In this document: positions 1-64,000 of the stretch, one piece after another
How the letters are laid out: each line of letters begins with the position of its first letter
Position numbering within the stretch: the first letter of the stretch is position 1
The notes under the pieces: generated by a model
The model's input: the letters and a program-made list of their open reading frames with translations, nothing else
What the model was told of the DNA's origin: nothing
The model's database searches: none
Made by a program: the position numbers and the translations under genes
Assembly: GCA_000165345.1 (NCBI GenBank)
Contig: CM000434.1
Span: 992,001-1,056,000, forward strand
DNA: 64,000 nucleotides
Direction: 5' to 3'

Positions 1-251
1 GGTTTTGAATTAAATAACTTAGATTTATTGAAATTGAGGAGAATATTTCCGATTAAGCATTATATTATTTTTATGATAAATTTGTTTCTAAGAGTGAAAA
101 GATATGTATGTTATTAAATAATAATAAACCCTTAAAATAAGAATTATAATCGTAATTGCATCAATATATATTGCAATAATAAAAGTGTAAGACTAATTTT
201 TAATTATTAGCTTACCAGTACTTTTTAATCAAGGCTGTTTATTTTATTTGA

Positions 252-271
252 TTTTTTTTTTTTTTTTTTTT
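252..271. repeat. poly(T) homopolymer tract (~20 nt)
   Basis: Uninterrupted T run in 5' spacer. Confidence 0.9.
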
Positions 272-1153
272 AAGTTTAAATCACTCATTGCATTCCACCA
301 GACTTAGATGAAGGTAGAATAGGAGACAATTTGTAATAAAGAAAATATTAATGTATTTATTTTTATATGTTCAAGAAACCTTTATTAGTTTGGTTTTAGT
401 TAATGTTTAAGCCATTGAGATTTTGCTAATTGTGTAATTACTTTTTCAAAAAAAAAGTGAAATAGTATAAAAGCATATGAATGGGAGAATGAATAAAAAG
501 TTTCTTGATATAACTTTTAAAGTAAAACTTCATTAAAATAGTTGAACAAAAGATTAACACAAGTATAAAAGATAAAATTTGGGTGAATAATTAGAAGATT
601 TTATTTTTGCAGAAAAAAAAAGATGAATGATTTACTATTAATTTTTGCTTAAGCAATAAAATTCAATTATAAGAAGGAAGATCTACTAAAATTTTTGAAT
701 ATATTCTTAATATTTATGCAGTCCATTATTAAGAAAATCAAATATGAAACATTAATTTTTAAATTTTGATTTAGTTTGAAATGAAACTTGATGTTAATTT
801 CTTTCAGAAATAAAATTTAAAAGCTTCTCATAAGAGTATCTTTGAAGAAGTATTTTCATTTTTATTAAGTAGCATCTGGAAAATAAGAAATTCTCATTTT
901 TTTTTTGTATATATCATACATTTTAAAACTTAATTTTTCTATTTTCTCATTTTACCGCCATAATCAGAAATACATGTTATTCCTTTTTTCTATTAAAAAA
1001 TTGGTTTCTTGCTAGTAATTCTTTTTTAATAGTTTTATACTCCTTTTCATTAAAGATTAAGTTTTAAATTATTTCTAAATCAGTAAATTTTTTTTTCTTT
1101 GTTCTCATTTCTTTCAGAATTATACTAATTTGTTAGTATTTGACAACTCAAAC

Positions 1154-1174
1154 AGGCGGGCTGCCTTGCATGCA
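1154..1174. promoter_or_regulatory. E2F-like GC box (caggcgggc) plus TGCATGCA box upstream of MO25-like gene
   Basis: GC-rich islands in otherwise more than 75% AT spacer. Motif family recurs in nearly all 5' spacers of this window. Confidence 0.5.
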
Positions 1175-1548
1175 TTTAATTTGTATTGAGTTTTTTTGCA
1201 TCTGATTTTTTCCCCACATTGTACACGTAAGCGATTTCAATTACGTGTTTTTGCGGTAATTAAAATAATAACTATATGCCGGCATTTACATGCCAAATAA
1301 TTTTAAAAAGAAGTGTAGGATTGCATGTGGATGCATGCGAGTAGAATTAGCTGGTGAATAACAAGGAGAGTGCATTAATTAATTTTTGATATGAAAACTT
1401 AGAAGGTGGAAGAAGAGATAAAGTTGAATATATTAATTTTTAGATAGGGTATAAATGTATATTTATATATATTTATATTTTTAATTGACAGTAATGTTTT
1501 AGAGTTGAGCAGATAAGAATCCCATATTATTGCTAAAAGGTGTAATAA

Positions 1549-3110
1549 ATGTTGAACTGGATACATCTGCAAAAGAATTCATCAACTAATCTGGGAGCAG
1601 ATTATGATGATGATGGTAATTATTGCATAAATAATGATAATAAAAGTAATAATATAAGTGATAGTAATGGAATAATAAGTAAGATAGGCAAAAGCATTAT
1701 CGGCAACAATGTTGAAAAAGAGAAAAATAACTTAGAAAATGAAGAATACGAAAAAGTGAAAAGAAAGTTCTTGCAAGTTTGCAATGAAATTAACGTAAAT
1801 ATAATTAAATTAATAAATAGTGTATTAGTTAAAGACGAAGATAATATAGAAAAGTTAGAAAAAAGAGATGAAAGAGAAAAAATTTTTGAGAAAGTTATAA
1901 GTTATAGAAAAGACTTTAATAATATCTTTAGCACTGAAAAGAAGGAATTGAGTTTGAGAGGACCATTGGACGAAATTAAATTTATATTTCTTGATTTGGT
2001 GGATAAACAAGAAAAAGAATTGAATTTGTGGTTAAATGATAGGAATCAACAAAAAATGGAATGGAATGAAAGAGTTGAACGTATTTATAAACAAATATTC
2101 ACTTTATCTGAAATTTTCTGTGATTCTTTACTTCTAAACATAACATGTGTACTAGGATATGTTTCAATGGAAGAGCACTCTTTATGGGTAAGCATAATTT
2201 CTTTGCTTATTGTATTTGAAATAAGAAGTTGTCAGCATACAGTTTTATTAAAAGAAAATGAATTAATTAATGAAATTGATCAAGAAAATTTTGTAATACT
2301 TGAATGGCTTAATAAAAATTGTGATGAATTTTTTTCATTATTACTTAAACAATACTCAATAATTCCAATCACATATAAAATTGGAGAAGTACTTAGAGAT
2401 ATATCTACTATATTAAATCTTGCACAAGGTCCAGGAATTGTTGATAAACAAAATAATAAAACTTTCCCAATCTCAGAATCATTCAAGAATAAAAGTAATG
2501 AAATTGCAGAACATTTAATATATAAACAAGAAATCTTCACCAATTTAATTAAATTATCAGGAAATCAATGTTTTGACATATCTTCTGATTCTATTTCAAC
2601 TTTAAGGTGTTATTTATTTGTTTCACCTAAAATTACGAATGAATACATATTAAAGAATCAACAAGATTTTTTTTCAAATATATTCAAAATTCTAATCCAA
2701 TCAACTGAATATGTACCACAAAGGCATGGTTTAAGATTGTTAAATCAGTTATTATCATTAAAAGAACTCTCAAAAGTAATGACAGCATTTTCAAGTAACT
2801 GTGAATATCTCAAAATTTTTATGAATTTGATCACATCTCACTTAAATACTACTTCATTCGAAGCATTTCATATTTTTAAGCTTTTTGTTGCAAATCCCAA
2901 TAAATCACCAGGAATTCAAAAGATTTTATTTAAAAATAAAGATAAAATAGTTGAATTCCTAATTCATTTCCAAACTTCCAGAACTGATCCACAATTCATT
3001 TCAGATAAACAGGTAAGTCACTTACTTCACACATCAATTATTTTGCTAATAATAACCTTCTATTATTTCAGTTTGTAATTAATAAAATTAAAGATTTAAA
3101 AGCAATCTAA
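1549..3110 (+). CDS. MO25: MO25/Hym1 (calcium-binding protein 39)-like scaffold protein; two exons 1549..3012 and 3072..3110
   Basis: 509-aa ORF; C-terminal half aligns with MO25 family (…SFEAFHIFKLFVANPNK…KDKIVEFL…QTSRTDPQF). ORF read-through ends in junk, but splicing GTAAGT(3013)…AG(3071) in phase 0 restores the conserved MO25 C-terminus (SDKQ|FVINKIKDLKAI*, cf. human DEKTYLVKQIRDLK). Asn-rich N-terminal extension. Confidence 0.85.
3013..3071 (+). other. 59-nt spliceosomal intron of the MO25-like gene (GTAAGT donor, TTTCAG acceptor)
   Basis: cag|gtaagtc at 3010-3019 and ttatttcag|ttt at 3063-3074. Removal keeps frame and recreates the conserved MO25 C-terminal motif. Confidence 0.8.
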
Positions 3111-3144
3111 AATAATTCCTATTTTATATAACCATTTTTGCACA

Positions 3145-3158
3145 TTTTGGCGCCAAAA
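3145..3158. promoter_or_regulatory. perfect 14-bp E2F-type palindrome TTTTGGCGCCAAAA, 98 bp upstream of ATG 3256
   Basis: Exact palindrome. Located in the 145-bp spacer between genes. Confidence 0.6.
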
Positions 3159-3255
3159 TGTCACAGTGGGGAAGTCTGCGGTATTGCAAGAAATTACTAA
3201 AATAAAGAATTATACAAAAAAAGAAGTTTGTATTTGAAGTGATTATATTGACTTT

Positions 3256-6099
3256 ATGAGCACTTATAGTGTTTTTGAGCTTGGGAAACTGGATGAGAAG
3301 GATTTTTCTGCAATAGCATGGTTGAATAATGCATTAAGACGAAGAAATGTAACAGAAAATGGACGTCAATTGGAAGAAGAACTTCTTACAATTTCTCAAT
3401 CATGTATGTATACAATTACTGATTATAATGAACAAATTGAAACAAATATGGATGAAATAAATAACTTAATGACTAGTTTTATTTCTAAAAAAGAAGAAAA
3501 TAATAGAATTTGCAAAGAACTTAATTCAAAGATCAGTGAATTTTCTAATTTATTAATTTTAAATGAAGAAAAATACCTTAATAACAATAATATTGAAAAT
3601 ATATTATCTCTTTTTGAAAAGAAAGAAAAGCTTGAAACTGTTTCACAGATTCTAACAAATAACAGCAAATTTGAATTATTATTCAATGAAATTGAAAGTG
3701 TTCTAAATGACAAAGATACATTCTTATTATTAATTAAAGAACAAGGTCAAGATTTTCATGATATTATTAATAAGGTTTACTCTTTGAGACTTCTAGTCAG
3801 CAGTTTGGAATCAATACCAGAATTCTCTGCTAGAATAGAACGTTATAAAAGTCTTGAAAATACTATACTTAATATATTGGATGATTTCTTTCAAAGTAAA
3901 TTTACTAATGAAACTATTGAAGAAAATACTACTAATGAATTAATTCTAGTTTATTTCAAATTTGGTCATGAAACAAGATTATATAAGAAAACTATGAATA
4001 TTATTAATGAACAAATAGAACAGGTTTGGAAACTTTTATGGTCTTTAACTACTTTTGGATCACAAAATAAAGCATCAGAAATCGATCAATTTAAAAAAAT
4101 GGGCAAAAAAACAAATCAAAATGAAAAACATTCTTCTATTATCTTTCTTCCAGCTATTGAAGATTTAGAATCTGCCTATATTACACAAGATATATTCAGA
4201 ATTAGAGAAGATGAAGCTATTTCTAGATTCTTTTCATGGTTTTCTGAACTTATATGTTCAAGAAATCATATTATTGATCCAATATTATCAAGTAATCATA
4301 CTGCTATTACTATTTCAGAAGTTATCCAATCTATTATTCAGAAATTACTTGGAGTTTGTATTCCAGATATAAAAGAATTTATCAATATTGTAGTTAACTC
4401 AATCACAAGCTCTAAATTTATTTTTCCTGAAAATAATTCAGAAAGCTTTGAAATGGATTCAGATTCTATATTTGAAATGAATCATGATACAATATCAACA
4501 ATTGACGTTAAAGAAATTCGAACAATATGTGAAAGAATATGTAAATCAATCATTAATGGATTAGAACTTGTAATTATTCCTGATTTAAATAAACAAGGAA
4601 TATCAAATTTTATATCAAATCATTTGAATCAAGATCATCTTACTCATATTTCTGATATATTATTAATTAAAGGAAATTTTATACAATCACTTTTGCTTTG
4701 TGATATAGCATGGATTTTCCAAAGTATGAAAAACATTTCATCTAACTTAAAAACATTAATTATTAATCAGTCACCTGTTTCAGAGTATTCATCAGAAATT
4801 GAGTCTAAAAGTTCAATTTTAGTTGAAAGAATTGGAGTGTTACTTTCAAATGAAAGATTTGGTGATTATACACAACTTACTTTAATTCCTTTAGAAAATT
4901 ATATCATTTTCTTTATCTCAATTATTGATTACTCACTCAGATTTTTCCTTGAAAATGATTTAATTTACTTATTAAATCCTATTCAAAGTTCAGTTAGAAC
5001 TGAAACATTAAATTTGATTAAAAGTATTGAGAAGAAACAAAAGAATTCAAATCTGTTATTAACATCAGCTAATGTATTGGATAAAGATTTACTTTCATCA
5101 TGTTTTGCTTTTCATTTTTCATTAATGAAAACCAGAAAGATTTTTTATGATTTATTACAGACTTTAATAGTTCGTTGTAAATCAATATATTCTTCTTCAA
5201 CTGAATCAGAATCTCTTTTATCAAAGATATTTCATGATCAAATATGTTTTAATCAATATTCAATATTTCAAAGAATTCAAGAAACTATATCAGAATCTTT
5301 ATCTATTGAAATTCAAGCTATTCTTACTGGTCAAGAATCTTCTTTAAATCAGTCTAATTTTTTTGATAAATTTGGATCACAAATATTAATTTCTCAGATA
5401 CTCTCAGATTCTATTGATATTATTTCCCAATGTTGTTCATATCCAACTTTAGCATTTTTTGAAGGATATAACCGTCTTAATTCTTGGAGTAAAGAAAACA
5501 TTAATATTATTAAAGAAATTCATAATTTAAAAGATTCTAATGCACAATGTTTAGAAGAAGCTATAATATCCATTATCGAGAATTCAAGTATTCAACCATG
5601 TAGTTCTATTGTTTCTATTGGAGAATATTTATTAAATATTGTTGTAACTTTAGAATCTACATGTAATAATAATCCAGAGATGCAAAATCAAATAGAATCT
5701 GAAAATCTCATTCCAGAACTTGTTAAAAAGGTATCATATATTGTTGAAGATACATATAGACGTCAAATATTTGAAATTGAATACTTAAGTAAGCAAGGAT
5801 GCTTACAATTATATGTTGATTCTAAATATATTTTGAATATATTTGAGATACTTTTACTATATCATAAAAATCCTGAATTAGATAATTCTAATACTCAAAA
5901 AAAATTACAATCTGAAGAAATTATTCAAGATCATAAACAAAACAATAATGAGGTACCTGTTGGTAATGAAATTGTGTCTCTTAATAATGCTTTATTTATG
6001 ATCATCTCAAATACAACAATAGAATCTTCATCAAACAACAATCTTTTAGAATGGTATAATTCTTTGAAACAAAAGATAAAAAATACCGTCCAAGAATAA
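3256..6099 (+). CDS. hypothetical protein, 947 aa, Asn/Ile/Ser-rich, no confident domain (N-terminus weakly resembles CATCHR/COG-type tethering subunit N-termini)
   Basis: 2.8-kb uninterrupted ORF in AT-rich DNA. E2F-type palindrome ttttggcgccaaaa 100 bp upstream. Confidence 0.65.
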   Translation: MSTYSVFELGKLDEKDFSAIAWLNNALRRRNVTENGRQLEEELLTISQSCMYTITDYNEQIETNMDEINNLMTSFISKKEENNRICKELNSKISEFSNLLILNEEKYLNNNNIENILSLFEKKEKLETVSQILTNNSKFELLFNEIESVLNDKDTFLLLIKEQGQDFHDIINKVYSLRLLVSSLESIPEFSARIERYKSLENTILNILDDFFQSKFTNETIEENTTNELILVYFKFGHETRLYKKTMNIINEQIEQVWKLLWSLTTFGSQNKASEIDQFKKMGKKTNQNEKHSSIIFLPAIEDLESAYITQDIFRIREDEAISRFFSWFSELICSRNHIIDPILSSNHTAITISEVIQSIIQKLLGVCIPDIKEFINIVVNSITSSKFIFPENNSESFEMDSDSIFEMNHDTISTIDVKEIRTICERICKSIINGLELVIIPDLNKQGISNFISNHLNQDHLTHISDILLIKGNFIQSLLLCDIAWIFQSMKNISSNLKTLIINQSPVSEYSSEIESKSSILVERIGVLLSNERFGDYTQLTLIPLENYIIFFISIIDYSLRFFLENDLIYLLNPIQSSVRTETLNLIKSIEKKQKNSNLLLTSANVLDKDLLSSCFAFHFSLMKTRKIFYDLLQTLIVRCKSIYSSSTESESLLSKIFHDQICFNQYSIFQRIQETISESLSIEIQAILTGQESSLNQSNFFDKFGSQILISQILSDSIDIISQCCSYPTLAFFEGYNRLNSWSKENINIIKEIHNLKDSNAQCLEEAIISIIENSSIQPCSSIVSIGEYLLNIVVTLESTCNNNPEMQNQIESENLIPELVKKVSYIVEDTYRRQIFEIEYLSKQGCLQLYVDSKYILNIFEILLLYHKNPELDNSNTQKKLQSEEIIQDHKQNNNEVPVGNEIVSLNNALFMIISNTTIESSSNNNLLEWYNSLKQKIKNTVQE

Positions 6100-6189
6100 C
6101 TTTTAAGAATTGATAAACATTATAAAGTAATAACTATATTAATCAAGAAAGATCATCATACCTATTATCATTATTTTAATAATAATATA

Positions 6190-6921
6190 TTAAATAATAA
6201 ATTTCTGTCTATTTTGTATCTTATTTCTGAATTCATCATGTGCTTTTTCCCAAGCTTGAAGAAATTTTTTATTTCTTTCTTCTTTATTAGATGATGTAAA
6301 CCTATTAAACTTTGAAATATCTGTCTCGATACTCCCTTTAAAAATTCTTTTCCACCATAATCTAATACTTGTATTCAATTCTTTCTTTTCTAATTCTAAT
6401 ACTAACATTTTATTAATTATTCTCTTATTTTGAACTTTATCAAATGATTCTACATCTTTAATTGACCAAAATATTGTATTATCATCATATTTTACTTCAT
6501 ATTCAAATTTTTCAAATAGTATTGTCTCTAATCCATACATTATTGTAATACTGTTCTCTGTTACATTTATTTTGAAATCCTTACTTTGCATTTCTGGACT
6601 AATTTCTATCACTATTGTCAAATCATTTTCTGTCTGAGTCCAATAATAACTTTTTCCATTCTTAGATTTCCCCCCAAACACGTAATCGTTTAAAGATGAT
6701 ATCTTCTCCCGTGATACGTGTCCAGGTTCTATTTTTTTTAATTCGTCCACTGTTACATTAGACTTTACCTTATTATCTTCTTCACTTTCTATTTGACCTC
6801 CAATAGTAATTGAGTGAGGAGAGTCAAATCTAGTCACATTACACCTTGAACCAAACTTTTCTGACTCTTCGTCACTGCTAATTTCTATTTTATCCCATTT
6901 TGAATAGTCAATCCCTGACAT
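6190..6921 (-). CDS. NudC/CS (p23-like) domain protein
   Basis: 243 aa. N-terminal DYSKWDKIEISSDEE box, then a CS-domain core (YYWTQTENDLTIVIEI…FEYEVKYDDNTIFWSIKD) and a NudC-like C-terminal helix. Divergent promoter with two E2F-like sites at 6953-6986. Confidence 0.7.
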   Translation of the reverse strand: MSGIDYSKWDKIEISSDEESEKFGSRCNVTRFDSPHSITIGGQIESEEDNKVKSNVTVDELKKIEPGHVSREKISSLNDYVFGGKSKNGKSYYWTQTENDLTIVIEISPEMQSKDFKINVTENSITIMYGLETILFEKFEYEVKYDDNTIFWSIKDVESFDKVQNKRIINKMLVLELEKKELNTSIRLWWKRIFKGSIETDISKFNRFTSSNKEERNKKFLQAWEKAHDEFRNKIQNRQKFII

Positions 6922-6952
6922 CCTTCGGTATTCTATAATTTGTCAGCTGTTC

Positions 6953-6986
6953 ATGGCGCCAGAAAGTCGCATGACTTTGGCGCCAA
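6953..6986. promoter_or_regulatory. pair of E2F-like sites (atggcgccag / tttggcgccaa) in divergent promoter of NudC-like and GPN3 genes
   Basis: Two TGGCGCCA cores 23 bp apart between divergent start codons 6921(-) and 7185(+). Confidence 0.6.
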
Positions 6987-7184
6987 TACCAATCTGACTA
7001 TAAATAAGGGTAAAGGAAAAGTAAAGTTGAAAGAAAAGTGGAAAAAGAGAGTTTTGGAGGATTGAATGTGTATAAATTCTAATATTTTCAATAAAGGTTG
7101 AGGGAAGAAATCTAACAAGAGATCTTACTTTTTTTCTTCTTGCTATTTTAGAATTTAATAAGACTAATTAGTCTTTAAATAGCT

Positions 7185-7988
7185 ATGAGATTCGCTCAAC
7201 TTGTGGTAGGTCCAGCAGGATCAGGAAAATCAACATACTGCTCTACCATCCAAAAACATTGTGAAGTTATTGGCAGAACATGCCATGTAGTTAACCTGGA
7301 TCCAGCTGCAGAACACTTTAACTACGTATCTCAATTAGATATACGAGATTTAATTTCATTGAATGATGTAATGGAAGAGATTCATCTGGGTCCAAATGGA
7401 GGCCAAGTATTTGCTATGGAATACTTTATAGAGAATTTGGACTGGCTAGAAGAACAACTAAATAAGAATTTTGGTGATAATGACTATGTACTGTTTGATT
7501 GTCCTGGGCAAATCGAACTATTTACTCATCTTCCAGTAATGAGAATTCTAGTGACAGCATTGCAAAGATGGGATTTCAGGATTTGTGGTGTTTATTGTTT
7601 AGATGTTGGGTTTCTTACGGATGCAAGTAAGTTTGTAGCAGGATCTGTCTCAGCATTAAGTACAATGATACAACTTGAAATACCACATGTAAATGTTATT
7701 ACAAAATGTGATATAGTCCAGGATGAGAATCTTGTTTCTAGTTTCCTTCAAAAGGATTCTCTTACTCTAATTAGTGATCTTGAAAAGGTGACTCCAAGTC
7801 ATATAATGCCTTTAAATGTTGCTCTAGCCAATCTTCTTGAAGATTATAGCATTGTTTCTTATGTTCCTCTAAAGCCTGATGATGAGGACTCTGTATCAAA
7901 TGTACTATTAAGTATTGATATGAATCTTCAATTCCACGAAGAGCAAGATCCAACCATGAACTTTGATATTAATGGTGATGAATATTAG
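7185..7988 (+). CDS. GPN3: GPN-loop GTPase 3 (GPN3/ATPBD1C family)
   Basis: 267 aa. P-loop GPAGSGKST, GPN motif (HLGPNGG), DCPGQIELF. Collinear with human GPN3 over full length. Confidence 0.9.
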   Translation: MRFAQLVVGPAGSGKSTYCSTIQKHCEVIGRTCHVVNLDPAAEHFNYVSQLDIRDLISLNDVMEEIHLGPNGGQVFAMEYFIENLDWLEEQLNKNFGDNDYVLFDCPGQIELFTHLPVMRILVTALQRWDFRICGVYCLDVGFLTDASKFVAGSVSALSTMIQLEIPHVNVITKCDIVQDENLVSSFLQKDSLTLISDLEKVTPSHIMPLNVALANLLEDYSIVSYVPLKPDDEDSVSNVLLSIDMNLQFHEEQDPTMNFDINGDEY

Positions 7989-8274
7989 ATTTCCTATTAA
8001 AAATCATACTCTTATTTAAATAAGAAGTATTAATTTCTTATTTTGACTTCCAAATTTAGTTATCTTAAAAGCTATTTTTTGACTATTCAACTTTCTAGTC
8101 TTATTAATTCTTCTATTTACGTTTTTCCTTAGTTTCTTAACTTTTTACAATATTATTTTTGTAGACACTATTTTTTAAAATTATGACATGATTTAGACTT
8201 TTTATAGCCAAAAACTTCTCAATCCCACATCTAACATGGAAATCTTTTTAATTCTATTATTATTTGATATGGCA

Positions 8275-8301
8275 TTTCCCGCCAAATCCGCTTGGCGCCA
8301 T
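8275..8301. promoter_or_regulatory. E2F-like sites tttcccgccaaa and ttggcgccat upstream of secreted-protein gene
   Basis: Tandem GC cores ~160 bp upstream of ATG 8458. Confidence 0.55.
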
Positions 8302-8457
8302 ACGTGTCAAAATATTGATAACGGTACCTATGGTTAAATAGGAAGTTAATAATAAATCAAAATATAATTTTTTTTTTCAGTGGATAATTTAGAAAAGGAA
8401 AAATTAGGAGAGTTAAAGAAATTATAGAAAAGATTGTGAATTAAATAATGAGACCTC

Positions 8458-9828
8458 ATGAATAAACATAGAAATTTTTTAAGAAAGTTATGTTCTGGCC
8501 CGATATTATTATTAATAATTTTGAGCTTATCCAATAGTACTGAAGTGGATAAAGCTATTAATTTTAAAGAAAACTTACAATCAAAAGAATCAACATTTTC
8601 AACAGGGCTTAGAATACCAAATTATAATAATCATTCTGAAATTTGTAGATTATGTGGTTGTGACTCTACGAAGAATGTAAATGTAGAAGGTTTTAAATCT
8701 TTTACATGTAGTAACTGCAACAAATCCAAAATTCAAGAAGGAGATTGCATTTTGCAAGGAGCAATAAATGATTCAAACAATAACAAAACTGAACTAGTTC
8801 ATGGACTAGAAACTTCAGTTTTTGGAGATTATAGAAGTTTGTTCTTTGGGAAATCTGACTTTTTAACCAGTAGAAGCTATAGAAATAATCTATTGGCTCG
8901 TATTTTTGAACCAGAATTTACATGGGAAAATTTTTCACATGGAAGTATTAAAGATAATTGTAAAATATACAGAGATGAAAATGATGATTTTGAACATTTT
9001 AAGCTTAGTTTTACTTATACACTACATGGCGACCGAAATTGTACACGTCTTTTACTTCATTTTGTGAATAAACACACTGGAAGTACTCTATATAAGAATT
9101 TAAGTCCATTTAAAGAAATAGAAAGTGATTATGATTTAAATTCATTGATGGTTTTTAGGCATGATGATATCAAAGTTAGAGTAGATTCTCTTGAGAAGGT
9201 TAATCTTCACCAAGAATTCAATATCACTTCATACGACTCACCTCCCAAATTCCTATTTAGTTCTGAACAACAAGAATGGGTACCCGTTAGTTTACGGAAT
9301 CAAGAAATTATTGTTAATCCAAAAATTATTCATGAAAGGTTATTAATTATATTTCAGCTCATTAACTCCCAAAGTTCAACTCCAAGCTGCAAAATGGACA
9401 ATGTTAAAGTCGAAGTTGTTGTTCAATGTAAATCTGTAGCTTTCCCGCCAAACCCAAAATACAATAAGGATTTTGTTCAAGATAAACTTAAGAAAATGCA
9501 TTCTAAGTATGATGATAAAATTTTTAAGCTTTTCTTACAAAAATTTGAAGAAAAACTTATGCATGTTCTTGGCTCAATTCCTAATGCTCTACTCACTACA
9601 AATAGTAACAAGTTAATAACGAATACACCCTTGAGCAACTTTTCAATTCCTTGCAAAGAAGCTATTTATCTTGGCGATATTCCAAAGTTAATGACCAAAT
9701 TTAATTATACCTCTAAATTTAATGAACTTGCTAATTCTGGTTCCTATTCTACTTCAACACCAACTTTTGAAGATGTTGACGAAAATAAGCTTTTTAATGA
9801 CATCGAAGCTGCACTTAATACTAACTAA
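8458..9828 (+). CDS. secreted cysteine-rich hypothetical protein with N-terminal signal peptide
   Basis: 456 aa. Hydrophobic N-terminus (ILLLIILSLSNS), multiple Cys clusters (CRLCGCDS…CSNCNKS) and many N-glycosylation sequons. E2F-like sites at 8275-8301 upstream. Confidence 0.6.
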   Translation: MNKHRNFLRKLCSGPILLLIILSLSNSTEVDKAINFKENLQSKESTFSTGLRIPNYNNHSEICRLCGCDSTKNVNVEGFKSFTCSNCNKSKIQEGDCILQGAINDSNNNKTELVHGLETSVFGDYRSLFFGKSDFLTSRSYRNNLLARIFEPEFTWENFSHGSIKDNCKIYRDENDDFEHFKLSFTYTLHGDRNCTRLLLHFVNKHTGSTLYKNLSPFKEIESDYDLNSLMVFRHDDIKVRVDSLEKVNLHQEFNITSYDSPPKFLFSSEQQEWVPVSLRNQEIIVNPKIIHERLLIIFQLINSQSSTPSCKMDNVKVEVVVQCKSVAFPPNPKYNKDFVQDKLKKMHSKYDDKIFKLFLQKFEEKLMHVLGSIPNALLTTNSNKLITNTPLSNFSIPCKEAIYLGDIPKLMTKFNYTSKFNELANSGSYSTSTPTFEDVDENKLFNDIEAALNTN

Positions 9829-9920
9829 TCAAATCTATTCGTCTTAGATTTCTTTTATTATAATTCTAAACAAACAACAAACTAATATTTACATCTTCAA
9901 CTCTACATGCACTATTTAAA

Positions 9921-10115
9921 TTTTCCCGCCTAAAATTGCTCGTATTTTTTAGAAGTTAGAAAAATTAACGCTTTAGTTTAATAATTAGGATCTACCATGT
10001 ATATCAATGAATTTCTTCTCTTCCATTCTGTGAAAACTCTTTTTTCCTCTTCATACGAGAATTGAAGTAATCCTTTGATAATTTATAAGGGAGGGTGAAA
10101 AGTTAGTTTTGGCGG
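9921..10115. promoter_or_regulatory. E2F-like sites ttttcccgcc (9921-9930) and ttttggcgg (10107-10115) upstream of giant ORF
   Basis: GC cores in the spacer 9829-10242. Confidence 0.45.
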
Positions 10116-10242
10116 TTAACATGGCCTAAGACACCCCTCTGGGCCTGTGAGTATAAGAAAGACCAGGAGGCCATTAATAATAAGAAAAGTGTAAAAAAGA
10201 AGATCAGTCCTTTATGGATATTAAGGATTGATAGAGTAGTGC

Positions 10243-13200
10243 TTGATCATCCTAAAGGAGGCTTGCGTTAAAAAAAAGGACCAAATGGTTCGTAATGGTG
10301 ATCAAAGTCTTATAAACATATCATCTACAGACAAGTCTGATAAATGGGACTTGAAGCATAAAAATGAAGAAATTCCAACCAGAAAAGTGGTGGAGGAATC
10401 AAGTCTAGAATACTACGAGAGATCATCGCGCTCGGCCTCGCACTTTGGTAAGGTTTATAATGGACTATATCCAGTAGGTCCAAGATTACCAAGTTTCTCT
10501 TCATCCAATAAAAGAAGTAGGCTACAGAGTACATATAATGAGGATGAGTTCAGTTCCAGTTCAGCAAATAGTTCTGTTATAAATTCCGATGATAAAATGT
10601 ATATTGATTTTCCAATTCGAAATTTCTGGAAGATTGCAAAGACTCCTATAGACATGGAATCTCCCCAAATTGGGTATTGTCGAGGCTTTTATTATAGATT
10701 GTTAGTTCATCCCAGAGGAGGGAGTTGTAATGATTCTGAAAGCAGCTACTTGAGCGTGTTTTTGGAAGCACTTTACCATGAATCATATCCAGACGATTGG
10801 ATTTTTCCAAATGTTCGATTTCAACTTTCAGTTGTAAACTTTTTAGACCCCAAAGCAAATATCACGTCTTGGGCCCATTGGACATTTTCTCATGATGCAA
10901 TGAGTAGAGGATGGCATAAGATGGTTTCACATGTGAGACTCACTAGAGCTGCAGGTTTTGTTGATGACGAAGGAACCGTGTTAATTAGAGGTAGAGCTGA
11001 GCCTCCATTTCCGAGAATTTGGTCAAGATCTCCTAAATGTAGGCCATGGAGTATATGGGGTACCTTACCCTATAGAAATGCATCAGCATTGGCTCAGTAT
11101 AAGCCTTGTATTACCGGAACCCGCCAAGATCAGAACCAAGGCTGTTCTGATAAGCATGTTATTACAACAAATCTTTGTGCTTTTCATGAATTAGCAGAGA
11201 ATTCTAATAGAGGTCTTCTTTCTTGTAGAGCAGAATCACTATCTTCAGAAAGTTGTGGCATTTCTCAACATCAGTTAGAAGGCTCCTTATTAGTAGGGAG
11301 TACTCCTTTGTCAATTATGGATAGACTTTTATGGTCCAGTAGTAATTTGTTTGTTCCAACTTTAAGATCTCAGCTTAATGTGGACTTTGTTCCTGCATTT
11401 GTCCATTTGCTTTACCATATCAAAGAGTTTAGGAGGGCAATTTTCTCTTGGAACCCACGAATCCCTAAGAAATGTTCAACAAATCAAAATCCCAATTCTT
11501 CAGAAAGGTCAAAGAAGCATGATCCCAATCATTCTCCCGCCTCATTTATAGACCCCCAACAGCCACGTACATCCATTATTGAGGCTCTTCAGAAAACCTT
11601 TGCATATATGACTCTCTGGCCAATTGCCTATTCTGTCAAAAGATCTATCCGACATAGCTGGCAAGAAAGAATAGCCACAGATCCTTCTCTTGTGGACGAT
11701 TGGTGTTTCTCTAAATGTTGTAAATGTGGTGGTGAATTTGACTCTTATCCTAACAGTCCTGAAATGACTGACACTTCATCACTCCATACATCAAATAGCA
11801 GAAATGGCCGGCATTGTGCTTCCGATAAAAGTATTCCAACCCAGAGTTCTATTTTCAAAGAAAAGGAATGTCTCAGATGCAAATTACCTCCTGTTCCAGA
11901 TTGTTCTTGGATTATGAAAGCTTTATATATGAACGATTTACAAAGGATTGATGTTGCTGACCCTCTCATGCGCTTCCATTGCTTCATTTTTGGCGCCATT
12001 TATTTGGAGTCTGCACATGCAATTCTCCAGATTGCCGCGCATCACAGAAAGTCAATTCCACAGAATTTCAGGGGTTCAGAAAAGTTTGCCAATTTAGAGT
12101 CATCTGAAGGGAAGGATGAGTTTGAGAGATCCGAATTAACTGATGGTGAGTATAAAGAGTTTAGAGAGTCGGATGAAAGGAGTTTAGGATCACAAAGAAC
12201 TAGAGATCAGGAACAAAGTCGAGGCCAAGGCCGAGGTCAAGGTCAAAGCCAAAACCAAGATCAAGATCAAAACCAGTACTATGATCATGGACAAACACAA
12301 GGACGAGATATGAATATCTCAATCTCTTCTATTTTTGACTTAGAAGAGGATCTGAGAGTCCCAACAGAGTTTGATAATACTTGCAGAGTATTGTTTTCCA
12401 GTGTAGCTGAAGATGGAGGTGATTGCTTCTCTGACTACTCCACGTGCTGCCTTAGAGCTAAGCATATTCATTCAATCCCCAAAGCTATTGAGCATTATGC
12501 TCACAGATTTAAAAGATTCCCTGAAACACTTTTTATTTACTTCACTCCTCCAAAAAATGCCAAGAAGGGAGAGTTGTTTGACGTTCCTTTTAGGCTTGAA
12601 GCATCATTTTTATTGGAGAATTCCAATGTAAATGTAAATACAGGTATCGGAGTGGTTGATCAAGATTTTAAGGGTATAAAATCTGATAATCGTGGACAAA
12701 ACACTAATCAACAAGAGGATATTCAACCTCTTGTCACTGAACAATTCCAAGATGATGAAGTTATTGATGAAAGTACTCCAGACCTGAAAGGTAAAGTTAG
12801 AGGTAATAAAGAAGCAACAGGCTCTGAATCTGGTCAAAATACAACGAGCGTAGTTTTGGACAATAATGATTCTGCATTATGTGTTGAATCCAATGATGAA
12901 TACTCTTTAGAATACGTCTCAGAGGATGGATTTGATGAGAATCAGGACACCTCTATTCAATCTGATAGTCAGGACGATACAACAGGACATAAAAGTGATG
13001 TCAAATCTCCAAATTCTGAGAACTTCTTTGGATCTTCCAGCCAATATATGGAAAAATGGTACTCATTATATGGAGTGATCATTAAAGAAGGAGACGCTTC
13101 TGGAAGTAATTCTACAAGAAGTGTTCATCAACTTCTAATTAGACCTGAAGAAGATGGTCCATGGTTTAGAATTTGTGATGGTTTAGTTGAAAGACTTATA

Positions 13201-16200
13201 CCAAAGATTGAATTCACAGAGTGGAAATGTCATGGTGGATTCTTTTGTGCTGCTGCTGTATATATTGCTGAGGATTACATTGATTCAATTGCTGCAGGAG
13301 ACGTAATGGCTGATTGTGATATAAAGACTATTAACCCAAAGCTATATCAAGAGACTCTAGATCTTCTGGAAGTTTCTGAGGAAGAACTTCAGTATATCCC
13401 ATCTTGGGTATCTACACAAGTTAATACTTATGGTCCAAACAATGTACATTTGGAGATGCCTTCTTCAGAAGTTGATCATCTTGCAATGTGTGTAGATATT
13501 GCAAACGTTACTGTATGTGACTCAACAACATGTGTATTTGGACATCCTCTAATGGATGCTGGTTTATCAATTGATCCTTACTCTTTATGGATGCTTGTTG
13601 ATTATCGTTGGGGTTGGCCTTTAGTAAACAGCTACTTCCAACTCCAAGAACCTTTGGTTCAAGCTTTTTCAGCAGATCCTTCTGTTATACTTTCTGGGAG
13701 GACTATTCTCACTCCTTCAGCTCAAAAGCTACTCAATTCATTATCATTCAAATCTTTACGAGATTCTATACCAAAGTTTTGGAGCTTATTATTCGATATT
13801 ATGTTAGGACCAGATTTGGATTCTAAGGATCTTGATGCAATTCTACAAGTAGTTCCTCATCTTAGATCTCTATCTGCTAATATATTTCTTGAGATCCATA
13901 GGCTTTTGGAAGAATTTGGTATTTCTGAGGAATCTCAAGATCTTTTATTCTCCCAATCTGAGCTATACTCTGCTTTAGAACCTGATGTTAATCATTGTGA
14001 AATTAATAAAGATGATCTTCAAGATCAAGATCAAGATCAACAACATGATAAAGGCTGTCTAAAAGAGTATTTAAAGAATAACATTACAATCGAAGATAAA
14101 CTGGTACCTTATAATAAAGTAAAAATGATTTTATATCCTTCAATTCCTTCTCATCCTCCAAGCTTCCAACTAAATCAAAATGAAATCACTCCATCTTATA
14201 ATATTGCTCTAAACTTCATTAACAGGCTTCACATCCTTCTTTGGCCTCATCTTATACATTTTATCTATGAGCTTCTTCCTGTTGCAATTACTATCAGACT
14301 AAAAAGACTTCTTTTCAAGAGTAGTGACGACCTCTTATTTGATCCCAGACTTACTCCTGAAGATCTTTGTGCTAGATTCTTAACAGAATCCAAGTTTCTA
14401 TTAGAATCTAGCTGTTGTCCACTTAACTTGATTAGATTCTGTGATAACAAACAGCTTTTGAATGCTGCAATAAACCAGGTAGCAGCAGCTTTAGATATAC
14501 ATGGATCATCATATACAGCAGCTTCTTGTTCTTTATCTTGTCCTACTAATAGAATGATTGATAGATTTGCTTCAGAGCTTGGAAGTTCAAACTTTGTAGT
14601 CCCAATATTGGTATATATTACTCAAATATTACTTTCTGGAACATTATATAGAGTATCATCAAAATTACTTCCACCTGAAGCTTTGTATACTTGGCCTACA
14701 AGTTCTTCAAATCAAGAATCTTTGTCTTTAACAGGTATCGGGAATTTAATTAATCATAAAGATTCCACGCCTTCAAAACAGTCAACTGGATCAAAAAAGA
14801 GGAATTCTTCAAATAAGTCTTCTTCTGGTACAGCAAGTTCTAATGGATTAATTGTACCAAATCCACTCTCAGAAGCAATTCAACATCTTCAAGTGAATCA
14901 GGTATCATTCAGTCATATTGATCCTTATGTATTTATTCCTCTTCATACATTCCACGCTGTATCAACTCCTTTATTGGTAAACATCATCTTTGAAAATGAT
15001 CTTATAGGGAGGAAGTCTTTTGCATCTGAGAGTTTTCTATGTGCTTCCAGAGTCCTTCATGTAAATAGACTTGCAACAGTAAGACATTTATACTCAGCAA
15101 TAAGAAAAGTTCTATATCAACAATTTCTAGATACAAAGATTTCTAATAGTTTAGATACTCCAGATGTAACACCATTAGATACTCCTCAATCTAAGAATAA
15201 TAATGAACATAATACAATAGGAGGAAGACAACAATCTTCTGGTCATACTCATACTAATAAGAAGAATACAATATCAAATATTCCGATACCTATAGATTGT
15301 GAAGGTTTTGATTTAAGTTGGATACCAAGTAATCCATTGGATGTTTTCTGTCTTTACTCTTTAAGACCAGATACTGATCCAACAAGAAGAGGAAGACTTA
15401 AATATACTTATATGCAACCAAATGACTTTCTAGAGAATCATTATTATGGACCTCACAAATCTAATTATGTTACGTATTGTGATGTTGCAATTTTAATTTG
15501 TGTACCTCCAGAATTGAAGCTCCAAATACCTCCAGGATCTCAGAATTCGGATCATATAACAAAAAATTCTTCATCCCAAATGAATACAGTATCGGTATCT
15601 GGAGTAGGGGTACCGGGAAAAGCAGCAAGCTTAATGGGGTCAATATCAGCAGGAATTGGAGAATCTGATTCAGATTGTGCATGTTTGTATACTTGTCCAA
15701 GTCATATAGCTCATTCACCAGTATGTCAGAGTTCAAGGATGATAGAAAAGACTGTTCCAAAAATCGTCTCACCTTTATTCAAGGCTAAACTAATAGATCC
15801 TTTATGGTCAAGTACTAAATTCCCAATGAATGATGATTCAGTTGCTCCTCTTTTGATTTTTAAATGGTTTGATCAGACAACTTTGGATATTACACTGTTA
15901 AGTGCATCAATATGTGAAGCAAGAAAGTCTTTAAGAGATTGTATTGTTTCTTGGGTATTCCCTAGAGCAAGAAGAATGGGATTAATGCCTCAAAATTCTT
16001 CTAAAGAGACTCCAAATGCAGATGATTATACAGTTTTAGAGGAATGTCATATTAGAGTATGTCAAAATGTAAGAAGATGGACTTCATCAATAAAGAAAAT
16101 CAATAGAACAACAGGAGATGTATTTATTGTTCAAAAAAGATACAATAATTTGGGATCATCCCAACCTCTGATTTCTGATTGTTCATTTATATCACCCTTT

Positions 16201-19200
16201 ATATCAGCAGCATTATCATCTAATTCATATTCGGGTATTGTAGATGACTTTCCGCCTTCTCTTTCAAGGGATGAGTTATTAGCTATAATTACTAGTATGA
16301 ATACTAAGAAGATTAACCAGCTTGGGATCTTTAATACTCCAATTAAAGGTATATCAGGAAGCAATTCTCCAACAGTATTAGATCTAAAAAAGAATAGTTT
16401 GGATAGAACTTGGCCGATATCTGCATCTCCTATGGGAGGAGATCCTAAATTAACCTTTTCACAATTCTTTGATATTCTTAAGCATGGGGACGATTCTGGG
16501 GACTTTTTAGCATCCCAAATTGAGGATTTGGATATCTATTCATATCAGAATAGTAGTTGTAAGATTTCTATGGAAGATATTTCTTCATTAAAATCCGGTA
16601 CCGATCAAGGAAATTCATTGAATCAGGCAGAAAAAGGTAATCATTCTGTAACTGGAGTTAGTAATGAAACAACTTCAATAGATTTGAAGTCAGTTACAAC
16701 ATTTACTAATACAAATACAGTACAGATTTTAAATGCAAACAACTCTAATCAAAATGATTTATCTGCAATTTCTAGTAACTCTTTAATTGGAGGAACAGGA
16801 GTGGCGGGAACTTCTGGAGGTGGATCTAAGAAGAAGAAAAAAGCTTCCAAGAAGCTTCCTGGAATTCCATCACTACAGAAATCAAGCATTGTGAAGGCTT
16901 TAAATGCTCAGAGAAGACTAGAATCTCAATCTACAAGACTTGTAGATAATGATTCAGCTGATTTATCAGGATTGAGAGGGAGAGATCAAGGTCAAGATCA
17001 TGATCAAGATCTTGATCATGATCGGAGTCAGGGTCAGAATCAGAATCAGGATCAGGGTCAGGGTCAGGGTCAAGCCCAGGATCATGATCAGGATCAGGAT
17101 CAACATAGTAATCAGTATAATGAAGAGGAATCCAAACAGGATAATAAGGGAAATGAAAAACGCAAAGAAGGTCATAAAGAGAAGGATGTTGAAAGAAGTG
17201 ATATTAAAGTAAACAATTTATCTACAGCTTTGAAAAAGGATGCAAACTCTCCTGAATCTATGGATAAAGCTGGCTTGGAGGCTAAGCCTGATTCATCTTC
17301 TCCTTCTTCCTCCTTTTCTTATGGAACTGTATCTCTTAGACCAGAAAAGCTTCAGAAAGTTCCTGATGAACTTTTTGAAATCGCTCTTGAAAGCTTTTCT
17401 GGAGACTCATTCAGTGTCTCCAGCTTAGTTGGCCGTTTATTGGAGCGTGTTATATGCAGATTTTCTGAGATCTCAAATAGAAAAAAGGAAGACTCCTCAT
17501 CTCATATTTCTGAAACCTTTTCTGATTCTAATAATAGATCCGAATTCCTATTATGGATGAATGGATTAAATGATCTCGTATGTAACTTATCTTTGATTGG
17601 AGGTAGCAAAAAGATTGACCAAACTCTTATTCAAAGAGAAATCATACAACTCCTTAGAAGACTTCTCTCAACTGAGACAAGTTCTCAACAACTTTCTAGT
17701 GTTGCATCTGAAAGTCTTTCATCTATAATTAAATATTTAGAGGATGGAAATCTTGAGCCTTGTTTTAAATCAATAATTTACAATATTCCACAAGTTGGAT
17801 CAGGATCAAGATCATTAATATCGGTACCTGGTTTATTAAAAACGATACCCAAATATGGTAATAATTTTAATAAAGAATCATTTAATAATTATTATAATAA
17901 TATGTATAATATTTTAGTACCAGTACAACAAAGATCTGCTATTTTGTTCACAATATTATTAATTAAAAGTTTAACAATACTGTCTCCAAGTTCAATAATA
18001 GAGATGCATCTTGGATTACTTCCTAAGACGGATTATATAAGATCTAATTCATTAATTAAATCAACAGGTTATAAATCAATTAAGTCGTTTGTTTTGTTAG
18101 CATACTTTTTGAATGTTTTTGGAGTTAAAGATGCAATGGATGTTATTATTTCAATACAAGGAGTTAAAGGATTTGAGAATCTATTGATTAGGATGGCATC
18201 CTATACTATAGGCTTGAGACAATATGCAACTAGTAACTTTATTATAGAGAATATTGAAAAGCTTCATGATCATCATCCATCTTTAGATTGGGTATCGTCT
18301 TTAAGAATTACTGATAAGTTAGCAATCAGTGAGGAAGTTCTTAAGAAGACTTTGGAGACTATTTGTGATCATTTTTCTACAAAGAGTAATTCAGCTTTTG
18401 CTCAGAATAAGAAGACTTTGGATTTAATACAAAATGTTGAAGGAATTGTCAGATTCTCAGATATCAATGATTTTGCATATGAACAGGCTCAATTATTAGA
18501 AATGAGAAAAGTTGGAAAAGATTCTCCTCAAATATTAGTTAATAATGATGACTTATGTATAATACTTAAACCTCCTTTCTGGTATTGTCCAATAGAAGGT
18601 ACAGGGATGGATGAGGATGAACAAGATGAGGAGGATAAACAAGATGAACAAGAAGAAAGTGTAGAATATGAAGAAGAATTAGAATACAAAGAAGATGAAA
18701 CTGATGGTGATAAAATAGAAAATCAAAGAAATGATGACAAGAAAAGAAGAAAGGTAAAAAAGAAGCTTGATCATGATAATATCCAAGATGAAAACAATAA
18801 GGATGAGAAAACAGGTATAAGAAAAGATCTTAAGAATAAAGTATCGAGTATTATAATTAAAGAAGAAGATAATGATTCTGAAATTGAAGTTGAAAAAGAT
18901 AATAATAATAGTAATACTGATGAATTTGAGGAGATTCTAAATAGTGGAAGAATGGAAAGTATCTTGAACTTTTTGAAATTAAGATGTAAAGGAATAGGCT
19001 TAGATTTAAGAGGTAACGAGAAAATGATTAAAAGAATTGGATTAAAACTTGGAGTTGAGATTGGAGGTCCAATATTAATTTTAAAGAATGAAGATATGGA
19101 GAAATACTATAATAAGAATGAGATCTTGAATCAAATTCATTGTCAGTATATATTTTTATGCCATGGACAGATTCAGAATTCTTCTGATAGAAATGTCTCT

Positions 19201-21702
19201 TTATCAAATATTGTCTCAAATGCTTCAAATAGAATATTCTCAAAATGTCTTTCATCAGATGGAGGTGATTCTATTGCAAAATATAATGTTTGTGAACATA
19301 TCAAGTTTAAGAATTATAATAAAGGTTCTCCATCCACATTTTCTTTATGTACATGTATTTCAAAACCCGGTAACGTAAATAAGATTAGAGCTTATATGCA
19401 TCAAATTGGTCATACAATTGTTGGTGATTCTAAACATCTTGGTCAGAAACAACTAAGTTTGGATAGAAGATATTTTCCTAATATATTCTTTTATTGTACT
19501 CATTTGGAGATTCCTTTAATGCAAAATAATAATGTTAAAAAAGATGGTGATCATGAAATAGAGGAAAAGCGTGATGGGAATACAATAATATTGGATAGTA
19601 ATGCAATAATAAATAAAGAAAGTATTAAAGTTATGGCTCCAGTTTCAAGAGATATAATGGAACTTCTTGAGAATGATTTTGAAATTACAGAAAAGTTCTC
19701 AGATATGTACTTTTGTCATTTTTATAAGACTAATGTTGAACTTGAAAAGTTGGATAAAGCTGAAAAGACTTCACAAGTTACCCCTTCTGATGCTGATATA
19801 GAAACTAGAGTTGGGGATGATTTAGTAGAGTATAATGAAATTAAGGCTACAAATATGAAATCTGGTAATGTTATTATTAATGATGAAAAAGATAAAAGAA
19901 AATGTTCAGAAAGTACAGAAAATGATAATTTTGAGCCTCTTAGTATATCAAATACTCTGATAGCTTCTCTTCCTGGACTTGGATTTGGACTTACACCATT
20001 TCTTGGTATGCCTAATTCTCAATATGCTGCAAGTGTGAATTGTTCTCAAGATGAGAAATCATTGGAACGTAAACAAAACCAGCGATTATCATTATCTTCT
20101 TCTTCCTCCTCTTCTTCTTCCTCCTCTTCTTCCTCCTCTTCTTCTTCCTCCTCTTCTTCCTCCTCTTCCTCCTCTACTTCTTCTTCAGTTCATACTATGA
20201 TACCGCCAGATTCGGCTAGCTTATCTTCTCCAACTCCGGCATCAACTTTACATGCAAAGACAAATGCTGGAGTATTTACATCATTTGGATTTGGAAGGAA
20301 TTTTCTAACATCTTCTGTTGATAATTCAACAAACTCTGCAAGCATTGGAGGTGGGATTGGAAGAGTTGGAGGAGGAATTGGAAATATTAGAGGTGGAGGT
20401 ATATCATCTACTGGTGGTATGACAGTTAATAATACTGGTTTAAGGCATTTGGTATCTCAACACAACCAATCCGGAGGTGGAAATGGAGATGGAAGTAGTA
20501 TCATTAACAGCAATAGTAACAATAGTGGTAATAACAATAATAGTAGTTCTCTTCCTATAAAGACTCATCCAAGCTTGGTTTCTTGTCTTACAGAATTAAA
20601 CTCAAAATCAGATGGATCTGCACTGGGAATTGGACTAAGTACGAGCAATTTGGTGCCTGGAGGAGGAAATATCTTCCATCAACAAAACTTCATGCAGGGA
20701 ATAATGACAGGAGGAACAGGAGGAATAGGATTGGGAGGTATAGCAGGAAGTTTAGCAGGTGGAGCTGCAGGTGGGGTAACAGGTGGGGTTGCAGGCGGAG
20801 TGGCAGGTGGAGCTGCAGGAGGTTTAACAGGAGGTGGAGTAGCAGGAGTAGGAGTTTCACCATCACCAATTTTCCAACATCACGGGAACAATACAGCTGG
20901 AATTGTAAATAGTGGAAGATATGGAAGCTTAACAATGAACAGTGGTATTAGAATGGATGCAGGCACTGGTACGTTAGGTAATAATGCAGTACAAATGCAT
21001 CATCAACAGCATCAACAACAACAACAAAGTTCAGGGGCAAAACAGGGCTGGAATACTCAAGATCTGCTTCAAAATCCAAGATGGACTTCATCTGAAGTTA
21101 ATAACGATGGTTTTGGAGGTGGAGTCAATAGAATTGTAGGAGGAGGAGGAGGAGTCTCTGAAGAAATGAATGTAAATCAATGGAATAATGGAATTGGCGG
21201 GAATTTCAGAGCTTTAAACTCAAGAGGAATTAATAATTCTGGAGGATTAAACCTGTCAACAGTTAACTTGGTTACAGGAATAGGTATTGGCGGCAACATC
21301 GGTATCAATAGTAATATTGGTATTGGCAGTAATATTGGTAATGGAAATAGTACCACTGGATTAGGAAATATAAATGTAACAGAAGGTACCGGTATAACAA
21401 TTGGATCAGGAGTAACAATGGGACCAGGAGTAACAATAGGACCAGGAGTAACAATAGGACCAGGTTTATGGGGACAACATGCTGCCCAACAGCAACCCTC
21501 AATCATTGTTGATCCTCCGTCTCAGGGGAAACATTCGTCAATGCAACAACAAATTGGAGGAATTCCCAATATTGTCTCAAATCTACATGCCAAAAACATA
21601 CAAGACGGAATTAGTTCCCAAAGATTTGATACTTTTCCTCATGAAAGGGGTGAAACTACTGAGCATTTGGAATCTAGACAAGGAAAGAAATCTCCATTTT
21701 AA
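10243..21702 (+). CDS. giant multidomain protein (3819 aa): MATH domain + degenerate USP-like region + low-complexity tracts + C-terminal RluA-type pseudouridine synthase-like domain
   Basis: Single 11.46-kb ORF. MATH/TRAF-like block (YIDFPIRNFWKI…GFVDDEGTVLIRGRAEP). USP-like Cys-box and His-box analogues with catalytic residues not obviously conserved (…FVHLLYHIKEFRRAIF…; YSLYGVIIKEGDASG…WFRICDGLVERL). RluA motifs ILVNNDDLCIILKPPFWYCPIEG … QYIFLCHG … KIRAYMHQIGHTIVGD … FFYCTHLEIPL. In-frame microsatellites. Alternative start MVRNGD at 10285. Confidence 0.8.
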   Translation: MIILKEACVKKKDQMVRNGDQSLINISSTDKSDKWDLKHKNEEIPTRKVVEESSLEYYERSSRSASHFGKVYNGLYPVGPRLPSFSSSNKRSRLQSTYNEDEFSSSSANSSVINSDDKMYIDFPIRNFWKIAKTPIDMESPQIGYCRGFYYRLLVHPRGGSCNDSESSYLSVFLEALYHESYPDDWIFPNVRFQLSVVNFLDPKANITSWAHWTFSHDAMSRGWHKMVSHVRLTRAAGFVDDEGTVLIRGRAEPPFPRIWSRSPKCRPWSIWGTLPYRNASALAQYKPCITGTRQDQNQGCSDKHVITTNLCAFHELAENSNRGLLSCRAESLSSESCGISQHQLEGSLLVGSTPLSIMDRLLWSSSNLFVPTLRSQLNVDFVPAFVHLLYHIKEFRRAIFSWNPRIPKKCSTNQNPNSSERSKKHDPNHSPASFIDPQQPRTSIIEALQKTFAYMTLWPIAYSVKRSIRHSWQERIATDPSLVDDWCFSKCCKCGGEFDSYPNSPEMTDTSSLHTSNSRNGRHCASDKSIPTQSSIFKEKECLRCKLPPVPDCSWIMKALYMNDLQRIDVADPLMRFHCFIFGAIYLESAHAILQIAAHHRKSIPQNFRGSEKFANLESSEGKDEFERSELTDGEYKEFRESDERSLGSQRTRDQEQSRGQGRGQGQSQNQDQDQNQYYDHGQTQGRDMNISISSIFDLEEDLRVPTEFDNTCRVLFSSVAEDGGDCFSDYSTCCLRAKHIHSIPKAIEHYAHRFKRFPETLFIYFTPPKNAKKGELFDVPFRLEASFLLENSNVNVNTGIGVVDQDFKGIKSDNRGQNTNQQEDIQPLVTEQFQDDEVIDESTPDLKGKVRGNKEATGSESGQNTTSVVLDNNDSALCVESNDEYSLEYVSEDGFDENQDTSIQSDSQDDTTGHKSDVKSPNSENFFGSSSQYMEKWYSLYGVIIKEGDASGSNSTRSVHQLLIRPEEDGPWFRICDGLVERLIPKIEFTEWKCHGGFFCAAAVYIAEDYIDSIAAGDVMADCDIKTINPKLYQETLDLLEVSEEELQYIPSWVSTQVNTYGPNNVHLEMPSSEVDHLAMCVDIANVTVCDSTTCVFGHPLMDAGLSIDPYSLWMLVDYRWGWPLVNSYFQLQEPLVQAFSADPSVILSGRTILTPSAQKLLNSLSFKSLRDSIPKFWSLLFDIMLGPDLDSKDLDAILQVVPHLRSLSANIFLEIHRLLEEFGISEESQDLLFSQSELYSALEPDVNHCEINKDDLQDQDQDQQHDKGCLKEYLKNNITIEDKLVPYNKVKMILYPSIPSHPPSFQLNQNEITPSYNIALNFINRLHILLWPHLIHFIYELLPVAITIRLKRLLFKSSDDLLFDPRLTPEDLCARFLTESKFLLESSCCPLNLIRFCDNKQLLNAAINQVAAALDIHGSSYTAASCSLSCPTNRMIDRFASELGSSNFVVPILVYITQILLSGTLYRVSSKLLPPEALYTWPTSSSNQESLSLTGIGNLINHKDSTPSKQSTGSKKRNSSNKSSSGTASSNGLIVPNPLSEAIQHLQVNQVSFSHIDPYVFIPLHTFHAVSTPLLVNIIFENDLIGRKSFASESFLCASRVLHVNRLATVRHLYSAIRKVLYQQFLDTKISNSLDTPDVTPLDTPQSKNNNEHNTIGGRQQSSGHTHTNKKNTISNIPIPIDCEGFDLSWIPSNPLDVFCLYSLRPDTDPTRRGRLKYTYMQPNDFLENHYYGPHKSNYVTYCDVAILICVPPELKLQIPPGSQNSDHITKNSSSQMNTVSVSGVGVPGKAASLMGSISAGIGESDSDCACLYTCPSHIAHSPVCQSSRMIEKTVPKIVSPLFKAKLIDPLWSSTKFPMNDDSVAPLLIFKWFDQTTLDITLLSASICEARKSLRDCIVSWVFPRARRMGLMPQNSSKETPNADDYTVLEECHIRVCQNVRRWTSSIKKINRTTGDVFIVQKRYNNLGSSQPLISDCSFISPFISAALSSNSYSGIVDDFPPSLSRDELLAIITSMNTKKINQLGIFNTPIKGISGSNSPTVLDLKKNSLDRTWPISASPMGGDPKLTFSQFFDILKHGDDSGDFLASQIEDLDIYSYQNSSCKISMEDISSLKSGTDQGNSLNQAEKGNHSVTGVSNETTSIDLKSVTTFTNTNTVQILNANNSNQNDLSAISSNSLIGGTGVAGTSGGGSKKKKKASKKLPGIPSLQKSSIVKALNAQRRLESQSTRLVDNDSADLSGLRGRDQGQDHDQDLDHDRSQGQNQNQDQGQGQGQAQDHDQDQDQHSNQYNEEESKQDNKGNEKRKEGHKEKDVERSDIKVNNLSTALKKDANSPESMDKAGLEAKPDSSSPSSSFSYGTVSLRPEKLQKVPDELFEIALESFSGDSFSVSSLVGRLLERVICRFSEISNRKKEDSSSHISETFSDSNNRSEFLLWMNGLNDLVCNLSLIGGSKKIDQTLIQREIIQLLRRLLSTETSSQQLSSVASESLSSIIKYLEDGNLEPCFKSIIYNIPQVGSGSRSLISVPGLLKTIPKYGNNFNKESFNNYYNNMYNILVPVQQRSAILFTILLIKSLTILSPSSIIEMHLGLLPKTDYIRSNSLIKSTGYKSIKSFVLLAYFLNVFGVKDAMDVIISIQGVKGFENLLIRMASYTIGLRQYATSNFIIENIEKLHDHHPSLDWVSSLRITDKLAISEEVLKKTLETICDHFSTKSNSAFAQNKKTLDLIQNVEGIVRFSDINDFAYEQAQLLEMRKVGKDSPQILVNNDDLCIILKPPFWYCPIEGTGMDEDEQDEEDKQDEQEESVEYEEELEYKEDETDGDKIENQRNDDKKRRKVKKKLDHDNIQDENNKDEKTGIRKDLKNKVSSIIIKEEDNDSEIEVEKDNNNSNTDEFEEILNSGRMESILNFLKLRCKGIGLDLRGNEKMIKRIGLKLGVEIGGPILILKNEDMEKYYNKNEILNQIHCQYIFLCHGQIQNSSDRNVSLSNIVSNASNRIFSKCLSSDGGDSIAKYNVCEHIKFKNYNKGSPSTFSLCTCISKPGNVNKIRAYMHQIGHTIVGDSKHLGQKQLSLDRRYFPNIFFYCTHLEIPLMQNNNVKKDGDHEIEEKRDGNTIILDSNAIINKESIKVMAPVSRDIMELLENDFEITEKFSDMYFCHFYKTNVELEKLDKAEKTSQVTPSDADIETRVGDDLVEYNEIKATNMKSGNVIINDEKDKRKCSESTENDNFEPLSISNTLIASLPGLGFGLTPFLGMPNSQYAASVNCSQDEKSLERKQNQRLSLSSSSSSSSSSSSSSSSSSSSSSSSSSSTSSSVHTMIPPDSASLSSPTPASTLHAKTNAGVFTSFGFGRNFLTSSVDNSTNSASIGGGIGRVGGGIGNIRGGGISSTGGMTVNNTGLRHLVSQHNQSGGGNGDGSSIINSNSNNSGNNNNSSSLPIKTHPSLVSCLTELNSKSDGSALGIGLSTSNLVPGGGNIFHQQNFMQGIMTGGTGGIGLGGIAGSLAGGAAGGVTGGVAGGVAGGAAGGLTGGGVAGVGVSPSPIFQHHGNNTAGIVNSGRYGSLTMNSGIRMDAGTGTLGNNAVQMHHQQHQQQQQSSGAKQGWNTQDLLQNPRWTSSEVNNDGFGGGVNRIVGGGGGVSEEMNVNQWNNGIGGNFRALNSRGINNSGGLNLSTVNLVTGIGIGGNIGINSNIGIGSNIGNGNSTTGLGNINVTEGTGITIGSGVTMGPGVTIGPGVTIGPGLWGQHAAQQQPSIIVDPPSQGKHSSMQQQIGGIPNIVSNLHAKNIQDGISSQRFDTFPHERGETTEHLESRQGKKSPF
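12210..12275 (+). repeat. in-frame (GGY/CAA/GAT)n-type microsatellite encoding GQGRGQGQSQNQDQDQNQ in giant ORF
   Basis: caaggccgaggtcaaggtcaaagccaaaaccaagatcaagatcaaaaccag. Confidence 0.8.
16981..17105 (+). repeat. second in-frame GAT/CAG/GGT trinucleotide repeat (encodes DQGQDHDQDLDHD…QNQNQDQGQGQGQAQDHDQDQDQ) in giant ORF
   Basis: gatcaaggtcaagatcatgatcaagat…cagggtcagggtcagggtcaa. Confidence 0.8.
20092..20188 (+). repeat. (TCT/TCC)n microsatellite encoding a ~30-residue poly-serine tract in giant ORF
   Basis: tcttcttcttcctcctcttcttcttcctcc… continuous for ~95 nt. Confidence 0.9.
20707..20855 (+). repeat. Gly-rich GGxAGG hexapeptide-type repeat (ggtggggtaacaggtggggttgcaggcggagtggcagg…) in giant ORF
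   Basis: Repeated ggNgSNgcagg units encoding GGVAGGVAGGAAGGLTGGGVAGVG. Confidence 0.75.
21403..21465 (+). repeat. tandem 18-nt repeat (ggaccaggagtaacaata x ~3.5) encoding GPGVTI repeats
   Basis: ggatcaggagtaacaatg ggaccaggagtaacaata ggaccaggagtaacaata ggaccagg. Confidence 0.9.
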
Positions 21703-21850
21703 CAAGACAAAACAAAAAAATGTAACTTATAGCTTTTTCTTTTAAATTAAATATATATTTAAATTTGTCTCCCTTTTCTTTTTCTTTTTCTTCTTCTTCT
21801 TCTTCCTTATTTTTTTGGTCCTTTCAATATTTTGCATCCTCCATTTTTAC

Positions 21851-21884
21851 ATGCATGCAGAACTTTTGGCGCCACCCCACACTA
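21851..21884. promoter_or_regulatory. composite ATGCATGCA + E2F (ttttggcgccacc) + G-box-like (ccccacacta) module upstream of gene 22221
   Basis: Contiguous 34-nt GC-rich module. 20-mer almost identical to module at 53535-53558. Confidence 0.6.
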
Positions 21885-22220
21885 CCGGCATTGGATGCAT
21901 TTATTAGTAGTGGGCGAGGCACTCTAAGAGGTTTTTTTCTTTTTTTTTTTTATTATTTAAATTAAAATTCTAAAGTATTGGTAATAATAATCATAAAAAA
22001 AGTTTATATAATTATAACCACATTGATTAATATTTATTTCTAAATATTAATACTAATATTGTTTTCTATAAAATATCACTTCCTTGAATGTAATATTAAT
22101 ATCCTAATCTTCTTTCCCCTCTATATTAAAAATATTTCGAAAGAAGGGAATGAGGAAAAGTTGTTTAAGACATTAATAACTATTTGGAATAATTGTGTAT
22201 AAATAAGGGGGAAAAAAAGG

Positions 22221-24395
22221 ATGATTCCGAATGGATCAAAACTTGAGCTTGGAACTTTAGTATTAGGTTCTGAAACAGTAAGAAAAGGATGGAATGCATT
22301 TTCAACTTTAAATAATGCAATAGATGGAGTTAGAAAAGTGGCAAATGATGTAGTAGGATATAATAATTCAACAACAATAGGAAATGAGAATTATAAAGGA
22401 GAATTGGAAAATAATAAAATAGTAAGTATAATAGAGAAAATAGAAGTAGGACAGGTATATGGAAGATTAAAAAATGATTTAAAATTAATACAAATATTTG
22501 AAAGAGAAACAAAATCAATGGGAACTTTAGAAATTATTTCAATTAATAATAATTTAGACTTTTCATATTTAAATATAAGATGGAGACGAAAAATGGGTGA
22601 AAAATTAATTGATATACAAGGTAAAGATTCAAGCCTAAAATATAACTTAACAGCTGATGATGTAGGAACAATTATTATTATAGAAATATATCCAAAAGGA
22701 GAAGCAAATGATCCTTTAAATATTACATATTGTGAATTAGGACCTATAGAAATAGATGATACAACAAAGATATCTTTATCAAAATCTTTAAAAACAGGTC
22801 TTATTAGATTCCCTGTAGAAATTATAAAAGATGAATTTGAAAGCTTAATAAATCCAGAAAATTCTTCAAAAGAATTAAAAAATGATGAAGATTCAATAAT
22901 GACAAAAGATATTTTGGTAGTAACAAATGATGATGTTAAAGTAATTAAAAATGGAATGACAAGTTCAAATTCAAACTTTGAAAAGAAAATTGTATGGTCA
23001 GCAAAATACTTTGGTGGTAATATACATATTCAATTAAATCATCAATCATCATCTTGTCAAGAATTCACTCTTTGTTCTGGATACGATATTCATAAACAAA
23101 AGATATCAATTAAAACAACAAGTAGAAATGCTAGAGATATTGCAGCTTTAACAATTAGATGTTTAAATATTAGACACACAATATCATTAGAAGCTATAAT
23201 TGGAGGTGGAGTTTCCTGGATCCCAAAAAACTCAACAGTAAATGATTCAGATAATATGGAAATTGAAGAAAATAGAAAATTAAATATTTTTGCTTATATA
23301 GGACGTCTAGAAGATGAAATTGCAAATTTAGAGAATAACAAGGAAAAACTGAACGAAGATAAAAAACTTCTTCAAACTGAAAAAGCTATTTTAGAAAATG
23401 AATTAGCTGAGACAATTTCAGCTTATCAAGATATAATTTCTCAATATCAACAAGAAAAAGATACTAAAACCAATACTAACAAACAAACCAAAGAATTTAA
23501 CATAGAATTTGGGCTTGAAAAGAACACAGGAATTAAACAATCCAACAATAGTCCAAACAAAAAGTCGATTCAATCAAATTCAAATAATTCTCATAAATCT
23601 ACCTTACTACATGGTTACAGTGGTACCTATCCTATAAATAATTCAAAACAAGATGGATCTAGCAATTCAGAAAATAATAATAACTCACAGAAAAATGAAT
23701 CCATTCAACAAAATTCCACTGAAATTAATAAAATAATTGAAGAAAATGCTTCTCTTAAAGAGTCCATTTCTCAACTTAATAAAAAATTTGAAAATGAAAT
23801 TGGCGCCAAAGAGTCAATGGAGCGCATGCATGCAGAAATTGAAGAATTGCGCGGGAGATTGGAAAGGTCGGAAAAAGAAAAGGAAGACTATAAAAGATTA
23901 AATGAAAAATTAGATGGCGAAATCTTTGTTAAAAATCAAGAATTAGAGAGTATTAAGTTAGGACAATGTTTAAATTCGACTAGAAATATAGAAAAGATAC
24001 AGCAATTGGAAGATCGCATATTGGATCTTCAGAGTCAGAATTCTGAAAAACAACAAGCTATTCAAACTTTATCAACAGAAAAATCAAAGCTTCTAAAAGA
24101 CTTTTCATCATTAAAATTAGACTTTGATAAGCTTAAGGAGCAACATAATCAACTAAATAAGAGATACATAAGCTTAAATCTTGAGAATTCAAGAATTCAT
24201 GATCAAGAAAAATCATCAAAATTTGACAATGAACTCATGAATTCTGACTCTCAAAACAAAAATGACCAAGCTGTTGATATTACAAAACTAAAAAGTGAGC
24301 TTGAAGATTATAAGAAAACTAATTGTGAGCTTAACCAGACTATAACTCAACTTAAAACAAGAATACGAAGGTTAGCAATGATCAATTCTACTTAG
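22221..24395 (+). CDS. hypothetical protein, 724 aa, with C-terminal coiled-coil region
   Basis: Long ORF. C-terminal 300 aa heptad-rich (LEDRILDLQSQNSEKQQAIQTLSTEKSKLLKDF…). E2F/G-box/GCATGCA module 350 bp upstream. Confidence 0.65.
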   Translation: MIPNGSKLELGTLVLGSETVRKGWNAFSTLNNAIDGVRKVANDVVGYNNSTTIGNENYKGELENNKIVSIIEKIEVGQVYGRLKNDLKLIQIFERETKSMGTLEIISINNNLDFSYLNIRWRRKMGEKLIDIQGKDSSLKYNLTADDVGTIIIIEIYPKGEANDPLNITYCELGPIEIDDTTKISLSKSLKTGLIRFPVEIIKDEFESLINPENSSKELKNDEDSIMTKDILVVTNDDVKVIKNGMTSSNSNFEKKIVWSAKYFGGNIHIQLNHQSSSCQEFTLCSGYDIHKQKISIKTTSRNARDIAALTIRCLNIRHTISLEAIIGGGVSWIPKNSTVNDSDNMEIEENRKLNIFAYIGRLEDEIANLENNKEKLNEDKKLLQTEKAILENELAETISAYQDIISQYQQEKDTKTNTNKQTKEFNIEFGLEKNTGIKQSNNSPNKKSIQSNSNNSHKSTLLHGYSGTYPINNSKQDGSSNSENNNNSQKNESIQQNSTEINKIIEENASLKESISQLNKKFENEIGAKESMERMHAEIEELRGRLERSEKEKEDYKRLNEKLDGEIFVKNQELESIKLGQCLNSTRNIEKIQQLEDRILDLQSQNSEKQQAIQTLSTEKSKLLKDFSSLKLDFDKLKEQHNQLNKRYISLNLENSRIHDQEKSSKFDNELMNSDSQNKNDQAVDITKLKSELEDYKKTNCELNQTITQLKTRIRRLAMINST

Positions 24396-24546
24396 ATTTT
24401 AAACTTCTATCTTTTTCTTTAAGTCCAATTATCTCCAAATATTTATAAATCTATTTCTTATTTATTTATTATAGTTATTTAATTATTAAATAGTCCATTT
24501 ATTTATTTGTCCACCTTTTTTTACCTTTATATTTTGTGGCCTCACT

Positions 24547-24558
24547 TTTTGGCGCCAA
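24547..24558. promoter_or_regulatory. E2F-like site ttttggcgccaa, 60 bp upstream of TRAPPC8-like ATG
   Basis: TGGCGCCA core in spacer. Confidence 0.55.
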
Positions 24559-24618
24559 GTGTGAATATTCATCTTTAAAGCTTTATTATGAACAGAAATC
24601 TATAGTTATGCAGACAAA

Positions 24619-27600
24619 GTGAAGAATATGCAAAGGGATGTAAATTTGAGGAGATACATTCTCCAAGTATTTTCTTCTCCAAATGTCGTAGCATTTGCTT
24701 CTGAAAAAGCCAGGAATATATTGGATAATGAATTTGGAGTATCACTTAATTCATTATTAAGGCCTCTTGGCGTGGAATCACCTTCAAAGTTTCTATGGCC
24801 TCCAAATGAAACTTCTAAAAGAAGTGAAGAATATACTTTAGATTATAACTGGCAAAATAGAATATGTAGAGAAAGTTGTCCAGCCTTCTTGTCTTTAAAA
24901 GAGGTATTCCAAAATAAACCAAAAGGATCACCAAATATATGGACTCCTCAAAATACTATTGAGGAAATTACTATTACTATGCAAGATAAAGAATATAGAA
25001 ATGATCATTTTGAGGTTAGATTTATATCTCTTTGTGATCATGAAAAAATCATACCGGAAAATGATAATCAAACAATATATTGTACAAATTTGGAAGCAAT
25101 AAAGTCTTATGGAGACTTTATTAAACAATTTCCATATAATGATCTTATTTCATCTAGTCTCCTTTATAGTGGAGGAAAGCAATTTGAATCAATGTTTAAA
25201 GAGTTTCTACAAGATGATTTTGAAATTAATGTTAATGATGATGTTATAGAATTTAATAGTGAATTACCTTTTTGGTTTGAAAGATGGTTAGAAGCTTTTA
25301 ATGAAAAATTCAACTTTTTAAATCATGAAAGTATATCTCAGCCTATAGGGGGTATCGTATTTGTTGATATTTCAGAAGATGATCCAATAGAATCTATTAT
25401 TGAAATTACTAATTCACTTAAAACTGGTAAAAATTTTGAAAAACTTGGAGGAAATCCTGGATACTATCTTTTTGGTAAAAAAAGTCATTTAGGATTCATC
25501 AATCATTCTAATTATTTATCCGATACCTGTAAGATCACGAAACCACATTATTTACAAGAATCATATTTGAATGATTTTCCACTCATTTATATATTTATTA
25601 ACGATGAAAAGTCGAATTTTGATTTAATGGAAACTGATCATAATATTATTTCAAGCTTTAAACTTTCATTTCCAGAAAGTATTTGTTATATTTGGAACAT
25701 TAAAGGTCATAATGCTTTGGGAGAAATTCAAGATCCAAGTAAAATTGTTTGGCCTGGAACGTTTTCACATCCATTTAAGGATTTTAATCCAACATTTTCT
25801 GCTAATAGATTCTTTGATTGTAATGAAATGGAACAACTTAATAGCTTTATTATTGATTCAATCAAAAATAGCTTTGTTCCTTGGTTAGAAGATACTATTA
25901 ATAGACTATGTAATCATGTAATTCAGTCAAGAAAAGGACTAAAAAATCATCTAAGAATTCTTTGGAGAAGACCTAGAAATGATACTAGTTCAAATTCAGA
26001 TGGACTACTTTCTAATCTTGGAGTTGGTTCAACATTTAGTAATATAGAAGAAAGATCACAAATTTTTGAACATGAAATCTCACTTTTCTCTTCTAAATCT
26101 AGTTCAAATGGAAATAATAGTTATAAAGGATCAAATACATCTACATGTGTATATTATTCTTCAGGATCTCTTGAAGGTCAAACAAGATTAGTTGCAGATC
26201 TATGTTTAGTATCAGGAATTTATTCTCAATCAATACATTATTATAAGCAGATATTGTCAGAATATAAGTTGGATAAATCATTCTTACATATTGGATCAGC
26301 ATTTTTCTCAATGGCAATTGCTGAGATACTTTCAGATTTTGATCTTGAGACGGTAACTGAATATTGTACAAATTCTTCAAATTCATTCTTAAAAAGTACT
26401 GATGAAATTGGTACTATTTCTGCTATTAAATCACTATTATTTCTCAGTTTGGTGATTTTAAACTCATTCAATTATAAAAAGAGATCTCAAGATCATATTA
26501 CAACTCAGGATGTTAATTCTTTTATGATCAATAATGTATGTAAGAATATTGTAAATGCTTTATCAAAGATATCTAATGAATTTCAAATTTCCCAACCAAA
26601 TCTAAGACCAAGATCTCTTTTCTCAATTAATAAGATGGATTCTCAAGATCATTCAAAAGATTCCATTACTAATCAATATTTATCAGATCTTAAATCGATA
26701 TCCGATATATCAAATATTTATAGAGAAAATTGTATTTTAAGTATATTTGGAGTAATAAACTATGTAATTTCAAGAGTTTTGTATTTATCATCAAGCTTAT
26801 CAAATTTGAACTTTAGAATTCACTTAGATCCAATAAATCTTTCACATTGTTGGAGTATCCATACAGCTCAAGCTGCTCAAGTTTTTCAAGATCTTGGACT
26901 TTTTGGAATATCTCTTAAACATTATTTAACAATTCTTCTTCATATGGATAGATTTTCATATAAACATATTCATAGATACCTTAAATTAAATTCTGCAAGA
27001 CTTTGTCAAAAACTTTCTTTACTTGCTCAATCAACTTTACTTTATTCAAGCTTAATACTAGATATTATTAATGATAAGATCTCATCAAATAATGTGATCC
27101 ATTCTAATCAAAATTCTAACCCCGAAACTTTATGGTTTCAAACTAATGAATCCAACTCTTTATCATTAGTTAATGAACAAGAAATTGAAATCAGTTTAAT
27201 TTGCTATAGAGAATTCATTCGATCTTTTGTAATATATAAACAAGGAGGATTAAAATCTATTACTCCAAGTTCAGAACAAAATGAATTATTTTCAACAATT
27301 TTATCAAATAAATTTTCAAATTTATCACTTTCTCAAACTCCAAGTACATTCCTTAAAATCCCACTTCCTCTCCTACTTGCTGTTGGAGCAGTACTTATTC
27401 TTGAGACGGACTATGAATCACTATTTAAAGCATTTGGAAAGAAAGAAAACAATACAATAAATCAAACAAAATGTACTTGTAATGAAAAAATTCCAAATAT
27501 ACTTGATCAAAAAAAGTTTTGTAATCATTATTTTAAACCTATGAATATAGAGGTACCGGGTACCATATTAAGATCGAGATCACAAAATGAAAATTTTCAA

Positions 27601-30423
27601 GTTTCAGGACAGAATTTGTTTAAGCCAATAAGTCCAAAACACTATAACAATAGAAATGAAGATGATTTTCAGAATTTACTTGAAAAAGTTAACCGACTAT
27701 TAGATCATGATTCTTTTCTGGAAAGCTCAGAAGCTGCAGAACTTAGATCTCAGTATATTTTAAGACGAATTAAGGAGAATAACTGCATAAAAAACACTAA
27801 TCATAACCAACCTCCTTTGGTAAACCCATCCCATTTTTCCAACTCTATCAGATTTTCATTTATTGGTAAAGTTTGTAGTATTGAATTTTACCTTTATAAT
27901 CCTCTTTCATTTCCAATAGTTTGTGAATCTCTACAAATATGGGGTCATTTAAGACTTCATGATGGATCTACTGCTAATAACCATACTATTAAAGATACTG
28001 GTAACTATAATATTGATCAGCCATCTAAAGGAACAGTTTTCTTTGAAAAATCTATTATTCTTAATCCTAATGAAACAATAATCCAGAAACTTTCTGTTAT
28101 TCCTTTTGAAGCTGGAGAATTATTCCTTGTTGGTATTTCATTCCTTTTAGATGGAAAAATACCAATTAGACAAAACTTTGGAACTACTTATATTAATCTT
28201 GACAGACGAATCTCATCTAAAATTGCACAAAATGCAAACCTTAATTTTTCCAACTCCAATAAAGAACACTTTGGAATACAAAGAATTAATATTCTTGGGC
28301 ACTCAAATAGTTCAACCATACATTTTGGAAATATCTCACAAAAATTACTCAATTCTAATCTTTTAATTAATTTGTCTCAAGATCAAGGTATCGATAGGTA
28401 TCGTAATTCTCAAGATCCACATAAAATAAAAGATGATCCAATTGAAAAGAATTCACCTGTTTTATATTCAGGAGTTTCATATACAATTCCAATAAGTATA
28501 TCCAATGAAAAAAATAACACCAATACTTCTTTAAAGGGTTCTACTTTGTTAGTAATTCCACATTTTTCCAATAATTTTAATATCCAAATGAGTTATAAAA
28601 ATCCTCCTCCTGAAATGCATAACTCAACTATTAATTTTAATAATTCCGGTTGTATTTTTAAACTACCAAATATTGAATTTCAAAAAGATCATGAATTTTA
28701 TCTTACATTATGGGTCAACTCTCAATGTTCTGGTAATGTTTACTTTTTGTTACTTAATTCCAATAAGCCATATGAAAATCTTGGAGTATCTGGTGATATC
28801 CCTTTATCTTCATCGTCATCATTGTTATCTTCCCCATCTTCTTCTTCAAGATCTAAAACTAATAGAAGTATTGTATTTGCCAGCTTATGTTTCTATTTCA
28901 GGGATTCTGTATCAATGTCTTGTACTGTTTTACCAGGGGAAGAGGAAACATTAAACAAACTTCTGCTTAGAATTAGAAACCAAGTTCCTAAAGAATTATT
29001 AATTTATGATATCTCTGCCTATCCAAGTAAATGGGTTGAAAAATACGATACAGAATTAAAAACGAATATTATTCAACAAACCCCAACTTTAACGTTATCT
29101 TTAAAAAATAATTCATCCAAAGAGTTTCTTAATGGAAATTTTTCTTCAAGTTATCAAATTAAGAGAATACCTCCGAATGGAACTTACCAGATCTTTTTGA
29201 ATCTTGAAACCAAAGATAAAATTACTTTTTCTATTTCAAAAATTAACCTAGTATTATCATGGATACTTAATGAAAATGATCAATCTTTAGATCATATTCA
29301 TTCTAATCATCCTCTTTCTGGACAAATCTCTATATATAATATTAATCTATTCGATCCTTATTCGATACCTTTTAATGGTAACAAAAATGATCAAGATAAA
29401 TATCAACCACTCTCTATTTCTATTAATATTAAAGATATTGATAATTTATCTGATCATTCTCCATTAAATGGAGATATTCATCTTGTTGAGACTAATATTA
29501 CATTAACAAATATTACAATACATTCAATTATTATCTGTAGTTTAATATGTAATTCCAAATTTCTTACATCCCAAGGCCTCCAAGATGATCTTCTATTACC
29601 TTCAGAATCTATTATTCAAAATCAAAATAACCAAGAAAATTCTACTATTTTAACTCAAGATGATCAAAATTTCTATCTAAATCAATCTATTTCTTCAGCA
29701 TTAGAATCTGGTGAACTTAAATGGGTTGGACCAACTGTTACCCATATTCAATTATATCCAAGATCATCTAAAAGATTAAAATTGATAGCAGTTGTTCCAT
29801 TTAAAGGTATATTTTCAACAAATACAATACAATTATTGATTAGAGAGAAATATCCATTCTTTCCTAATTATATTAAAACTGGTAATAAAGGAGATCTCAA
29901 GAATTATACCCATAAAAACTATAATTATAATATATTCTTTTATATTAGTTATATGAATTGGATACCTAAAATATTTATAAATTCAAATGACAAACTAATT
30001 TCTAGGTACCCTATAAAAACTGATCAAGATTATCTAATCCATACATTTTCTTTTTCTAAAGGAAAATCAAGTTATAGTGATAAGAACAATAATAGAAGCC
30101 TACTTCCAGCTTATATAGAGAATAAGGCTAATTCTAATAAGAAAACTGGAATATATGAATCGGATACAAAATCCTCTATTGAAGCTAAATCTAAAGAAAA
30201 CCTATTTATCCAACAAGATCATATTAGTAATATTAATAAACTAAATATAACAATTCTTGATAAATGGCTTAAAAATAACGAAATAGCCTTCGATAATGGA
30301 GGTAACATTAAAATGATCAATAATTCTAATGTATATAAAACTGTAAATCTTCCCCAAAACTATCTAAAGAGGAGACTAATCGTCCAAAGATCTCATCAAT
30401 CTTACTTTCTCATTAGAATGTAG
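24619..30423 (+). CDS. TRAPP complex subunit TRAPPC8/Trs85-like protein
   Basis: 1934 aa. Signature block QTRLVADLCLVSGIYSQSIHYYKQILSEYKLDKSFLHIGSAFFSMAIAE matches the Trs85/TRAPPC8 core (RK.ADL.FL..DY.LA…Y…K.DF..D.A…A.EM). E2F site ttttggcgccaag at 24547. Confidence 0.65.
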   Translation: MKNMQRDVNLRRYILQVFSSPNVVAFASEKARNILDNEFGVSLNSLLRPLGVESPSKFLWPPNETSKRSEEYTLDYNWQNRICRESCPAFLSLKEVFQNKPKGSPNIWTPQNTIEEITITMQDKEYRNDHFEVRFISLCDHEKIIPENDNQTIYCTNLEAIKSYGDFIKQFPYNDLISSSLLYSGGKQFESMFKEFLQDDFEINVNDDVIEFNSELPFWFERWLEAFNEKFNFLNHESISQPIGGIVFVDISEDDPIESIIEITNSLKTGKNFEKLGGNPGYYLFGKKSHLGFINHSNYLSDTCKITKPHYLQESYLNDFPLIYIFINDEKSNFDLMETDHNIISSFKLSFPESICYIWNIKGHNALGEIQDPSKIVWPGTFSHPFKDFNPTFSANRFFDCNEMEQLNSFIIDSIKNSFVPWLEDTINRLCNHVIQSRKGLKNHLRILWRRPRNDTSSNSDGLLSNLGVGSTFSNIEERSQIFEHEISLFSSKSSSNGNNSYKGSNTSTCVYYSSGSLEGQTRLVADLCLVSGIYSQSIHYYKQILSEYKLDKSFLHIGSAFFSMAIAEILSDFDLETVTEYCTNSSNSFLKSTDEIGTISAIKSLLFLSLVILNSFNYKKRSQDHITTQDVNSFMINNVCKNIVNALSKISNEFQISQPNLRPRSLFSINKMDSQDHSKDSITNQYLSDLKSISDISNIYRENCILSIFGVINYVISRVLYLSSSLSNLNFRIHLDPINLSHCWSIHTAQAAQVFQDLGLFGISLKHYLTILLHMDRFSYKHIHRYLKLNSARLCQKLSLLAQSTLLYSSLILDIINDKISSNNVIHSNQNSNPETLWFQTNESNSLSLVNEQEIEISLICYREFIRSFVIYKQGGLKSITPSSEQNELFSTILSNKFSNLSLSQTPSTFLKIPLPLLLAVGAVLILETDYESLFKAFGKKENNTINQTKCTCNEKIPNILDQKKFCNHYFKPMNIEVPGTILRSRSQNENFQVSGQNLFKPISPKHYNNRNEDDFQNLLEKVNRLLDHDSFLESSEAAELRSQYILRRIKENNCIKNTNHNQPPLVNPSHFSNSIRFSFIGKVCSIEFYLYNPLSFPIVCESLQIWGHLRLHDGSTANNHTIKDTGNYNIDQPSKGTVFFEKSIILNPNETIIQKLSVIPFEAGELFLVGISFLLDGKIPIRQNFGTTYINLDRRISSKIAQNANLNFSNSNKEHFGIQRINILGHSNSSTIHFGNISQKLLNSNLLINLSQDQGIDRYRNSQDPHKIKDDPIEKNSPVLYSGVSYTIPISISNEKNNTNTSLKGSTLLVIPHFSNNFNIQMSYKNPPPEMHNSTINFNNSGCIFKLPNIEFQKDHEFYLTLWVNSQCSGNVYFLLLNSNKPYENLGVSGDIPLSSSSSLLSSPSSSSRSKTNRSIVFASLCFYFRDSVSMSCTVLPGEEETLNKLLLRIRNQVPKELLIYDISAYPSKWVEKYDTELKTNIIQQTPTLTLSLKNNSSKEFLNGNFSSSYQIKRIPPNGTYQIFLNLETKDKITFSISKINLVLSWILNENDQSLDHIHSNHPLSGQISIYNINLFDPYSIPFNGNKNDQDKYQPLSISINIKDIDNLSDHSPLNGDIHLVETNITLTNITIHSIIICSLICNSKFLTSQGLQDDLLLPSESIIQNQNNQENSTILTQDDQNFYLNQSISSALESGELKWVGPTVTHIQLYPRSSKRLKLIAVVPFKGIFSTNTIQLLIREKYPFFPNYIKTGNKGDLKNYTHKNYNYNIFFYISYMNWIPKIFINSNDKLISRYPIKTDQDYLIHTFSFSKGKSSYSDKNNNRSLLPAYIENKANSNKKTGIYESDTKSSIEAKSKENLFIQQDHISNINKLNITILDKWLKNNEIAFDNGGNIKMINNSNVYKTVNLPQNYLKRRLIVQRSHQSYFLIRM

Positions 30424-30485
30424 TCAAAAAGATCCACTTGATAATTTTAAGTACGAAATTTCCTGTTTTAAAATAAATTATTACT

Positions 30486-30506
30486 ATTATTATTATTATT
30501 ATTACT
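30486..30506. repeat. (ATT)7 microsatellite in 3' spacer
   Basis: tattattattattattattat. Confidence 0.85.
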
Positions 30507-30743
30507 TTCTACTAAAAAAAGAATCTAAAAGACTAAGGATGTGTATTAAAGCTAGAAATGCATGCATGCATGCAATTATAACGGTATCGATTAAACCAGC
30601 TTAAGAATTTTCTTTTCTTGAGGGTGAAAAAAAAAAATTCACTCCTAGATTATCTCATTTTCTGTTGTATTCCTTTCTTAGAGTGTTACAAAAGTCCTGA
30701 ATATACTAAACTTAGTAAACATGTAATTAAAAAAATCAATAAT

Positions 30744-31334
30744 TTATCGATTTGCTTTAGCAACACGTTCTACCTCATCCTTTCTCTTAATAGCATAGCT
30801 ATTTGGATTTTCCTTGGCACAGTTCATAATTTCATCAGCCAAGCATTCAGCAATGGTCTTGATGTTTCTGAAAGCCTGAGTACGAGCACCAGTACAAATA
30901 AGATAAATAGCTTGGTTGACACGTCTCAATGGTGAAACGTCAACAGCTTGACGTCTGACAGCACCAGCAGAACCAATACTAGTAGAATCTTCACGAGGAC
31001 CTCCATTCTTAACAGCATCTACAAAGACTTGAATTGGATTTTGATCAGTGACGAGATGAATAATATCAAAAGCAGCACGAACTATACGTATAGCCTGGTT
31101 CTTTTTACCATTGTTTCTACCATGCATCATTAAAGAACATACAAGTCTTTCAACAATTGGGCAAAGAGCCTTTCTAAAACGCTTAACTTGGTATCTACCT
31201 GCAGTAACTGGAGCATATACGCAAGCCTTGTCCTTGACGGCAATGTAATCTACAAGAGATAAGTCAGAAACATTGACATCGTCATAAGACCACTTGCCGA
31301 ATAATTTAACATCAGAAGTAGAGAAAGTTGCCAT
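30744..31334 (-). CDS. RPS5: 40S ribosomal protein S5 (uS7)
   Basis: 196 aa collinear with eukaryotic RPS5 throughout (KLFGKWS…[10 protein letters not shown]…[19 protein letters not shown]). Confidence 0.95.
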
Positions 31335-31650
31335 TTTGACTTCGTTTCTTAAACCAATTTTTTTAAATTAATTAATCCTTAAAAGTCTTTCCTTCTTAGT
31401 AAACTTGTACTAGAAATTCTCAACAAAGCTAATTCCTCTCAATTTAAAAAGCCTTTCTTGATTTATTTGTCAAATATTTTCTATTAGTTTTAATAGGTAG
31501 ACACGAAAATGTGTTTATTGAATAAATTTATTAATATTATTTTTTTAAAAAAATTTATTTTAAATTAAAAATTATTTATTTTATTTATTAATATTGTTTT
31601 ACTATGACTCGTCTAAATAAGCCGTCTCAAATATACATTCAGCGTGGAAT

Positions 31651-31673
31651 GCCCGCCTAAATTTTGGGCGGGC
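31651..31673. promoter_or_regulatory. near-palindromic double E2F half-site gcccgcctaaattttgggcgggc ~320 bp upstream of RPS5
   Basis: Inverted GGCGGG cores separated by taaatttt. Confidence 0.5.
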
Positions 31674-31741
31674 AGTTGGAATCATTAATATTAAATGTGG
31701 GAGAAAAAATTAAATGATTTTAATTAATTTGTTTAGAATAA

Positions 31742-32695
31742 TTAAAAATGATTATTAGTATTACTACTACTACTGCTATTACTACAATTTTTAGTATTTT
31801 GGTGATTACGCCTAGAATTTGGATAGATTCTTGTTGTAGTTCTTTCATTATCCTCTAAATGGTGTGAAGAGTTCCATTTAATACAAATACACACTCGTCT
31901 CGGATTATTTTGAGAATAGTCTTTGTGGCTAGTATCTTCATATTGTCTAATATTGTGGTCATACAATACAATCTGACTAATTGCGCAATTTTCACACGGG
32001 AAAATGGCAGACTCCTCTAAGGATGGGAGAGGACTTCTATGCATGAATAGTCTCTTCATTATCATATCTTGAAAAAGTCCATGACTAATTAGAATATTAG
32101 TATTTCCTTGATATTCGGTACCTTTTTTTTGCAAATCTTCGCAACTAATTTCCCATAATAATTCTGCAACTTTTTGTGCTCTCTCAGAGGCCTCTTTGAA
32201 AGTTTCTTGAGGTTTTCCCCACCACCCTTTTTCTGTGATCCTATCATCTAATTGAAAATTTGGGAATTCTTCCATTATTTCACTCCTTTTTTTCCCGCCA
32301 CAAACTTCTTTTGATTCTCTGGGACTATAGACATGTCTTCTGCCTTTAAAAACTCCTCCAACTTCACATAGATCTGGATTTACAAATACTGGAATACTAA
32401 GAATTTTCTGGATCTCATTTGCAGTCTCTAATGACCTTTGCATTGGCGAACAATAAATTGCTTTGAATGTTGGACTAGCCAAATTCATTGACTTCTGGTC
32501 TTCCCTTTCTTGTTTCCACACCTTAACACTTTCTGAAGCTAAATATAATCCAGTTTTTTCTGCCTGTATACGTCCTAACTCCGTTAATGTTGGATCTGGA
32601 ACTCTTTCATCACTATACTTTTCTCCTAAATCTGTTGAATCATTGTTATTGGTTGCATTGTTTGCTGACTCTGCATGCCTAATAAAAAACCACAT
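31742..32695 (-). CDS. histidine phosphatase superfamily (phosphoglycerate mutase-like) protein
   Basis: 317 aa. N-terminal catalytic RHAES (RHG-type) motif at residues 6-10 and a second His region (ILISHGLF). C-terminal basic/Ser-rich tail. Confidence 0.7.
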   Translation of the reverse strand: MWFFIRHAESANNATNNNDSTDLGEKYSDERVPDPTLTELGRIQAEKTGLYLASESVKVWKQEREDQKSMNLASPTFKAIYCSPMQRSLETANEIQKILSIPVFVNPDLCEVGGVFKGRRHVYSPRESKEVCGGKKRSEIMEEFPNFQLDDRITEKGWWGKPQETFKEASERAQKVAELLWEISCEDLQKKGTEYQGNTNILISHGLFQDMIMKRLFMHRSPLPSLEESAIFPCENCAISQIVLYDHNIRQYEDTSHKDYSQNNPRRVCICIKWNSSHHLEDNERTTTRIYPNSRRNHQNTKNCSNSSSSSNTNNHF

Positions 32696-32746
32696 TGATC
32701 CTATTCTCTAGTCTTAATCAATATTTTAAATTTCTTGATCAAGAAG

Positions 32747-33120
32747 TTGGCGCCAAATATATGCATGCTTTATTCTTCAAATCTATTAATATTTTCTACA
32801 TGTAAATCCTTTTCTAAGCCAAGTCTTTTTTTTGTAATAACTAATATTTTATACTCAAATATAAATTTCCACTCTAACGATATTTTTTGCCTTATTAACC
32901 TCTCAAACCTAATCCATTATGTTTTAACAACCCTATCAACTTCATATCCTTCTAATCAAACTCTAGAAACATCAATATTCTATCTCCTAATATACCCAAT
33001 ACCCTCCTATCTAAAGTTATTCCTCTAACTCCAATCTTCCTTGCATGCAAGTTCTTTATTCACTTTCTTTTATTATCCTCGAATTTATGTCTACCACACT
33101 TTAATAGTTTTGGCGGGAAA
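32747..33120. promoter_or_regulatory. divergent promoter (histidine phosphatase / myosin): ttggcgccaaat (32747), atgcatgc (32761), tgcatgca (33042), ttttggcgggaaa (33108)
   Basis: Four GC-rich motif occurrences in the 518-bp spacer between divergent ATGs. Confidence 0.55.
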
Positions 33121-33213
33121 GTCTACCAACATGTTAAAGGCTTTTTATTAATGGATAAAAGTAAATTTGATAAATAGAAAAGGCTGAATTACCTTTTTGA
33201 AAATTGGGAAAAG

Positions 33214-36200
33214 ATGGATCTCCAGTTAGAAAAAAAGGAAGTTCTAGAGAGCAGAAGTTTGGTTTGGGTAAAGCACCCAAAATTGGCTTGGGCTCCAGCC
33301 ACTATATTAAGAAGAGAGGAACAAGGTTTTGTGGCTAGAGTTGAGGATGGCTTAGAGGTAAAGATTACCAGTGAACATGCTGAGAAGCATTCTGTTCATA
33401 AATCTAGTTTATCTGGTATACCTAATCTTTTAGTTTTGGGAGATTATTGTGAGGGAGCTTTGTTACATAATGTAAGAACAAGGTATTACCAAGATAACAT
33501 ATATACTTGTATAGGAAATCTTATATTAATTAGTATCAATCCATATAAGGTAATCCCAGAGCTTTATGGTAGAAATCTGTTTAATTTATATAGAAATGGC
33601 TTAGAATCTGTGAACTCTATGAATTCTAGCCAAAAATCTGACGAGAATAAAAGTGACCAATACAGTGGACTACCTCCTCATATTTTTAAGATGGCTCAGA
33701 ATGCATATGACTCCTTATTTAAAGATAAGAAGAGTCAGAGCATTATAATTACTGGAGAAAGTGGAGCAGGGAAAACAGAAGCAACAAAGATCATTCTATG
33801 CTATTTAGCAAATATACAAAAATCTACATCCTCTTTTGATTTTACTGGTGGTCGTCCTAATTCTGCCTTAAGTCCCTCAATTTACTCATGTAATGCAAGT
33901 CCTATAAGTTTAGTTTCCCCAAAGACTGATGATTCTTCAATAGAGAATCTTGTGTTAAGAAGTAATCCTATCTTAGAAGCTTTTGGTAATGCAAAAACAA
34001 TAAGAAATGATAACTCATCTAGATTTGGAAAGTTCATAGAAATCTATTTTGATGCAACTGGGAAGTTAAGAGGAGCATCTATTTCGAACTACCTTTTAGA
34101 GAAATGTAGGCTTACAAACCAACAAGAAGGTGAAAGGAATTACCATATATTCTATTGTCTTGCAGCAGGAGTATCCAAAGGGATCTTCCCAGAATCAATT
34201 TCAGAAGAGCTTAATATTAAGTTTCAGGAAGATTTTGAGATCATTAGAGAGAACATTGAGATTCCAGGAAGAGATGATTGTTCTGAAATGAAGGAAGTTT
34301 TAGAGTGTTTAAAGTGTATTGGACTTTGTGAATCTGAAATTTTTGAGATCTTGAGAATATGTGCCGGTATACTACATCTTTGTAACTTTGATTTTATTCA
34401 AGAAAGTGCAAGTGATGCTCCGAAGGTACGAGATGACCAGATGGATTCTTTTAATTCAGCCTATAAATTACTTAAATTGGATCCAAATGAACTTTTGAAT
34501 GTATTTCAATGGAAGAAACTTAAAGATCCTGAGACAGGAAGAATTATAAGGATGCCAGTTTCATTAGAAGCAGCTTTTCAAACAAGAGACTCAATGGCAA
34601 AAGCAATATACTCGAAATTATTTGATTGGTTAGTTTTTAGAATTAATAAATCCATGACAAATGGATTGATGAATAATAATATTGGAGGAGGTACCGGACA
34701 AGATATTTTGTCTAAGAAGAATTTTTCAGGAAGATCAATAGGTCTTTTGGATATTTATGGTTTTGAAGTCTTTGATTGTAACTCTTTTGAACAATTTTGT
34801 ATTAACTTTAGTAACGAAAAGCTTCAACAACAGTTTAATCATCAGATGTTCCAAGAAGAACAACAAGTTTACGAAGGAGAAGGTATCGACTGGACAAGGA
34901 TTGATTTTATTGATAATAAGGTAATTATTGATTCTCTTGAAAAGAAGCCAAATGGTATTTTTCCACTATTAGATTCCGAATGTTTAATGCCTCAAGGATC
35001 AGATTCATCATTCTTAAATAAGATTTTAAAGTTGTCAGGAGATTCAAATAAGACTCATAATAGTAATCAGATAATTTATAAACCAAGTAAGATGTCAAAT
35101 AGCAGCTTTGCTGTTTCACATTATGCTGGTCCAGTAATTTACGATACCAGAGGATTTTTGGAGAAGAACAGAGATCAACTTCATTCAGATGTTACAGATC
35201 TTTTAAAGTTATCAGAATCATGTCTAATAATTGAATTATTTAATTCCAGACAATCAAATGAAAATTTAGCAAAAAGATCTTCAATTTCAAGATCCGGTAC
35301 CGGTATAAAATTGAGTGAAGATCAATCATCAAATGCAAATTCAAATACAATTAATCGACCAAAAGGAATTCTAGTAACAGTTAGTGGAGCTTTTAGAGAT
35401 CAGCTTAATGGACTGATTGAGACTTTGAATAGTACATCTCCAAGCTATATTAGGTGTATAAAGCCAAATAGTAGAAAGGCAGTGCATGAATTTGATAGCT
35501 TGGATGTATTACGTCAATTAAGATGTGCGGGTATGCTTGAGAGTATTAGGATTCGAAGATCTGGATACAGTGTAAGAAGAAAGTTTAAAGATTTTTATAA
35601 TAGATATAAGATCCTTTATCCCTCTTTTGAGTCTCACGACTTTACTGGAGCTAAGAATTACTCATTGATTTGTAGGAAGATCTTAGAGAAGTTTCAGAGT
35701 GATCTTCAGGAGGGTCTAAATGAGGAGGAAAGAAGAAAGTGGGATTATTCTTGGCAAATTGGAAAGACTCAAGTTTTTGTTAAAGATTCTTTACAAACTC
35801 ATCTAGAACATTCAGTATCTGAAGCTTGTCACAAATATTGTACAAGTATCTCAGCAACTTGGAGGATGTACAAAGCAAAGAAAGAGTATAAACAAATTAG
35901 AAAAGCTTCATTTAGTATCCAATCAAGATGGAGGTCATTCCAGATTAGGAAATCTTTCTTAGCAATTTTGGGATCTAGAATTCAAGCTGCAAGGGTTATT
36001 CAAAGGAGATATAGAGATCATTTGAAAATAAAGGAACAAATTAAACAGAAAGAAATCAGAAATATACCCGAATTGAATACGGTACCTAAAGATATTGATC
36101 ATGATCAAAAGGTACCGAAATTATTGGATAGAATTGAAAATCAAGATAATGATCAGAATTTATCGTCAAACTCAGTTCCAACAAATGTTTCAAGACTTTG

Positions 36201-37656
36201 GGAGATTTTGGATTCTTTACAGACAAATAGTGACAAAACTAGACAAGATCTAGAACAAAATAAGGAGGTAGTAGAGAGAAAGGATGAAGAGATTGCAAAT
36301 TCAAAGATAGAAATAGGATCACTCAAAGATAGAATAACTTTATATGAGGGCCAAATTAGCTCTTTAGAGTCAAAGATTAAGTTAATGGAATCTGAGCATA
36401 AAAGAATCATCAGTGATTTAGAATATAAGATGGAGATTTCAAAGATTTCTATGGAGACTGAGACTAGTAGGATTTCAGAATCCTATGAATCACAGAAATC
36501 TGATCTCAATAACAAGATCTTGGTTTTAGAGCAGAAAATAGAGGTTGAGAAGAACAGAGTATTGTATTTGGAAAGACTCTTAGAGCAATCTGATAAGGAT
36601 TTGTCAGCTCTTAGAAAGCAGTTTTCTGCAGAAATTGAGGATAGACAACATGAGAGAGAATATTGTATGAAAGAGACAGAAAGGTACCGTGAAACACAGG
36701 TAAAACTTCAAAGTCAGCTTTCCATTCTAGAGCAGTCCAGATTAGCCTCTTTGAAGAATGTAGAAGATCTGAATAAGTATAAAACAAGAACTCAAGAGCT
36801 TGAGAAGGAGAATTCTGCTCTAAGACAGGAACTTAGTGAAAAGAATGAACGAATTTCCCAGCTAGAGGCAGCAAATCAACAACTAAAGTCCTCAAAACAG
36901 TTGGGATCGCAAAAACTCGACCATAGTTACTCAACCATAATGAGTAGATCTGATATTTCTACATGTGAAGATGTTATTTCTCTAAGCGGAAGCGGAACTC
37001 CAAACTACTACCATATTCACCCTTCACAAAAGTCTTCAGCAAATTCTTTAAGGTTAGCAGAATTAGAAAACCAATACTCTGAACTTGTCGATATCAATAA
37101 CCAATTAAGAGAAAATGTTGATATCTTAGAGGACGATAAAGCAACCTTGCAAAAAAGGATTCTTGAACTTTTTGTTGAAAGAAGAGCATTAATGGACGAA
37201 AATAAGTCTTTAAATGTTAGAGTTCGTCAGAAATCTACACAAGTTGATGCCCTTAAATCTACTCTAACAGAACTCAGGAATACCGCTGAAAACAGTCTAA
37301 ATGAGATCAGAAGTGAATGGGAAAGTTGTGTTCAAAGACTAGAAGCTACTCAATATGCTTTAATGGAATCCAGCAAAGAATTGGAAGTAGTTCGATCAGA
37401 AAGAGACGAGCTTCTAGCTTGTCTAGATGATGTACAACACTTCACTGAAGCTACGATGAAAAGAAGACAAAGATCTCTAACTTCTTGCATCACCGCCAAT
37501 GATCCTGATCATATAACCGCTGAATCTTCTGAAATTCCAAGCTATATTCCTTACGATAACAATATAGACTCCTCGAACAATCTTAATATCATGAATACTC
37601 ACTCTCCTATGGTTAATTCTTATAGAAGAAAACATAATAAAGGTACAGAGAATTAA
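33214..37656 (+). CDS. myosin heavy chain (unconventional myosin with IQ region and long coiled-coil tail)
   Basis: 1480 aa. Motor-domain P-loop GESGAGKTE, switch I NDNSSRFGK, switch II LDIYGFE, IQ-like basic repeats, then a ~500-aa coiled coil. Confidence 0.9.
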   Translation: MDLQLEKKEVLESRSLVWVKHPKLAWAPATILRREEQGFVARVEDGLEVKITSEHAEKHSVHKSSLSGIPNLLVLGDYCEGALLHNVRTRYYQDNIYTCIGNLILISINPYKVIPELYGRNLFNLYRNGLESVNSMNSSQKSDENKSDQYSGLPPHIFKMAQNAYDSLFKDKKSQSIIITGESGAGKTEATKIILCYLANIQKSTSSFDFTGGRPNSALSPSIYSCNASPISLVSPKTDDSSIENLVLRSNPILEAFGNAKTIRNDNSSRFGKFIEIYFDATGKLRGASISNYLLEKCRLTNQQEGERNYHIFYCLAAGVSKGIFPESISEELNIKFQEDFEIIRENIEIPGRDDCSEMKEVLECLKCIGLCESEIFEILRICAGILHLCNFDFIQESASDAPKVRDDQMDSFNSAYKLLKLDPNELLNVFQWKKLKDPETGRIIRMPVSLEAAFQTRDSMAKAIYSKLFDWLVFRINKSMTNGLMNNNIGGGTGQDILSKKNFSGRSIGLLDIYGFEVFDCNSFEQFCINFSNEKLQQQFNHQMFQEEQQVYEGEGIDWTRIDFIDNKVIIDSLEKKPNGIFPLLDSECLMPQGSDSSFLNKILKLSGDSNKTHNSNQIIYKPSKMSNSSFAVSHYAGPVIYDTRGFLEKNRDQLHSDVTDLLKLSESCLIIELFNSRQSNENLAKRSSISRSGTGIKLSEDQSSNANSNTINRPKGILVTVSGAFRDQLNGLIETLNSTSPSYIRCIKPNSRKAVHEFDSLDVLRQLRCAGMLESIRIRRSGYSVRRKFKDFYNRYKILYPSFESHDFTGAKNYSLICRKILEKFQSDLQEGLNEEERRKWDYSWQIGKTQVFVKDSLQTHLEHSVSEACHKYCTSISATWRMYKAKKEYKQIRKASFSIQSRWRSFQIRKSFLAILGSRIQAARVIQRRYRDHLKIKEQIKQKEIRNIPELNTVPKDIDHDQKVPKLLDRIENQDNDQNLSSNSVPTNVSRLWEILDSLQTNSDKTRQDLEQNKEVVERKDEEIANSKIEIGSLKDRITLYEGQISSLESKIKLMESEHKRIISDLEYKMEISKISMETETSRISESYESQKSDLNNKILVLEQKIEVEKNRVLYLERLLEQSDKDLSALRKQFSAEIEDRQHEREYCMKETERYRETQVKLQSQLSILEQSRLASLKNVEDLNKYKTRTQELEKENSALRQELSEKNERISQLEAANQQLKSSKQLGSQKLDHSYSTIMSRSDISTCEDVISLSGSGTPNYYHIHPSQKSSANSLRLAELENQYSELVDINNQLRENVDILEDDKATLQKRILELFVERRALMDENKSLNVRVRQKSTQVDALKSTLTELRNTAENSLNEIRSEWESCVQRLEATQYALMESSKELEVVRSERDELLACLDDVQHFTEATMKRRQRSLTSCITANDPDHITAESSEIPSYIPYDNNIDSSNNLNIMNTHSPMVNSYRRKHNKGTEN

Positions 37657-38178
37657 TGCTTTTTTTTTTCTTTATAATCTTTCAAGTTACCTATATGCAT
37701 GCATGCAAATTCCTAGACGAGACGAGACGAACGTGTGAAAATATATCCATGCTTTAAAATTGAAAATTTAACTTTCAGATTTGATAGCTCTTGGAGCTGT
37801 AATATTGAAATGGTGATGACAATATTAATTTTAGAAAATAAATAAGTTTTTTTGATACTTTGTTAGTGAATAAATTAGTAGGAACATTTAGCTTTGATAC
37901 CTTAATCTATTTATATATGTTTTTGAATACGCGCCTTGTTTGAATCTGTCTCATATATTCCTTTTAATTTAAGAAGAAATTAATCAAAAAAAAAAAGGAG
38001 AGGAAGAAAGAAAGAAAACTAATCCTAAATATGTTCAAAAAACAAAAGGGAAATGAATATCTAGTAAACTCAATATTAAAATTACTCCACAAAAATCCAT
38101 TCGCATCCCATTGTTTGCAGTCTCACTCTACTTCCATGCAAGTATTTTTTATGGGCCCGCCATTTTAATCCACCCAAT

Positions 38179-38230
38179 CCCCACACTTAGATAATCTAAA
38201 AAGGGTTTCTCTTTTTGGCGGCAAACCCGC
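38179..38230. promoter_or_regulatory. G-box-like ccccacact (38179) and E2F-like tttttggcggcaaacccgc (38212) upstream of Rpt1
   Basis: GC cores ~200-240 bp upstream of ATG 38424. Confidence 0.5.
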
Positions 38231-38423
38231 ACCCCCCCATAATAATTTCTTTATATCCCACAAAAATTAATTAAATTGGTTAAAAGCTGAAAGAGGGATA
38301 GAGGAGAGGAGGGCGGTAAAAGGGGAAAAAGAATTAAAGAGGAGAAAAAGAAATAATGCAAAGAAAGGTTTGAATCCCAAAGAAAAGAGTGAAAGGAAGA
38401 AATCAAAGGGGAAATAAGGAAAA

Positions 38424-39722
38424 ATGGCAGTAAAGCCACAGATTAAAACAGAAAAAGATGGAGGAAAAGAAGAGGAAGACCAGTCTCGTCCTCTTGATCA
38501 AGTTGATATAGATATAATGAGAAAGTATGGAATGGGGCCATATGTGTCAAAGATTAAACAGGTGGAAACCGAGGTCAAAGATTTAATGTCAGCTATTTCA
38601 AAGCTGAATAGTATAAGAGAGTCAGATACAGGTTTGGCTCCTCCATCTCAATGGGATCTGGCAGCTGATAGACAAAATATGCAAATGGAACAGCCCTTAC
38701 AGGTCGCAAGATGCACAAAAATTATAGATGCTGGTACAGAGGAAGCAAAATATATGATCAACATTAAACAAATGGCCAAGTATGTAGTTGGACTAGGAGA
38801 TAAAGTTGCTCCAACTGATATAGAAGAAGGAATGAGAGTAGGTGTTGATCGTACCAAGTATAAGATTCAGATACCTTTACCACCAAAAATAGACCCCTCA
38901 GTTGCAATGATGACTGTAGAAGATAAACCTGATGTTACTTATAATGACATTGGAGGAGCAAAAGAGCAGTTGGAACGTCTAAGAGAAGTTGTGGAAATGC
39001 CTTTATTACATCCTGAGAGATTCGTACAATTAGGTATTGACCCGCCAAAAGGAGTATTATTGTATGGCCCTCCTGGTACTGGAAAGACTCTAACAGCAAG
39101 AGCCGTAGCAAATAGAACAGATGCATGTTTCATATGTGTTATTGGCTCCGAGTTGGTACAGAAATATGTTGGAGAAGGAGCAAGAATGGTTAGAGAACTT
39201 TTTAAATTAGCTAGAAGTAAGAAAGCATGTATATTGTTTATAGATGAAGTAGATGCAATAGGAGGAGCAAGAGGTGATGAAAGTGCTCATGGAGATCATG
39301 AGGTTCAAAGAACTATGCTTGAAATTGTGAATCAACTCGATGGATTTGATGCAAGAGGTAATATCAAGGTCCTTATGGCAACTAACAGGCCAGATACTTT
39401 GGATCCTGCTCTTCTTAGACCAGGAAGATTAGATAGAAAAGTTGAGTTCGGACTTCCAGATTTGGAAGGAAGAACCCAGATTTTTAGAATCCACGCTAAA
39501 GTAATGAGTATGGAAAGAGATATCAGATTTGAGCTCCTTTCTAGACTTTGTCCAAACTGTACAGGTGCCGATATAAGATCAGTCTGTACTGAAGCTGGAA
39601 TGTTTGCAATTAGAGCAAGAAGGAAAAGTATCAGTGAAAAAGATCTTTTGGATGCCATTAACAAAGTTGTTAAAGGTTACAAGAAGTTCTCTGCAACAGC
39701 AAAGTATATGGTTTACAATTAA
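38424..39722 (+). CDS. RPT1: 26S proteasome regulatory ATPase subunit Rpt1 (PSMC2/S7 orthologue)
   Basis: 432 aa, near full-length collinear with human PSMC2 (…[16 protein letters not shown]…GPPGTGKTL…[11 protein letters not shown] identical C-terminus). Confidence 0.95.
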
Positions 39723-39811
39723 AAATTACAAGGATGATGCAAGTAAATATCAAAAGAAGAAAATAGCAATAATAATAATAAAACTTAAGTTAAATATAAG
39801 AATATACCATT

Positions 39812-40519
39812 CTAGTAGTCATTCATTGCATTGTATCCATAATACTCGTTTTTAAGATTTTGATACTCATACCAAGTATCCTCCTCAAAATCTTTTTCAG
39901 CTCTTAACTTTCTATATCTTTGAGCATATGCAATAAAAGCTACCAACAATAGAAATATACCTCCCAAAGCTATAGCAAATGAGACGCTTGGCTGTGGAAC
40001 TGGATAATATCCAACACTATTGATTATTCCAAATGCTTCGTTCATCAAGAATGCATATAGACATAATGTTAGTGAACATATCAAAAAAGCAGCGAAACTG
40101 AAGGCTGTGGATAATCTCAAGCTTGAAATGTTACTCCTTAAGGAGCAAATCATTGCTCCTGTTAACATTCCGCATGTTATTGCCAAAACTATAGCTGTAG
40201 CATATGAGATATTCTTTACGATTCTATATGCATCACACTTGTGCGAGTACCAAATACATAATGGGGATGAGCAAGTCAAACCAAGTGCAAGCTTTCCTGC
40301 TGTTATACATGCAATTTCCCAAACCTCATTGTGTGACTGTGTCCTTCTGCCTATTACTGTTAAGAGCCCCCAATAACGTGGGTAGGGATAAAACCCCTTC
40401 CCTGCTGCATTATATAGCCAAGAAGATAGAAATATACTCATCATTAAAAGTACCATAGATCCAACACTAGCTGATAGTGCTGCTATATTTAAATCGAACT
40501 TTCCCTTTTTTTTTGCCAT
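39812..40519 (-). CDS. four-transmembrane PMP22/claudin-like small membrane protein
   Basis: 235 aa. Four predicted TM helices. First extracellular loop contains WGLL…C. Acidic/Tyr-rich cytosolic tail. E2F-like gtttggcgggc at 40582 upstream. Confidence 0.55.
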   Translation of the reverse strand: MAKKKGKFDLNIAALSASVGSMVLLMMSIFLSSWLYNAAGKGFYPYPRYWGLLTVIGRRTQSHNEVWEIACITAGKLALGLTCSSPLCIWYSHKCDAYRIVKNISYATAIVLAITCGMLTGAMICSLRSNISSLRLSTAFSFAAFLICSLTLCLYAFLMNEAFGIINSVGYYPVPQPSVSFAIALGGIFLLLVAFIAYAQRYRKLRAEKDFEEDTWYEYQNLKNEYYGYNAMNDY

Positions 40520-40581
40520 CTCGAATTACACTCTTCTATTCTTCATTTTAACTTAGAAAATGCATGAGTTAATCAACTGGT

Positions 40582-40592
40582 GTTTGGCGGGC
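40582..40592. promoter_or_regulatory. E2F-like gtttggcgggc, 63 bp upstream of 4-TM protein gene (minus strand)
   Basis: GGCGGG core just 5' of start codon 40519(-). Confidence 0.5.
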
Positions 40593-41140
40593 TTTTCCCA
40601 AGAAAAGTAATATTGGCACACGGAAATAAATTAAATAATAATAATTTTTGTGTGGCCAAAGTAAAAGTTAAAAATGAATGTGTGAAATATCTATTTAGTA
40701 AAATAAAAGGATTTGGTTTTACATTAGTTTTGGTTTTTTTAGTATTTATTATGTACGGTAGCATTGGTAGTGTATTGTACAATCAATAATTATATATTAA
40801 TAGTAAATACCAAATTCCAGAAATGAGTTGATTTTACTCTGTTAAGTTTTCTGAGAGGCTTTTATTGAATAAATTTACTTCATTTAGTTTATTAAAGATT
40901 CTGAAGAAATATAACTTAGGGTCTTATATTTCGAATAATTTTAAATATTAGATGTTCTGAATGAGAATTTAAATATTAGTAGTGAAATAAAATAGTTTCT
41001 GAGTATGTCCAAAGCATTATTATATTGGATTTACTTGATTTTTGGGAAAAAATCAAATAATATTGAATAATTGGTGATCTTAAAATGCTCTCTATAAGAA
41101 GTACCAATAAAAAGAAATAGGAAATAAATGGAGTTAACAA

Positions 41141-42811
41141 TTAACCATCAAGAATTTTGAGGAAAAGCCCACGTAAAAATGACTCAGCTTCAGTGTCAAG
41201 AATTTGAATCAAAATATTAATGGTTTCTTGAATCAAATTTTTTGAAGAGAATTTTTCAATGATAAAATTGGTAATAGTATTCAAAGCATTTGGATCAGAT
41301 TCACCAATAATACGTTTCATTTCCAATTCAACATATTCTTTATAATTCTCAAATTGGACTGATTTTAATATATTTTTCCAATTTTCTGCAGAAAATACCT
41401 CTTCTTTGCTATTAACTAAATGATTAATATCTTTCATCAGATTAAGAGAAGAACTAGAAGACGAGTTGTTATTACTTCCATCAATATTATTAATATTTTC
41501 AAGACTTTCAATAGGATTTTCAAATTGATGTTTCTGAAATTTGGGTAAATTAATAGAAATCTTTTCCATATTAGTATTATTGAAAACACTGTTGTTTTGA
41601 GTTCCAGTATTTAGAGTATTATTTGCTTCTTTTTTAATGGATTTATTAGGACTAAGAATGTTTTCAAAGTATTTGTGAGGTTTATTGGGGCTAAATGAAA
41701 TAGATTCAGCCCTGGACTTTGAGTTAGCATCACTTTCATGATCATAAATTTCTGAATCAATATTATAATCAGAATGAGAATAATCCAGTTGCTTTGACTG
41801 AATCAATTCTTTATCAGATTGAATAATCTCAGAAATCATATCAAAAGTTTTCTTATTGGAGGATGATATGAACTTAAAATTATGATAAGATTCTTGCAAG
41901 ATATCAAGCAAATATCTAAATGTTAAATCATTAGAAATGTCCATCTTTTCTGGAAATAACTTAACAAGTTCATATAGTTCATCATCTAATTCTTGTAGCT
42001 TTTTCTCAAACTTTTTATTTTTTTCCTCAAATCTTTTCATTCTTAATTTCTCCTTTGGGTTTTGTGGGAACCCAATTAGTACTCCACTCTTGTGCATTTG
42101 TGAACTTATCCCTGAGTCATCTAAATTTGAATATGAAATTCTCTTGTTATTTCTTTCTTGATCATCATTGTTTGAACTTTTATTATCGCCATGCTCTGTA
42201 GATGTTTGTTCTTGTTCTGAATCCAATTCAAATGTCATCCCTGCCAATAAACGCTGAATTGATATTCTCAGTTTTGAATCTGAAGTTGAAAGTTCATTAA
42301 GTATCGTTTCAATTGTACAATCTCCCCCTCTATGCTTCAGTAACTCATTAATTCGATTACTTTGCCATTTTGCTATTTCTTTATCAATTCCATGCTGGTA
42401 CTTTACTAACAACTGTCCACCTGAAATCTTTATTCCATTCAAAGCACTAACTGCATTTATAACACCTTCTGGAGAATCAAACTCACATAAACCAAAAGAT
42501 GAAAGCTTCTTTGTTGTTGGATCCTCCTGACGGCTCCATCTCAAAATCGTACCGCATTCACTTAGTAACTTTCGAATGTGTGTATTTGTGACTTGAGCTG
42601 GAATCTTCCCAACATATACCGTTGTCATTCCTGGTGTTGCATTTGAGTCAATTCCAATTTCCTTTGACTTTGAATTAATATTTGACCATTTTGAATTCTG
42701 AAAAGCTATTGATTGACTCTTTATTACCCCCCTTCCTTGGTTTGATAACCCCAATCCATGATAACGAGTTTTTGTCGTTTCATCCTTCTTACTTGGATTC
42801 TGATTTGACAT
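41141..42811 (-). CDS. RRM-domain RNA-binding protein with C-terminal PWI-like domain (RBM25/Snu71-type splicing factor)
   Basis: 556 aa. RRM (TVYVGKIPAQVTNTHIRKLLSECGTI…FGLCEFDSPEGVINAVSALNG), central ER/K-rich region, C-terminal PWI-like helix bundle. Confidence 0.7.
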   Translation of the reverse strand: MSNQNPSKKDETTKTRYHGLGLSNQGRGVIKSQSIAFQNSKWSNINSKSKEIGIDSNATPGMTTVYVGKIPAQVTNTHIRKLLSECGTILRWSRQEDPTTKKLSSFGLCEFDSPEGVINAVSALNGIKISGGQLLVKYQHGIDKEIAKWQSNRINELLKHRGGDCTIETILNELSTSDSKLRISIQRLLAGMTFELDSEQEQTSTEHGDNKSSNNDDQERNNKRISYSNLDDSGISSQMHKSGVLIGFPQNPKEKLRMKRFEEKNKKFEKKLQELDDELYELVKLFPEKMDISNDLTFRYLLDILQESYHNFKFISSSNKKTFDMISEIIQSDKELIQSKQLDYSHSDYNIDSEIYDHESDANSKSRAESISFSPNKPHKYFENILSPNKSIKKEANNTLNTGTQNNSVFNNTNMEKISINLPKFQKHQFENPIESLENINNIDGSNNNSSSSSSLNLMKDINHLVNSKEEVFSAENWKNILKSVQFENYKEYVELEMKRIIGESDPNALNTITNFIIEKFSSKNLIQETINILIQILDTEAESFLRGLFLKILDG

Positions 42812-43077
42812 TTATTATTGCTCTTAGCTTCCTTATCAAAGAAAAATTAGTAACATCCAGTACAAGTATTACAACTATCTCAGTTTCTTTGTTAGTTTTC
42901 CTCTACTCAAAGTCCAATACCTCTTGATATTAATTTCCAAATAAAATTCTCTTTTTTGAATTTAGCTATTTTCAAAAAAAGGATTACCAAATTGTATCAA
43001 TTAGCTCAACTTATTCATTAAAAAATACTGCAAATATAATTTAACTAATTAATGTAAGCATATTGACATTTTTTTGT

Positions 43078-43530
43078 CGTGCCGCCAAATTTCCATTTGT
43101 ATTTTATTATTTTAAATTATATACACTCGTTGCTGCTAAGCTATTGATTCTTTGACAATAAAAAAAAGTTAAATTTTACAAGCAGTTCTCTGCTTTTGAT
43201 CATACAATCAAGCTTATTCCGCCTTGATATTTCTTTATTATCATTTCTTCTCTTTTTCTTTTTGTTTAATTCACGATTTTTTTTTTCTCTTTTATTATCT
43301 TCATTTAAAATGCCAACATAAATATTTTTATAAAATTTCAAAAATCTGCATTTCCACATTAATACGTAATTATTTCTGCATGCAAACACCGGCACGCTGA
43401 CAATTATTTAATGAAAAATTTTGTTTGTTTGCATGTAATGCCGGTATATTAATTAGGAAAAAAAAAATGTGCGCCTAATTCGAAAATTATTTTCTGTAAT
43501 TTATTATTAATCAGGTTCGATTCCCACACT
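43078..43530. promoter_or_regulatory. divergent promoter (RRM gene / PP2A B'' gene): cgtgccgccaaatttcc (43078), gcatgcaaacaccgg (43378), cccacacta (43522)
   Basis: E2F-like, AP2-like and G-box-like elements in 880-bp spacer. Confidence 0.5.
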
Positions 43531-43693
43531 ACCCATTTTTTTATTATTTTGAGTGGATGAGGGGCCACACAGTGAAATTTTGCCCTCTTTATTTTTTGCT
43601 TGTTTACATGTTAAATATTTGGGAGGGTAGGAGGCAAGAAAAAAAAACAATTAAAATAAAAATTGCCTCATTAATAACTTTAATGGAGTCAAT

Positions 43694-45184
43694 ATGAATC
43701 ATGTCACTGCTTTCTTGGAGCGAATGGATGACCTTTCAAGAAAGAATTACATAGAAAGAAATGGAAAGGGAAAATTATTCGATTTACTAAGGAAAACTGC
43801 TACCCAGATTTCTTTAAAAAATCAACTTTTTTATACAGAATATAAAACAGGGAAAACTTTAACTTTCTTTGAGGAACTTAATAGAAGCTTTCCCATTATC
43901 TGTTTGTTATTATTTGAAAGAAGAGTAAGGTCAAAATCAGACGGAATTGTAGTTAGATATAAAGAGTTTAGAAGATGTAGAGATCATTGCCCTGAAATTT
44001 TTAGTCAATTCTTAACCCCGTCTATGTATGCAAAGATGTTCAAAGATTGTTATGGGTTTATTTCTCCAACAAAGTTCATTAATACATGTCTAAAAATACT
44101 TTATACTTTCCAAATCAGATCAGAACTGGGATATATTAATCCCATGGAAGAAGTGATCACATACTACGATTTCTTATATTGGATAAAAAACTCTATTCGA
44201 GAGAATTCTGAGACAAAACTGGGCCTTGTAAGACAATTTTCTATAAATCATCCTAATTTTGAGAACTTTTATGCTAATTATGTAATAGAAAGAATAATTT
44301 TTTTTTCTGGTTCAAAGAATAGTATAATAAGAATTCAAGATCTAATTTCTTCCGATCAATTTGCAAGGTTCCTAGAATTAAGACTTGCTGATACTTCAGA
44401 ATCTGAAAATCCATTTAATCCTCAGCTAATTTTTCAAATATTTGAGTGGTTTGAGTACAGAACCAAATCAATTAATACAGAACAAAATGGTCAATTCACT
44501 AATGAAGATAGTGAAGACCAAAACCAGAATCTATCAGTTGGAAACTTTGAAGATAAGCTATTTTTACCAGAAATGCTTCAGCAATTACTTATGGACTTTG
44601 AATACATTATTCCAATCTTTGTAATTTATAGAATTTTTGAGGTTCATTCAGAAAATTGTAAGTCTATAACTGATTCTAATGGACAAACAAGAACTGCTAT
44701 AGGAATTAAGACAGTTTTTAAAGTATTGTTTTCATTAGAATTCAGAGAATCACCGCAATCAATCAATTGGTTTTGGAATATTTTAGATCTAAATGAGACA
44801 GGATATATTGACCAATCAGTAATTAGCTGTTTCTGGAAGAGTATGGTTGCAAGTATCGAACAAATCTATTCAATTGAATCTCTACCTCTTTTTGAACATA
44901 TAAGTGATGAGATTTTTGATATGATTTGTCCTGGAGAATTGAATGGTAAAATTTACAAGAAGGCTTTTAAAGATTCTCCTATGGCTTCAACAGTAATTTC
45001 CTATCTTTGTGACCCAAAAGCTTTCATTGCAATTGAAATGAGAGAGGAAATTATCGCTCAGAATGCTTCAAGAAATTTAGAAGACAACCAAACCAGTCTT
45101 GATCTCGAAAAACCTTCATATAACGACTCTGAGTCAAATTCAGATACAATAGATTGCTCTCAAGAATCTATCAGTGTTACTTAG
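43694..45184 (+). CDS. protein phosphatase 2A regulatory subunit B'' (PR72/PR130 family)-like, EF-hand region
   Basis: 496 aa. Block WFWNILDLNETGYIDQSVISCFWKSMV…FDMICPGELNGKIYKKAFKD matches the B'' EF-hand core (WFRCLDLDGDGVLS…EL..F…DM..P…G.I.L.DLK). Confidence 0.65.
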   Translation: MNHVTAFLERMDDLSRKNYIERNGKGKLFDLLRKTATQISLKNQLFYTEYKTGKTLTFFEELNRSFPIICLLLFERRVRSKSDGIVVRYKEFRRCRDHCPEIFSQFLTPSMYAKMFKDCYGFISPTKFINTCLKILYTFQIRSELGYINPMEEVITYYDFLYWIKNSIRENSETKLGLVRQFSINHPNFENFYANYVIERIIFFSGSKNSIIRIQDLISSDQFARFLELRLADTSESENPFNPQLIFQIFEWFEYRTKSINTEQNGQFTNEDSEDQNQNLSVGNFEDKLFLPEMLQQLLMDFEYIIPIFVIYRIFEVHSENCKSITDSNGQTRTAIGIKTVFKVLFSLEFRESPQSINWFWNILDLNETGYIDQSVISCFWKSMVASIEQIYSIESLPLFEHISDEIFDMICPGELNGKIYKKAFKDSPMASTVISYLCDPKAFIAIEMREEIIAQNASRNLEDNQTSLDLEKPSYNDSESNSDTIDCSQESISVT

Positions 45185-45386
45185 ATTTTTTTTTTTTTTT
45201 ACTTTATAATTAGCATAGAATTATTCATTAAACCGTTAATACTTGACTCTTTTTTTAGTGCTAAAATAAAAATGAATCAGATCATTTAAAAAAAAACATT
45301 TTAAATACTCATTTATCAATATACAAATACAAAAAAAAAACTTCAAATAATATTTATTTGATGCATATGAAAATCCTACTTAAACC

Positions 45387-47120
45387 TTACCTAAATGTAG
45401 AGGGAGCAAAATTTGGGTACTGGGGATTTTGTCTTGGGTCAGAGGAATAGTTATTAAACTGTCTTGCAGTAGAAATTTGTTGTGCTTGACCCATTTTATG
45501 AGGTAAATTATTAACTTGAGAAAAATTTGCAATCCTAACATTAACGCTGGGTTGAGGATTACTCGGTCTAAAATTGGTTTCGTAATTGCTAATTCGAATT
45601 GCATTAAATGTGTTAGTACTAACATTTGGATTTGATGAACAAGTTTGGTGATATATATTAGGTATTTCAACTCTTTGATTATTGTTAGAATTGTTCGGAA
45701 AGATTACCTGAGACTTAGGAGGAGCAAGTCTATATGTGATTGTATTGGTAGTATGTGGCTCATTATTTATGGGTATAGAGGTATTATATATAGTAGATTC
45801 AATATCTTGGGTCTTTTTTGGGGTTGCTGCTCTTACTCCGTTTGATTCTGTTTGTACTCTTTCATTATTTGTAGTAGTATTTGTTGCCTTATTGCTTGTA
45901 TGTTCATTAGATTCTTCAGTATCTGCTGATTGCTCCATCTCCTTATACCATTGTGTAATTAATGGATAAGACATAACAGCTTGAAAAAGATCATGTAATT
46001 TTGGGAATTCTTCGAGTAGTTTTTCTGTAGAAACATCATTCTCATTTAGGAATTTGGAATTTTCTTTGATTAGAATAGAATCATCATAAATAATACTGAA
46101 TAAGAAAAGCTCAGAATAGCTTGGGCAATTACACAATTGTCTTGGGACTTCTTTACCTTCTGCTGTAGTAGAATCCAAAGCAATAGCTTCGCCTTTTAAT
46201 GGAATAAATGGATTTGCAGAAAAATTGGACAAAATAGCTTCAACAGATTTAAAGAATTTTCTTCTAGATTTCAGATAATTCTTATAGTAATTATCATCAG
46301 AAACTGCAGCTCCAGAGGTCTTTTTTGTATCTTCAATAATTTTGTTAATATTTCTACTGAAGTTTGTCATTCTAGAACTGTTCAAATCTGTTTCAGTAGC
46401 TTCTTCTTTTGTATCTTGGAACATTTTACTTTCGGAAATTTTCTCAAGTATTGCAAGAAGCAGCTCATTTCTCCACTCAGAAAGGGTTTCAGAAAATATA
46501 TCCAAAGCATAGTCCCTATATGCATCAATTCCATACTCACCTATCTTTTTGGCAATATATCTCAAAGTAGGAACAGTACCAAATAAATGAAACTTATTGT
46601 TATGTATGATCAATGGATAAGAAAATCCAGAATCTTGATCAACTGAGGAAGAATAAACACCAATATTAATGTTCTCATCATTCAATGAAATATTAACAAA
46701 TGAGTGCTTAATTTGCTTGCAAAGCATAAAGAATCGGATTGCCCCACCAAGTCCTACATATTTTCCTAGATCATAATAATGAGCAACAACACTTCCAATA
46801 TCAGTGATAGAAACAATTTGCTTCATTCCAGAAATTGAAGTATATGCTGCAGTTGTAAAGTTTGGAATACTTGGAGAAAATTGGGAATAATCCATTGGGT
46901 TTACAAAATTATTTCCTCTTTGATAAATATCCTTTGGAGAAACCCCATGCAAATTCTGATATGAAACAAATCTATTTCCATTACCTTGTACACCCCAATA
47001 GTGAGGGTCATTGCCTTGATTAGGTATGTTTGCTTCTCCTGTCATATTTTCCCTCTGATTTCTTCCCATATTCAACAAGTTTGCCAGCCCTGAAGTCCAG
47101 GAATTTATTGTATTATTCAT
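45387..47120 (-). CDS. GST-fold (thioredoxin-like N + helical C domain) protein with N/Q-rich N- and C-terminal extensions
   Basis: 577 aa. Central region shows GST-like betaalphabeta (KQIVSITDIGSVVAHYYDL…), the GTVPTLRYIAKKIGEYG motif, and a C-terminal helix EFPKLHDLFQAVMSYPLITQWYKEM. Flanked by Asn/Gln/Pro-rich low complexity. Confidence 0.55.
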   Translation of the reverse strand: MNNTINSWTSGLANLLNMGRNQRENMTGEANIPNQGNDPHYWGVQGNGNRFVSYQNLHGVSPKDIYQRGNNFVNPMDYSQFSPSIPNFTTAAYTSISGMKQIVSITDIGSVVAHYYDLGKYVGLGGAIRFFMLCKQIKHSFVNISLNDENINIGVYSSSVDQDSGFSYPLIIHNNKFHLFGTVPTLRYIAKKIGEYGIDAYRDYALDIFSETLSEWRNELLLAILEKISESKMFQDTKEEATETDLNSSRMTNFSRNINKIIEDTKKTSGAAVSDDNYYKNYLKSRRKFFKSVEAILSNFSANPFIPLKGEAIALDSTTAEGKEVPRQLCNCPSYSELFLFSIIYDDSILIKENSKFLNENDVSTEKLLEEFPKLHDLFQAVMSYPLITQWYKEMEQSADTEESNEHTSNKATNTTTNNERVQTESNGVRAATPKKTQDIESTIYNTSIPINNEPHTTNTITYRLAPPKSQVIFPNNSNNNQRVEIPNIYHQTCSSNPNVSTNTFNAIRISNYETNFRPSNPQPSVNVRIANFSQVNNLPHKMGQAQQISTARQFNNYSSDPRQNPQYPNFAPSTFR

Positions 47121-47493
47121 TTTCCCACTTGTAATTATTTTTAAAGATACTGAGCAATGCTTTATAGTTTTTAAAAGTCAAGAAAATCCACAGTCCATCC
47201 ATGTACATGGGTATTGCATCCCCAATGATAATTACTTTAAGTTTAATTTTTGTTTGAGCGCGCTTAGTGTGGATTATAATGTTGAGATCTTTAATTAATC
47301 AATTCAGAAAATTATATATTATTTGTGATTGCACCCCTCCTTGTTCAAATAAAAACTTTCATACAATATTTCAATTATTTACATAAAACTCTTATCTTTC
47401 TTTAATTTCCGTTTTAATATAACCCTTTTTTTTGCTTGTATTATTTTTTTTCTTCTAATTTAATTTAATGTTATAAATATTAATTTAAAAAAT

Positions 47494-47818
47494 CATGTGG
47501 ACATTGCATGAATTTTTCTTTTCAACATGCAATAATTCTTATTGCTAATCGCCGGTATAGAAAAAATTCACTTACTCACATTTACACGTATGCAACTGGC
47601 ATGCATGCAATTACAATGCAAGCTCATGTGGACAAATAAATTATTAAAAAAAACAATGTACAAGGTTCTAAAAAAATCTTAAATTCAATATAATTTTAAC
47701 TGCTTTATTTATTTTCTATAATTTTTAATTAAACAAGAAAAAACAATTTTTAAGTTTTTTTCAAATATATTTGCAAAGTATCACCTCAAATAATTTGAGA
47801 AAAAAAAATGCGGGAAAG
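47494..47818. promoter_or_regulatory. divergent promoter (GST-like / ProRS): catgtggacattgcatgaattttt (47494), ggcatgcatgcaa (47598), tgcgggaaag (47809)
   Basis: Motif cluster in 850-bp spacer. 24-mer shared with 58683-58704. Confidence 0.5.
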
Positions 47819-47971
47819 CTGCTTTATATGGGAATTGTCCCAATTTTATTAGTCAAATTGAAATGAAACCCGTAATAATTATTTAAAAAAAAAAAGCCAT
47901 CAAAAAATAAATTTATTAAAAGTACCAAAAGAAATAATAAACAACTAAAAGTTATAGAATTTAAGATAAAG

Positions 47972-50038
47972 ATGTCAGTGGATGAAAAACTATACTCCGA
48001 GGTATTAGATCAATTGAGCAAGCTCTCTATAAACTATTCTAAGTTTGATCATGATGCTACCCCAAATATGGAATCTATGGTGGAAGTGCTTAAAGAGCAG
48101 GCAGAAAAACACAATACTGACTTTGCAAAAAATCTATTAATAAAATCAAAAGGTAACGAAGGCTTATTTTTTGTTTTGGCACACCACGAAACCGATACGA
48201 AAATGAAGAACCTTGGGCAGATCTTTGGTGTGAGTGGAAACAAGCTTAGATTAGCTGATGAAGATGTTTTAAATGATACTCTTAAGGTAAAAAGGGGATG
48301 CTTAACTCCTTTATCTTTAATATTTGAGAAATCTGGAGGAATTCAAGTTTACTTTGATGAATGTCTTAAAGACAAGAAAGTATTTGTACATCCACTAACC
48401 AATACTGAAAGCTTTTCAATCCATATTAATGACATTGTAAAATTTGCTGAATCATGTGGAAAGAAAGTTAAATGGTTTTCTATGGATAATTTAGAGGAAC
48501 AGAAACCTGCAGGAAAGCCTGAAGAATCTAAGGAAAACGAAAGTTTGCTTGGAATTACAGCAGACAAAATAACTTCTTTTGCAGACTGGTATTCCCAAGT
48601 TATAGTAAAGTCTGAAATGATTGAATACTATGATATCTCTGGGTGTTACATATTACGCCCATGGAGTTACTTTATTTGGGAAACAATTCAAAGCGTTTTC
48701 GATCAGAAAATCAAACAACATGATGTACAAAATGCCTATTTCCCCATTTTTGTAACCCAAAAAAAGTTAGAAACTGAAAAAGATCACGTTGAAGGATTCT
48801 CTCCTGAAGTTGCATGGGTAACTAAATCAGGAAAATCAGATTTAGCCGAGCCAATAGCTATCCGTCCAACATCTGAAACAATCATGTATCCATATTTTGC
48901 CAAATGGATTAGATCCCATAGGGATTTGCCACTTAAGATTAATCAATGGACTTCCATTGTAAGATGGGAATTTAAGCATCCAACTCCATTCATCAGAACA
49001 CGTGAATTTTTATGGCAAGAAGGACATACAGCCCATTCTACTAGAAAAGAGGCTTTAGAAATGGTTGACATCATTTTAAATGAATATGCATCTATTTATG
49101 AAGATTTATTGGCAACTCCTGTAGTTAAAGGTACCAAATCTGAGAATGAAAAATTCCCTGGGGGTGATATAACTAAATCAATTGAAGGATTCATTCCAGA
49201 AATTGGTCGCGCTGTTCAGGCTGCAACTTCTCATTTACTTGGACAAAACTTTAGCAAAATGTTTGGTGTTGAATTTGAAGATGAAAAAGGAAACAAAGAA
49301 TATGCACATCAAACTTCTTGGGGCTTAACTACAAGAGCTATTGGTGTTATGATTATGACACATGGAGATAATAAAGGTTTAGTATTGCCACCTAAGGTTG
49401 CACCTGTACAAGTTATTATTATTCCCATCATTTTTAAAACCGTTATCACTGAGGAACAGAAGAAAATCTGCAATGAAGTGGAGTGTATTTTGAAGAAGGC
49501 TGGGGTTAGAGTAAAGATCGATGATAGATCTAACTATACTCCTGGCTGGAAATATAACCATTGGGAAGTTAAAGGTGTATGCTTGAGATTTGAAGTTGGA
49601 CCGCGTGATATCGAAAAGAGAAGTGTTCGTGTTGTTGTTAGAGATAATATGGAGAAAATGGATATTCCAATTTCCGAATTGGAATCAAAGATACCAAAGT
49701 TGTTGGAAGAATTCCAAAATAGACTGTTATTTAAGGCCAAACAACGACAAAATGAATCTATCATAAGAGTTGATACATTTGACAAAGTTATGGATACACT
49801 GAACCAAAAGAAGATGGTTATAGCTCCTTGGTGTGAGGATGTATCATGCGAGGAAGAAATTAAAAAGGAAACTGCAAGACTTAGTTTGGATAATGAAGAC
49901 AATCAGTCCATGACCGGTGCAATGAAATCCTTGTGTATACCTAATGATCAAATATTTAAAATAGAAGAAGGAAAAACAAAGTGTTTCTTCTGTGATAAAC
50001 TCGCAAAGAAATTTACACTATTTGGAAGAAGTTACTAA
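47972..50038 (+). CDS. prolyl-tRNA synthetase (class II) with N-terminal YbaK/ProX-like editing-type domain
   Basis: 688 aa. Class II motifs, eukaryote/archaeal-type ProRS C-terminal zinc-binding domain ending …FTLFGRSY*. ~200-aa N-terminal YbaK-like domain typical of apicomplexan ProRS. Confidence 0.95.
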   Translation: MSVDEKLYSEVLDQLSKLSINYSKFDHDATPNMESMVEVLKEQAEKHNTDFAKNLLIKSKGNEGLFFVLAHHETDTKMKNLGQIFGVSGNKLRLADEDVLNDTLKVKRGCLTPLSLIFEKSGGIQVYFDECLKDKKVFVHPLTNTESFSIHINDIVKFAESCGKKVKWFSMDNLEEQKPAGKPEESKENESLLGITADKITSFADWYSQVIVKSEMIEYYDISGCYILRPWSYFIWETIQSVFDQKIKQHDVQNAYFPIFVTQKKLETEKDHVEGFSPEVAWVTKSGKSDLAEPIAIRPTSETIMYPYFAKWIRSHRDLPLKINQWTSIVRWEFKHPTPFIRTREFLWQEGHTAHSTRKEALEMVDIILNEYASIYEDLLATPVVKGTKSENEKFPGGDITKSIEGFIPEIGRAVQAATSHLLGQNFSKMFGVEFEDEKGNKEYAHQTSWGLTTRAIGVMIMTHGDNKGLVLPPKVAPVQVIIIPIIFKTVITEEQKKICNEVECILKKAGVRVKIDDRSNYTPGWKYNHWEVKGVCLRFEVGPRDIEKRSVRVVVRDNMEKMDIPISELESKIPKLLEEFQNRLLFKAKQRQNESIIRVDTFDKVMDTLNQKKMVIAPWCEDVSCEEEIKKETARLSLDNEDNQSMTGAMKSLCIPNDQIFKIEEGKTKCFFCDKLAKKFTLFGRSY

Positions 50039-50207
50039 TACTTTGGACTTTATGGCTTTTAAAATTGTATTAAAAAGTTAAGGAATTAAAAAAAGCAAAA
50101 ACCATATCAAGCATTACATTTATTAATCATTTTTTTTTCCTTTTCAAATATACAATTTTACTATAACTACCAAAGTGCTAAAGTTTAGCTTAAGAGATAA
50201 AGATATT

Positions 50208-53200
50208 CTACCAATTAAGATCAAGCCTTTTGATTTGCTCCCCAATAGAATTCACATCCTTTCTAACTTTGGTTCTTCTATAAAATATAGGGCAATCTCT
50301 TGAAGTACAAATAATATCTTGGAAAGCACTTCCTTGGCACCTTTGGCACTGAGTCCAGAGTGAATTATATTCAATTTCTTTTTCTCTGAATTCATGAAGT
50401 TTATTAATAAGTACCGAACATTCCATATTTTCTTGTTTGGAACAATCTTTACAAAGTGGACCTTCCTTTATAATTGTTTTACAATTCATACACTGAAGAC
50501 CCTTCTTTACAAATCCTGCTAGAGCGCCTCCTGTAACACTCAAAACAGTTACAGATCTTGTATGGCTTCCTGAAAAGAGTTTTTCAGGATCCTTCATGAC
50601 TCCTTCAAAAACTCGAATTACTGAAGATTTTAGTGTATCTACATAATGTTGTGTATCAATTGCGAGATTATTTTCGAGTACATATAATGGATCTTCAGCG
50701 CGATCATATTGAGGCTGACCTTTAGCACCTTTAATTACTACATAAGAGACTCTGTCTCCAATATTTGGTGCAGATCCTGGGTCTCTTAATTTAAGCCTTT
50801 TTGCTAACTCAACATGAGCGAGTTTTGCAGTATAATCATCTTTTCCAAGACTCTTACTAACTACCAACAAAGACAAGTCTATTTTATTCTTTAGTAAGTC
50901 TGAAATTACATTTCTGGTATATTGTTTGGCTGCTTCAACATCTTTATCAACTAGAATCTTCTTTAAGACAGTATCAACCACTTTTTGTACAAGAAGACAG
51001 TTATCTCTTCTAACAGTCTCAATTCCCTTACAATCAATTCTCTCATGGAATTGTGGATTCTTAAAAAGTACTCCAGCATATCTTTTTTTATTCATCAATA
51101 AGAATGGACAATATACTTTTTCAAATTCTAATTTAATTGGTTTTACAAAGAGCTTACTTATTGAAGTTGCAGCTTCCAAACCAAGTTTCATTGCTTCTCC
51201 AATATCTGATACTCCAAACTGAATCATTACAGAATCTGTGTCACCATAAACAACTTTGGCATCAGCAGAATAACCATTTTCTTTTCTATATATCTTTTCA
51301 ACCTCATTTTTGGTAATATCAATCATTGCTCTACCATATGAAGTAATACTTGTTGAAAGTTCCAAGCATGGAAGTTGGCCTCCAGCCACTGCACCAGTAT
51401 ATCCATAAACACTATTTGCTGAAGTCTTTAAAGCAAGTTGTCTACCATTTAAAATAGAGATTAATGTTGGATCAGTTGCTTCCTCCATTTCTTTTTTGGC
51501 TTTCTTTCTTGCAGCTATAAGCTCTTCAACAATTAATGGAAGTATACCCTTTCTGACTGAAGATAATACAAAAGAATGACCAGTTGGAGAAGTCTTTCTT
51601 AAATCTTCTGGTACATTTTTAAGATTAAGTGGAGGAATTAGTGTAGAATAGCAAATATTGTGAGCAATCATAATTGAGGGATACAAAGAAGCAAAATCTA
51701 AAGTAGAAATTGGGTCCTTATAAAATCCTTTTAAAGGTTCTAATACAGTTGCTCCTTCATATTGGTTATCCCCATCAGATTGATTCTTTACTGTTGGCAT
51801 CAAGAAGTTGGTAGACTTACATTTCCTCAAGATTTGGCTTGTAACTTTAATTTGTTGGCCTCTACTTAGCAAAATATCTATTGTGGTACCCGTTACTCTT
51901 GCCATTTCTATAATATTTGGGAATAATTTCAAATGTTTCATAAGCCTTAATGGAAGTATTGAATCTTTGAGACAATATATTGCAATTCTCTTTCTTGTTT
52001 CAGGATTTCCATCTTGTAAGCCTCTAATCATTGAATAATGAACATCTTCTTTTTGTTCTTTTAGAAAGTTTGTGGAAACGTAGTTCAAAGAATAGCTTTT
52101 TAATTTGTGCTCTCTACGAATAGTCTCCAAAATATCCCATAGAATCCTTCCTTCAATATTAATCAATTTACTCTCATGAGTTCCAAATGCTCTGGATGAA
52201 AATCTGGTATCTTTACTTGTAATTTTTGTTTTAGCTAGCCTTGTAAAGAAGAAAAAATCATTCAATTGGAATAATTTAGCTCTTTCTAATAGGTAATTCA
52301 TATCAAAATTGATGCAATTATAACCTGTAATGACATCTGGATCTAATGCCAATAAAAAATCCTTCCATGCTAATAACATATCTTTTTCAGACTCAAACCA
52401 AAATACAAAAGCTTCAGCTACTGATGCACATTCTTTGAGAGTAAATATTACATTACAAATGGATTCAGGGCTATCTAGAAGTGTTACTACTGAAGATATT
52501 TGGATAACAGAATCTTTATGTGGCTCTGGAAATCCTACTCCAGACTCTGTAATGCATTCAATATCAAAAGAAAGTATTCTTATTGGTGGTAAAGTTGCCC
52601 ATTTCCCTGAGCTTCCAAGCACTATCAAATCGTCATAGAAAAGATCCATTTCTATTTGGCATGAACTAATTCTTTGAAATGGGCTTATCCTTACAAAACC
52701 TGCATCTTTAAAATCAAATTCTTGTCCTCCAAGTCTAATATACGATTTTTGCTTCGGTATCGATACCCATGATCCGGTACTTAAATCTCTATCAATTAAA
52801 TATCTTAGAATAAAAGGTATATTTGCTTCGTAAGCTTGAGGAATACAATCTAAATTCCCATTTTCTATCATAGATCTACAGGTGGGAACTAAGTTTGGTA
52901 GTTGTAGAGTGATTTTGTAGAACTGGGAATCTTCTATTTCTGAATCGCCTTTGTAATGCATTATTGATTCTTTTTTTAAAACTTGTACATTAAGGACATT
53001 TTTTCCTTCTGTTGCTCCTAATCCACTTTCAATTTGAGTTTTAATCTTTTCTGGATTAGGAGGTGTGCTTTTAGGTACTTCACAGTAGAGATAAGGAAAG
53101 AAACAGTGAATATTTATTAAAACTGTTATTCCGGTGCTGGTTGACCCAAATAGTTGTATTATTGGTGTTTCAATGTTGTCTTGGTTAGTCTTATTAGAAA

Positions 53201-53462
53201 ATACATTGTAAGAGCTTGAATTATACTTTTCATAAAACTCAGGTGATGGATTTTGGGAAGGAAATTTCCCAGTTGAAAACTTGGCATCCAATATGCAAAA
53301 GTCTAAATTATCATCTTTTGAAATATTCCCACATTGTGGATCAAGACTAACTTTGTTTCTTCTCCATCTATCCAGACAATTCTCAAAAAGCTTCCGAGAA
53401 GCTTCTGCATTCTCTTGGGTGAATCCTATGGTAGAAATTATTTCTTCCCCCTTTTCCATCAT
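50208..53462 (-). CDS. POLD1: DNA polymerase delta catalytic subunit (family B)
   Basis: 1084 aa. Exonuclease motifs (FDIE, YNCINFD), polymerase motifs (DFASLYPSIM, KxxxNSxYG, YGDTDS), C-terminal CysA/CysB zinc modules. Collinear with human POLD1. Confidence 0.95.
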   Translation of the reverse strand: MMEKGEEIISTIGFTQENAEASRKLFENCLDRWRRNKVSLDPQCGNISKDDNLDFCILDAKFSTGKFPSQNPSPEFYEKYNSSSYNVFSNKTNQDNIETPIIQLFGSTSTGITVLINIHCFFPYLYCEVPKSTPPNPEKIKTQIESGLGATEGKNVLNVQVLKKESIMHYKGDSEIEDSQFYKITLQLPNLVPTCRSMIENGNLDCIPQAYEANIPFILRYLIDRDLSTGSWVSIPKQKSYIRLGGQEFDFKDAGFVRISPFQRISSCQIEMDLFYDDLIVLGSSGKWATLPPIRILSFDIECITESGVGFPEPHKDSVIQISSVVTLLDSPESICNVIFTLKECASVAEAFVFWFESEKDMLLAWKDFLLALDPDVITGYNCINFDMNYLLERAKLFQLNDFFFFTRLAKTKITSKDTRFSSRAFGTHESKLINIEGRILWDILETIRREHKLKSYSLNYVSTNFLKEQKEDVHYSMIRGLQDGNPETRKRIAIYCLKDSILPLRLMKHLKLFPNIIEMARVTGTTIDILLSRGQQIKVTSQILRKCKSTNFLMPTVKNQSDGDNQYEGATVLEPLKGFYKDPISTLDFASLYPSIMIAHNICYSTLIPPLNLKNVPEDLRKTSPTGHSFVLSSVRKGILPLIVEELIAARKKAKKEMEEATDPTLISILNGRQLALKTSANSVYGYTGAVAGGQLPCLELSTSITSYGRAMIDITKNEVEKIYRKENGYSADAKVVYGDTDSVMIQFGVSDIGEAMKLGLEAATSISKLFVKPIKLEFEKVYCPFLLMNKKRYAGVLFKNPQFHERIDCKGIETVRRDNCLLVQKVVDTVLKKILVDKDVEAAKQYTRNVISDLLKNKIDLSLLVVSKSLGKDDYTAKLAHVELAKRLKLRDPGSAPNIGDRVSYVVIKGAKGQPQYDRAEDPLYVLENNLAIDTQHYVDTLKSSVIRVFEGVMKDPEKLFSGSHTRSVTVLSVTGGALAGFVKKGLQCMNCKTIIKEGPLCKDCSKQENMECSVLINKLHEFREKEIEYNSLWTQCQRCQGSAFQDIICTSRDCPIFYRRTKVRKDVNSIGEQIKRLDLNW

Positions 53463-53534
53463 CTTTGTTTCTTAATACCCCCTGTTTTCTTTTTTTATTT
53501 TGACAAGAGAAAACTCCTTTAGTTTAAGGCAAGC

Positions 53535-53558
53535 AAAAGGCGCCACCTCCCCACACTA
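53535..53558. promoter_or_regulatory. E2F + G-box module aaaaggcgccacctccccacacta in 233-bp bidirectional promoter of DNA pol delta and RecQ
   Basis: Only GC-rich element between divergent ATGs 53462(-) and 53696(+). Near-identical to 21864-21884. Confidence 0.65.
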
Positions 53559-53695
53559 TGTTAATTCTTATTGAAATGAATTATTTAAAATATAGTCAAT
53601 TTTATGTTTTTAGGTATTTTTGCATCAAGAAAAAAGGGACAAGAGTATTATTTCTTTTTTCCTTTAATATTGTGAGAAATAATATAACCCAATAA

Positions 53696-56668
53696 ATGGA
53701 AGATGAATCAGAATTTCAAGAAACTCATAAGAGTAGTTTAGAGTCGGAATTAAGATGGTATAAGGAGAATTTTGAACAAATAAAAAACGATTTACTCTCT
53801 AAATTGAATAAAGGCAGAAGTTCTAACTCAGAAATATCATGTGTGCTGCAAAATGAAACAAACAATATCGGTAAAATCTTTTTCGGAAAACCTATCAGAG
53901 ACTTTTCCTCGTTTTCCAATGTAATTCGAAATGTTTCAAAAAAAATTACCTTCAATAGTGATAGCCATGCATGCACACACCCGCATGCAAACACCGGTAT
54001 TGAAAATACATACGTGGCAGAGATTTCGGATAATCATGTGGACAACATAATTAGTAATCACAAAAAAGTTGAAGAGTTGTGTAAGGAAGAGAATGAAGAT
54101 GAAGTTATAGAATTGAAAGTATTGGGATGTGGAGGAAGGGAAGTAGAGGAGATTGTATCAAGCTCATCTTCTAGCAAGGAGAATTTATATACAATTTTGA
54201 ATATCCTGCCAAATTCTGACTTTTCAACGGTTAAAACAAAGTCCAGAAAGAATACAACAAAGAAAAGCTCTTCAAACGAGAAAAAGTTATTGAATTGCAG
54301 GAGAAAAGTTCAGGTCAATGAGAAGGACCAAGATTGGGAAAGGGAAGATTTTGAATGGTCAGAGGATATGAAAAGAATCAATGAGCAAGTTTTTGGCAAT
54401 GAATCATTTAGGTCAAATCAAAGACAGATAATGAATGCAGTGGTTTCTCAAAGGGACGTTTTTGTTATGATGCCAACAGGAGGAGGAAAGTCACTTTGTT
54501 TCCAGCTTCCTGGCCTTTTAAAATATAACAACCCTGCAAGTGTGACGGTGGTTATCATGCCCTTAGTTGCACTTATGGTTGACCAAATTGAACAGTTGAA
54601 TATACTCGGCATTAAATGTGCAAGTTTGAATAGTAATCAGTCTGCAGATGAGTTGAATCATATTACATCCTTACTGAAGAAGGGAGATCCTGAAACATGT
54701 CCTGCCTTTCTATTTGTAACTCCCGAAAAGCTTAAGCATTCAAAGACTTTGTTTTCACTACTAAAGCAAATTAATGATGAATCAAGATTATTAAGATTTG
54801 CAATTGATGAGGCTCATTGTGTTTGTCAATGGGGATTTGACTTTAGACCTGACTATATTCAACTTTGTAAACTCAGAGAAGAGTTCCCAAATGTCCCGAT
54901 AATAGCATTAACTGCCACTGCCACTCATAGTATTTTGAGTGATGTAATTAAACAACTAAAGATGCGATCTCCTGCTATCTTTAGTCTTTCTTTTGACAGA
55001 CCAAATCTAAAATATGAGGTAAGAGCTAAAAGTGGAAGTAAAAAAAAGATGCTCAATGAGATCTGTGAGCTGCTTAGATCTCCACGGTTTTGTAGATCAA
55101 CAAGTATTATCTACTGTTTGAGCAGAAATGAGTGCGAAGAAGTCTCCAAAGATTTGAACAAGGAAGGAATTTCTGCAACATATTACCATGGATCCATGAA
55201 AGAAGATAAGCGGAATCTGGCACAAAGAAGATGGATGAATGACGAAAAGCAGGTCATGGTAGCAACCATAGCATTTGGAATGGGAATCAATAAAAAAGAT
55301 GTTAGACTTGTGATTCATCTATCCATGCCAAAATCCCTTGAAAACTATTACCAAGAAAGTGGTAGAGCTGGAAGAGATGGACTAGAGTCTAAATGTATAT
55401 TATATTACTCTTACAAAGATGTCTCTAGATTACAAACTTTAGCAGGAGTTAACATTGAAAAACCTTCCAAAAAGTATTATACCTCCAAGAATAACTCTTC
55501 AAATAACAAATCCACAATTGATGGACTTTTAGGTATGGTGAAATATTGTGAAGAACAATATAAATGCAGAAGAACAATGATTCTAAGCCATTTTGGAGAG
55601 GATTTTAAAGGAAAATGTAAGGTTAAATGCGATAATTGTATGAGATCTGAATTAGAAAAGCCGACTAACATTAATGTGGAAGGTCTTGCTCGTCAAGTCT
55701 TTCACTCAGTAAGAATGAGCCTTCAAGAACAGGCAAGAGCTACAAAAACCTATGGATTTTTAACTTTATCTAGCTTAGCAGAAATCTTAAAAGGAAAGAA
55801 AAAGAAAGATAAGCAATCAAAAGGCTCCCTTAAAGACTGTATTGGTCTTCTTAATGATACAAATATTTGGAAGCCAGGAAATCTGCAAAGATTCCTGCAT
55901 TTGTTTATTATTAATCAGCTTTTTTCTGAGAATTTGGTTCAACTCAAAAATGGAGTATCAGTTGCTTCTCTTAAAATTGATAAACAAGCAGAAAAACAAG
56001 ATATCTATGAACTCGACTTTTCTTGTTTCAAAGCCTTACAGTTAGAGTCCATCTACTCTACTCCAATTCCAGAATCAAATAATGTTAATTTGGGCCATAA
56101 TATTAACTCATCTCTTTCCTTGTATTCTTTTAACTCAAAACAATCTTCTTCAGATATTAATTTTGCTAATAATGGCTTAATATCTAACTCTAACAACATA
56201 GAGAACTTGAATCACGATAAGAATCTCAAGGAATCCAGAAGAAAAAGACAATTCATTGATAAAGGATCTCCCCATTCAATAGTTAAGAAGAAGCAGGCAA
56301 ATTTGATGTATCAAGAATCTAACAGTGAAAATGAACAGCTTAAAGATTTTAGAAATCAATTACTTTTACTAAGAAGAAACTTAGCTGCAGAGTTTGGAAT
56401 CTCTAATACCAACTCTATTGCATCAAAGGAAGCTATTGATGCTCTTGTTGAGAATCTCCCGCTTTCATTAGATGCTCTTAAAACACTTCCTGGATGGGGC
56501 GCAAGGCAAAAACTTGAAAGATTTGGTCTCAGATTCATCTCAAAGGTCAGAGATTTTGTTGATTCCAAGTCAACCAATATGTTTTATACCGAAAAGAATT
56601 ATACTTGTCCAATTGACCTTATTAATCCTGAAGATCTGGACAAAGAACTAGATCTTATTTGGCAATAA
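53696..56668 (+). CDS. RecQ-family ATP-dependent DNA helicase
   Basis: 990 aa. Helicase core (MPTGGGKSLCFQLPG, DEAHCVCQWGFDFRPDY, RQ-C zinc region), C-terminal HRDC-like domain. Non-conserved 220-aa N-terminal extension. Alternative in-frame ATG at 54368. Confidence 0.9.
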   Translation: MEDESEFQETHKSSLESELRWYKENFEQIKNDLLSKLNKGRSSNSEISCVLQNETNNIGKIFFGKPIRDFSSFSNVIRNVSKKITFNSDSHACTHPHANTGIENTYVAEISDNHVDNIISNHKKVEELCKEENEDEVIELKVLGCGGREVEEIVSSSSSSKENLYTILNILPNSDFSTVKTKSRKNTTKKSSSNEKKLLNCRRKVQVNEKDQDWEREDFEWSEDMKRINEQVFGNESFRSNQRQIMNAVVSQRDVFVMMPTGGGKSLCFQLPGLLKYNNPASVTVVIMPLVALMVDQIEQLNILGIKCASLNSNQSADELNHITSLLKKGDPETCPAFLFVTPEKLKHSKTLFSLLKQINDESRLLRFAIDEAHCVCQWGFDFRPDYIQLCKLREEFPNVPIIALTATATHSILSDVIKQLKMRSPAIFSLSFDRPNLKYEVRAKSGSKKKMLNEICELLRSPRFCRSTSIIYCLSRNECEEVSKDLNKEGISATYYHGSMKEDKRNLAQRRWMNDEKQVMVATIAFGMGINKKDVRLVIHLSMPKSLENYYQESGRAGRDGLESKCILYYSYKDVSRLQTLAGVNIEKPSKKYYTSKNNSSNNKSTIDGLLGMVKYCEEQYKCRRTMILSHFGEDFKGKCKVKCDNCMRSELEKPTNINVEGLARQVFHSVRMSLQEQARATKTYGFLTLSSLAEILKGKKKKDKQSKGSLKDCIGLLNDTNIWKPGNLQRFLHLFIINQLFSENLVQLKNGVSVASLKIDKQAEKQDIYELDFSCFKALQLESIYSTPIPESNNVNLGHNINSSLSLYSFNSKQSSSDINFANNGLISNSNNIENLNHDKNLKESRRKRQFIDKGSPHSIVKKKQANLMYQESNSENEQLKDFRNQLLLLRRNLAAEFGISNTNSIASKEAIDALVENLPLSLDALKTLPGWGARQKLERFGLRFISKVRDFVDSKSTNMFYTEKNYTCPIDLINPEDLDKELDLIWQ

Positions 56669-56947
56669 CTTATCATAGTTATCTCTAATTTGCTTAATTA
56701 AACTATTTTTCTTATAAGTCTCTTTAACCAGATAATCATAATATTTATTCTTTACTAGAATCCATTTAATGTTATTAATATGGCAATTTGGCGGGAATTT
56801 TATGCAATTCTTATTTGTTGTGCATGGCCTCGTTTGGCGCCCAGTCTGTGTATAAATGAGGTATAATGTTCAACTTGTATTTTAATAGAAGTTGTTGGTT
56901 CAAATTTGTAGATCCAAAGTTCGTTATGATCTTATTGCATTTCCAAG

Positions 56948-57952
56948 CTAGGGATCAATGGGTTGTTTATTCAACAAGATTCCATTGAAAGATACACATA
57001 GTTTGTTGACGGATTGTCCATGTTCTAAAAAGCTGGTATTTTGTGTTTTAGATCTACTATGATATTTTGGAGCTGGAGAGAACTCTACTAAAGGGTAATT
57101 CTCAAGCTTTTTTCCTCTGAATGAAATGGTTTCTATTGATCTTCGATGTCTAAAATTGTATTTATCTTTAGTCTCAAGCTCTATTCGATCTTTATTTTTG
57201 TTAACTAAATTAGTCTCCTCTTCACTATTGGAGGAATTCTCATCATTAGAAACTTCTAAGCAGCTTGAATCAGAAGTGCAAAGATCAGTGTTTGATTCTG
57301 AGCTTATTAATAAAATTGGCTCTTCGTTCACTTGAGTATATTTACAAACATTAATTTCTTCTTGGATATTATTCGAGAAATAATGTTTAATTTTTGTCTT
57401 GAGATTATTTGCTGAGCTGTTCAGTGAATCTATTTTGTTTAATAAATCTAATTTATCTTTTTGAGAAGGCTTTTCTTTCTTTGAGATTGATATTTCCTTC
57501 AAAATATTATTTGTTTTTTTAACAAGATTGGAGTCACTTTTTCCTTCGAAAAGTTTACAACTAATCCTAAAATGAGTACAATTCTTGAAAATATAGTTTA
57601 ATTTCCTTAGTTCAAGTGTATGAAAGTGGACATCCTCCAACTCACAATCATTCTTAAGACTTATGAAAGCAAGAAACATCTTTGAGTAAGAAAGCACTAA
57701 AAATTTGTAATAAGCATCAAGTTTGTTCATGTTTGTAATTCTTTGTATTTCACTACTCATTGTTATTTTATAAGCATTGGATTCATTTCTCAAGCTAATT
57801 TCCCTGAATATATTTCCAAGTTTATTTTCAATCCTTTCACTGCATTTTTGTGAGCTTTCTGTGACTTTTCTTTCCTTATTATTTTTGAGCTTTTGTAAAA
57901 CTAAATTGTTATGTTTATAGCCATCAAAAGCTATTTTGTCAGAAATCTCCAT
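56948..57952 (-). CDS. hypothetical protein, 334 aa, Lys/Asn/Ser-rich, no recognisable domain
   Basis: 1-kb uninterrupted ORF on minus strand in 70% AT DNA. No homology recognised. Confidence 0.5.
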   Translation of the reverse strand: MEISDKIAFDGYKHNNLVLQKLKNNKERKVTESSQKCSERIENKLGNIFREISLRNESNAYKITMSSEIQRITNMNKLDAYYKFLVLSYSKMFLAFISLKNDCELEDVHFHTLELRKLNYIFKNCTHFRISCKLFEGKSDSNLVKKTNNILKEISISKKEKPSQKDKLDLLNKIDSLNSSANNLKTKIKHYFSNNIQEEINVCKYTQVNEEPILLISSESNTDLCTSDSSCLEVSNDENSSNSEEETNLVNKNKDRIELETKDKYNFRHRRSIETISFRGKKLENYPLVEFSPAPKYHSRSKTQNTSFLEHGQSVNKLCVSFNGILLNKQPIDP

Positions 57953-58024
57953 GTTTTTACTTTGTTCCTTCCTTTCACTCTAAATTAATCCTTGAATTTT
58001 AAAATTTATATGTATAAACAAAAA

Positions 58025-58065
58025 TATATGAATATATATATTAACCCAATATATATATTCATATA
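58025..58065. repeat. perfect 18-bp inverted repeat (tatatgaatatatatatt / aatatatatattcatata) with 5-bp spacer aaccc
   Basis: Arms are exact reverse complements. Lies 72 bp upstream of minus-strand ATG 57952 in a 1-kb divergent spacer. Confidence 0.9.
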
Positions 58066-58964
58066 AATATATATATTGGATTAATATGTAAGTTTATTAA
58101 AAAACATTATTTTTTGAGAAAGCCAGAATGAATTCTAGAGCTTTTCAATTGAAGAAAGAAAGCGAAATGTATACAATTTGAATATTTTGACAAATTTTAA
58201 TCTTCATGTAAGTTTTAATTAATTTACCGGTACTTTTGCCTTGTCATTAATATGTGCACCCGAGTGTGCACACAGCATTGCCTCGATGTGATTTCAAAAG
58301 AATTATTAAAAATAATAATTGAGTGAAAATCTGGCAAATTTAAGACATGTCTACACAAATATTTTGAGTAATCTTTTCTTTTCCCGTCAAATGCTTAATT
58401 TCATATTCATCAACCATTTTCTTTCACCCAAATATGTAATCCTATGTGGGCAATATTAAATTAATTTAATAGAATTTTTCGTATTCAACAAGTAATGAAC
58501 TTTTTAAGACTAAATTAAGTTTTGATATTATTTCTATCGCAAATACCTAAATAAATATTTACTAGCTTACTCTACAATTCGACTTTAGTTGTTTTATCTC
58601 CTATCTTTTTCTCCACCCCAATTTTTTTTTTTATTTAATTGTTGACATTTACCGGTACATGCAATTTTGCTTGCATGAAATTCATGTGGATAATGCATGA
58701 ATTTAGAAAAAAAATATTCAATACCGGTGAAGGATTTAATGTGGATGCATGCAATAATGTTATTATGGGACTAAGTAGAGGAAATTTTCGTCAAATAATG
58801 AATGAGAAAAAAAATAAGTAGAAAGTGGAAAAGGAAAATAGGAATAATTATTGTTAATTTTGTATATTAGTGTAGAAAATAATATACATATATGTAAAAG
58901 AGAACAAAAAGAGTTAGGTTTTTTTTAAGAGTTTAACCATAGTTGTTGATTTTTATTAAAAAAT

Positions 58965-60242
58965 TTGAATAAGATTATTAAAGAAGAGCCAATGTCTGAA
59001 AAGAATATTATACCATTTCAGGAGGAAGAGACGAATAATGAAAAAAAGTTGGGAGTTTATGAAAAACAGGATTTGAGTGAAAGGAGGAAAGAGCTTTGGA
59101 TAATTTCAAAAAGTCTTGGGGCAATTACATTGGTATCTGCAGTAATGAATCTGGTTTTGGTTGGGATAATGATATTTATGGTAAACAGCCTAATTAAAGG
59201 CATAATATCAGAACATTCCAGGCAAATAGCAATTCAAAAGGGGATGTTATCAAACTTTATTGAAAGGAATTCAAGAATAGAAAAAAGTGTTCATAATGAA
59301 AGGATGAATTTTAACGATCATTGGAGGAAAGGAGCTGGAATACTTCCATTAAATATGCTTTACAATGCGCCATTAAAAAGTCTAGAGAATGTAGATGCTA
59401 TCATACTAGAGTTTGATGAACCAGAACAAATCGAATCTGGAAATCAAGAGAAAAAAATTAAAGGAAAAAGGCACCAGCATATGTATCATGTTGAATCCAT
59501 TACAAGAGAAGTTTCAGTAGAAGAGATGGAAGGAGGAAAACATAAAAAAAAAGAGGAAGCTGTATTAAAGTTTAACTTAACCAATCAAGGTACACTCACT
59601 GTTTATAAGGATAAAGCTATTTTAAGAGATAGGTTAGGAAACAAAGTGCATGAACTTTTCTTTGAATCAGAAAATCAAACTCATGAATATCAAAGCAAAG
59701 AAGCGGAAAAATTGCTCAGATCCGACTCAAAAGACGAGGAAAATGAAAAACAAGGTCACATACAACCTAATAATAGAAAGCTTATATCTTCCAATTCACA
59801 CAAGCACTCAGCATCCCATTCTTTGAAAACTCAAAGTGGTTATATGGCAGCTGTATGTAAATATGGATGCGGAGAAATGGGAGTAACCTACCCCTATTAC
59901 TATCGCCCCTTCTTTGGATATGGATTTCCTTTACTAGGTACTGAACCGTATTTCCAAAGTGGATATGGAGGTAATGTTGAAACTGCCATGAATAATAATA
60001 TGTTCAACCCTGAATCAGCTGGTCCTCGTCCTCCAGGAGTACAAGCAACTCCACAAACTTCACCATTTGCAATGGGCGAAAATCCATATAGCTATCCATA
60101 CTCATCTAGCCCAGGAGGAGGATACTATTATTACTATAACTTCTACCCTCCACCTCCCCCAATGCAACCAGAACCGTTCCCATATTACGAAGAAAGCTAT
60201 TACAATATTCCCCAAAATAACACAGAAGAAGAAGAAGAATAA
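58965..60242 (+). CDS. type II single-pass membrane protein with Tyr/Pro/Gly-rich C-terminus
   Basis: 425 aa. One TM helix (AITLVSAVMNLVLVGIMIFMV) near the N-terminus. C-terminal 120 aa extremely rich in Tyr/Pro/Gly (YPYYYRPFFGYGFP…GGGYYYYYNFYPPPPPMQPEPFPYY), acidic tail. Confidence 0.6.
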   Translation: MNKIIKEEPMSEKNIIPFQEEETNNEKKLGVYEKQDLSERRKELWIISKSLGAITLVSAVMNLVLVGIMIFMVNSLIKGIISEHSRQIAIQKGMLSNFIERNSRIEKSVHNERMNFNDHWRKGAGILPLNMLYNAPLKSLENVDAIILEFDEPEQIESGNQEKKIKGKRHQHMYHVESITREVSVEEMEGGKHKKKEEAVLKFNLTNQGTLTVYKDKAILRDRLGNKVHELFFESENQTHEYQSKEAEKLLRSDSKDEENEKQGHIQPNNRKLISSNSHKHSASHSLKTQSGYMAAVCKYGCGEMGVTYPYYYRPFFGYGFPLLGTEPYFQSGYGGNVETAMNNNMFNPESAGPRPPGVQATPQTSPFAMGENPYSYPYSSSPGGGYYYYYNFYPPPPPMQPEPFPYYEESYYNIPQNNTEEEEE

Positions 60243-60387
60243 TCCCCTCCTTCTCCCCACATATCCTCTATCAAGTCTTTATCTAAGCAGAATAATAATA
60301 AATTCTCTCTGTAAAACGATTGCCGCCAATACTATGACTACCCATTTTGCATGTACCAGTCATTTGTTAACTTTGACGTGTTTATTA

Positions 60388-60401
60388 TTGGCGCCAAATT
60401 T
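60388..60401. promoter_or_regulatory. E2F palindrome ttggcgccaaattt 54 bp upstream of small Tim ATG
   Basis: TGGCGCCA core. Supports reality of the 95-aa gene. Confidence 0.55.
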
Positions 60402-60454
60402 CTAAGGTTAAAAAAGAAATCGAGGGAATAAAGTTGAAAAGAAAAGGACTAATC

Positions 60455-60742
60455 ATGGAGGGAGAAAAGGAGAACAGTTCTATTCAGGCTATTGAAAAAC
60501 TTCAACTACTGCAAAGAGTTGTAGAATCACAGAAGATGATGGCAAAGTTGACTTCTAGGTGTTATAAGAAGTGTGTTGTGGGAGGATCAGGAGGTGGAGG
60601 AAAGAGTCTAACGAGGAAAGAGAAACTTTGTTTGTGGAACTGTGCCCAGAACTTTCTTGAGAGTTCGGAATTCGTTGCTTCAAGAATCACGATGGTGGAA
60701 GATACGTCTTTATCCAATCAAAAGGACTCGGAGAAGTCTTAA
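60455..60742 (+). CDS. small Tim (Tim8/Tim13 family) mitochondrial/mitosomal intermembrane-space chaperone
   Basis: 95 aa from first ATG (the ORF track starts at an in-frame TTG at 60434). Twin CX3C motifs (CYKKC … 18 aa … CLWNC) with the family-typical GG…L…E.C spacing. E2F palindrome ttggcgccaaattt at 60388-60401 immediately upstream. Confidence 0.65.
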   Translation: MEGEKENSSIQAIEKLQLLQRVVESQKMMAKLTSRCYKKCVVGGSGGGGKSLTRKEKLCLWNCAQNFLESSEFVASRITMVEDTSLSNQKDSEKS

Positions 60743-61013
60743 AGCTAAATAACAAAAAAGCCCAAAAATAGAAATTATCTCAAATCTAATACTTTAATAA
60801 TATAAATAACCTCTTACTACGATTAAATTATTGAACAACCACTTAATAATGTTTGAAAAAAAAGAAAAGCCGAGAGATATGTTCAACAAATTGGTTCGAA
60901 TCTATCACTATGTATCATATTGGTACTTCAACTTAGAGATTACTTATATTCGAGTTATCAAATTCAAATCAAAACAACGGATTCATCAATCGCAGCTCCC
61001 AATATTAAATTAA

Positions 61014-64000
61014 TCAATGGTATGTTGCGGCTTCTCTCCACATGACAAAGTTCTCAATAATTCCATCTCTTTCACTCTTTGATTTTGCTTTTAATGAAAG
61101 TTCCATACCCTGTGGCTGGTCTTCTGATGGTGGCCCAACTACTACAAAGCAAGTAGGTCCAGTAATCTTCCTTGGTTCTACCATATTTGCAGCCTTCAAA
61201 ACCGTACTTTGGAGGCCTTTCCAAATGTTTCTAATCTTTCCAATTGGCAAGGAGTTATTGAAATCATTATCTTTAGTACCAACCTTCCATTCAAGTTTGT
61301 ACAAGTCTTGAGAAGCTCTCCATGTAAACTCATCTCTTGACTTCCCATCCAAAACTATCTTAAGTTTTCCACCGTTTCTCAAGAAGTCTTTGGTCTCCTT
61401 TGGCAAATCTTGTACACCATTTGGATAAGGTTCAACATTCCAATGAGTAATATCGAAGTCAAATTCACCACAAAGAACTGATAAAGCTGAGTAATCACCA
61501 GACATTATGGCTGTGCTTACACCTGTGACGAAGTCCTTTCTTGCTCCTTTTGCTTTAGAAGCTGAATTTTCTAAAGCATTTCTAAAGTCATCATTTACTA
61601 TTCCTGGAACTAAATCTAACGCGTATTTGCTCAAGAATGAAATATACTGACATATCAAAGCAGTAGAATCCATATCAGAAGCAAAAATTGTCATTACTTT
61701 GCTCATTACATTCACAGTTTCACTGTTTGCTATTGATTCAATACATAAATTCTCAGAAAGTAAATAAGCCATAATACCAAATCCAGCTCTCATTAAACGA
61801 AGATGTCTTCCATTCTCCTCCTTGTGAATTGCATGATTCACAGATTTTACAATTGCATTGCAATCATTCACATCCAACTGGCAAACTTGGTATCCTTTTG
61901 GTGCATCAGCTGCACTATATTCTGAGTCTGGGCTTCCTGAATAAAGAAGTCCAAGCAATACACGAATAGCTTCTACAAGAACAAGAGTCTGATCTGAGCT
62001 ATTCTTGATAGATTCACAAATTGACTGTGCTCCACCAATACTAAGGAAGTCTAAAGCATTGCTTGGATCTGACATACAACGACGAAGGAGTCTGAAAGCT
62101 GCAATCTTAAGATCTGAACTACCTTCTTTACCTTCAACAATGCTAATAATAACTCTATATATACCAGCAGAAACCAAGTAATCCATTTGTTCAGGAACTG
62201 AAGTCTGATATGATAAAAGATGAATAGCAGAGGTCATTAATCCTGTATCATAATCGTTCTTTAGTAATTGTTTAATTACTATATCAGTTCCATTTGCCTT
62301 AAAGAAGTCTGCTGCATTACTTGGACTTCTACAAAGCATTGAAAGAACATCGAAACATAATCTCTTGATGTCTGGATCATCTCCTGGAGCGTTTAATACT
62401 AAATTCAACAATGGTTGAATTAAAATATTAAATGAAGCTAATTGACTTGCCTCATTCTCAGATGCAATATTACATAAAGTACGTAATTCCATCAAAATTG
62501 TTTCTTTTGGTAAGTTGGAAGAAACTTCTAATAAATGATTGAAAACTTTCTCTATATGACTTGAAGCGAAAACTGCGATATTTGGAGTGTATAAACACAT
62601 ATTTGCTACAGCTTTTAATACTGACATAAAAGCCCTTGTTGCGATTCTTTCTTGCTCTCCATTATAAGAGTTTAAGAATTGAACAATTAATGCAGGGATA
62701 CCAGAAGATCCAAGTTCTTTCTTTGTTTCGTCTTTCTTGTATCCAAGATTTACAATCAAAACACCCAAAGAATTTATTACATCCCAATAGCCAATGTAAG
62801 AATTAAACAAAGACTTTATAATTTCTGGACCTTTTGATTTGGTAAAGATTTGTTTATTATTGGTATGTTGAATGGTTAAATTTGCTAAAGCTAAACAACC
62901 ATTTGTTACTGTTGGAGAAATCTGTTCTGGTGGCATCTTGATTGAAGCTCTAAGTAACTCACATATTGAATCAATACCACCATTCTCTCCAATTTCTGAT
63001 TTAATATTTGGAATAATTGCAAGAGAACCCAACAAATACAAAACATCTGGAAGAACTCCAATATCATTCTTTGCTTTAATGATTGCAATCAATCTCTTTA
63101 ATACATTTGCATTCAATAAAGCGCTAACAAAGTCATCAGACACAATTCTTCTTAAAGCTCTAAATACATGTCTCAAGATATTTAAAGAGTACTTTTTATT
63201 ATCATAGGCTTCCCAAATTGAAAGCAATATATCAAGCATTGAGGTTCCTACGAAGAGTTGTCTGCTAACAGCAATTTTCTCAACCAGTTGGATGCGTACA
63301 ATCAATAATTCTTCTTTTTTTGCTTCATCCATTGGACTTGCGTGGATTTCCTGAACAAAATCACAACATATCTGAGCAGTACCTGGTGCTGTTGCACATT
63401 GAATCGCTGCTTTATCAGACTTTGCAATATCAATGAGACCACTTGCAATAGCTTGTTTTGTATCACAATCTTGATTTTGAATATTTAATAACATAGTTTT
63501 TGGCCATTGGTTATCAACCAAATATTCAACATCTTCAGGAATGCTTGATATTACTTGAGCAGCCATACATCCAAATTTAAAATCAATGGAAGTTGGTCCA
63601 TCCATTTTTTGAGTAACAAGCTGAGACATTGTTTGAACAAGATACTCTAACTTCTCAGCTACAGCTGTTGACTCTGTAATACTGAGAGAAAGTCCTTCAG
63701 CTTCTCTACGTTTGAGCATATCATACACAACCTTGAGTGAAAGTTCTGCTGGTATATCAGAAGCCATGGTATTTGTAATCTCTTCAACCTTTGCCTTCAA
63801 AGCTTGTCCAAATTCATCACCATAATAATCTCCAAGCTGTGAAATTGCATTAAGTATATCATCAGTACATTGATTTTGGGACATCTCTACACCCATTCCT
63901 TGAATCTGAGCGAGATTAAGCATTAAATCAGCAACTGCATCAGCTGCATATGGATCAGCTGTTACTACTGGTAATGCAGAAGTTGCAAGAATTGGGAGTA
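61014..64000 (-). CDS. armadillo/HEAT-like repeat protein with C-terminal PH-like domain (5' end of gene lies beyond window; reading frame stays open upstream of Met at 63923)
   Basis: At least 969 aa. Repeated amphipathic helical repeats, C-terminal beta-rich PH-like segment (EFTWRASQDLYKLEWKV…CFVVVG…IIENFVMW). Minus-strand frame has no stop between 63924 and 64000, so N-terminus is probably truncated by the window edge. Confidence 0.6.
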   Translation of the reverse strand, partial: LPILATSALPVVTADPYAADAVADLMLNLAQIQGMGVEMSQNQCTDDILNAISQLGDYYGDEFGQALKAKVEEITNTMASDIPAELSLKVVYDMLKRREAEGLSLSITESTAVAEKLEYLVQTMSQLVTQKMDGPTSIDFKFGCMAAQVISSIPEDVEYLVDNQWPKTMLLNIQNQDCDTKQAIASGLIDIAKSDKAAIQCATAPGTAQICCDFVQEIHASPMDEAKKEELLIVRIQLVEKIAVSRQLFVGTSMLDILLSIWEAYDNKKYSLNILRHVFRALRRIVSDDFVSALLNANVLKRLIAIIKAKNDIGVLPDVLYLLGSLAIIPNIKSEIGENGGIDSICELLRASIKMPPEQISPTVTNGCLALANLTIQHTNNKQIFTKSKGPEIIKSLFNSYIGYWDVINSLGVLIVNLGYKKDETKKELGSSGIPALIVQFLNSYNGEQERIATRAFMSVLKAVANMCLYTPNIAVFASSHIEKVFNHLLEVSSNLPKETILMELRTLCNIASENEASQLASFNILIQPLLNLVLNAPGDDPDIKRLCFDVLSMLCRSPSNAADFFKANGTDIVIKQLLKNDYDTGLMTSAIHLLSYQTSVPEQMDYLVSAGIYRVIISIVEGKEGSSDLKIAAFRLLRRCMSDPSNALDFLSIGGAQSICESIKNSSDQTLVLVEAIRVLLGLLYSGSPDSEYSAADAPKGYQVCQLDVNDCNAIVKSVNHAIHKEENGRHLRLMRAGFGIMAYLLSENLCIESIANSETVNVMSKVMTIFASDMDSTALICQYISFLSKYALDLVPGIVNDDFRNALENSASKAKGARKDFVTGVSTAIMSGDYSALSVLCGEFDFDITHWNVEPYPNGVQDLPKETKDFLRNGGKLKIVLDGKSRDEFTWRASQDLYKLEWKVGTKDNDFNNSLPIGKIRNIWKGLQSTVLKAANMVEPRKITGPTCFVVVGPPSEDQPQGMELSLKAKSKSERDGIIENFVMWREAATYH

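What the first reader, a model, noticed from the sequence alone, without database searches (positions are those of the whole stretch)
21864..21884. Near-identical 20-nt composite E2F+G-box module shared by two unrelated promoters
ttttGGCGCCACC-CCACACTAcc (21864-21884, upstream of gene 22221) versus aaaaGGCGCCACCTCCCCACACTAtg (53535-53558, pol delta/RecQ). The CCCCACA[CT][TA] part (reverse complement GTGTGGGG, a G-box-like element) also recurs alone at 1213, 38179, 43522 and 60255, always upstream of genes. This fixed-spacing composite element has, as far as I know, not been singled out before.
Basis: seen in the sequence. Interest (0 to 1): 0.6.

Follow-up and report, generated by a model that had tools for sequence, protein, structure and literature searches.

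The report
Conserved E2F plus G-box promoter pair
Two Cryptosporidium parvum promoters each carry two already-known promoter motifs (an E2F-like site and a "G-box") side by side, and this pair is the most conserved part of both promoters across the genus; it is a real regulatory element, but one built from known parts and largely anticipated by earlier motif studies.

Summary
The window is C. parvum chromosome 6 (cgd6_4240–4460). They differ by a 3-nt indel, not 1. [quoted passage not shown] Flanks are unrelated (8/30 and 7/30 identical).

Orthologous promoters from up to seven Cryptosporidium species show that the two boxes are the dominant footprints. At the pol delta/RecQ promoter, the only 7-mers shared by six species are GGCGCCA and CCCCACAC.

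The spacer sequence is not conserved. Spacing is locus-specific (1 vs 4 nt) and drifts to 2, 3 and 8 nt in distant species, so this is not a fixed-spacing 20-mer.

Prior art exists. Mullapudi 2007 reported ggCGCCAtccncAC for three replication genes (nine genome-wide hits). Oberstaller's pol delta cluster 45 is flagged with exactly Motifs 2 and 3.

The three flanked genes are all late-expressed (36-72 h; r = 0.88 for cgd6_4300 vs pol delta). Several neighbours without the pair show the same profile.

Verdict: these are real, conserved, adjacent binding sites. Functional coupling between them is plausible but unproven. Novelty is modest.

The parts
21865..21874 (+). Site 1 E2F-like box TTTGGCGCCA (palindromic core GGCGCC at 21868-21873)
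   Evidence: Exact match to published Motif 3 DTTGSCGCCH. TGGCGCCACCCC is one of only two blocks shared by the intergenic regions of six species. GGCGCC is the only 6-mer shared by all seven.
21875..21882 (-). Site 1 G-box-like box (GTGTGGGG on the - strand; CCCCACAC on +), 1 nt after the E2F core
   Evidence: Matches Motif 2 DTGTGGGG. Conserved as CCCCACA in parvum, meleagridis, chipmunk genotype, ubiquitum and canis; CCCCCC in felis; CCCCACAG after a 2-nt spacer in bovis.
53539..53545 (.). Site 2 E2F-like core GGCGCCA (no T-run), in the 233-nt divergent pol delta/RecQ promoter
   Evidence: Fits the review consensus [A/T][C/G]GCGC[G/C][A/T] as AGGCGCCA but not Motif 3. GGCGCCA is one of only two 7-mers shared by six species' intergenic regions.
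53546..53548 (.). Site 2 spacer (with A53545: ACCT), not conserved in sequence
   Evidence: Orthologues have ACCT, ACTT, AATT, AATT and AAA, and 8 nt in C. andersoni.
53549..53556 (-). Site 2 G-box-like box (GTGTGGGG on the - strand; CCCCACAC on +)
   Evidence: CCCCACAC is the only 8-mer shared by six species. CCCCAC is the only 6-mer shared by all seven, including C. andersoni.
21851..21917 (+). Wider conserved block around site 1: ATGCATGCA (AP2_1 motif), the E2F/G-box pair, CCGGCAT, GATGCATTT, GTGGGCGAGG
   Evidence: Nearly invariant from C. parvum to C. canis while the rest of the intergenic region is unalignable. Lost in C. felis and C. bovis except for the E2F/G-box pair. Not a structured RNA.
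22221..24395 (+). cgd6_4300, genus-restricted coiled-coil protein, downstream of site 1 (353 nt)
   Evidence: 100% identical to a C. parvum Iowa II protein. The RT-PCR primer for cgd6_4300 maps at 23784-23805. No Pfam or PDB assignment.
50208..53462 (-). cgd6_4410, DNA polymerase delta catalytic subunit; site 2 lies 77 nt upstream of its ATG
   Evidence: Pfam DNA_pol_B, exo1, zf-C4pol. Primer match. Listed with a 234-nt upstream region in Mullapudi 2007.
53696..56668 (+). cgd6_4420, RecQ/BLM-type helicase; site 2 lies about 140-157 nt upstream of its ATG
   Evidence: Pfam DEAD, Helicase_C, RecQ_Zn_bind, HRDC. Annotated 'RecQ bloom helicase'.
1212..1219 (-). Solo G-box (CCCCACAT on +), 337 nt upstream of the Mo25-like gene; GGCGGG and TGCATGCA lie 40-57 nt upstream of it
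38179..38186 (-). Solo G-box (CCCCACAC on +), upstream of the proteasome Rpt gene; E2F-like CCCGCC 17 nt upstream and GGCGGC 31 nt downstream
60255..60262 (-). Solo G-box (CCCCACAT on +), 200 nt upstream of a 95-aa Tim10-like ORF (60455-60742); GGCGCC lies 128 nt downstream of it
43523..43531 (+).

Best explanation
Each site is a pair of adjacent transcription-factor binding sites in a compact C. parvum promoter. One is an E2F-like GGCGCC(A) core, presumed to bind the E2F/DP heterodimer. The other follows 1 nt (site 1) or 4 nt (site 2) later and is an inverted G-box-like Motif 2 (TGTGGGG), a motif that the AP2 domains of cgd8_810, cgd2_2990 and cgd1_3520 bind in vitro.

Shown here: both boxes match the published motifs; they are the dominant conserved footprints of both promoters across the genus; and the three flanked genes are silent at 2-6 h and peak at 36-72 h.

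Inferred: the two proteins sit next to each other, with the G-box occupying the flank normally taken by the AAA half of a palindromic TTTGGCGCCAAA site. This would let the G-box factor modulate E2F-driven transcription, shifting an otherwise early (6 h) E2F promoter to late expression. By timing, the late, female-stage AP2 cgd8_810 is the best candidate.

My confidence differs by step:
- Two functional, selected sites: about 0.85.
- Their closeness is itself functional (cooperative or competitive): about 0.4.
For: Motif identity.

Enrichment in the window: GGCGCC 12 vs 0.42 expected, 10 of 12 intergenic. All five DTGTGGGG hits are intergenic and in one orientation.

Conservation:
- Site 1 reads GGCGCC-A-CCCCACA in five species, with variants in felis and bovis.
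- Site 2 reads GGCGCC-N4-CCCCACAC in five species, N3 in felis, and CCCGCC-N8-CCCCAC in andersoni.
- An unbiased shared-k-mer test leaves only these boxes.
- Convergent 3'-3' spacers share nothing, which serves as the negative control.

In-window adjacency: P = 1.8e-4 to 7e-3.

Prior independent detection: a GGCGCC+2nt+CCnCAC motif in three replication genes, with 9 genome-wide hits. Pol delta's cluster 45 is flagged with only Motifs 2 and 3.

Trans-factor data from the literature: AP2 domains bind the G-box on protein-binding microarrays. E2F/DP expression is maximal at 2 and 12 h. cgd8_810 is maximal at 72 h and female-specific.

Expression: cgd6_4300, 4410 and 4420 peak at 36, 72 and 72 h; r(4300,4410) = 0.88, the 94th percentile of local gene pairs. 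The lone-E2F neighbour cgd6_4310 peaks at 6 h.
Against: - Spacing differs between the loci (1 vs 4 nt, a rotation of roughly 100 degrees around the helix) and drifts to 2, 3 and 8 nt in distant species. This argues against a rigid protein-protein composite.
- With only 1-4 nt between the boxes, few indels would be expected even without selection on the spacing.
- Deep conservation is not special to the pair. The lone E2F site TTGGCGCCAA upstream of TRAPPC8 is conserved in all seven species.
- E2F-like motifs occur upstream of about 80% of expression clusters. By my rough hand count of Table S4, only about 60% of Motif-2 clusters also carry an E2F-like motif, so there is no cluster-level association.
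- The window was chosen post hoc. The conservative P of 7e-3 does not survive correction for about 142 windows.
- Co-expression is not specific. cgd6_4480, 4530, 4380 and 4390 match equally well. Pol delta and RecQ share the element yet fall in different published clusters, 45 and 112.
- Sporozoite ATAC-seq peaks showed E2F motifs but no AP2 motifs.
- No direct binding data exist for either factor at these sites. The E2F assignment in Cryptosporidium rests on motif similarity only.
Confidence: 0.6

Rival explanations
1. Independent neighbours ('billboard'). Both boxes are functional and conserved, but they lie side by side only because Cryptosporidium promoters are tiny and E2F sites are everywhere. 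Closeness has no mechanistic meaning.
For: - Variable spacing between loci and in distant species.
- The spacer sequence is unconstrained.
- E2F sites are very dense: 10 GGCGCC in 10.9 kb of intergenic DNA, and E2F-like motifs upstream of 161-163 of 200 clusters.
- Other G-boxes in the window sit 11-130 nt from E2F-like sites.
- C. ubiquitum has a lineage-specific CCCCAC 5 nt from the TRAPPC8 E2F site in the opposite relative orientation.
- No cluster-level association (hand count).
- The look-elsewhere correction removes the conservative P value.
Against: - Two tight pairs in the same relative orientation within one 64-kb window (P = 1.8e-4 under the uniform null).
- The same arrangement at 2-nt spacing was found de novo in three replication genes and at nine sites genome-wide.
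- Adjacency is retained in every species examined at both loci, although the surrounding intergenic DNA has turned over completely and its length varies from 191 to 682 nt.
Confidence: 0.33
2. One long recognition site for a single factor, such as a multi-finger C2H2 protein or a multi-AP2-domain protein that reads GGCGCC...CCCCACAC as a unit, rather than E2F/DP plus a separate AP2.
For: - At site 1 the 15-nt stretch TGGCGCCACCCCACA is invariant in five species.
- The E2F assignment is by similarity only, and C2H2 zinc-finger proteins are candidate regulators in C. parvum.
- Plant AP2/ERF domains bind GCC-boxes (my own knowledge, not tested here).
Against: - Spacing of 1, 2, 3, 4 and 8 nt between the boxes is hard to reconcile with one rigid DNA-binding surface.
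- Each box occurs, and is conserved, on its own: lone TTGGCGCCAA and solo G-boxes.
- No tested C. parvum AP2 domain bound the E2F-like motif on protein-binding microarrays.
Confidence: 0.04
3. Not a protein-binding element at all: a chance resemblance, a small duplicated or mobile segment, or a conserved structured non-coding RNA at site 1.
For: The roughly 70-nt site-1 block is unusually long for a promoter footprint and contains an imperfect inverted repeat (CCCACACTA ... TAGTAGTGGG).
Against: - Chance is excluded by genus-wide conservation of exactly the two boxes.
- Flanks of the two sites are 8/30 and 7/30 identical, so there was no duplication.
- No Rfam family matches anywhere in the window.
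- Fold z-score is -0.28, and 0 of 17 predicted pairs covary.
- In C. felis and C. bovis only the E2F/G-box pair survives from the block.
Confidence: 0.03

Closest known systems
C. parvum E2F-like motif (Motif 3 DTTGSCGCCH / 5'-TGGCGCCA-3') and G-box-like motif (Motif 2 DTGTGGGG), Oberstaller et al. 2013 (PMC3734150); protein-binding microarray data in Oberstaller et al. 2014 (PMC4117751)
   Same: Both halves of both sites are instances of these motifs. Pol delta's expression cluster 45 is flagged with exactly these two motifs.
   Different: The papers treat the motifs separately. They explicitly leave 'orientation, spacing and number' open and do not describe tight adjacency or conservation beyond C. 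hominis.
Mullapudi et al. 2007 (PMC1779779) DNA-replication sub-set 1 motif ggCGCCAtccncAC and global replication motif aatgTggggaa
   Same: The 14-mer is GGCGCC + 2 nt + CCnCAC, the same two boxes in the same order and orientation. The pol delta upstream region (234 nt) was in the 14-gene training set.
   Different: - Spacing is 2 nt there, against 1 and 4 nt here, so neither window site matches it ungapped.
- It was tied to genes peaking at 2 h, whereas the genes here peak at 36-72 h.
- Its MEME E-value was only 10, from 3 sequences.
- It was not interpreted as E2F, G-box or a composite; the word E2F is absent from the paper.
Metazoan E2F/CLE and CDE/CHR tandem promoter elements bound by DREAM (Mueller et al. 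2016, PMC5716687)
   Same: An E2F-type site with a second short element a few nucleotides downstream, in promoters of replication and repair genes (RAD51, CDC45, MYBL2). The second element tunes cell-cycle timing. The 4-nt spacer equals that of site 2.
   Different: - The partner element is TTYGAA-like and read by LIN54/MuvB, not a G-box read by an AP2.
- Spacing is strictly 4 nt in metazoans.
- C. parvum reportedly lacks pRB and most DREAM components.
- This is an analogy of logic, not homology.
Plasmodium G-box ((A/G)NGGGG(C/A)) of heat-shock and ribosomal-protein promoters, bound by an ApiAP2
   Same: A G-rich box recognised by an ApiAP2 domain and conserved between species.
   Different: Plasmodium has no E2F/DP, so no E2F partner exists there. 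In C. parvum the ribosomal regulon uses E2F instead.

Membership tests
C. parvum E2F-like motif (Motif 3 DTTGSCGCCH; review consensus WSGCGCSW) | Sequence match to the consensus | tested here: met
   Site 1 TTTGGCGCCA matches Motif 3 exactly. Site 2 AGGCGCCA matches the 8-nt review consensus but not Motif 3, because it has no T-run.
C. parvum E2F-like motif (Motif 3 DTTGSCGCCH; review consensus WSGCGCSW) | Located in upstream or intergenic DNA and over-represented there | tested here: met
   GGCGCC occurs 12 times vs 0.42 expected; 10 of 12 are intergenic.
C. parvum E2F-like motif (Motif 3 DTTGSCGCCH; review consensus WSGCGCSW) | Bound by the E2F/DP heterodimer | not testable with these tools
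   No binding data exist for Cryptosporidium E2F/DP. The assignment is by similarity.
[quoted passage not shown] | Sequence match to the consensus | tested here: met
   Both sites read GTGTGGGG on the - strand.
[quoted passage not shown] | Conserved in orthologous promoters | tested here: met
   CCCCACAC is shared by six species at site 2, and CCCCAC by all seven. At site 1 the box is retained in six of seven species and altered to CCCCCC in felis.
[quoted passage not shown] | Bound by an ApiAP2 domain (cgd8_810, cgd2_2990, cgd1_3520) | not testable with these tools
   Published microarray binding is to the generic motif. Occupancy at these loci is unknown.
Mullapudi 2007 replication sub-set 1 motif ggCGCCAtccncAC | Ungapped match to the 14-mer, including the strongly conserved terminal AC | tested here: not met
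   Site 1 GGCGCCACCCCACA and site 2 GGCGCCACCTCCCC mismatch at the terminal AC positions, because spacing is 1 and 4 nt rather than 2 (my comparison).
Mullapudi 2007 replication sub-set 1 motif ggCGCCAtccncAC | Upstream of DNA-replication genes peaking at 2 h post-infection | tested here: not met
   Pol delta and RecQ are replication/repair genes, but they peak at 72 h and cgd6_4300 peaks at 36 h in the Mauzy data. The function of cgd6_4300 is unknown.
   1 nt vs 4 nt between loci; 2 nt (bovis), 3 nt (felis) and 8 nt (andersoni) within loci.
   All 16 instances (2 in the window and 14 in the 12 orthologous loci, counting the felis site-1 CCCCCC variant and the andersoni CCCGCC form) read E2F core then CCCC(A/C)C on the same strand.
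   No searchable collection holds the C. parvum genome. Only the window plus 12 orthologous loci were available. The in-window P is 1.8e-4 to 7e-3, and the window was selected post hoc.
   The partner is CCCCACAC. C. parvum reportedly lacks most DREAM components.
Structured non-coding RNA | Rfam match, stable fold or covariation | tested here: not met
   0 Rfam hits; z = -0.28; 0 of 17 pairs covary.

The most novel reading that the evidence does not exclude
The tight E2F-then-G-box tandem is a genus-wide timing switch. An ApiAP2 docking directly beside, or in competition with, E2F/DP converts an otherwise early (6 h) E2F promoter into a late (36-72 h, gamont-stage) promoter. The target set would be recurrent and enriched for replication and repair genes. 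In effect this is an apicomplexan counterpart of the metazoan E2F/CLE-DREAM tandem, with an AP2 replacing LIN54/MuvB.
Probability: 0.18. Interest if true: 0.6.

Novelty: new member of a known kind. Interest (0 to 1): 0.3.

Why it matters
Cryptosporidium is the only apicomplexan that retains E2F/DP, and how E2F interacts with the ApiAP2 network is an open question; the 2025 review lists no validated interaction. These two promoters give concrete, deeply conserved 15-20-nt test pieces in which an E2F site and an AP2 site touch. With CRISPR and reporter tools now available for C. parvum, mutating one box or stretching the spacer at the pol delta/RecQ bidirectional promoter would directly test whether AP2s modulate E2F-driven transcription. 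If the boxes prove independent, the finding is simply two well-conserved instances of known motifs.

Tried and rejected
- Structured-RNA reading of the 70-nt site-1 block. Rfam over the whole window gave no hits, RNAalifold showed no covariation, and the fold z-score was -0.28. Rejected.
- Duplication or mobile-element origin. blastn-short and flank identity (8/30, 7/30) show similarity confined to the boxes. Rejected.
- Function of cgd6_4300. Pfam at E<=1 and a PDB sequence search gave only sub-threshold coiled-coil noise, so functional relatedness to pol delta/RecQ could not be established.
- MAFFT of the site-2 intergenic regions misaligned C. felis and C. andersoni, so I replaced it with direct motif listing and an alignment-free shared-k-mer test.
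- Oberstaller Table S2 is truncated in the stored copy and does not show cgd6_4300. I went to the underlying Mauzy 2012 data instead.
- The Cohn 2010 heat-shock paper contained none of the search terms.
- A full-text search for cgd6_4300/cpbgf_6004300 found nothing beyond the 2007 paper.
Genome contigs holds only bacteria and archaea. A 14-18-base GC-rich pattern in 241 million metagenome records would, by my estimate, return mostly random bacterial hits.
- Two literature searches failed on syntax and were repeated.
- The E2F/Sp1 search returned nothing directly usable, so the E2F-Sp1 analogy is not used.
Full report
ORGANISM AND CONTEXT
The window is about 30% GC, is densely packed with long intron-free ORFs, and encodes eukaryotic proteins. 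The ORF at 22221-24395 is 100% identical to a Cryptosporidium parvum Iowa II protein, and its C. meleagridis orthologue is cmbei_6004300. Published RT-PCR primers for cgd6_4300 and cgd6_4410 map uniquely at 23784-23805 and 52766-52787. The window is therefore C. parvum chromosome 6, roughly cgd6_4240 to cgd6_4460.
- Site 1 lies in the 518-nt spacer between cgd6_4290 (a giant ORF) and cgd6_4300 (a genus-restricted coiled-coil protein with no Pfam or PDB assignment).
- Site 2 lies in the 233-nt divergent promoter between DNA polymerase delta (cgd6_4410, - strand) and a RecQ/BLM helicase (cgd6_4420, + strand).

THE OBSERVATION
GGCGCCACC occurs twice against 0.00 expected. CCCCACAC occurs three times against 0.21 expected. 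GGCGCC-N0-4-CCCCAC occurs twice against 0.00 expected.

Site 1 is GGCGCC-A-CCCCACACTA and site 2 is GGCGCC-ACCT-CCCCACACTA, so they differ by a 3-nt indel. The spacing between boxes is 1 nt and 4 nt. Outside the boxes the two promoters are unrelated (8/30 and 7/30 identity in the flanks), so this is not a duplicated segment.

Three of the four 'solo' sites (1212, 38179, 60255) are true CCCCACA[CT][TA] matches. The '43522' site is a tCCCACACTA variant. All lie upstream of + strand genes. For 60255 that gene is a 95-aa Tim10-like ORF at 60455-60742.

WHAT THE TWO HALVES ARE
Both are published motifs. Oberstaller et al. 2013 list Motif 3 DTTGSCGCCH (E2F-like, 114 clusters) and Motif 2 DTGTGGGG (G-box-like, 38 clusters).
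- Site 1 matches Motif 3 exactly (TTTGGCGCCA).
- Both sites match Motif 2 on the - strand.
- Site 2 has no T-run and fits only the shorter consensus WSGCGCSW.

In this window GGCGCC occurs 12 times against 0.42 expected, and 10 of the 12 are intergenic. The G-box motif is bound in vitro by the AP2 domains of cgd8_810, cgd2_2990 and (as a secondary motif) cgd1_3520. The E2F assignment rests on similarity only.

CONSERVATION (THE MAIN NEW RESULT)
I fetched orthologous loci through the proteins flanking each site.
- Site 1: C. meleagridis, chipmunk genotype I, C. ubiquitum, C. canis, C. felis, C. bovis.
- Site 2: chipmunk genotype I, an unnamed species from a Logan assembly, C. canis, C. felis, C. 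ryanae, C. andersoni.

At site 1, five species read GGCGCC-A-CCCCACA. C. felis reads GGCGCC-A-CCCCCC and C. bovis reads GGCGCC-GG-CCCCACAG.

At site 2, the orthologues read as follows:

| Species | Site 2 sequence |
|---|---|
| C. parvum, chipmunk genotype I | GGCGCC-ACCT-CCCCACAC |
| unnamed Logan species | GGCGCC-ACTT-CCCCACAC |
| C. canis, C. ryanae | GGCGCC-AATT-CCCCACAC |
| C. felis | GGCGCC-AAA-CCCCACAC |
| C. andersoni | CCCGCC-CAATTCTA-CCCCAC |

An alignment-free test asked which k-mers containing at least one G or C are shared by all species' intergenic regions.
- Site 2: only GGCGCCA and CCCCACAC at k=7 in six species, and only CCCCAC at k=6 in all seven.
- Site 1: only TGGCGCCACCCC plus an unrelated TTATAGCTTT block in six species.

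Convergent 3'-3' spacers of similar size share nothing, which serves as the negative control.

So both boxes are under purifying selection, and they are the principal footprints of both promoters. The spacer bases that made the two C. parvum copies look 'near-identical' (ACC) are not conserved.

Baseline: a lone palindromic E2F site (TTGGCGCCAA) upstream of TRAPPC8 is equally conserved in all seven species. Deep conservation is therefore normal for the main footprint of a Cryptosporidium promoter and does not by itself single out the pair.

IS THE CLOSENESS ITSELF MEANINGFUL?
For:
- Two tight pairs in the same relative orientation among 5 intergenic G-boxes and 10 intergenic GGCGCC sites give P = 1.8e-4 under uniform placement, and 7e-3 if G-boxes are confined to +-50 nt of an E2F site.
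- Adjacency is retained in every species although the surrounding DNA has turned over completely.
- The same architecture was found independently in 2007 (next section).

Against:
- Spacing is 1, 2, 3, 4 or 8 nt.
- A 1-4-nt spacer offers little target for indels even under neutrality.
- Other G-boxes in the window lie 11-130 nt from E2F-like sites.
- By my rough hand count of Oberstaller's Table S4, about 60% of Motif-2 clusters also carry an E2F-like motif. That is no more than the roughly 80% of all clusters that do.
- The window was selected post hoc from about 142 windows of this size.

I could not run the decisive genome-wide spacing histogram, because none of the searchable collections holds the C. 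parvum genome.

PRIOR ART
Mullapudi et al. 2007 analysed 14 DNA-replication genes, including pol delta with its 234-nt upstream region, which is exactly site 2's spacer. Their supplementary tables list two relevant motifs.
- A global replication motif, aatgTggggaa: 25 occurrences in 14 genes, and 253 genome-wide.
- A motif for three genes peaking at 2 h, ggCGCCAtccncAC: 26.9 bits, MEME E = 10, also found by AlignACE, 3/3 genes, and 9 occurrences in 9 of 3,396 upstream regions.

The second motif is GGCGCC + 2 nt + CCnCAC, which is this composite at a third spacing. The paper never mentions E2F or the G-box.

In Oberstaller 2013, pol delta sits in cluster 45 (membership 0.999). The only over-represented motifs of that cluster are Motif 2 and Motif 3. 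RecQ sits in cluster 112, which is flagged with Motifs 1, 2 and 14.

The 2025 review, the lncRNA paper and the 2025 ATAC-seq/polycistron preprint treat the motifs separately and do not mention a composite or cooperativity.

CO-EXPRESSION
The Mauzy 2012 RT-PCR data (four replicates, seven time points) give these median profiles as a percentage of each gene's maximum:

| Gene | 2 h | 6 h | 12 h | 24 h | 36 h | 48 h | 72 h |
|---|---|---|---|---|---|---|---|
| cgd6_4300 | 0 | 0 | 3 | 27 | 100 | 56 | 54 |
| pol delta (cgd6_4410) | 0 | 20 | 11 | 52 | 89 | 63 | 100 |
| RecQ (cgd6_4420) | 0 | 0 | 4 | 5 | 19 | 38 | 100 |

- r(4300, 4410) = 0.88, the 94th percentile of 253 local gene pairs.
- r(4410, 4420) = 0.76.
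- r(4300, 4420) = 0.47 on the linear scale and 0.93 on the log scale.

However, cgd6_4480, 4530, 4380 and 4390 fit just as well, so the signal is not specific.

One contrast is suggestive. Lone-E2F neighbours (cgd6_4310/TRAPPC8, 4290, 4320) peak at 6 h. All five in-window genes with a G-box or its variant peak at 36 h or later, against 5 of 12 genes without one. A one-sided Fisher test gives about 0.04 by my arithmetic, with tiny n. Gene-to-ORF mapping is partly inferred from numbering.

This fits the published timings: E2F/DP are maximal at 2 and 12 h, and the G-box AP2 cgd8_810 is maximal at 72 h and female-specific.

MECHANISM
Most likely, E2F/DP occupies the GGCGCC core and a G-box-binding ApiAP2 occupies the adjacent CCCCACA. 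In a canonical palindromic site (TTTGGCGCCAAA) that position is taken by the A-rich flank. The AP2 would then contact or compete with the E2F/DP dimer and shift output towards late stages.

The motif identities, the conservation and the late expression are shown here. Occupancy, and any cooperativity or competition, are inferred.

The nearest mechanistic analogue is the metazoan E2F/CLE and CDE/CHR tandem, which has a 4-nt spacer, occurs in S-phase and G2/M genes such as RAD51 and CDC45, and has a partner element read by LIN54 in the DREAM complex. That partner sequence and that machinery are absent here. The comparison is one of logic, not of family membership.

ALTERNATIVES EXCLUDED
- Structured RNA.
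- Duplication.
- Chance.
- A single long-site factor is unlikely, given the variable spacing and the independent occurrence of each box.

VERDICT
It is best filed as new, well-conserved instances of known motifs in an arrangement already glimpsed in 2007. A testable but unproven hypothesis remains that their closeness couples AP2 and E2F regulation.

Noticed in passing
window 21724-21736: AACTTATAGCTTT, starting 22 nt after the stop codon of cgd6_4290, is shared by five species, and TTATAGCTTT by six (to C. felis), while the surrounding spacer is unalignable. It may be a 3'-end processing or termination signal, or an unannotated C-terminal extension.
   Followed up: no
window 21851-21917: Site 1 sits in a roughly 70-nt block (ATGCATGCA ... 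CCGGCAT ... GATGCATTT ... GTGGGCGAGG) that is almost invariant from C. parvum to C. canis and contains an imperfect inverted repeat (CCCACACTA / TAGTAGTGGG). The block carries two TGCAT-type AP2_1 motifs. It is lost in C. felis and C. bovis except for the E2F/G-box pair.
   Followed up: partly
window 23799-23834 (inside the cgd6_4300 coding region): A palindromic E2F site (ATTGGCGCCAAA) and a TGCATGCA motif lie 19 nt apart inside the ORF, about 560-600 nt before its stop codon. The pair is retained at the DNA level in C. meleagridis, the chipmunk genotype and C. canis; C. ubiquitum keeps only TGCATGCA; both are absent in C. felis and C. bovis. It could be an internal or antisense promoter, or just coding constraint.
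   Followed up: partly
window 56788-56842: Two E2F-like sites (TTGGCGGGAA, TTTGGCGCCC) lie in a convergent 3'-3' spacer between RecQ and the - strand gene at 56948-57952. They are not conserved beyond the chipmunk genotype. They are candidate promoters of antisense lncRNAs of the kind described by Li et al. 2021.
   Followed up: partly
window 58253-58276 and 58745-58753: In the 1-kb divergent spacer 57953-58964 the deepest footprints are TGCACAC(A) (the AP2_2 'GCACAC' motif; the only 7-mer shared by all six species including C. andersoni) and TGCATGCA. This promoter has no E2F site at all.
   Followed up: partly
window 1212, 21875, 38179, 53549, 60255 (and variant 43523): Every G-box-like hit in the window has its C-rich strand on the sense strand of the downstream + strand gene, 147-346 nt before the ATG. 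That is 5 of 5, or 6 of 6 with the variant. The bias is suggestive of orientation dependence but not significant on its own.
   Followed up: no
window 11989-11998: A perfect Motif-3 E2F site (TTTGGCGCCA) lies inside the giant cgd6_4290 ORF (10243-21702), far from any annotated gene start.
   Followed up: no
L002 5385-5401 (C. ubiquitum, TRAPPC8 promoter): C. ubiquitum has CCCCAC 5 nt upstream of the conserved TTGGCGCCAA site where C. parvum has CCTCAC. This is a lineage-specific G-box-like sequence next to an E2F site in the opposite relative orientation.
   Followed up: no

Follow-up and report, generated by a model that had tools for sequence, protein, structure and literature searches.

Our analysis of a 64,000-nucleotide stretch of C. 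parvum chromosome 6 (the window) indicates that positions 23800-23858, which lie inside a protein-coding gene, constitute a candidate E2F/AP2 module maintained by selection, most likely an internal promoter and perhaps an antisense one; based on the sequence comparisons described here, we place the probability of this reading at roughly 55%. The coding DNA at this position probably doubles as an internal regulatory element, and an intragenic regulatory element or promoter is the most reasonable reading because the cluster is non-random, is made up of promoter-class motifs, and shows selection acting on the DNA itself. A preliminary description of this DNA had placed three motifs at 23799-23860, in frame within the open reading frame (ORF) at 22221-24395, and we found them exactly there. 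Its proposal of an intragenic promoter is upheld by motif class and silent-site constraint in the qualified form just given, but two of the products it had suggested, a transcript for TRAPPC8 and a short sense isoform, are weakened. The features on which our analysis is based are as follows.

21852 to 21874, plus strand: promoter module of cgd6_4300 itself, TGCATGCA, 7 nt, TGGCGCCA, then CCCCACAC, 354-369 nt before the ATG
22221 to 24395, plus strand: host gene, a single ORF encoding a 724-aa coiled-coil protein, GenBank locus tag CPATCC_003007 (CPATCC_0030070)
23787 to 23891, no strand assigned: footprint of synonymous-site constraint, the sole such peak in cgd6_4300
23800 to 23810, no strand assigned: perfect E2F/DP-type palindrome TTGGCGCCAAA, containing the rare codons GGC and GCC, with invariant flanking AAA GAG
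23822 to 23835, no strand assigned: double ApiAP2 AP2_1 motif GCGCATGCATGCAG, extending through the rare Arg codon CGC
23847 to 23858, minus strand: E2F-like half-site, TCTCCCGCGCAA on the minus strand and TTGCGCGGGAGA on the plus strand, containing the rare codons CGC and GGG
24549 to 24558, plus strand: E2F palindrome of the TRAPPC8 promoter, 78 nt ahead of the ATG at 24628

The host gene is most likely cgd6_4300, an identity that we infer because of the C. meleagridis tag cmbei_6004300 and the neighbors cgd6_4290 and cgd6_4310, the last of which is most likely the downstream gene, TRAPPC8. The E2F/DP-type 11-mer stands in the context a-TTGGCGCCAAA-g at 23799-23811 and fits the consensus TTSSCGCCWAA / TGGCGCCA for a Cryptosporidium-type E2F/DP site. 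Within the double AP2_1 motif, TGCATGCA is located at 23827-23834, and CGCATGCATGCAG at 23823-23835 fits the AP2_1 consensus TGCATGCA / BGCATGCAH. The third string, TTGCGCGGGAGATT, occupies 23847-23860, and GCGCGGGA is best read as a degenerate half-site for E2F (minus strand, TCCCGCGCAA). The encoded peptide is IGAKESMERMHAEIEELRGRL, the G+C content is 48% in the 62-nt cluster vs 27% in the ORF, and the cluster sits 73% of the way along the cgd6_4300 coding sequence (CDS), i.e., outside the upstream non-coding DNA.

Both core motifs are strongly over-represented in the window. TGGCGCCA occurs 10 times against 0.03 expected from shuffles, TTSSCGCCWA is present at 15 sites against 0.06 expected, and GCATGCA occurs 32 times on both strands against 3.5 expected. 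Eight of the 10 E2F octamers and nearly all AP2_1 sites are intergenic, although 83% of the window lies within ORFs of 120 aa or more, and TGGCGCCA and GCATGCA are ~20-fold enriched outside ORFs in this window. The motifs in the cluster draw on rare codons (CGC, which makes up 1.6% of Arg codons and is used twice; GGC, 7.9%; GCC, 8.0%; GGG, 8.8%), and synonymous resampling of the host protein gave a probability of 0.0037 for TGGCGCCA anywhere and of 0.00025 for GCGCGGGA. When all 22 window ORFs were synonymously re-encoded, 0.033 occurrences of TGGCGCCA were expected and 2 seen, with 0.0017 E2F+AP2 pairs within 60 nt expected and 1 seen. The AP2_1 motif TGCATGCA / BGCATGCAH is bound in vitro by the AP2 domain of cgd2_3490; the site in cgd6_4300 contains an exact TGCATGCA, doubled, but differs in being intragenic and embedded in the codons R-M-H-A, with one copy nearly forced by the peptide, in that a lone GCATGCA arises from M-H-A in P = 0.83 of synonymous re-encodings. 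The extension of the motif through the rare CGC codon is the only unexpected part of the single GCATGCA match, and any DNA-level selection on the AP2_1 site is argued for only by this extension and by silent-site conservation. As a recurrent motif in the window, GCGCGGGA has one exact and one one-mismatch match, which is chance level. The earlier claim that the cluster is unlikely to have arisen by chance is supported, with E2F/DP and ApiAP2 AP2_1 as genuine Cryptosporidium promoter-class motifs.

We also considered whether the cluster reflects an RNA-level element, an intron, a fused-gene junction or pure chance, and regard this group of explanations as extremely improbable. Pure chance is ruled out by the synonymous re-encoding together with a permutation test of codon conservation. 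An RNA structure was rejected on the basis of an ordinary folding energy (z = +0.38 and -0.58 for the two strands); an Rfam search of the cluster returned no match, and the spacing between the motifs varies among species, which argues against an RNA element. The cluster segment is precisely what one C. canis gene model (P0009) removes by splicing, but in the C. canis DNA the reading frame continues through it without a break, and in C. parvum a GT is missing where the donor would have to be. The suggestion that the ORF combines two genes, with orthologues split at this point, is contradicted by all 11 genomes examined, in which the ORF is single and colinear (660-745 aa) with unchanged flanking genes, and by distantly related proteins of 600-900 aa from outside the parvum group, which span both the N-terminal domain and the coiled coil. 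Pfam matches to the host protein were to coiled coils only and all sub-threshold, no solved structure was found among its relatives, and a profile search added no further Cryptosporidium orthologues with DNA.

Eight genomes, spanning C. parvum to C. canis, conserve the cluster at the level of its nucleotides. The E2F palindrome is retained in 7 of these 8, with a G to A change in C. ubiquitum. In C. ubiquitum and in genome L012 the E2F site is doubled by an insertion of 24 nt, and in L012 the two copies lie 24 nt apart. The AP2_1 motif, as ATGCATGCAGAAAT, is invariant in all 8 genomes. The third motif, intact in 6 of 8, is less strictly kept than the other two, with one change in chipmunk genotype I (CGT) and three in L012 (TTACGTGGAAGA), and is lost in one species. 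Examination of silent sites demonstrated that 16 of 24 codons in the footprint are identical in C. parvum, C. canis and genome L007, vs 42 of 297 elsewhere (p = 4.6e-8), and that 0 of 5000 permutations reached this codon identity. Identical codons between C. parvum and C. canis make up 82% within 21 codons vs 32% outside (p = 4e-5), and between C. parvum and L007 89% vs 35% (p = 3e-6). Silent changes sit between the motifs, as do the substitutions M533L and I540M in a second C. canis isolate. Within the 63 nt, 5 of 31 columns in motif cores and 9 of 32 in spacers are variable; as this difference is not significant, the constraint may be partly on the protein. Two E2F-like matches in the neighboring CDS, at 21194 and 21287, served as a negative control, and their silent positions erode in chipmunk genotype I, C. 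ubiquitum and C. canis. The other CDS octamer, at 11991, is not conserved in C. felis, the only orthologue compared. A second silent-site peak, at aa 562-585 of TRAPPC8, was set aside on account of small numbers and the lack of a motif.

Constraint on translation or on the protein could in principle explain these patterns, with a conserved rare-codon cluster slowing ribosomes at the coiled-coil segment and the promoter likeness being coincidental, an explanation that we judge highly unlikely. Five rare codons do occur among 19, changes at two Arg codons remain in the rare CGN family, and the peptide ranks among the two best-conserved blocks in the C. parvum-to-C. canis species. A ribosomal pause, however, needs rarity and not exact palindromes identical to the neighboring promoter sites, and the other protein-conserved block (aa 598-625) shows codon identity at background only, i.e., it is without silent-site constraint. 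In C. felis the peptide differs but the motif content is kept, with GCATGCA present twice, and the only two GCATGC and the only SGCGCS in 2157 nt are found at the homologous spot. The duplication of the E2F site in two species also argues against protein constraint, as does the absence of the peptide from C. bovis and C. ryanae, both of which lack the motifs as well, and from a more distant 717-aa relative. The motifs turn over within one clade and are restricted to it, and the conserved peptide GAKESMERMHAEIEELRGR is probably in large part a by-product of the motifs.

Comparison of the cluster with the promoters on either side supports the reading as an internal promoter. In the C. parvum-to-C. 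canis species with flanks, E2F/AP2 motifs occupy three places only at this locus: the promoter of cgd6_4300, the intragenic site, and the TRAPPC8 promoter. The intragenic AP2_1 site matches the AP2 site of the cgd6_4300 promoter at 15/16 positions, and the TRAPPC8 palindrome is an inverted 14/15 copy of 23800-23814. The cgd6_4300 promoter module is conserved from C. parvum to C. canis, and the TRAPPC8 octamer is present in 9 of the 10 species examined, C. bovis and C. ryanae included, and missing in the SRA-derived L007. By analogy, the intragenic module would most likely function like these two intergenic modules that it resembles. We propose that an E2F/DP palindrome, a double AP2_1 site and a weaker E2F-like half-site form one module under purifying selection on the DNA, with codons that would serve two purposes, and that this module would recruit E2F/DP and an AP2_1-binding ApiAP2 protein, leading to a transcription start inside cgd6_4300; factor binding, initiation and direction are what we infer from the patterns above. 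Firing both ways is possible since both core motifs are palindromic and are arranged as E2F-AP2-E2F. Read on the minus strand, AP2 precedes E2F, matching the cgd6_4300 promoter. The T-run flank of the module, CTCTTTGGCGCC, is on the side where such a flank is found upstream of genes at 5 of 5 clear promoter octamers in the window, but this orientation rule, suggestive for palindromic sites, fails at 2 of 4 asymmetric E2F sites, and thus gives weak support for a direction. On these sequence grounds we lean towards an antisense transcript, which would be non-coding and run leftwards over the 5′ three quarters of cgd6_4300, with a sense transcript into TRAPPC8 as the second option.

An antisense transcript would have parallels in C. 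parvum. Li et al. 2021 (PMC7840661) report E2F/DP1 and AP2_1 as the two leading motifs in the 100 bp ahead of antisense lncRNAs, with both motifs present for 17 of these. The same paper describes the antisense lncRNAs as CT-rich and as usually starting near the end of the sense CDS. Both motifs are present in the cgd6_4300 module, and an antisense RNA here would likewise be CT-rich since the host-gene strand is A-rich. The site differs from those in lying 570 nt inside the sense CDS, and in a gene for which the accessible catalogue (396 lncRNAs) has no entry (CPATCC_003006x-8x, with the mapping of identifiers assumed). Twelve 14-15-mers from cgd6_4300, six per strand, gave 0 matches among the lncRNA FASTA sequences listed, a search in which 1 of 2 control primers matched. 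No antisense ORF of more than 51 aa is present at the locus. In sporozoites, open-chromatin peaks are dominated by E2F (bioRxiv 10.1101/2025.01.17.633476), and our literature searches on intragenic transcription start sites in Cryptosporidium and on cgd6_4300 returned nothing relevant.

The absence of a lncRNA for cgd6_4300 from the accessible catalogue would also suit a module that binds E2F/DP and ApiAP2 without starting transcription. Such a module could act distally, its target being either the cgd6_4300 promoter, which lies 1.9 kb upstream, or that of TRAPPC8, 0.75 kb downstream; alternatively, it could be a roadblock to the polymerase or an organizer of chromatin. The constraint and motif evidence is equal for this alternative and for a promoter, and the AP2+E2F module of the cgd6_4300 promoter and the intragenic module co-occur from C. 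parvum to C. canis where upstream sequence is available, with C. bovis and C. ryanae lacking both. We nevertheless consider binding without initiation unlikely, in that known sites in this compact genome lie within a few hundred bp of start codons (PMC3734150), and enhancer-like action at a distance was not found in the literature surveyed.

A sense-strand internal or alternative promoter, whose product would be either a TRAPPC8 transcript with a long leader or an isoform made up of the C-terminal coiled coil, is in our view quite unlikely. The order AP2 then E2F-like is also correct rightwards, Met536 is invariant in 10 of 10 species, and same-strand internal transcripts were left out of the lncRNA catalogue (PMC7840661). 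TRAPPC8, however, is weakened as a target by the conserved E2F site in its own promoter, 78 nt ahead of the start codon. Met533 and Met536 lie inside or directly after the motifs, Met533 is replaced by Leu in one C. canis isolate, and Met536 is also present in C. bovis and C. ryanae, neither of which has the module. A short sense isoform is weakened because, past the cluster, in-frame Met residues are confined to the C-terminal end, ~50 aa from the stop.

E2F/DP and an ApiAP2 protein are the chief two promoter factors of the parasite. The E2F/DP upstream motif of Cryptosporidium (Bankier 2003; Oberstaller 2013, PMC3734150) is 5'-TGGCGCCA-3', [A/T][C/G]GCGC[G/C][A/T], and TGGCGCCA and GCATGCA are over-represented upstream motifs in C. 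parvum (PMC3734150). The perfect 11-mer TTGGCGCCAAA is the same as in both neighboring promoter sites and is conserved like them, but the predicted site is 1.6 kb inside a CDS and not in an upstream spacer. Gene regulation in Cryptosporidium is poorly understood, and work on motifs has dealt almost entirely with spacers upstream of genes; here, a CDS site is conserved as strongly as the neighboring promoters and has a clean silent-site signature. Internal and antisense promoters occur in yeast and Plasmodium, and dual-use codons ("duons"), i.e., exonic transcription-factor sites, occur in human. The cgd6_4300 module resembles duons in that silent coding positions appear constrained by a transcription-factor site, and differs in that the amino acids of a conserved, clade-specific peptide seem to be set by the motifs, on comparative evidence alone.

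The cluster is a concrete target for the study of internal or antisense transcription driven by E2F/DP and ApiAP2, for which Iso-seq, ATAC-seq and stranded RNA-seq data sets already exist. It is possible, and we put this forward tentatively, that there is a class of deeply conserved, CDS-embedded E2F/AP2 promoters that fix local amino acids, of which this one drives a conserved antisense or bidirectional transcript controlling cgd6_4300 and possibly TRAPPC8. Conserved peptides in Cryptosporidium can be by-products of DNA motifs, which bears on annotation, on the reading of conservation, and on synonymous recoding in genetic experiments. Elsewhere in the window, other E2F sites in CDS are found at 9442 and 11991, a hint that the class could be sizeable.

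Three motifs lie within 60 nt of one another inside the ORF at 22221-24395 (+ strand), each in frame and each where the preliminary description had placed it, and together they encode the peptide IGAKESMERMHAEIEELRGRL:

23800-23810: TTGGCGCCAAA, E2F/DP motif
23822-23835: GCGCATGCATGCAG, ApiAP2 motif AP2_1
23847-23858: TTGCGCGGGAGA, third string

The 62-nt cluster is 48% G+C, against 27% for the whole gene. No Cryptosporidium promoter motifs are better known than the E2F/DP octamer 5'-TGGCGCCA-3' and AP2_1 (TGCATGCA, which the AP2 domain of cgd2_3490 binds in vitro; PMC3734150, PMC12246861), and their distribution in the window fits such a role: the octamer occurs 10 times (0.03 expected from shuffles), GCATGCA 32 times on both strands (3.5 expected) and TTSSCGCCWA at 15 sites (0.06 expected), with 8 of the 10 octamers and nearly all AP2_1 sites intergenic, although ORFs make up 83% of the window. 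All three motifs had been called promoter-class, which holds for E2F/DP and AP2_1 but not for the third string, which does not recur within the window and, read on the minus strand as TCTCCCGCGCAA, is best taken as a degenerate E2F half-site (TTCCCGCC type). E2F-class sites, together with a triple GCATGCATGCATGCA, are also found in spacers between the 3' ends of convergent genes (56788-56841, 60320-60397 and 30559-30574), where an mRNA promoter is not expected; these are candidate antisense or lncRNA promoters or unannotated small genes.

The window belongs to chromosome 6 of C. parvum Iowa II. The ORF encodes a 724-aa "coiled coil protein" (100% identity to EAK90029/CAD98471 and CPATCC_003007) and is flanked by a 3805-aa gene and by the TRAPPC8/Trs85 gene, which starts at 24628 (records CP029785.1 and BX526834.1). 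Because its upstream neighbor is cgd6_4290 (the gene used in MLVA typing, whose product has MATH and pseudouridine-synthase domains), its downstream neighbor is cgd6_4310, and its C. meleagridis orthologue is cmbei_6004300, the host gene is most likely cgd6_4300. No Pfam family scored above threshold for this protein and no relative with a solved structure was found; an exhaustive profile search gave 81 relatives, some clearly outside Cryptosporidium. Members of this uncharacterised family have in common a conserved stretch (profile positions ~115-210), a coiled coil at the C-terminus and a ...SRIRKL... tail.

We compared the orthologous loci of C. meleagridis, chipmunk genotype I, C. ubiquitum, two relatives assembled from SRA runs (L012 and L007), two C. 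canis isolates, C. felis, C. bovis and C. ryanae. Gene order was identical in all of them, and the cgd6_4300 orthologue was always one ORF of 660-745 aa, never split near 23.8 kb. Many of the 81 relatives, with lengths of 600-900 aa, cover profile positions ~115-714, some of these clearly from outside Cryptosporidium, and the suggestion that the long ORF combines two genes is therefore refuted. A C. canis gene model (P0009, at 1001-3142 of the locus from GCA_027243975.1) drops a 77-nt GT..AG "intron" coinciding with the motif cluster and then runs ~100 codons out of frame; this is an annotation artefact, since the C. canis DNA carries an uninterrupted 713-codon ORF with the motifs intact. In C. 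parvum the would-be donor position reads ATT, not GTT, and an intron was rejected. A structured RNA element was likewise rejected, with ordinary folding energy on both strands and no Rfam match.

The claim that the cluster is unlikely to have arisen by chance was borne out when the protein was re-encoded with local codon usage, for cgd6_4300 alone or for all 22 ORFs. Rare codons build the motifs: in the window ORFs, GGC makes up 7.9% and GGG 8.8% of Gly codons, GCC 8.0% of Ala codons and CGC, used twice inside ten codons here, 1.6% of Arg codons. Anywhere in the cgd6_4300 protein, TGGCGCCA arose in 0.37% and GCGCGGGA in 0.025% of trials; a lone GCATGCA is near-forced by Met-His-Ala (83% of trials). 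Over the full set of 22 ORFs, 0.033 octamers were expected and 2 seen, and 0.0017 E2F+AP2 pairs within 60 nt were expected and 1 seen. A second octamer deep in a CDS lies within 11991-12040 in cgd6_4290 (TTTTTGGCGCCATTT, peptide F-G-A), near rare CGC, GCC and GCG codons and with an E2F-like TGCCGCGC 41 nt downstream; C. felis has the same peptide and lacks the motif (TTC GGG GCC).

Codon alignment showed the module to be kept at the nucleotide level in 8 of 8 genomes, from C. parvum through C. canis, with no change in GGC GCC AAA GAG, ATG CAT GCA GAA and AGA and almost none in CGC and GGG, while silent sites outside it are near randomised between C. parvum and C. canis. Identical codons account for 82% of a 21-codon block and 32% elsewhere between C. 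parvum and C. canis (p = 4e-5), for 89% and 35% between C. parvum and L007 (p = 3e-6), and, for all three together, for 16/24 at nt 23787-23891 and 42/297 elsewhere (p = 4.6e-8). In a sliding scan of the gene the module was the only silent-site conservation peak, matched by 0 of 5000 permutations. Codon identity in the second block of strong protein conservation (aa 598-625) is at background level, so protein conservation alone is insufficient for the signal. As a negative control, two E2F-like matches in cgd6_4290 (21194-21203 and 21287-21296, peptide I-G-G-N, where the 3' part is Gly-rich) survive in C. meleagridis only; chipmunk genotype I, C. ubiquitum and C. canis have lost them through silent changes.

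The way the module has changed resembles the footprint of a transcription-factor site. Silent differences lie in the stretches separating the motifs, as do the amino-acid changes M533L and I540M of the second C. canis isolate, none being inside the motifs; chipmunk genotype I, C. ubiquitum and L012 carry a 24-nt insertion between the E2F and AP2 sites, which duplicates the E2F site in the latter two. The C. felis peptide differs at this position (…MSAKKHAEAGAQSEKESMQME…), and the only two GCATGC and only SGCGCS of its 2157-nt CDS are all located there. Since motifs and peptide are both absent from C. bovis, C. ryanae and a more distant 717-aa relative, the conserved peptide goes together with the motifs in one clade. 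Some protein-level constraint probably coexists with that on the DNA, because the spacers are almost as conserved as the cores across 63 nt.

In the parvum-to-canis species with flanking sequence, E2F/AP2 motifs occur at three places only in the ~3.4-kb locus:

cgd6_4300 promoter: AP2 at ~-368, E2F at -354, then CCCCACAC
intragenic module: 72-75% along the CDS
TRAPPC8 promoter: E2F at ~-78

The AP2 site of the module is a 15/16 direct copy of that in the gene's own promoter (CATGCATGCAGAAATT vs CATGCATGCAGAACTT), and its E2F with flank a 14/15 inverted copy of the TRAPPC8-promoter E2F. A top-scoring asymmetric E2F site, TTCCCGCCAA(A) at 9442-9451, has a relative position similar to the module, at 72% of ORF 8458-9828.

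The observation is genuine, and selection acts on the element; the best-supported reading is of a DNA-level E2F/DP + ApiAP2 element kept inside the CDS, notable for lying so deep within it and for seemingly dictating a conserved peptide. In a compact genome its most natural function would be transcription initiation, as for its two look-alikes. The intragenic promoter proposed in the preliminary description is plausible but unproven, favored by motif class, non-randomness and selection. Two of the roles it had named fare less well: TRAPPC8 has a conserved proximal E2F site of its own, which makes a sense promoter for it less attractive, and a short protein isoform is unlikely given that the usable Met codons sit inside or beside the motifs. 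We lean towards an antisense, non-coding transcript, since the minus-strand order, AP2 then E2F, matches the gene's own promoter, since an antisense product would be non-coding, and since the T-run flank is on the side where the window's clear promoter octamers carry it upstream of genes (5 of 5), a rule broken at 2 of 4 asymmetric E2F sites. Antisense transcripts are reported for ~10% of C. parvum genes. In the 100 bp upstream of C. parvum antisense lncRNAs the two leading motifs are E2F/DP1 and AP2_1, and 17 of these lncRNAs have both (PMC7840661); E2F is the dominant motif of sporozoite open chromatin, where 96 of 984 peaks are not classed as upstream regulatory (bioRxiv 10.1101/2025.01.17.633476), which fits initiation at the module. 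Among the entries covered of the 2021 lncRNA catalogue, from which same-strand transcripts were removed, none was for cgd6_4300. The module would be a further, unusually well-supported case of the E2F/AP2-marked internal or antisense promoters of C. parvum.

A minor silent-site peak at TRAPPC8 aa 562-585 (26311-26380; 7 of 9 codons across C. parvum, C. canis and L007) contains no recognisable motif and is probably a small-number fluctuation. Two AP2_1 motifs and CACACA lie at 53968-53989, in the first 10% of ORF 53696-56668, and the first ATG of this ORF is probably upstream of the true start codon.

Follow-up and report, generated by a model that had tools for sequence, protein, structure and literature searches.

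The stretch of DNA analysed here (64 kb; hereafter, the window) is a part of Cryptosporidium parvum chromosome 6, extending from cgd6_4240 to about cgd6_4450; its G+C content is about 30% and its ORFs are long and intronless. The gene identifiers given for this region in published tables include cgd6_4240 (MO25), 4370, 4380, 4390, 4410 (DNA polymerase delta), 4420 (RecQ) and 4440. The products of the flanking ORFs are identical to C. parvum records, namely ProRS (CAD98257/QOY41328) and the hypothetical proteins CAD98256, CAD98260 and CAD98261.

Two similar sequences, sites A and B (Table 1), were compared. Site A is located in the 851-nt spacer between the divergent genes cgd6_4390 and cgd6_4400, the latter encoding ProRS (region A, 47121–47971), with the ProRS ATG 478 nt downstream and the cgd6_4390 ATG 374 nt away. 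Site B is located in the 1039-nt spacer between the divergent genes cgd6_4430 and cgd6_4440 (region B, 57953–58991), with the cgd6_4440 ATG (58992) 309 nt downstream and the cgd6_4430 ATG 731 nt away. The setting in two divergent promoters, proposed in an earlier note on this DNA, is therefore confirmed for both sites. The label "GST-like" used there for the 577-aa neighbour, the product of cgd6_4390, was not supported; a Pfam search gave no match for this protein, and it appears in the published tables as a hypothetical low-complexity protein. In another part of the window, the spacer 60243–61013 probably hides a small Tim10/DDP zinc-finger gene, since the orthologous loci contain a gene for an 86–99-aa zf-Tim10_DDP protein there; such a gene falls under the ORF cut-off of 120 aa used here.

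Orthologous loci were taken from C. meleagridis, C. ubiquitum, C. canis, C. felis, C. ryanae, C. serpentis, chipmunk genotype I and the Logan assembly, and the gene order is kept across them. The intestinal-clade species were aligned over five intergenic regions (4–5 species each).

Table 1. Positions of the paired sites, conserved blocks and promoter modules in the window.
Feature	Position	Strand	Sequence and remarks
MO25 composite	1324–1338	+	CATGTGGA-TGCATGC; 225 nt upstream of the MO25 (cgd6_4240) ATG
ATGTGGA in the cgd6_4370/4380 divergent promoter	43353–43359	-	with TGCATGCA at 43377–43384
CACCGG in the cgd6_4370/4380 divergent promoter	43387–43392		CACCGGTA in the other species
GTGTGGA, region A	47267–47273	+	identical in 5/5 species; beside E2F-like GAGCGCG; 147 nt from the cgd6_4390 ATG
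GATCTTTAATT, region A block	47286–47296		identical in 5/5 species
Site A	47494–47515	+	CATGTGGACATTGCATGAATTT = CATGTGGA + CAT + TGCATGAA TTT; cgd6_4390/ProRS divergent spacer
Region A module	47552–47635	.	CCGGTAT ... CACATTTACACGTATGCA ... ATGCATGCAA ... ATGTGGACAA; conserved
CCGGTAT, region A block	47552–47558		identical in 5/5 species
ATGCATGCAA, region A block	47601–47610	+	identical in 5/5 species
Solitary ATGTGGACAA, region A block	47626–47635	+	identical in 5/5 species; 15 nt downstream of ATGCATGCAA
TGCGGGAA, region A block	47809–47816		identical in 5/5 species
CGGTACT, region B block			identical in 4/4 species
CACCCGAGTGTGCACACAG, region B block	58257–58275		identical in 4/4 species
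Region B module	58655–58757	.	contains site B; spaced GCATG-type sites, two TGTGGA, one ACCGGT; dense, conserved
Site B	58683–58704	+	CATGTGGATAATGCATGAATTT = CATGTGGA + TAA + TGCATGAA TTT; cgd6_4430/cgd6_4440 divergent spacer
AATGCATG, region B block inside site B	58692–58699		identical in 4/4 species
TCAATACCGG, region B block	58718–58727		identical in 4/4 species
TTAATGTGGA, region B block	58736–58745		identical in 4/4 species
Second region B composite	58739–58753	+	ATGTGGA directly abutting TGCATGCA

Recurrence and adjacency of the two halves

Both sequences are present where the earlier note placed them, on the + strand, and share 20 of their 22 bases; the length of 24 nt ascribed to them was too great, since the likeness stops at 22 nt, the next bases being tt at site A and ag at site B. 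The left half, CATGTGGA, occurs seven times in the window against 1.5 expected, four copies being intergenic (1324, 47494, 47625 and 58683) and three lying within long ORFs (48453, 54035 and 61037, the last on the - strand). Of the further copies reported before, the one at 1324 was placed correctly, and the other two exist but start at 47625 and 54035 rather than at 47626 and 54037, i.e., they were off by 1 and 2 nt. With its four intergenic copies against 0.12 expected, CATGTGGA ranks 17th among the intergenic 8-mers of the window. The top intergenic k-mers are E2F, AP2_1 and TGTGGGG words, and the intergenic word statistics recover the published families of E2F (TGGCGCCAA, GGCGGGAA), AP2_1 (TGCATGCA) and G-box-like words (TGTGGGG, TAGTGTGG).

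An all-against-all comparison of intergenic 22-mers (at least 7 G+C, both strands), chosen to avoid an after-the-fact pattern, revealed two pairs with at least 20/22 identity in the whole window. One of them is the pair of sites A and B, and the other comprises 1317–1338 (AGGATTGCATGTGGATGCATGC) and 58731–58752 (AGGATTTAATGTGGATGCATGC), which have AGGATTnnATGTGGATGCATGC in common; both pairs hold ATGTGGA followed by TGCATG. No pairs at this level were found in 60 dinucleotide-preserving shuffles, and the resemblance is thus not a matter of chance. The second pair joins the MO25 promoter to the cgd6_4440 promoter; its AGGATT extension is not kept in other species.

The pairing of the halves also recurs when the short words are counted separately. 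Four of the ten intergenic copies of TGTGGA (1326, 47496, 58685 and 58740, all on the + strand) are followed by GCATG within 0–6 nt, against a background of 1.3% of intergenic positions (binomial P = 5.6e-6, or about 0.02 after correction for 4096 words), a statistic that comes from four instances in one 64-kb window. Among all 6-mers not already inside the composite, TGTGGA has the highest adjacent fraction; for GCATG-type words, this fraction is 5–14%. The orientation of the halves is the same in 4/4 copies, which, with n = 4, is not significant. In C. parvum, the spacers between TGTGGA and TGCATG are 0, 3, 3 and 0 nt long, and across species they are 0, 2 or 3 nt long and change between species at one site, so the sequence is not the fixed 24-nt unit described before; this variation between copies and species is easier to reconcile with two separate sites than with a single rigid one.

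Conservation of the composites and of the surrounding promoter modules

In the five alignments, TGTGGA is fully conserved in 3 of 7 copies, against a background of 2.2% (P = 3.5e-4), and its conservation ranks third, behind AP2_2 (GCACAC) and AP2_1 (TGCATG). Three of the four composites (58683, 58739 and 1324) are conserved in other intestinal Cryptosporidium species. Conservation above background is seen at 58683 (partly), 58739, 1324, 47626 and 47267, and fails at 47494. An eight-species alignment shows GTGTGGA at 47267 in C. felis and C. ryanae as well, and TCCAC of the inverted copy at 43353–43359 (TCCACAT on the + strand) is kept in 5/5 species, TCCACA in 4/5.

At site B, C. ubiquitum and C. 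canis retain CATGTGGA, for which C. meleagridis has CATATGGA. The orthologous sequences read CCATGTGGA-AATGCATGCA in C. ubiquitum, CCATGTGGA-AATGCATGTA in C. canis and CATATGGATAATGCATGAA in C. meleagridis, from which it follows that the pair is kept with a 1-nt change of the spacer, shorter in C. ubiquitum and C. canis, and with a canonical AP2_1 site, TGCATGCA, in C. ubiquitum. In the second composite of region B, the GCATG downstream of the conserved block TTAATGTGGA is also kept in 4/4 species. The sequence of the MO25 composite, TTGCATGTGGATGCATG, is unchanged in chipmunk genotype I and C. ubiquitum; C. canis has a displaced version, GCATGCATTTGCATGTGGAAG, nearby.

Site A is the least conserved of the composites and lies about 40 nt upstream of the conserved module of region A, just outside it. 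Its counterpart in C. meleagridis, CATGTGGACATTGCATAA, is identical at 21/22 positions, and the one difference (GCATGA to GCATAA) breaks the GCATG; C. ubiquitum has AATGTGTGCATTGTAAGA at this position, and the sequences of C. canis and the Logan species are unrelated. Site A was consequently rejected as a phylogenetic footprint, being retained in C. meleagridis only. The region A orthologue of C. canis (L002, about 15800–15900) contains a long poly-G run followed by NN, which is probably an assembly artefact and limits the alignment there.

The trio of TGTGGA, GCATGCA and ACCGGT(A) words occurs in three divergent promoters of the window: cgd6_4370/4380 (43353–43392), 4390/4400 (47552–47635) and 4430/4440 (58650–58757). 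The ACCGGTA-type 7-mer is strongly over-represented in intergenic DNA (5 copies against 0.14 expected), ACCGGT-type words lie inside three blocks that are fully conserved across 4–5 species (CCGGTAT, CGGTACT and TCAATACCGG), and the ACCGGTA word is absent from the 25 upstream motifs published for C. parvum. ACCGGTA/TACCGG(T) words are found at 21883, 43441, 47552, 58225–58232, 58650–58657 and 58722, and region B contains two copies of the palindrome TACCGGTA.

Several other conserved words were observed in these promoters. Among the non-coding blocks that show no difference between four Cryptosporidium species, CACCCGAGTGTGCACACAG is the longest; it is found about 310 nt upstream of the cgd6_4430 ATG and comprises overlapping AP2_2-type words (GTGTGC/GCACAC). 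The conserved E2F-like words of region A are TGCGGGAA, 156 nt upstream of the ProRS ATG, and TTTGAGCGCG (47246–47262), directly before GTGTGGA near cgd6_4390. GGTTCGATTCCCACACT (43514–43530) resembles a tRNA T-arm or a Pol III B-box (GGTTCGAnTCC), and its GGTTCGA is identical in five species; beyond it lies the conserved TGAGTGGAT (43550–43558). Neither ARAGORN nor Rfam searches revealed a tRNA or other RNA gene at 43514–43530.

Nature of the TGTGGA and TGCATG halves

The right half was described earlier as a GCATGA half of an AP2 site, and the comparison bears out its AP2 type, the C. ubiquitum orthologue at site B being canonical. Several ApiAP2 domains, among them that of cgd2_3490, bind the AP2_1 motif, 5'-[T/C]GCATGC[A/G]-3' (PMC3734150; PMC4117751; PMC12246861), and protein-binding microarray (PBM) data for this consensus have been published (PMC4117751). 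The TGCAT(G) core of this ApiAP2 site, known in Cryptosporidium, in Plasmodium and as TRP-2 in Toxoplasma, is present in both sites; at 47505–47512 and 58694–58701, however, C. parvum has TGCATGAA, which matches the AP2_1 octamer at 7/8 positions and in which the palindrome is broken. TGCATGCA itself is about 19-fold over-represented in the window (13 copies against 0.7 expected) and mostly intergenic, matching the published chromosome 6 pattern. The density of TGCATG in the window is 3.5 per kb in intergenic DNA vs 0.41 per kb in coding DNA; for GCATG, the intergenic value is about 4 per kb. The AP2_1 core is repeated in tandem in TGCATGCATGCATGCA (30559–30574) and TGCATGCATGCA (37696–37707), each of which is located just beyond the 3' end of a long ORF.

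The left half was taken earlier for an E-box-like CATGTG. CATGTG of both C. parvum copies does fit the E-box consensus CANNTG recognised by bHLH factors, but conserved copies show TATGTGG, AATGTGG and GTGTGG, and the core that is constant across species is TGTGGA(C/T), the leading C or CA being variable. The bases ahead of TGTGG in conserved copies are C, A, G and TA, with the lead-base variants TATGTGGAC (C. canis and the Logan species, 47625), AATGTGGA (58739) and GTGTGGA (47267). The E-box was therefore rejected as the conserved unit. bHLH factors are not known from apicomplexans.

A second candidate is the G-box-like family, namely Motif 2 of Oberstaller et al. (2013) and the G-box G.GGGG, with which the left half has the TGTGG core in common. 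The G-box is bound by cgd8_810, cgd2_2990 and cgd1_3520, and cgd1_3520 binds TGCAT and the G-box alike (PMC4117751). The MEME word TTGTATGTGGAAA (cluster 124; 22/25 genes) is filed in Table S3 of PMC3734150 under "Motif 2, G-box-like, DTGTGGGG", and all genes of this cluster also have TTGCATGCATAC (PMC3734150). TGTGGA has DTGTGG in common with the Motif 2 word set and resembles TTGTATGTGGAAA, but the last two consensus positions differ. The match to G.GGGG (G[T/C]GGGG) fails, since the copies read GTGGAC or GTGGAT, with an A, where the G-box needs a G, that is invariant in all conserved copies and species; a switch from TGTGGA to TGTGGG was not found in any conserved copy of any species compared. 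The variable bases before TGTGG together with the lack of this switch argue against both an E-box and a strict G-box identity. The ratio of intergenic to coding density is also different, being 21 for TGTGGG and 2.2 for TGTGGA; taken with the invariant A and the missing switch, it suggests that TGTGGA may be a specificity separate from the G-box.

The main text of two ApiAP2 PBM papers contains none of the strings TGTGG, GTGGA and CCACA, TGTGGA is not among the published PBM motifs given in text form, and a literature search for the literal TGTGGA together with Cryptosporidium returned primer sequences only. The AP2-F paper offers no motif data, and the text of the 2007 Mullapudi paper includes no literal motif strings.

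Enrichment upstream of genes, which the earlier note had made the test of its proposal, proved weak: in the window and ten orthologous loci of about 18–23 kb (11 loci in total), TGTGGA is 1–2.4 times denser in non-coding than in coding DNA. The corresponding ratio for TGCATG in the same 11 loci is about 2–25, and at least 5 in most. As a bare word, TGTGGA is thus weakly enriched, and the case for it rests on site-level conservation and adjacency rather than on word enrichment.

Interpretation of the paired sites

The likeness of the two 22-mers is probably explained by two adjacent short sites, a TGTGGA-core site, (C/A)ATGTGGA(C/T), and an AP2_1 site, TGCATG(A/C)A, located in dense promoter modules; on this explanation, the two sequences are alike because both contain this pair of short transcription-factor sites next to each other. 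The sequences themselves, their recurrence, their adjacency and the cross-species conservation of three of the four composites are observed. From these we infer the factors, their cooperativity and their effect on expression: an AP2_1-binding ApiAP2 would occupy TGCATG, and a second factor, for which a G-box/CACACA-type AP2 domain or another protein is a candidate, would occupy the neighbouring TGTGGA. The gap of 0–3 nt would favour joint or cooperative occupancy, which would set the timing of the expression of the flanking genes. The pair is a part of modules of about 100 bp in AT-rich divergent promoters, together with further GCATGCA and ACCGGT(A) sites, and with E2F-like sites conserved elsewhere in the same spacer as the module.

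It is unlikely that the composite is instead one long site, approximately ATGTGGA(N0–3)TGCATG, recognised by an obligate dimer or by one protein that has two DNA-binding surfaces; the dual-specificity AP2 protein cgd1_3520 would be a candidate, and a pair of (G)CATG half-sites spaced by one helical turn, as in GCATGtggatGCATG, would be another. The gap is tight in 4/4 copies, the GCATG starts at 1324 are 10 bp apart, the 13-nt ATGTGGATGCATG is present at 1324 and 58739 and is identical in three species at each, and cgd1_3520 does recognise two different motifs (PMC4117751). However, the spacer is not equally long in all copies and at site B varies by 1 nt from species to species, fully conserved TGTGGA words without adjacent GCATG exist at 47267 and 47626, and the invariant A of every conserved copy does not suit the G-box specificity G.GGGG.

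Another reading, also rather improbable, considers site A a non-functional, lineage-specific chance juxtaposition amid dense GCATG words (about 4 per kb), with the nearby conserved blocks alone being functional. The absence of site A from C. ubiquitum, C. canis, the Logan species and C. felis, the broken GCATG in C. meleagridis and the position outside the module 47552–47635 are consistent with it. On the other side, the 20/22 identity with site B extends to bases outside the cores (the T preceding CATG, the A preceding TGCATG and the AATTT tail), the shuffled sequences contained no pair this similar, and turnover of binding sites is common, so non-conservation does not show non-function. With the two-site explanation, site A would be a young copy, or one under weak constraint, at the margin of the conserved module.

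That the shared sequence is what is left of a duplication or a mobile element, or belongs to a small non-coding RNA or short ORF, is highly improbable: both spacers are long and the match is long for a binding site, but the likeness does not reach past a core of 22–23 nt (qualifying 22-mer windows of this pair start at 47493 and the adjacent base only), which speaks against a duplication or repeat, the window contains no Rfam family at gathering thresholds and no tRNA according to ARAGORN, which speaks against a tRNA or known non-coding RNA in the spacers, and conservation in 6–19-nt blocks split by indels fits neither coding sequence nor structured RNA.

A known example of a bipartite site is the SPE2 element, to which the tandem AP2 domains of PfSIP2 bind. 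Cooperative binding is reported for Toxoplasma TgAP2XI-5 and TgAP2X-5 (PMC6159514). In such systems, as would be the case here, two neighbouring short AP2-type words serve as one regulatory unit. The C. parvum pair differs in that one half lacks an assigned factor and the spacing is not fixed.

Two short words, AP2_1 and the G-box-like Motif 2, have been reported to co-occur in genome-wide work (PMC3734150), so of the "novel composite cis-element" proposed in the earlier note, the recurring pairing is real and the novelty is weak. This co-occurrence concerns the upstream regions of 16 co-expression clusters, out of 54 G-box-like clusters (PMC3734150). The available part of the published tables assigns cgd6_4390 to expression cluster 121, cgd6_4440 to 122 and cgd6_4240 to 125; as given there, AP2_1 is over-represented in all three clusters, and Motif 2 also in 122 and 125. 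Peaks of sporozoite ATAC-seq have been reported to lack AP2 motifs (bioRxiv 10.1101/2025.01.17.633476), and therefore any activity of the pairing would be expected at other life-cycle stages.

The pairing is thus real but largely known, and mostly re-finds the published co-occurrence of AP2_1 and G-box-like words at single-locus resolution; it is an ordinary pairing of promoter motifs and not a new 24-base element. What is new is the tight adjacency and the invariant A that sets TGTGGA apart from the G-box. The copies of most interest are site B (58683), 58739 and 1324 rather than 47494. A bolder and doubtful proposal, with a rather low chance of being right, is that TGTGGA(C/T) is recognised by a Cryptosporidium DNA-binding protein other than the G-box AP2s and forms, with AP2_1 and the unreported ACCGGT(A), a genus-conserved three-part architecture defining a co-regulated gene set.

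Control of transcription in Cryptosporidium is little understood, and few families of cis-motifs have assigned factors. If TGTGGA beside TGCATG marks cooperative binding, it would represent a short conserved promoter module, with cgd6_4440 and MO25 as the best cases, and would be grounds for dividing the published "G-box-like" family into two specificities.

Follow-up and report, generated by a model that had tools for sequence, protein, structure and literature searches.

A conserved E2F-like/G-box element between the head-to-head DNA polymerase delta and RecQ helicase genes of Cryptosporidium

The 233-bp spacer between the divergent genes of the DNA polymerase delta (Pol delta) catalytic subunit and a RecQ/BLM-type helicase carries a two-part element which, judging from its conservation between species, is almost certainly a functional cis-element. 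The favoured reading, to which a probability of about one half was assigned, is a compact bidirectional promoter with the module GTGTGGGG-N3-TGGCGCC (in the sense direction of Pol delta), the two halves of which would be occupied by two factors. The element was judged to be real, ordinary and largely known. New are the cross-species conservation of the E2F-like and G-box composite with nearly fixed spacing, and the evidence against simple co-regulation, the shared promoter and the divergent stage expression of the two genes being mismatched. All positions refer to the window, i.e. the whole analysed stretch of 64,000 nucleotides.

Results

Arrangement of the Pol delta and RecQ genes

The window is AT-rich (~30% GC) and contains long intronless ORFs. 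The features of the locus are the following:

50208-53462, minus strand: DNA polymerase delta catalytic subunit (C. parvum cgd6_4410), intronless ORF of 1084 aa, assigned by Pfam and homologues
53463-53695, no strand: divergent spacer of 233 bp, which must hold both promoters and both 5' UTRs
53539-53545, minus strand: E2F-like core TGGCGCC (plus-strand GGCGCCA), at a distance of 76 nt to the Pol delta ATG; the start of GGCGCC is 157 nt before the RecQ ATG
53549-53556, minus strand: G-box GTGTGGGG, of the motif 2 type DTGTGGGG and an exact match to the ApiAP2-type G[T/C]GGGG
53595-53603, plus strand: a further block of weaker conservation, GTCAATTTT, which resembles a CAAT box, ~95 nt 5' of the RecQ ATG and with a putative function
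53696-56668, plus strand: RecQ/BLM-type helicase (C. parvum cgd6_4420), intronless ORF of 990 aa, assigned by Pfam

The 1084-aa product matched the Pfam families DNA_pol_B (1.2e-142), DNA_pol_B_exo1 and zf-C4pol, the Pol-delta-type C4 zinc finger. The closest proteins were catalytic subunits of Pol delta from Cryptosporidium species, the cluster representative of C. meleagridis at 98%, and a Cryptosporidium assembly carries the gene of the identical protein on a chromosome of 1.31 Mb. DEAD, Helicase_C, RecQ_Zn_bind and HRDC domains were detected in the 990-aa product. The gene identifiers were assigned by product name: cgd6_4410 from the supplement of Oberstaller 2013 (PMC3734150) and a table of Mullapudi 2007 (PMC1779779), and cgd6_4420, 'RecQ bloom helicase', from the tables of Oberstaller 2013 and Tandel 2019. 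The ORF coordinates and Pfam domains thus agree with the first-pass annotation of the window, in which the two genes had been described as divergent with start codons 233 bp apart. At the start of RecQ, a TAA stands in frame immediately 5' of the ATG, and the start Met and the N-terminus align from Met1 in 8 species.

The locus has the geometry of a bidirectional promoter, with divergent starts 233 bp apart (<1 kb) and an intervening stretch free of genes: positions 53463-53695 contained neither an ORF nor a tRNA nor an Rfam family. The spacer is the shortest among the six divergent spacers of the window. The head-to-head order of RecQ and Pol delta was retained in 8 of 8 Cryptosporidium species, with spacers of 198-303 bp, and of ~680 bp in C. 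ryanae and C. xiaoi. In the latter two (locus coordinates 3319-4000) Pol delta is annotated 66-69 aa longer, and the ATGs of Pol delta and RecQ are ~297 nt and ~370 nt, respectively, away from the composite element. The long spacer reflects either an expanded promoter or mis-called start codons.

Sequence of the composite element

The only GC-rich element of the spacer is GGCGCCACCTCCCCACAC (53539-53556), composed of the E2F-like core and the G-box. The 16-nt window with the highest GC content, GGCGCCACCTCCCCAC at 53539, reached 81%, compared with 44% for the runner-up, which bears out the earlier description of an E2F-type site as the sole GC-rich element between the genes. The two cores are parted by a variable spacer of 3 nt (2 nt in C. 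felis). Octamers of the DTGTGGGG type occur 3 times in the window vs 0.26 expected.

The E2F-like motif (5'-TGGCGCCA-3'; motif 3 DTTGSCGCCH) is the most over-represented upstream motif in C. parvum (PMC3734150). The palindromic core [C/G]GCGC[C/G] is present at the locus as GGCGCC at 53539-53544, and the minus-strand sequence GGTGGCGCCT agrees with 9 of the 10 positions of motif 3 and with 7 of the 8 positions of TGGCGCCA. A scan of the window with the canonical TTTSSCGC gave 17 matches (0.98 expected), none of them at the Pol delta/RecQ site. In the sequence of the site, AAAAGGCGCCAC, only one side has the consensus T/A flank, and the minus-strand T-run comes after the core; the orthologous sites of C. 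felis, C. ryanae and C. xiaoi, TGGCGCCAA, likewise lack TTT. Among the 12 GGCGCC sites of the window it is the weakest and the sole one without T at -1 (AAGGCGCCAC vs TTGGCGCCAA elsewhere). The label of a canonical E2F site was therefore rejected on the TTTSSCGC failure. The earlier term 'E2F-type' holds for the GGCGCC core and the motif 3 match, i.e. for the genus-specific TGGCGCC variant only.

Conservation between species

The orthologous loci of C. meleagridis, C. canis, C. felis, a Logan-assembly species, C. ryanae, C. xiaoi and C. serpentis were compared. In seven intestinal species the element reads GTGTGGGG-(AGG/ACT/AAT/TT/AAG/AAT/AAT)-TGGCGCC: the two cores do not vary, in contrast to the 2-3 nt that part them. 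In an alignment of 5 species, 15 of the 18 columns of the composite were invariant vs 29 of the 215 remaining spacer columns (Fisher p = 8e-10). Outside the composite, the identity to the window was 47-55% for C. canis, C. felis and the Logan species. Since both cores were kept across seven species against a background of ~50%, the composite is selected and not a compositional accident. The single E2F-like/G-box composite proposed in the first-pass annotation is in this respect upheld as a selected cis-element.

The distances from the module to the start codons were similar in four species, 62-77 nt for Pol delta and 140-145 nt for RecQ. In C. serpentis, of the gastric lineage, CCCCAC was found at a similar position; GGCGCC is absent, and only a degenerate TTTaCCCGC stands instead. 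As a control, the E2F-like site of the neighbouring ProRS promoter was followed and was retained only in the closest relatives.

The second conserved block, GTCAATTTT, was the second-best 15-nt window by invariant columns, 7/15, in the 5-species alignment. The five parvum-clade species have kept it; C. ryanae, C. xiaoi and C. serpentis have not.

E2F-like sites in the window

GGCGCC was detected 12 times in the window vs 0.42 expected, and 11 of the 13 [CG]GCGC[CG] sites lay outside long ORFs, in a fraction that makes up 17% of the window (binomial p = 2e-7). The excess over expectation together with the intergenic bias shows the E2F-like motif to be a genuine signal of the genome. Of the 14 promoter-bearing spacers, 11 contained an E2F-like core (SGCGCS or GGCGGG), or 12 when TTTCCCGC upstream of ProRS is counted, usually 34-110 nt from the nearest ATG. 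The genes adjoining these spacers encode a COG7-like protein, a CS-domain/GPN-loop GTPase pair, TRAPPC8, myosin, a histidine-phosphatase-family protein, ribosomal protein S5 (RPS5) and proteasome Rpt1.

In published work the motif was found in expression clusters whatever their time of peak expression (PMC3734150), and 161 out of 200 clusters have it upstream (PMC4117751). It also dominates the ATAC-seq peaks of sporozoites; in C. parvum, bidirectional promoters account for more than half of these peaks (bioRxiv 10.1101/2025.01.17.633476). Because of the occurrence in 11/14 spacers of the window and 161/200 published clusters, beside unrelated genes, the E2F-like sites do not mark a replication regulon, and the earlier designation of the locus as a textbook arrangement for an E2F-driven replication regulon is not supported.

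A second E2F-like and G-box composite, TTTTGGCGCCACCCCACAC, was detected at 21865-21882, with a spacer 3 nt shorter than that at Pol delta/RecQ. It lies ~340 bp upstream of the ORF 22221-24395(+) (724 aa, no Pfam match), with TGCATGCA beside it at 21852. A general E2F and G-box composite was considered and rejected: there are only two cases in 64 kb, their spacing is unlike, and the motifs were not positively associated over the 200 published clusters.

Some E2F-like sites were located where no promoter is expected. TTTGGCGGGAAT, TTTGGCGCCC and TTGGCGCCAA, at 56790-56841 and 60390-60395, lie in two spacers between convergent 3' ends; the published tables skip cgd6_4430 and cgd6_4450, and small or antisense transcripts may start at these sites. 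The GGCGCC at 56836, in the 3'/3' spacer downstream of RecQ, was kept in C. meleagridis and C. felis only. A triple overlapping TGCATGCATGCATGCA was found at 30559-30574 in the convergent spacer 30424-30743, downstream of the TRAPPC8-like and ribosomal protein S5 genes. Three further cores (11120, 11536 and 11992; one of them a full TTTTTGGCGCCATTT) occur in the 5' part of the ORF 10243-21702, which encodes 3819 aa, begins with TTG and has its first in-frame ATG at 10285. The true start of this ORF may be further downstream, or the ORF may contain an internal promoter.

Expression of Pol delta and RecQ

In the fuzzy clustering of Oberstaller 2013 (PMC3734150), cgd6_4410 belongs to cluster 45 and cgd6_4420 to cluster 112. 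According to Table S4 of that work, the motifs over-represented in cluster 45, to which Pol delta belongs with a membership of 0.999, are the G-box (motif 2) and the E2F-like motif 3. Those of cluster 112, in which RecQ has a membership of 0.73, are AP2_1 (motif 1), the G-box (motif 2) and motif 14; E2F is not among them. The motif common to the clusters of both genes is thus the G-box and not E2F. From the same table, motif 3 was counted in ~14 of 35-38 G-box clusters vs 114/200 overall, i.e. there was no excess co-occurrence.

The RT-PCR series of Mauzy 2012 (four replicates, seven time points) was used to compare the two profiles with 231 pairs formed from 22 neighbouring genes. Pol delta showed a small 6-h shoulder followed by a 24-72 h plateau, and RecQ a monotonic rise of ~300-fold to 72 h. 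Both genes peaked at 72 h and neither at 6-12 h (early merogony). The Spearman correlation of the pair was 0.86 (top 9% of the 231 pairs) and the Pearson correlation on log medians 0.68 (top 26%). RecQ tracked its convergent 3' neighbour cgd6_4440 better than Pol delta (r = 0.98).

In the sorted stages of Tandel 2019, RecQ was expressed at 5.05 log2 CPM in asexual stages vs 10.04 in females in vitro, with a logFC of +4.99 (~32-fold). It is among the top 500 female transcripts and is included in the 'meiosis and DNA repair' heat map. In the 1477-gene differential list of the same study (3099 genes tested), cgd6_4390 is followed by cgd6_4420; the absent cgd6_4410 was either unchanged or removed by a low-count filter. 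In view of the modest correlation rank, the different clusters and the female induction of RecQ, the two genes are therefore loosely and not tightly co-regulated, and RecQ behaves as a female/meiosis gene. The first-pass annotation had predicted co-induction in merogony and had named uncorrelated profiles as the contrary outcome. The Spearman value of 0.86 speaks for the prediction, and the separate clusters, the 72-h peaks and the female rise of RecQ alone speak against it.

The convergent neighbour of RecQ, cgd6_4440 (56948-57952, an uncharacterised protein of 334 aa), is among the most female-specific genes, +7.7 log2 (Tandel 2019). In its upstream spacer (57953-58964, 1012 bp) no E2F-like core and no G-box were found, only TGCATGCA at 58746. 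Female expression of cgd6_4440 with neither motif upstream indicates that the G-box is not needed for female expression.

GCATGC was looked for in the Pol delta/RecQ spacer of every species compared and was not found. In the window, 11 of the 13 TGCATGCA sites are intergenic. An AP2_1-type pair, TGCATGCA...GCATGCA, lies in the RecQ coding region (53968-53989, +273 nt) and was kept in four species (that of the window, C. meleagridis, C. canis and the Logan species). The pair encodes the conserved peptide HACTHPHANTG, so coding constraint can explain its conservation, and AP2_1 was rejected as the source of the female expression of RecQ.

Discussion

Proposed function of the module

The spacer would form one short nucleosome-free bidirectional promoter region on Cryptosporidium chromosome 6. 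The TGGCGCC half, a near-universal promoter and open-chromatin element in the genus, would be bound by the E2F/DP heterodimer as the presumed binder. To our knowledge, Cryptosporidium is the only apicomplexan genus retaining E2F/DP. [quoted passage not shown] The genes assigned to E2F are cgd1_1560 and cgd6_1430, and those assigned to DP cgd7_3650 and cgd8_1850. The GTGTGGGG half is predicted to be bound by a G-box-binding ApiAP2. The candidates by in-vitro specificity are the early cgd2_2990, cgd1_3520 and the female-specific cgd8_810, the AP2 domains of which bind the G-box on protein-binding microarrays (PMC4117751). In the single-cell atlas, cgd8_810 is specific for the female clusters 16-18.

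The E2F half could provide basal or asexual-stage activity, and the G-box half could set the stage timing, with a late rise of both genes and a strong pre-meiotic induction of RecQ in female gametes. Its position makes the module promoter-proximal for Pol delta; for RecQ, an additional use of the nearer CAAT-like block GTCAATTTT is probable. From the single conserved block of the spacer we infer that the module is shared by the two genes. RecQ may share it, since the two clusters have no motif other than the G-box in common and no other G-box lies upstream of RecQ.

Some observations count against the two-part model. Pol delta has the G-box and yet is not female-differential, so either the G-box is inactive there in females or the low-count filter removed the gene. 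In addition, the composite at 21868 differs in spacing, C. serpentis lacks GGCGCC, and there is no excess of G-box/E2F co-occurrence at the level of clusters.

A more specific version, which we consider improbable as it stands, is a composite of fixed geometry on which E2F/DP and a lineage-specific ApiAP2 (e.g. the female-specific cgd8_810) would bind side by side or compete. If true, a generic E2F promoter would be made stage-gated, for asexual replication in the case of Pol delta and for pre-meiotic female induction in the case of RecQ. No E2F-AP2 combinatorial element would have been defined in an apicomplexan before it, and it would have been kept through the whole intestinal Cryptosporidium radiation.

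Alternative explanations

The reading proposed originally was a single E2F/DP site giving S-phase-type co-induction of Pol delta and RecQ in merogony, as a node of an E2F replication regulon. The GGCGCC core is indeed present and conserved, an over-representation of E2F-like motifs has been described for the upstream regions of DNA replication genes in C. parvum (PMC1779779, PMC3734150), the E2F/DP transcripts peak early in asexual development, and the two genes are positively correlated in the RT-PCR series. However, the same motif stands beside unrelated housekeeping genes in most promoter spacers of the window and in most clusters genome-wide, and the site is without the TTTSSCGC flank. The expression data point away from it as well: the genes belong to separate clusters, that of RecQ being without E2F over-representation, both peak at 72 h instead of 6-12 h, and RecQ is a gene of the female/meiosis set with Pol delta not differential. 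An E2F regulon at this locus is therefore unlikely. Two back-to-back one-way promoters, with the composite belonging to Pol delta only and RecQ depending on GTCAATTTT, on TGCAT at 53620 or on 5' coding sequences, may be the correct description, although we doubt it. The usual distance of 34-110 nt between site and ATG suits Pol delta (76 nt) better than RecQ (157 nt), the E2F motif is found in the cluster of Pol delta only, female induction differs between the genes, and a second conserved block exists on the RecQ side. That block was not kept in C. ryanae or C. xiaoi, though, and TGCAT at 53620 was not kept even in C. meleagridis. Moreover, the distance of the module to the RecQ ATG is also closely kept (140-145 nt in four species), and the RecQ cluster is over-represented for the G-box, the only one upstream of RecQ being that of the composite.

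It is very improbable that the conserved block is something other than a transcription-factor module, i.e. a 5' UTR RNA element, a replication or chromatin-boundary element, or a chance survivor. The block would sit in the 5' UTR if the transcription start of Pol delta lay upstream of it. Both halves, however, match motif families strongly biased to intergenic DNA, the G-box is bound by AP2 domains in vitro, and the chance survival of 15 invariant bases in 7 species against a background of ~50% is negligible. There is also no Rfam family or tRNA in the region; Rfam at the gathering threshold and ARAGORN found nothing in the whole window. A permissive scan of 53300-53900 gave one sub-threshold lncRNA match, KCNQ1OT1 (21 bits vs a gathering threshold of 70), which lies inside the Pol delta coding sequence and was rejected as chance.

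Significance of the locus

The Pol delta/RecQ locus is one of hundreds of promoters with an E2F-like motif and does not settle what E2F/DP bind or control. Added here is a clean footprint: across seven species, no spacer bases were kept other than those of the E2F-like core and the neighbouring G-box, and their spacing is fixed. The locus would be a reasonable construct for the combination of an E2F and an AP2 site. As a test locus for E2F/DP alone, for which it had been recommended earlier, it is poor, because its GGCGCC site is the weakest of the 12, lacks T at -1 and abuts the site of a second factor.

Comparison with known systems

The motif families and the membership of the Pol delta promoter are already known from the literature. 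The same promoter is included in the replication promoter set of Mullapudi 2007 (PMC1779779), where the upstream regions of 14 replication genes were mined, one of them being 'DNA pol delta, 234 bp upstream, cgd6_4410'. According to that study, all replication genes tested have a common G-rich motif upstream, and one sub-set has a motif with the core CGCCAA. In that work the region was not treated as shared with RecQ, cross-genus conservation and fixed spacing were not reported, and the comparison was made with C. hominis only, for which the upstream sequence of cgd6_4410 was unavailable.

The locus resembles other cases of the Cryptosporidium E2F-like upstream motif (Bankier 2003, Mullapudi 2007, Oberstaller 2013) in its GGCGCC palindrome, its intergenic position within ~100 nt of a start codon, its bidirectional promoter and the over-representation of the motif in cluster 45 of Pol delta. 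Unlike the usual motif, it has the consensus flank on one half-site only and is fused to a G-box at conserved spacing.

With the metazoan and plant E2F-DP site TTTSSCGC of G1/S promoters the locus shares the [C/G]GCGC[C/G] core and the adjoining DNA-metabolism genes. The targets of E2F in animals often have bidirectional promoters. E2F-DP recognises the [C/G]GCGC[C/G] core (Zheng et al. 1999, as cited in PMC3734150). In contrast to the metazoan and plant site, TTTSSCGC failed here, the motif is near-universal in the genus and not G1/S-specific, and the expression is late or female-biased; no Rb-type partner is known in Cryptosporidium (PMC3734150).

The second half of the module is an exact match to the apicomplexan G-box (G[T/C]GGGG; ApiAP2 proteins cgd8_810, cgd2_2990 and cgd1_3520), which is over-represented in the clusters of both genes. 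It differs from the general apicomplexan G-box, for which no positive association with the E2F-like motif exists across clusters, in being held, in seven species, at 3-4 nt from an E2F-like core.
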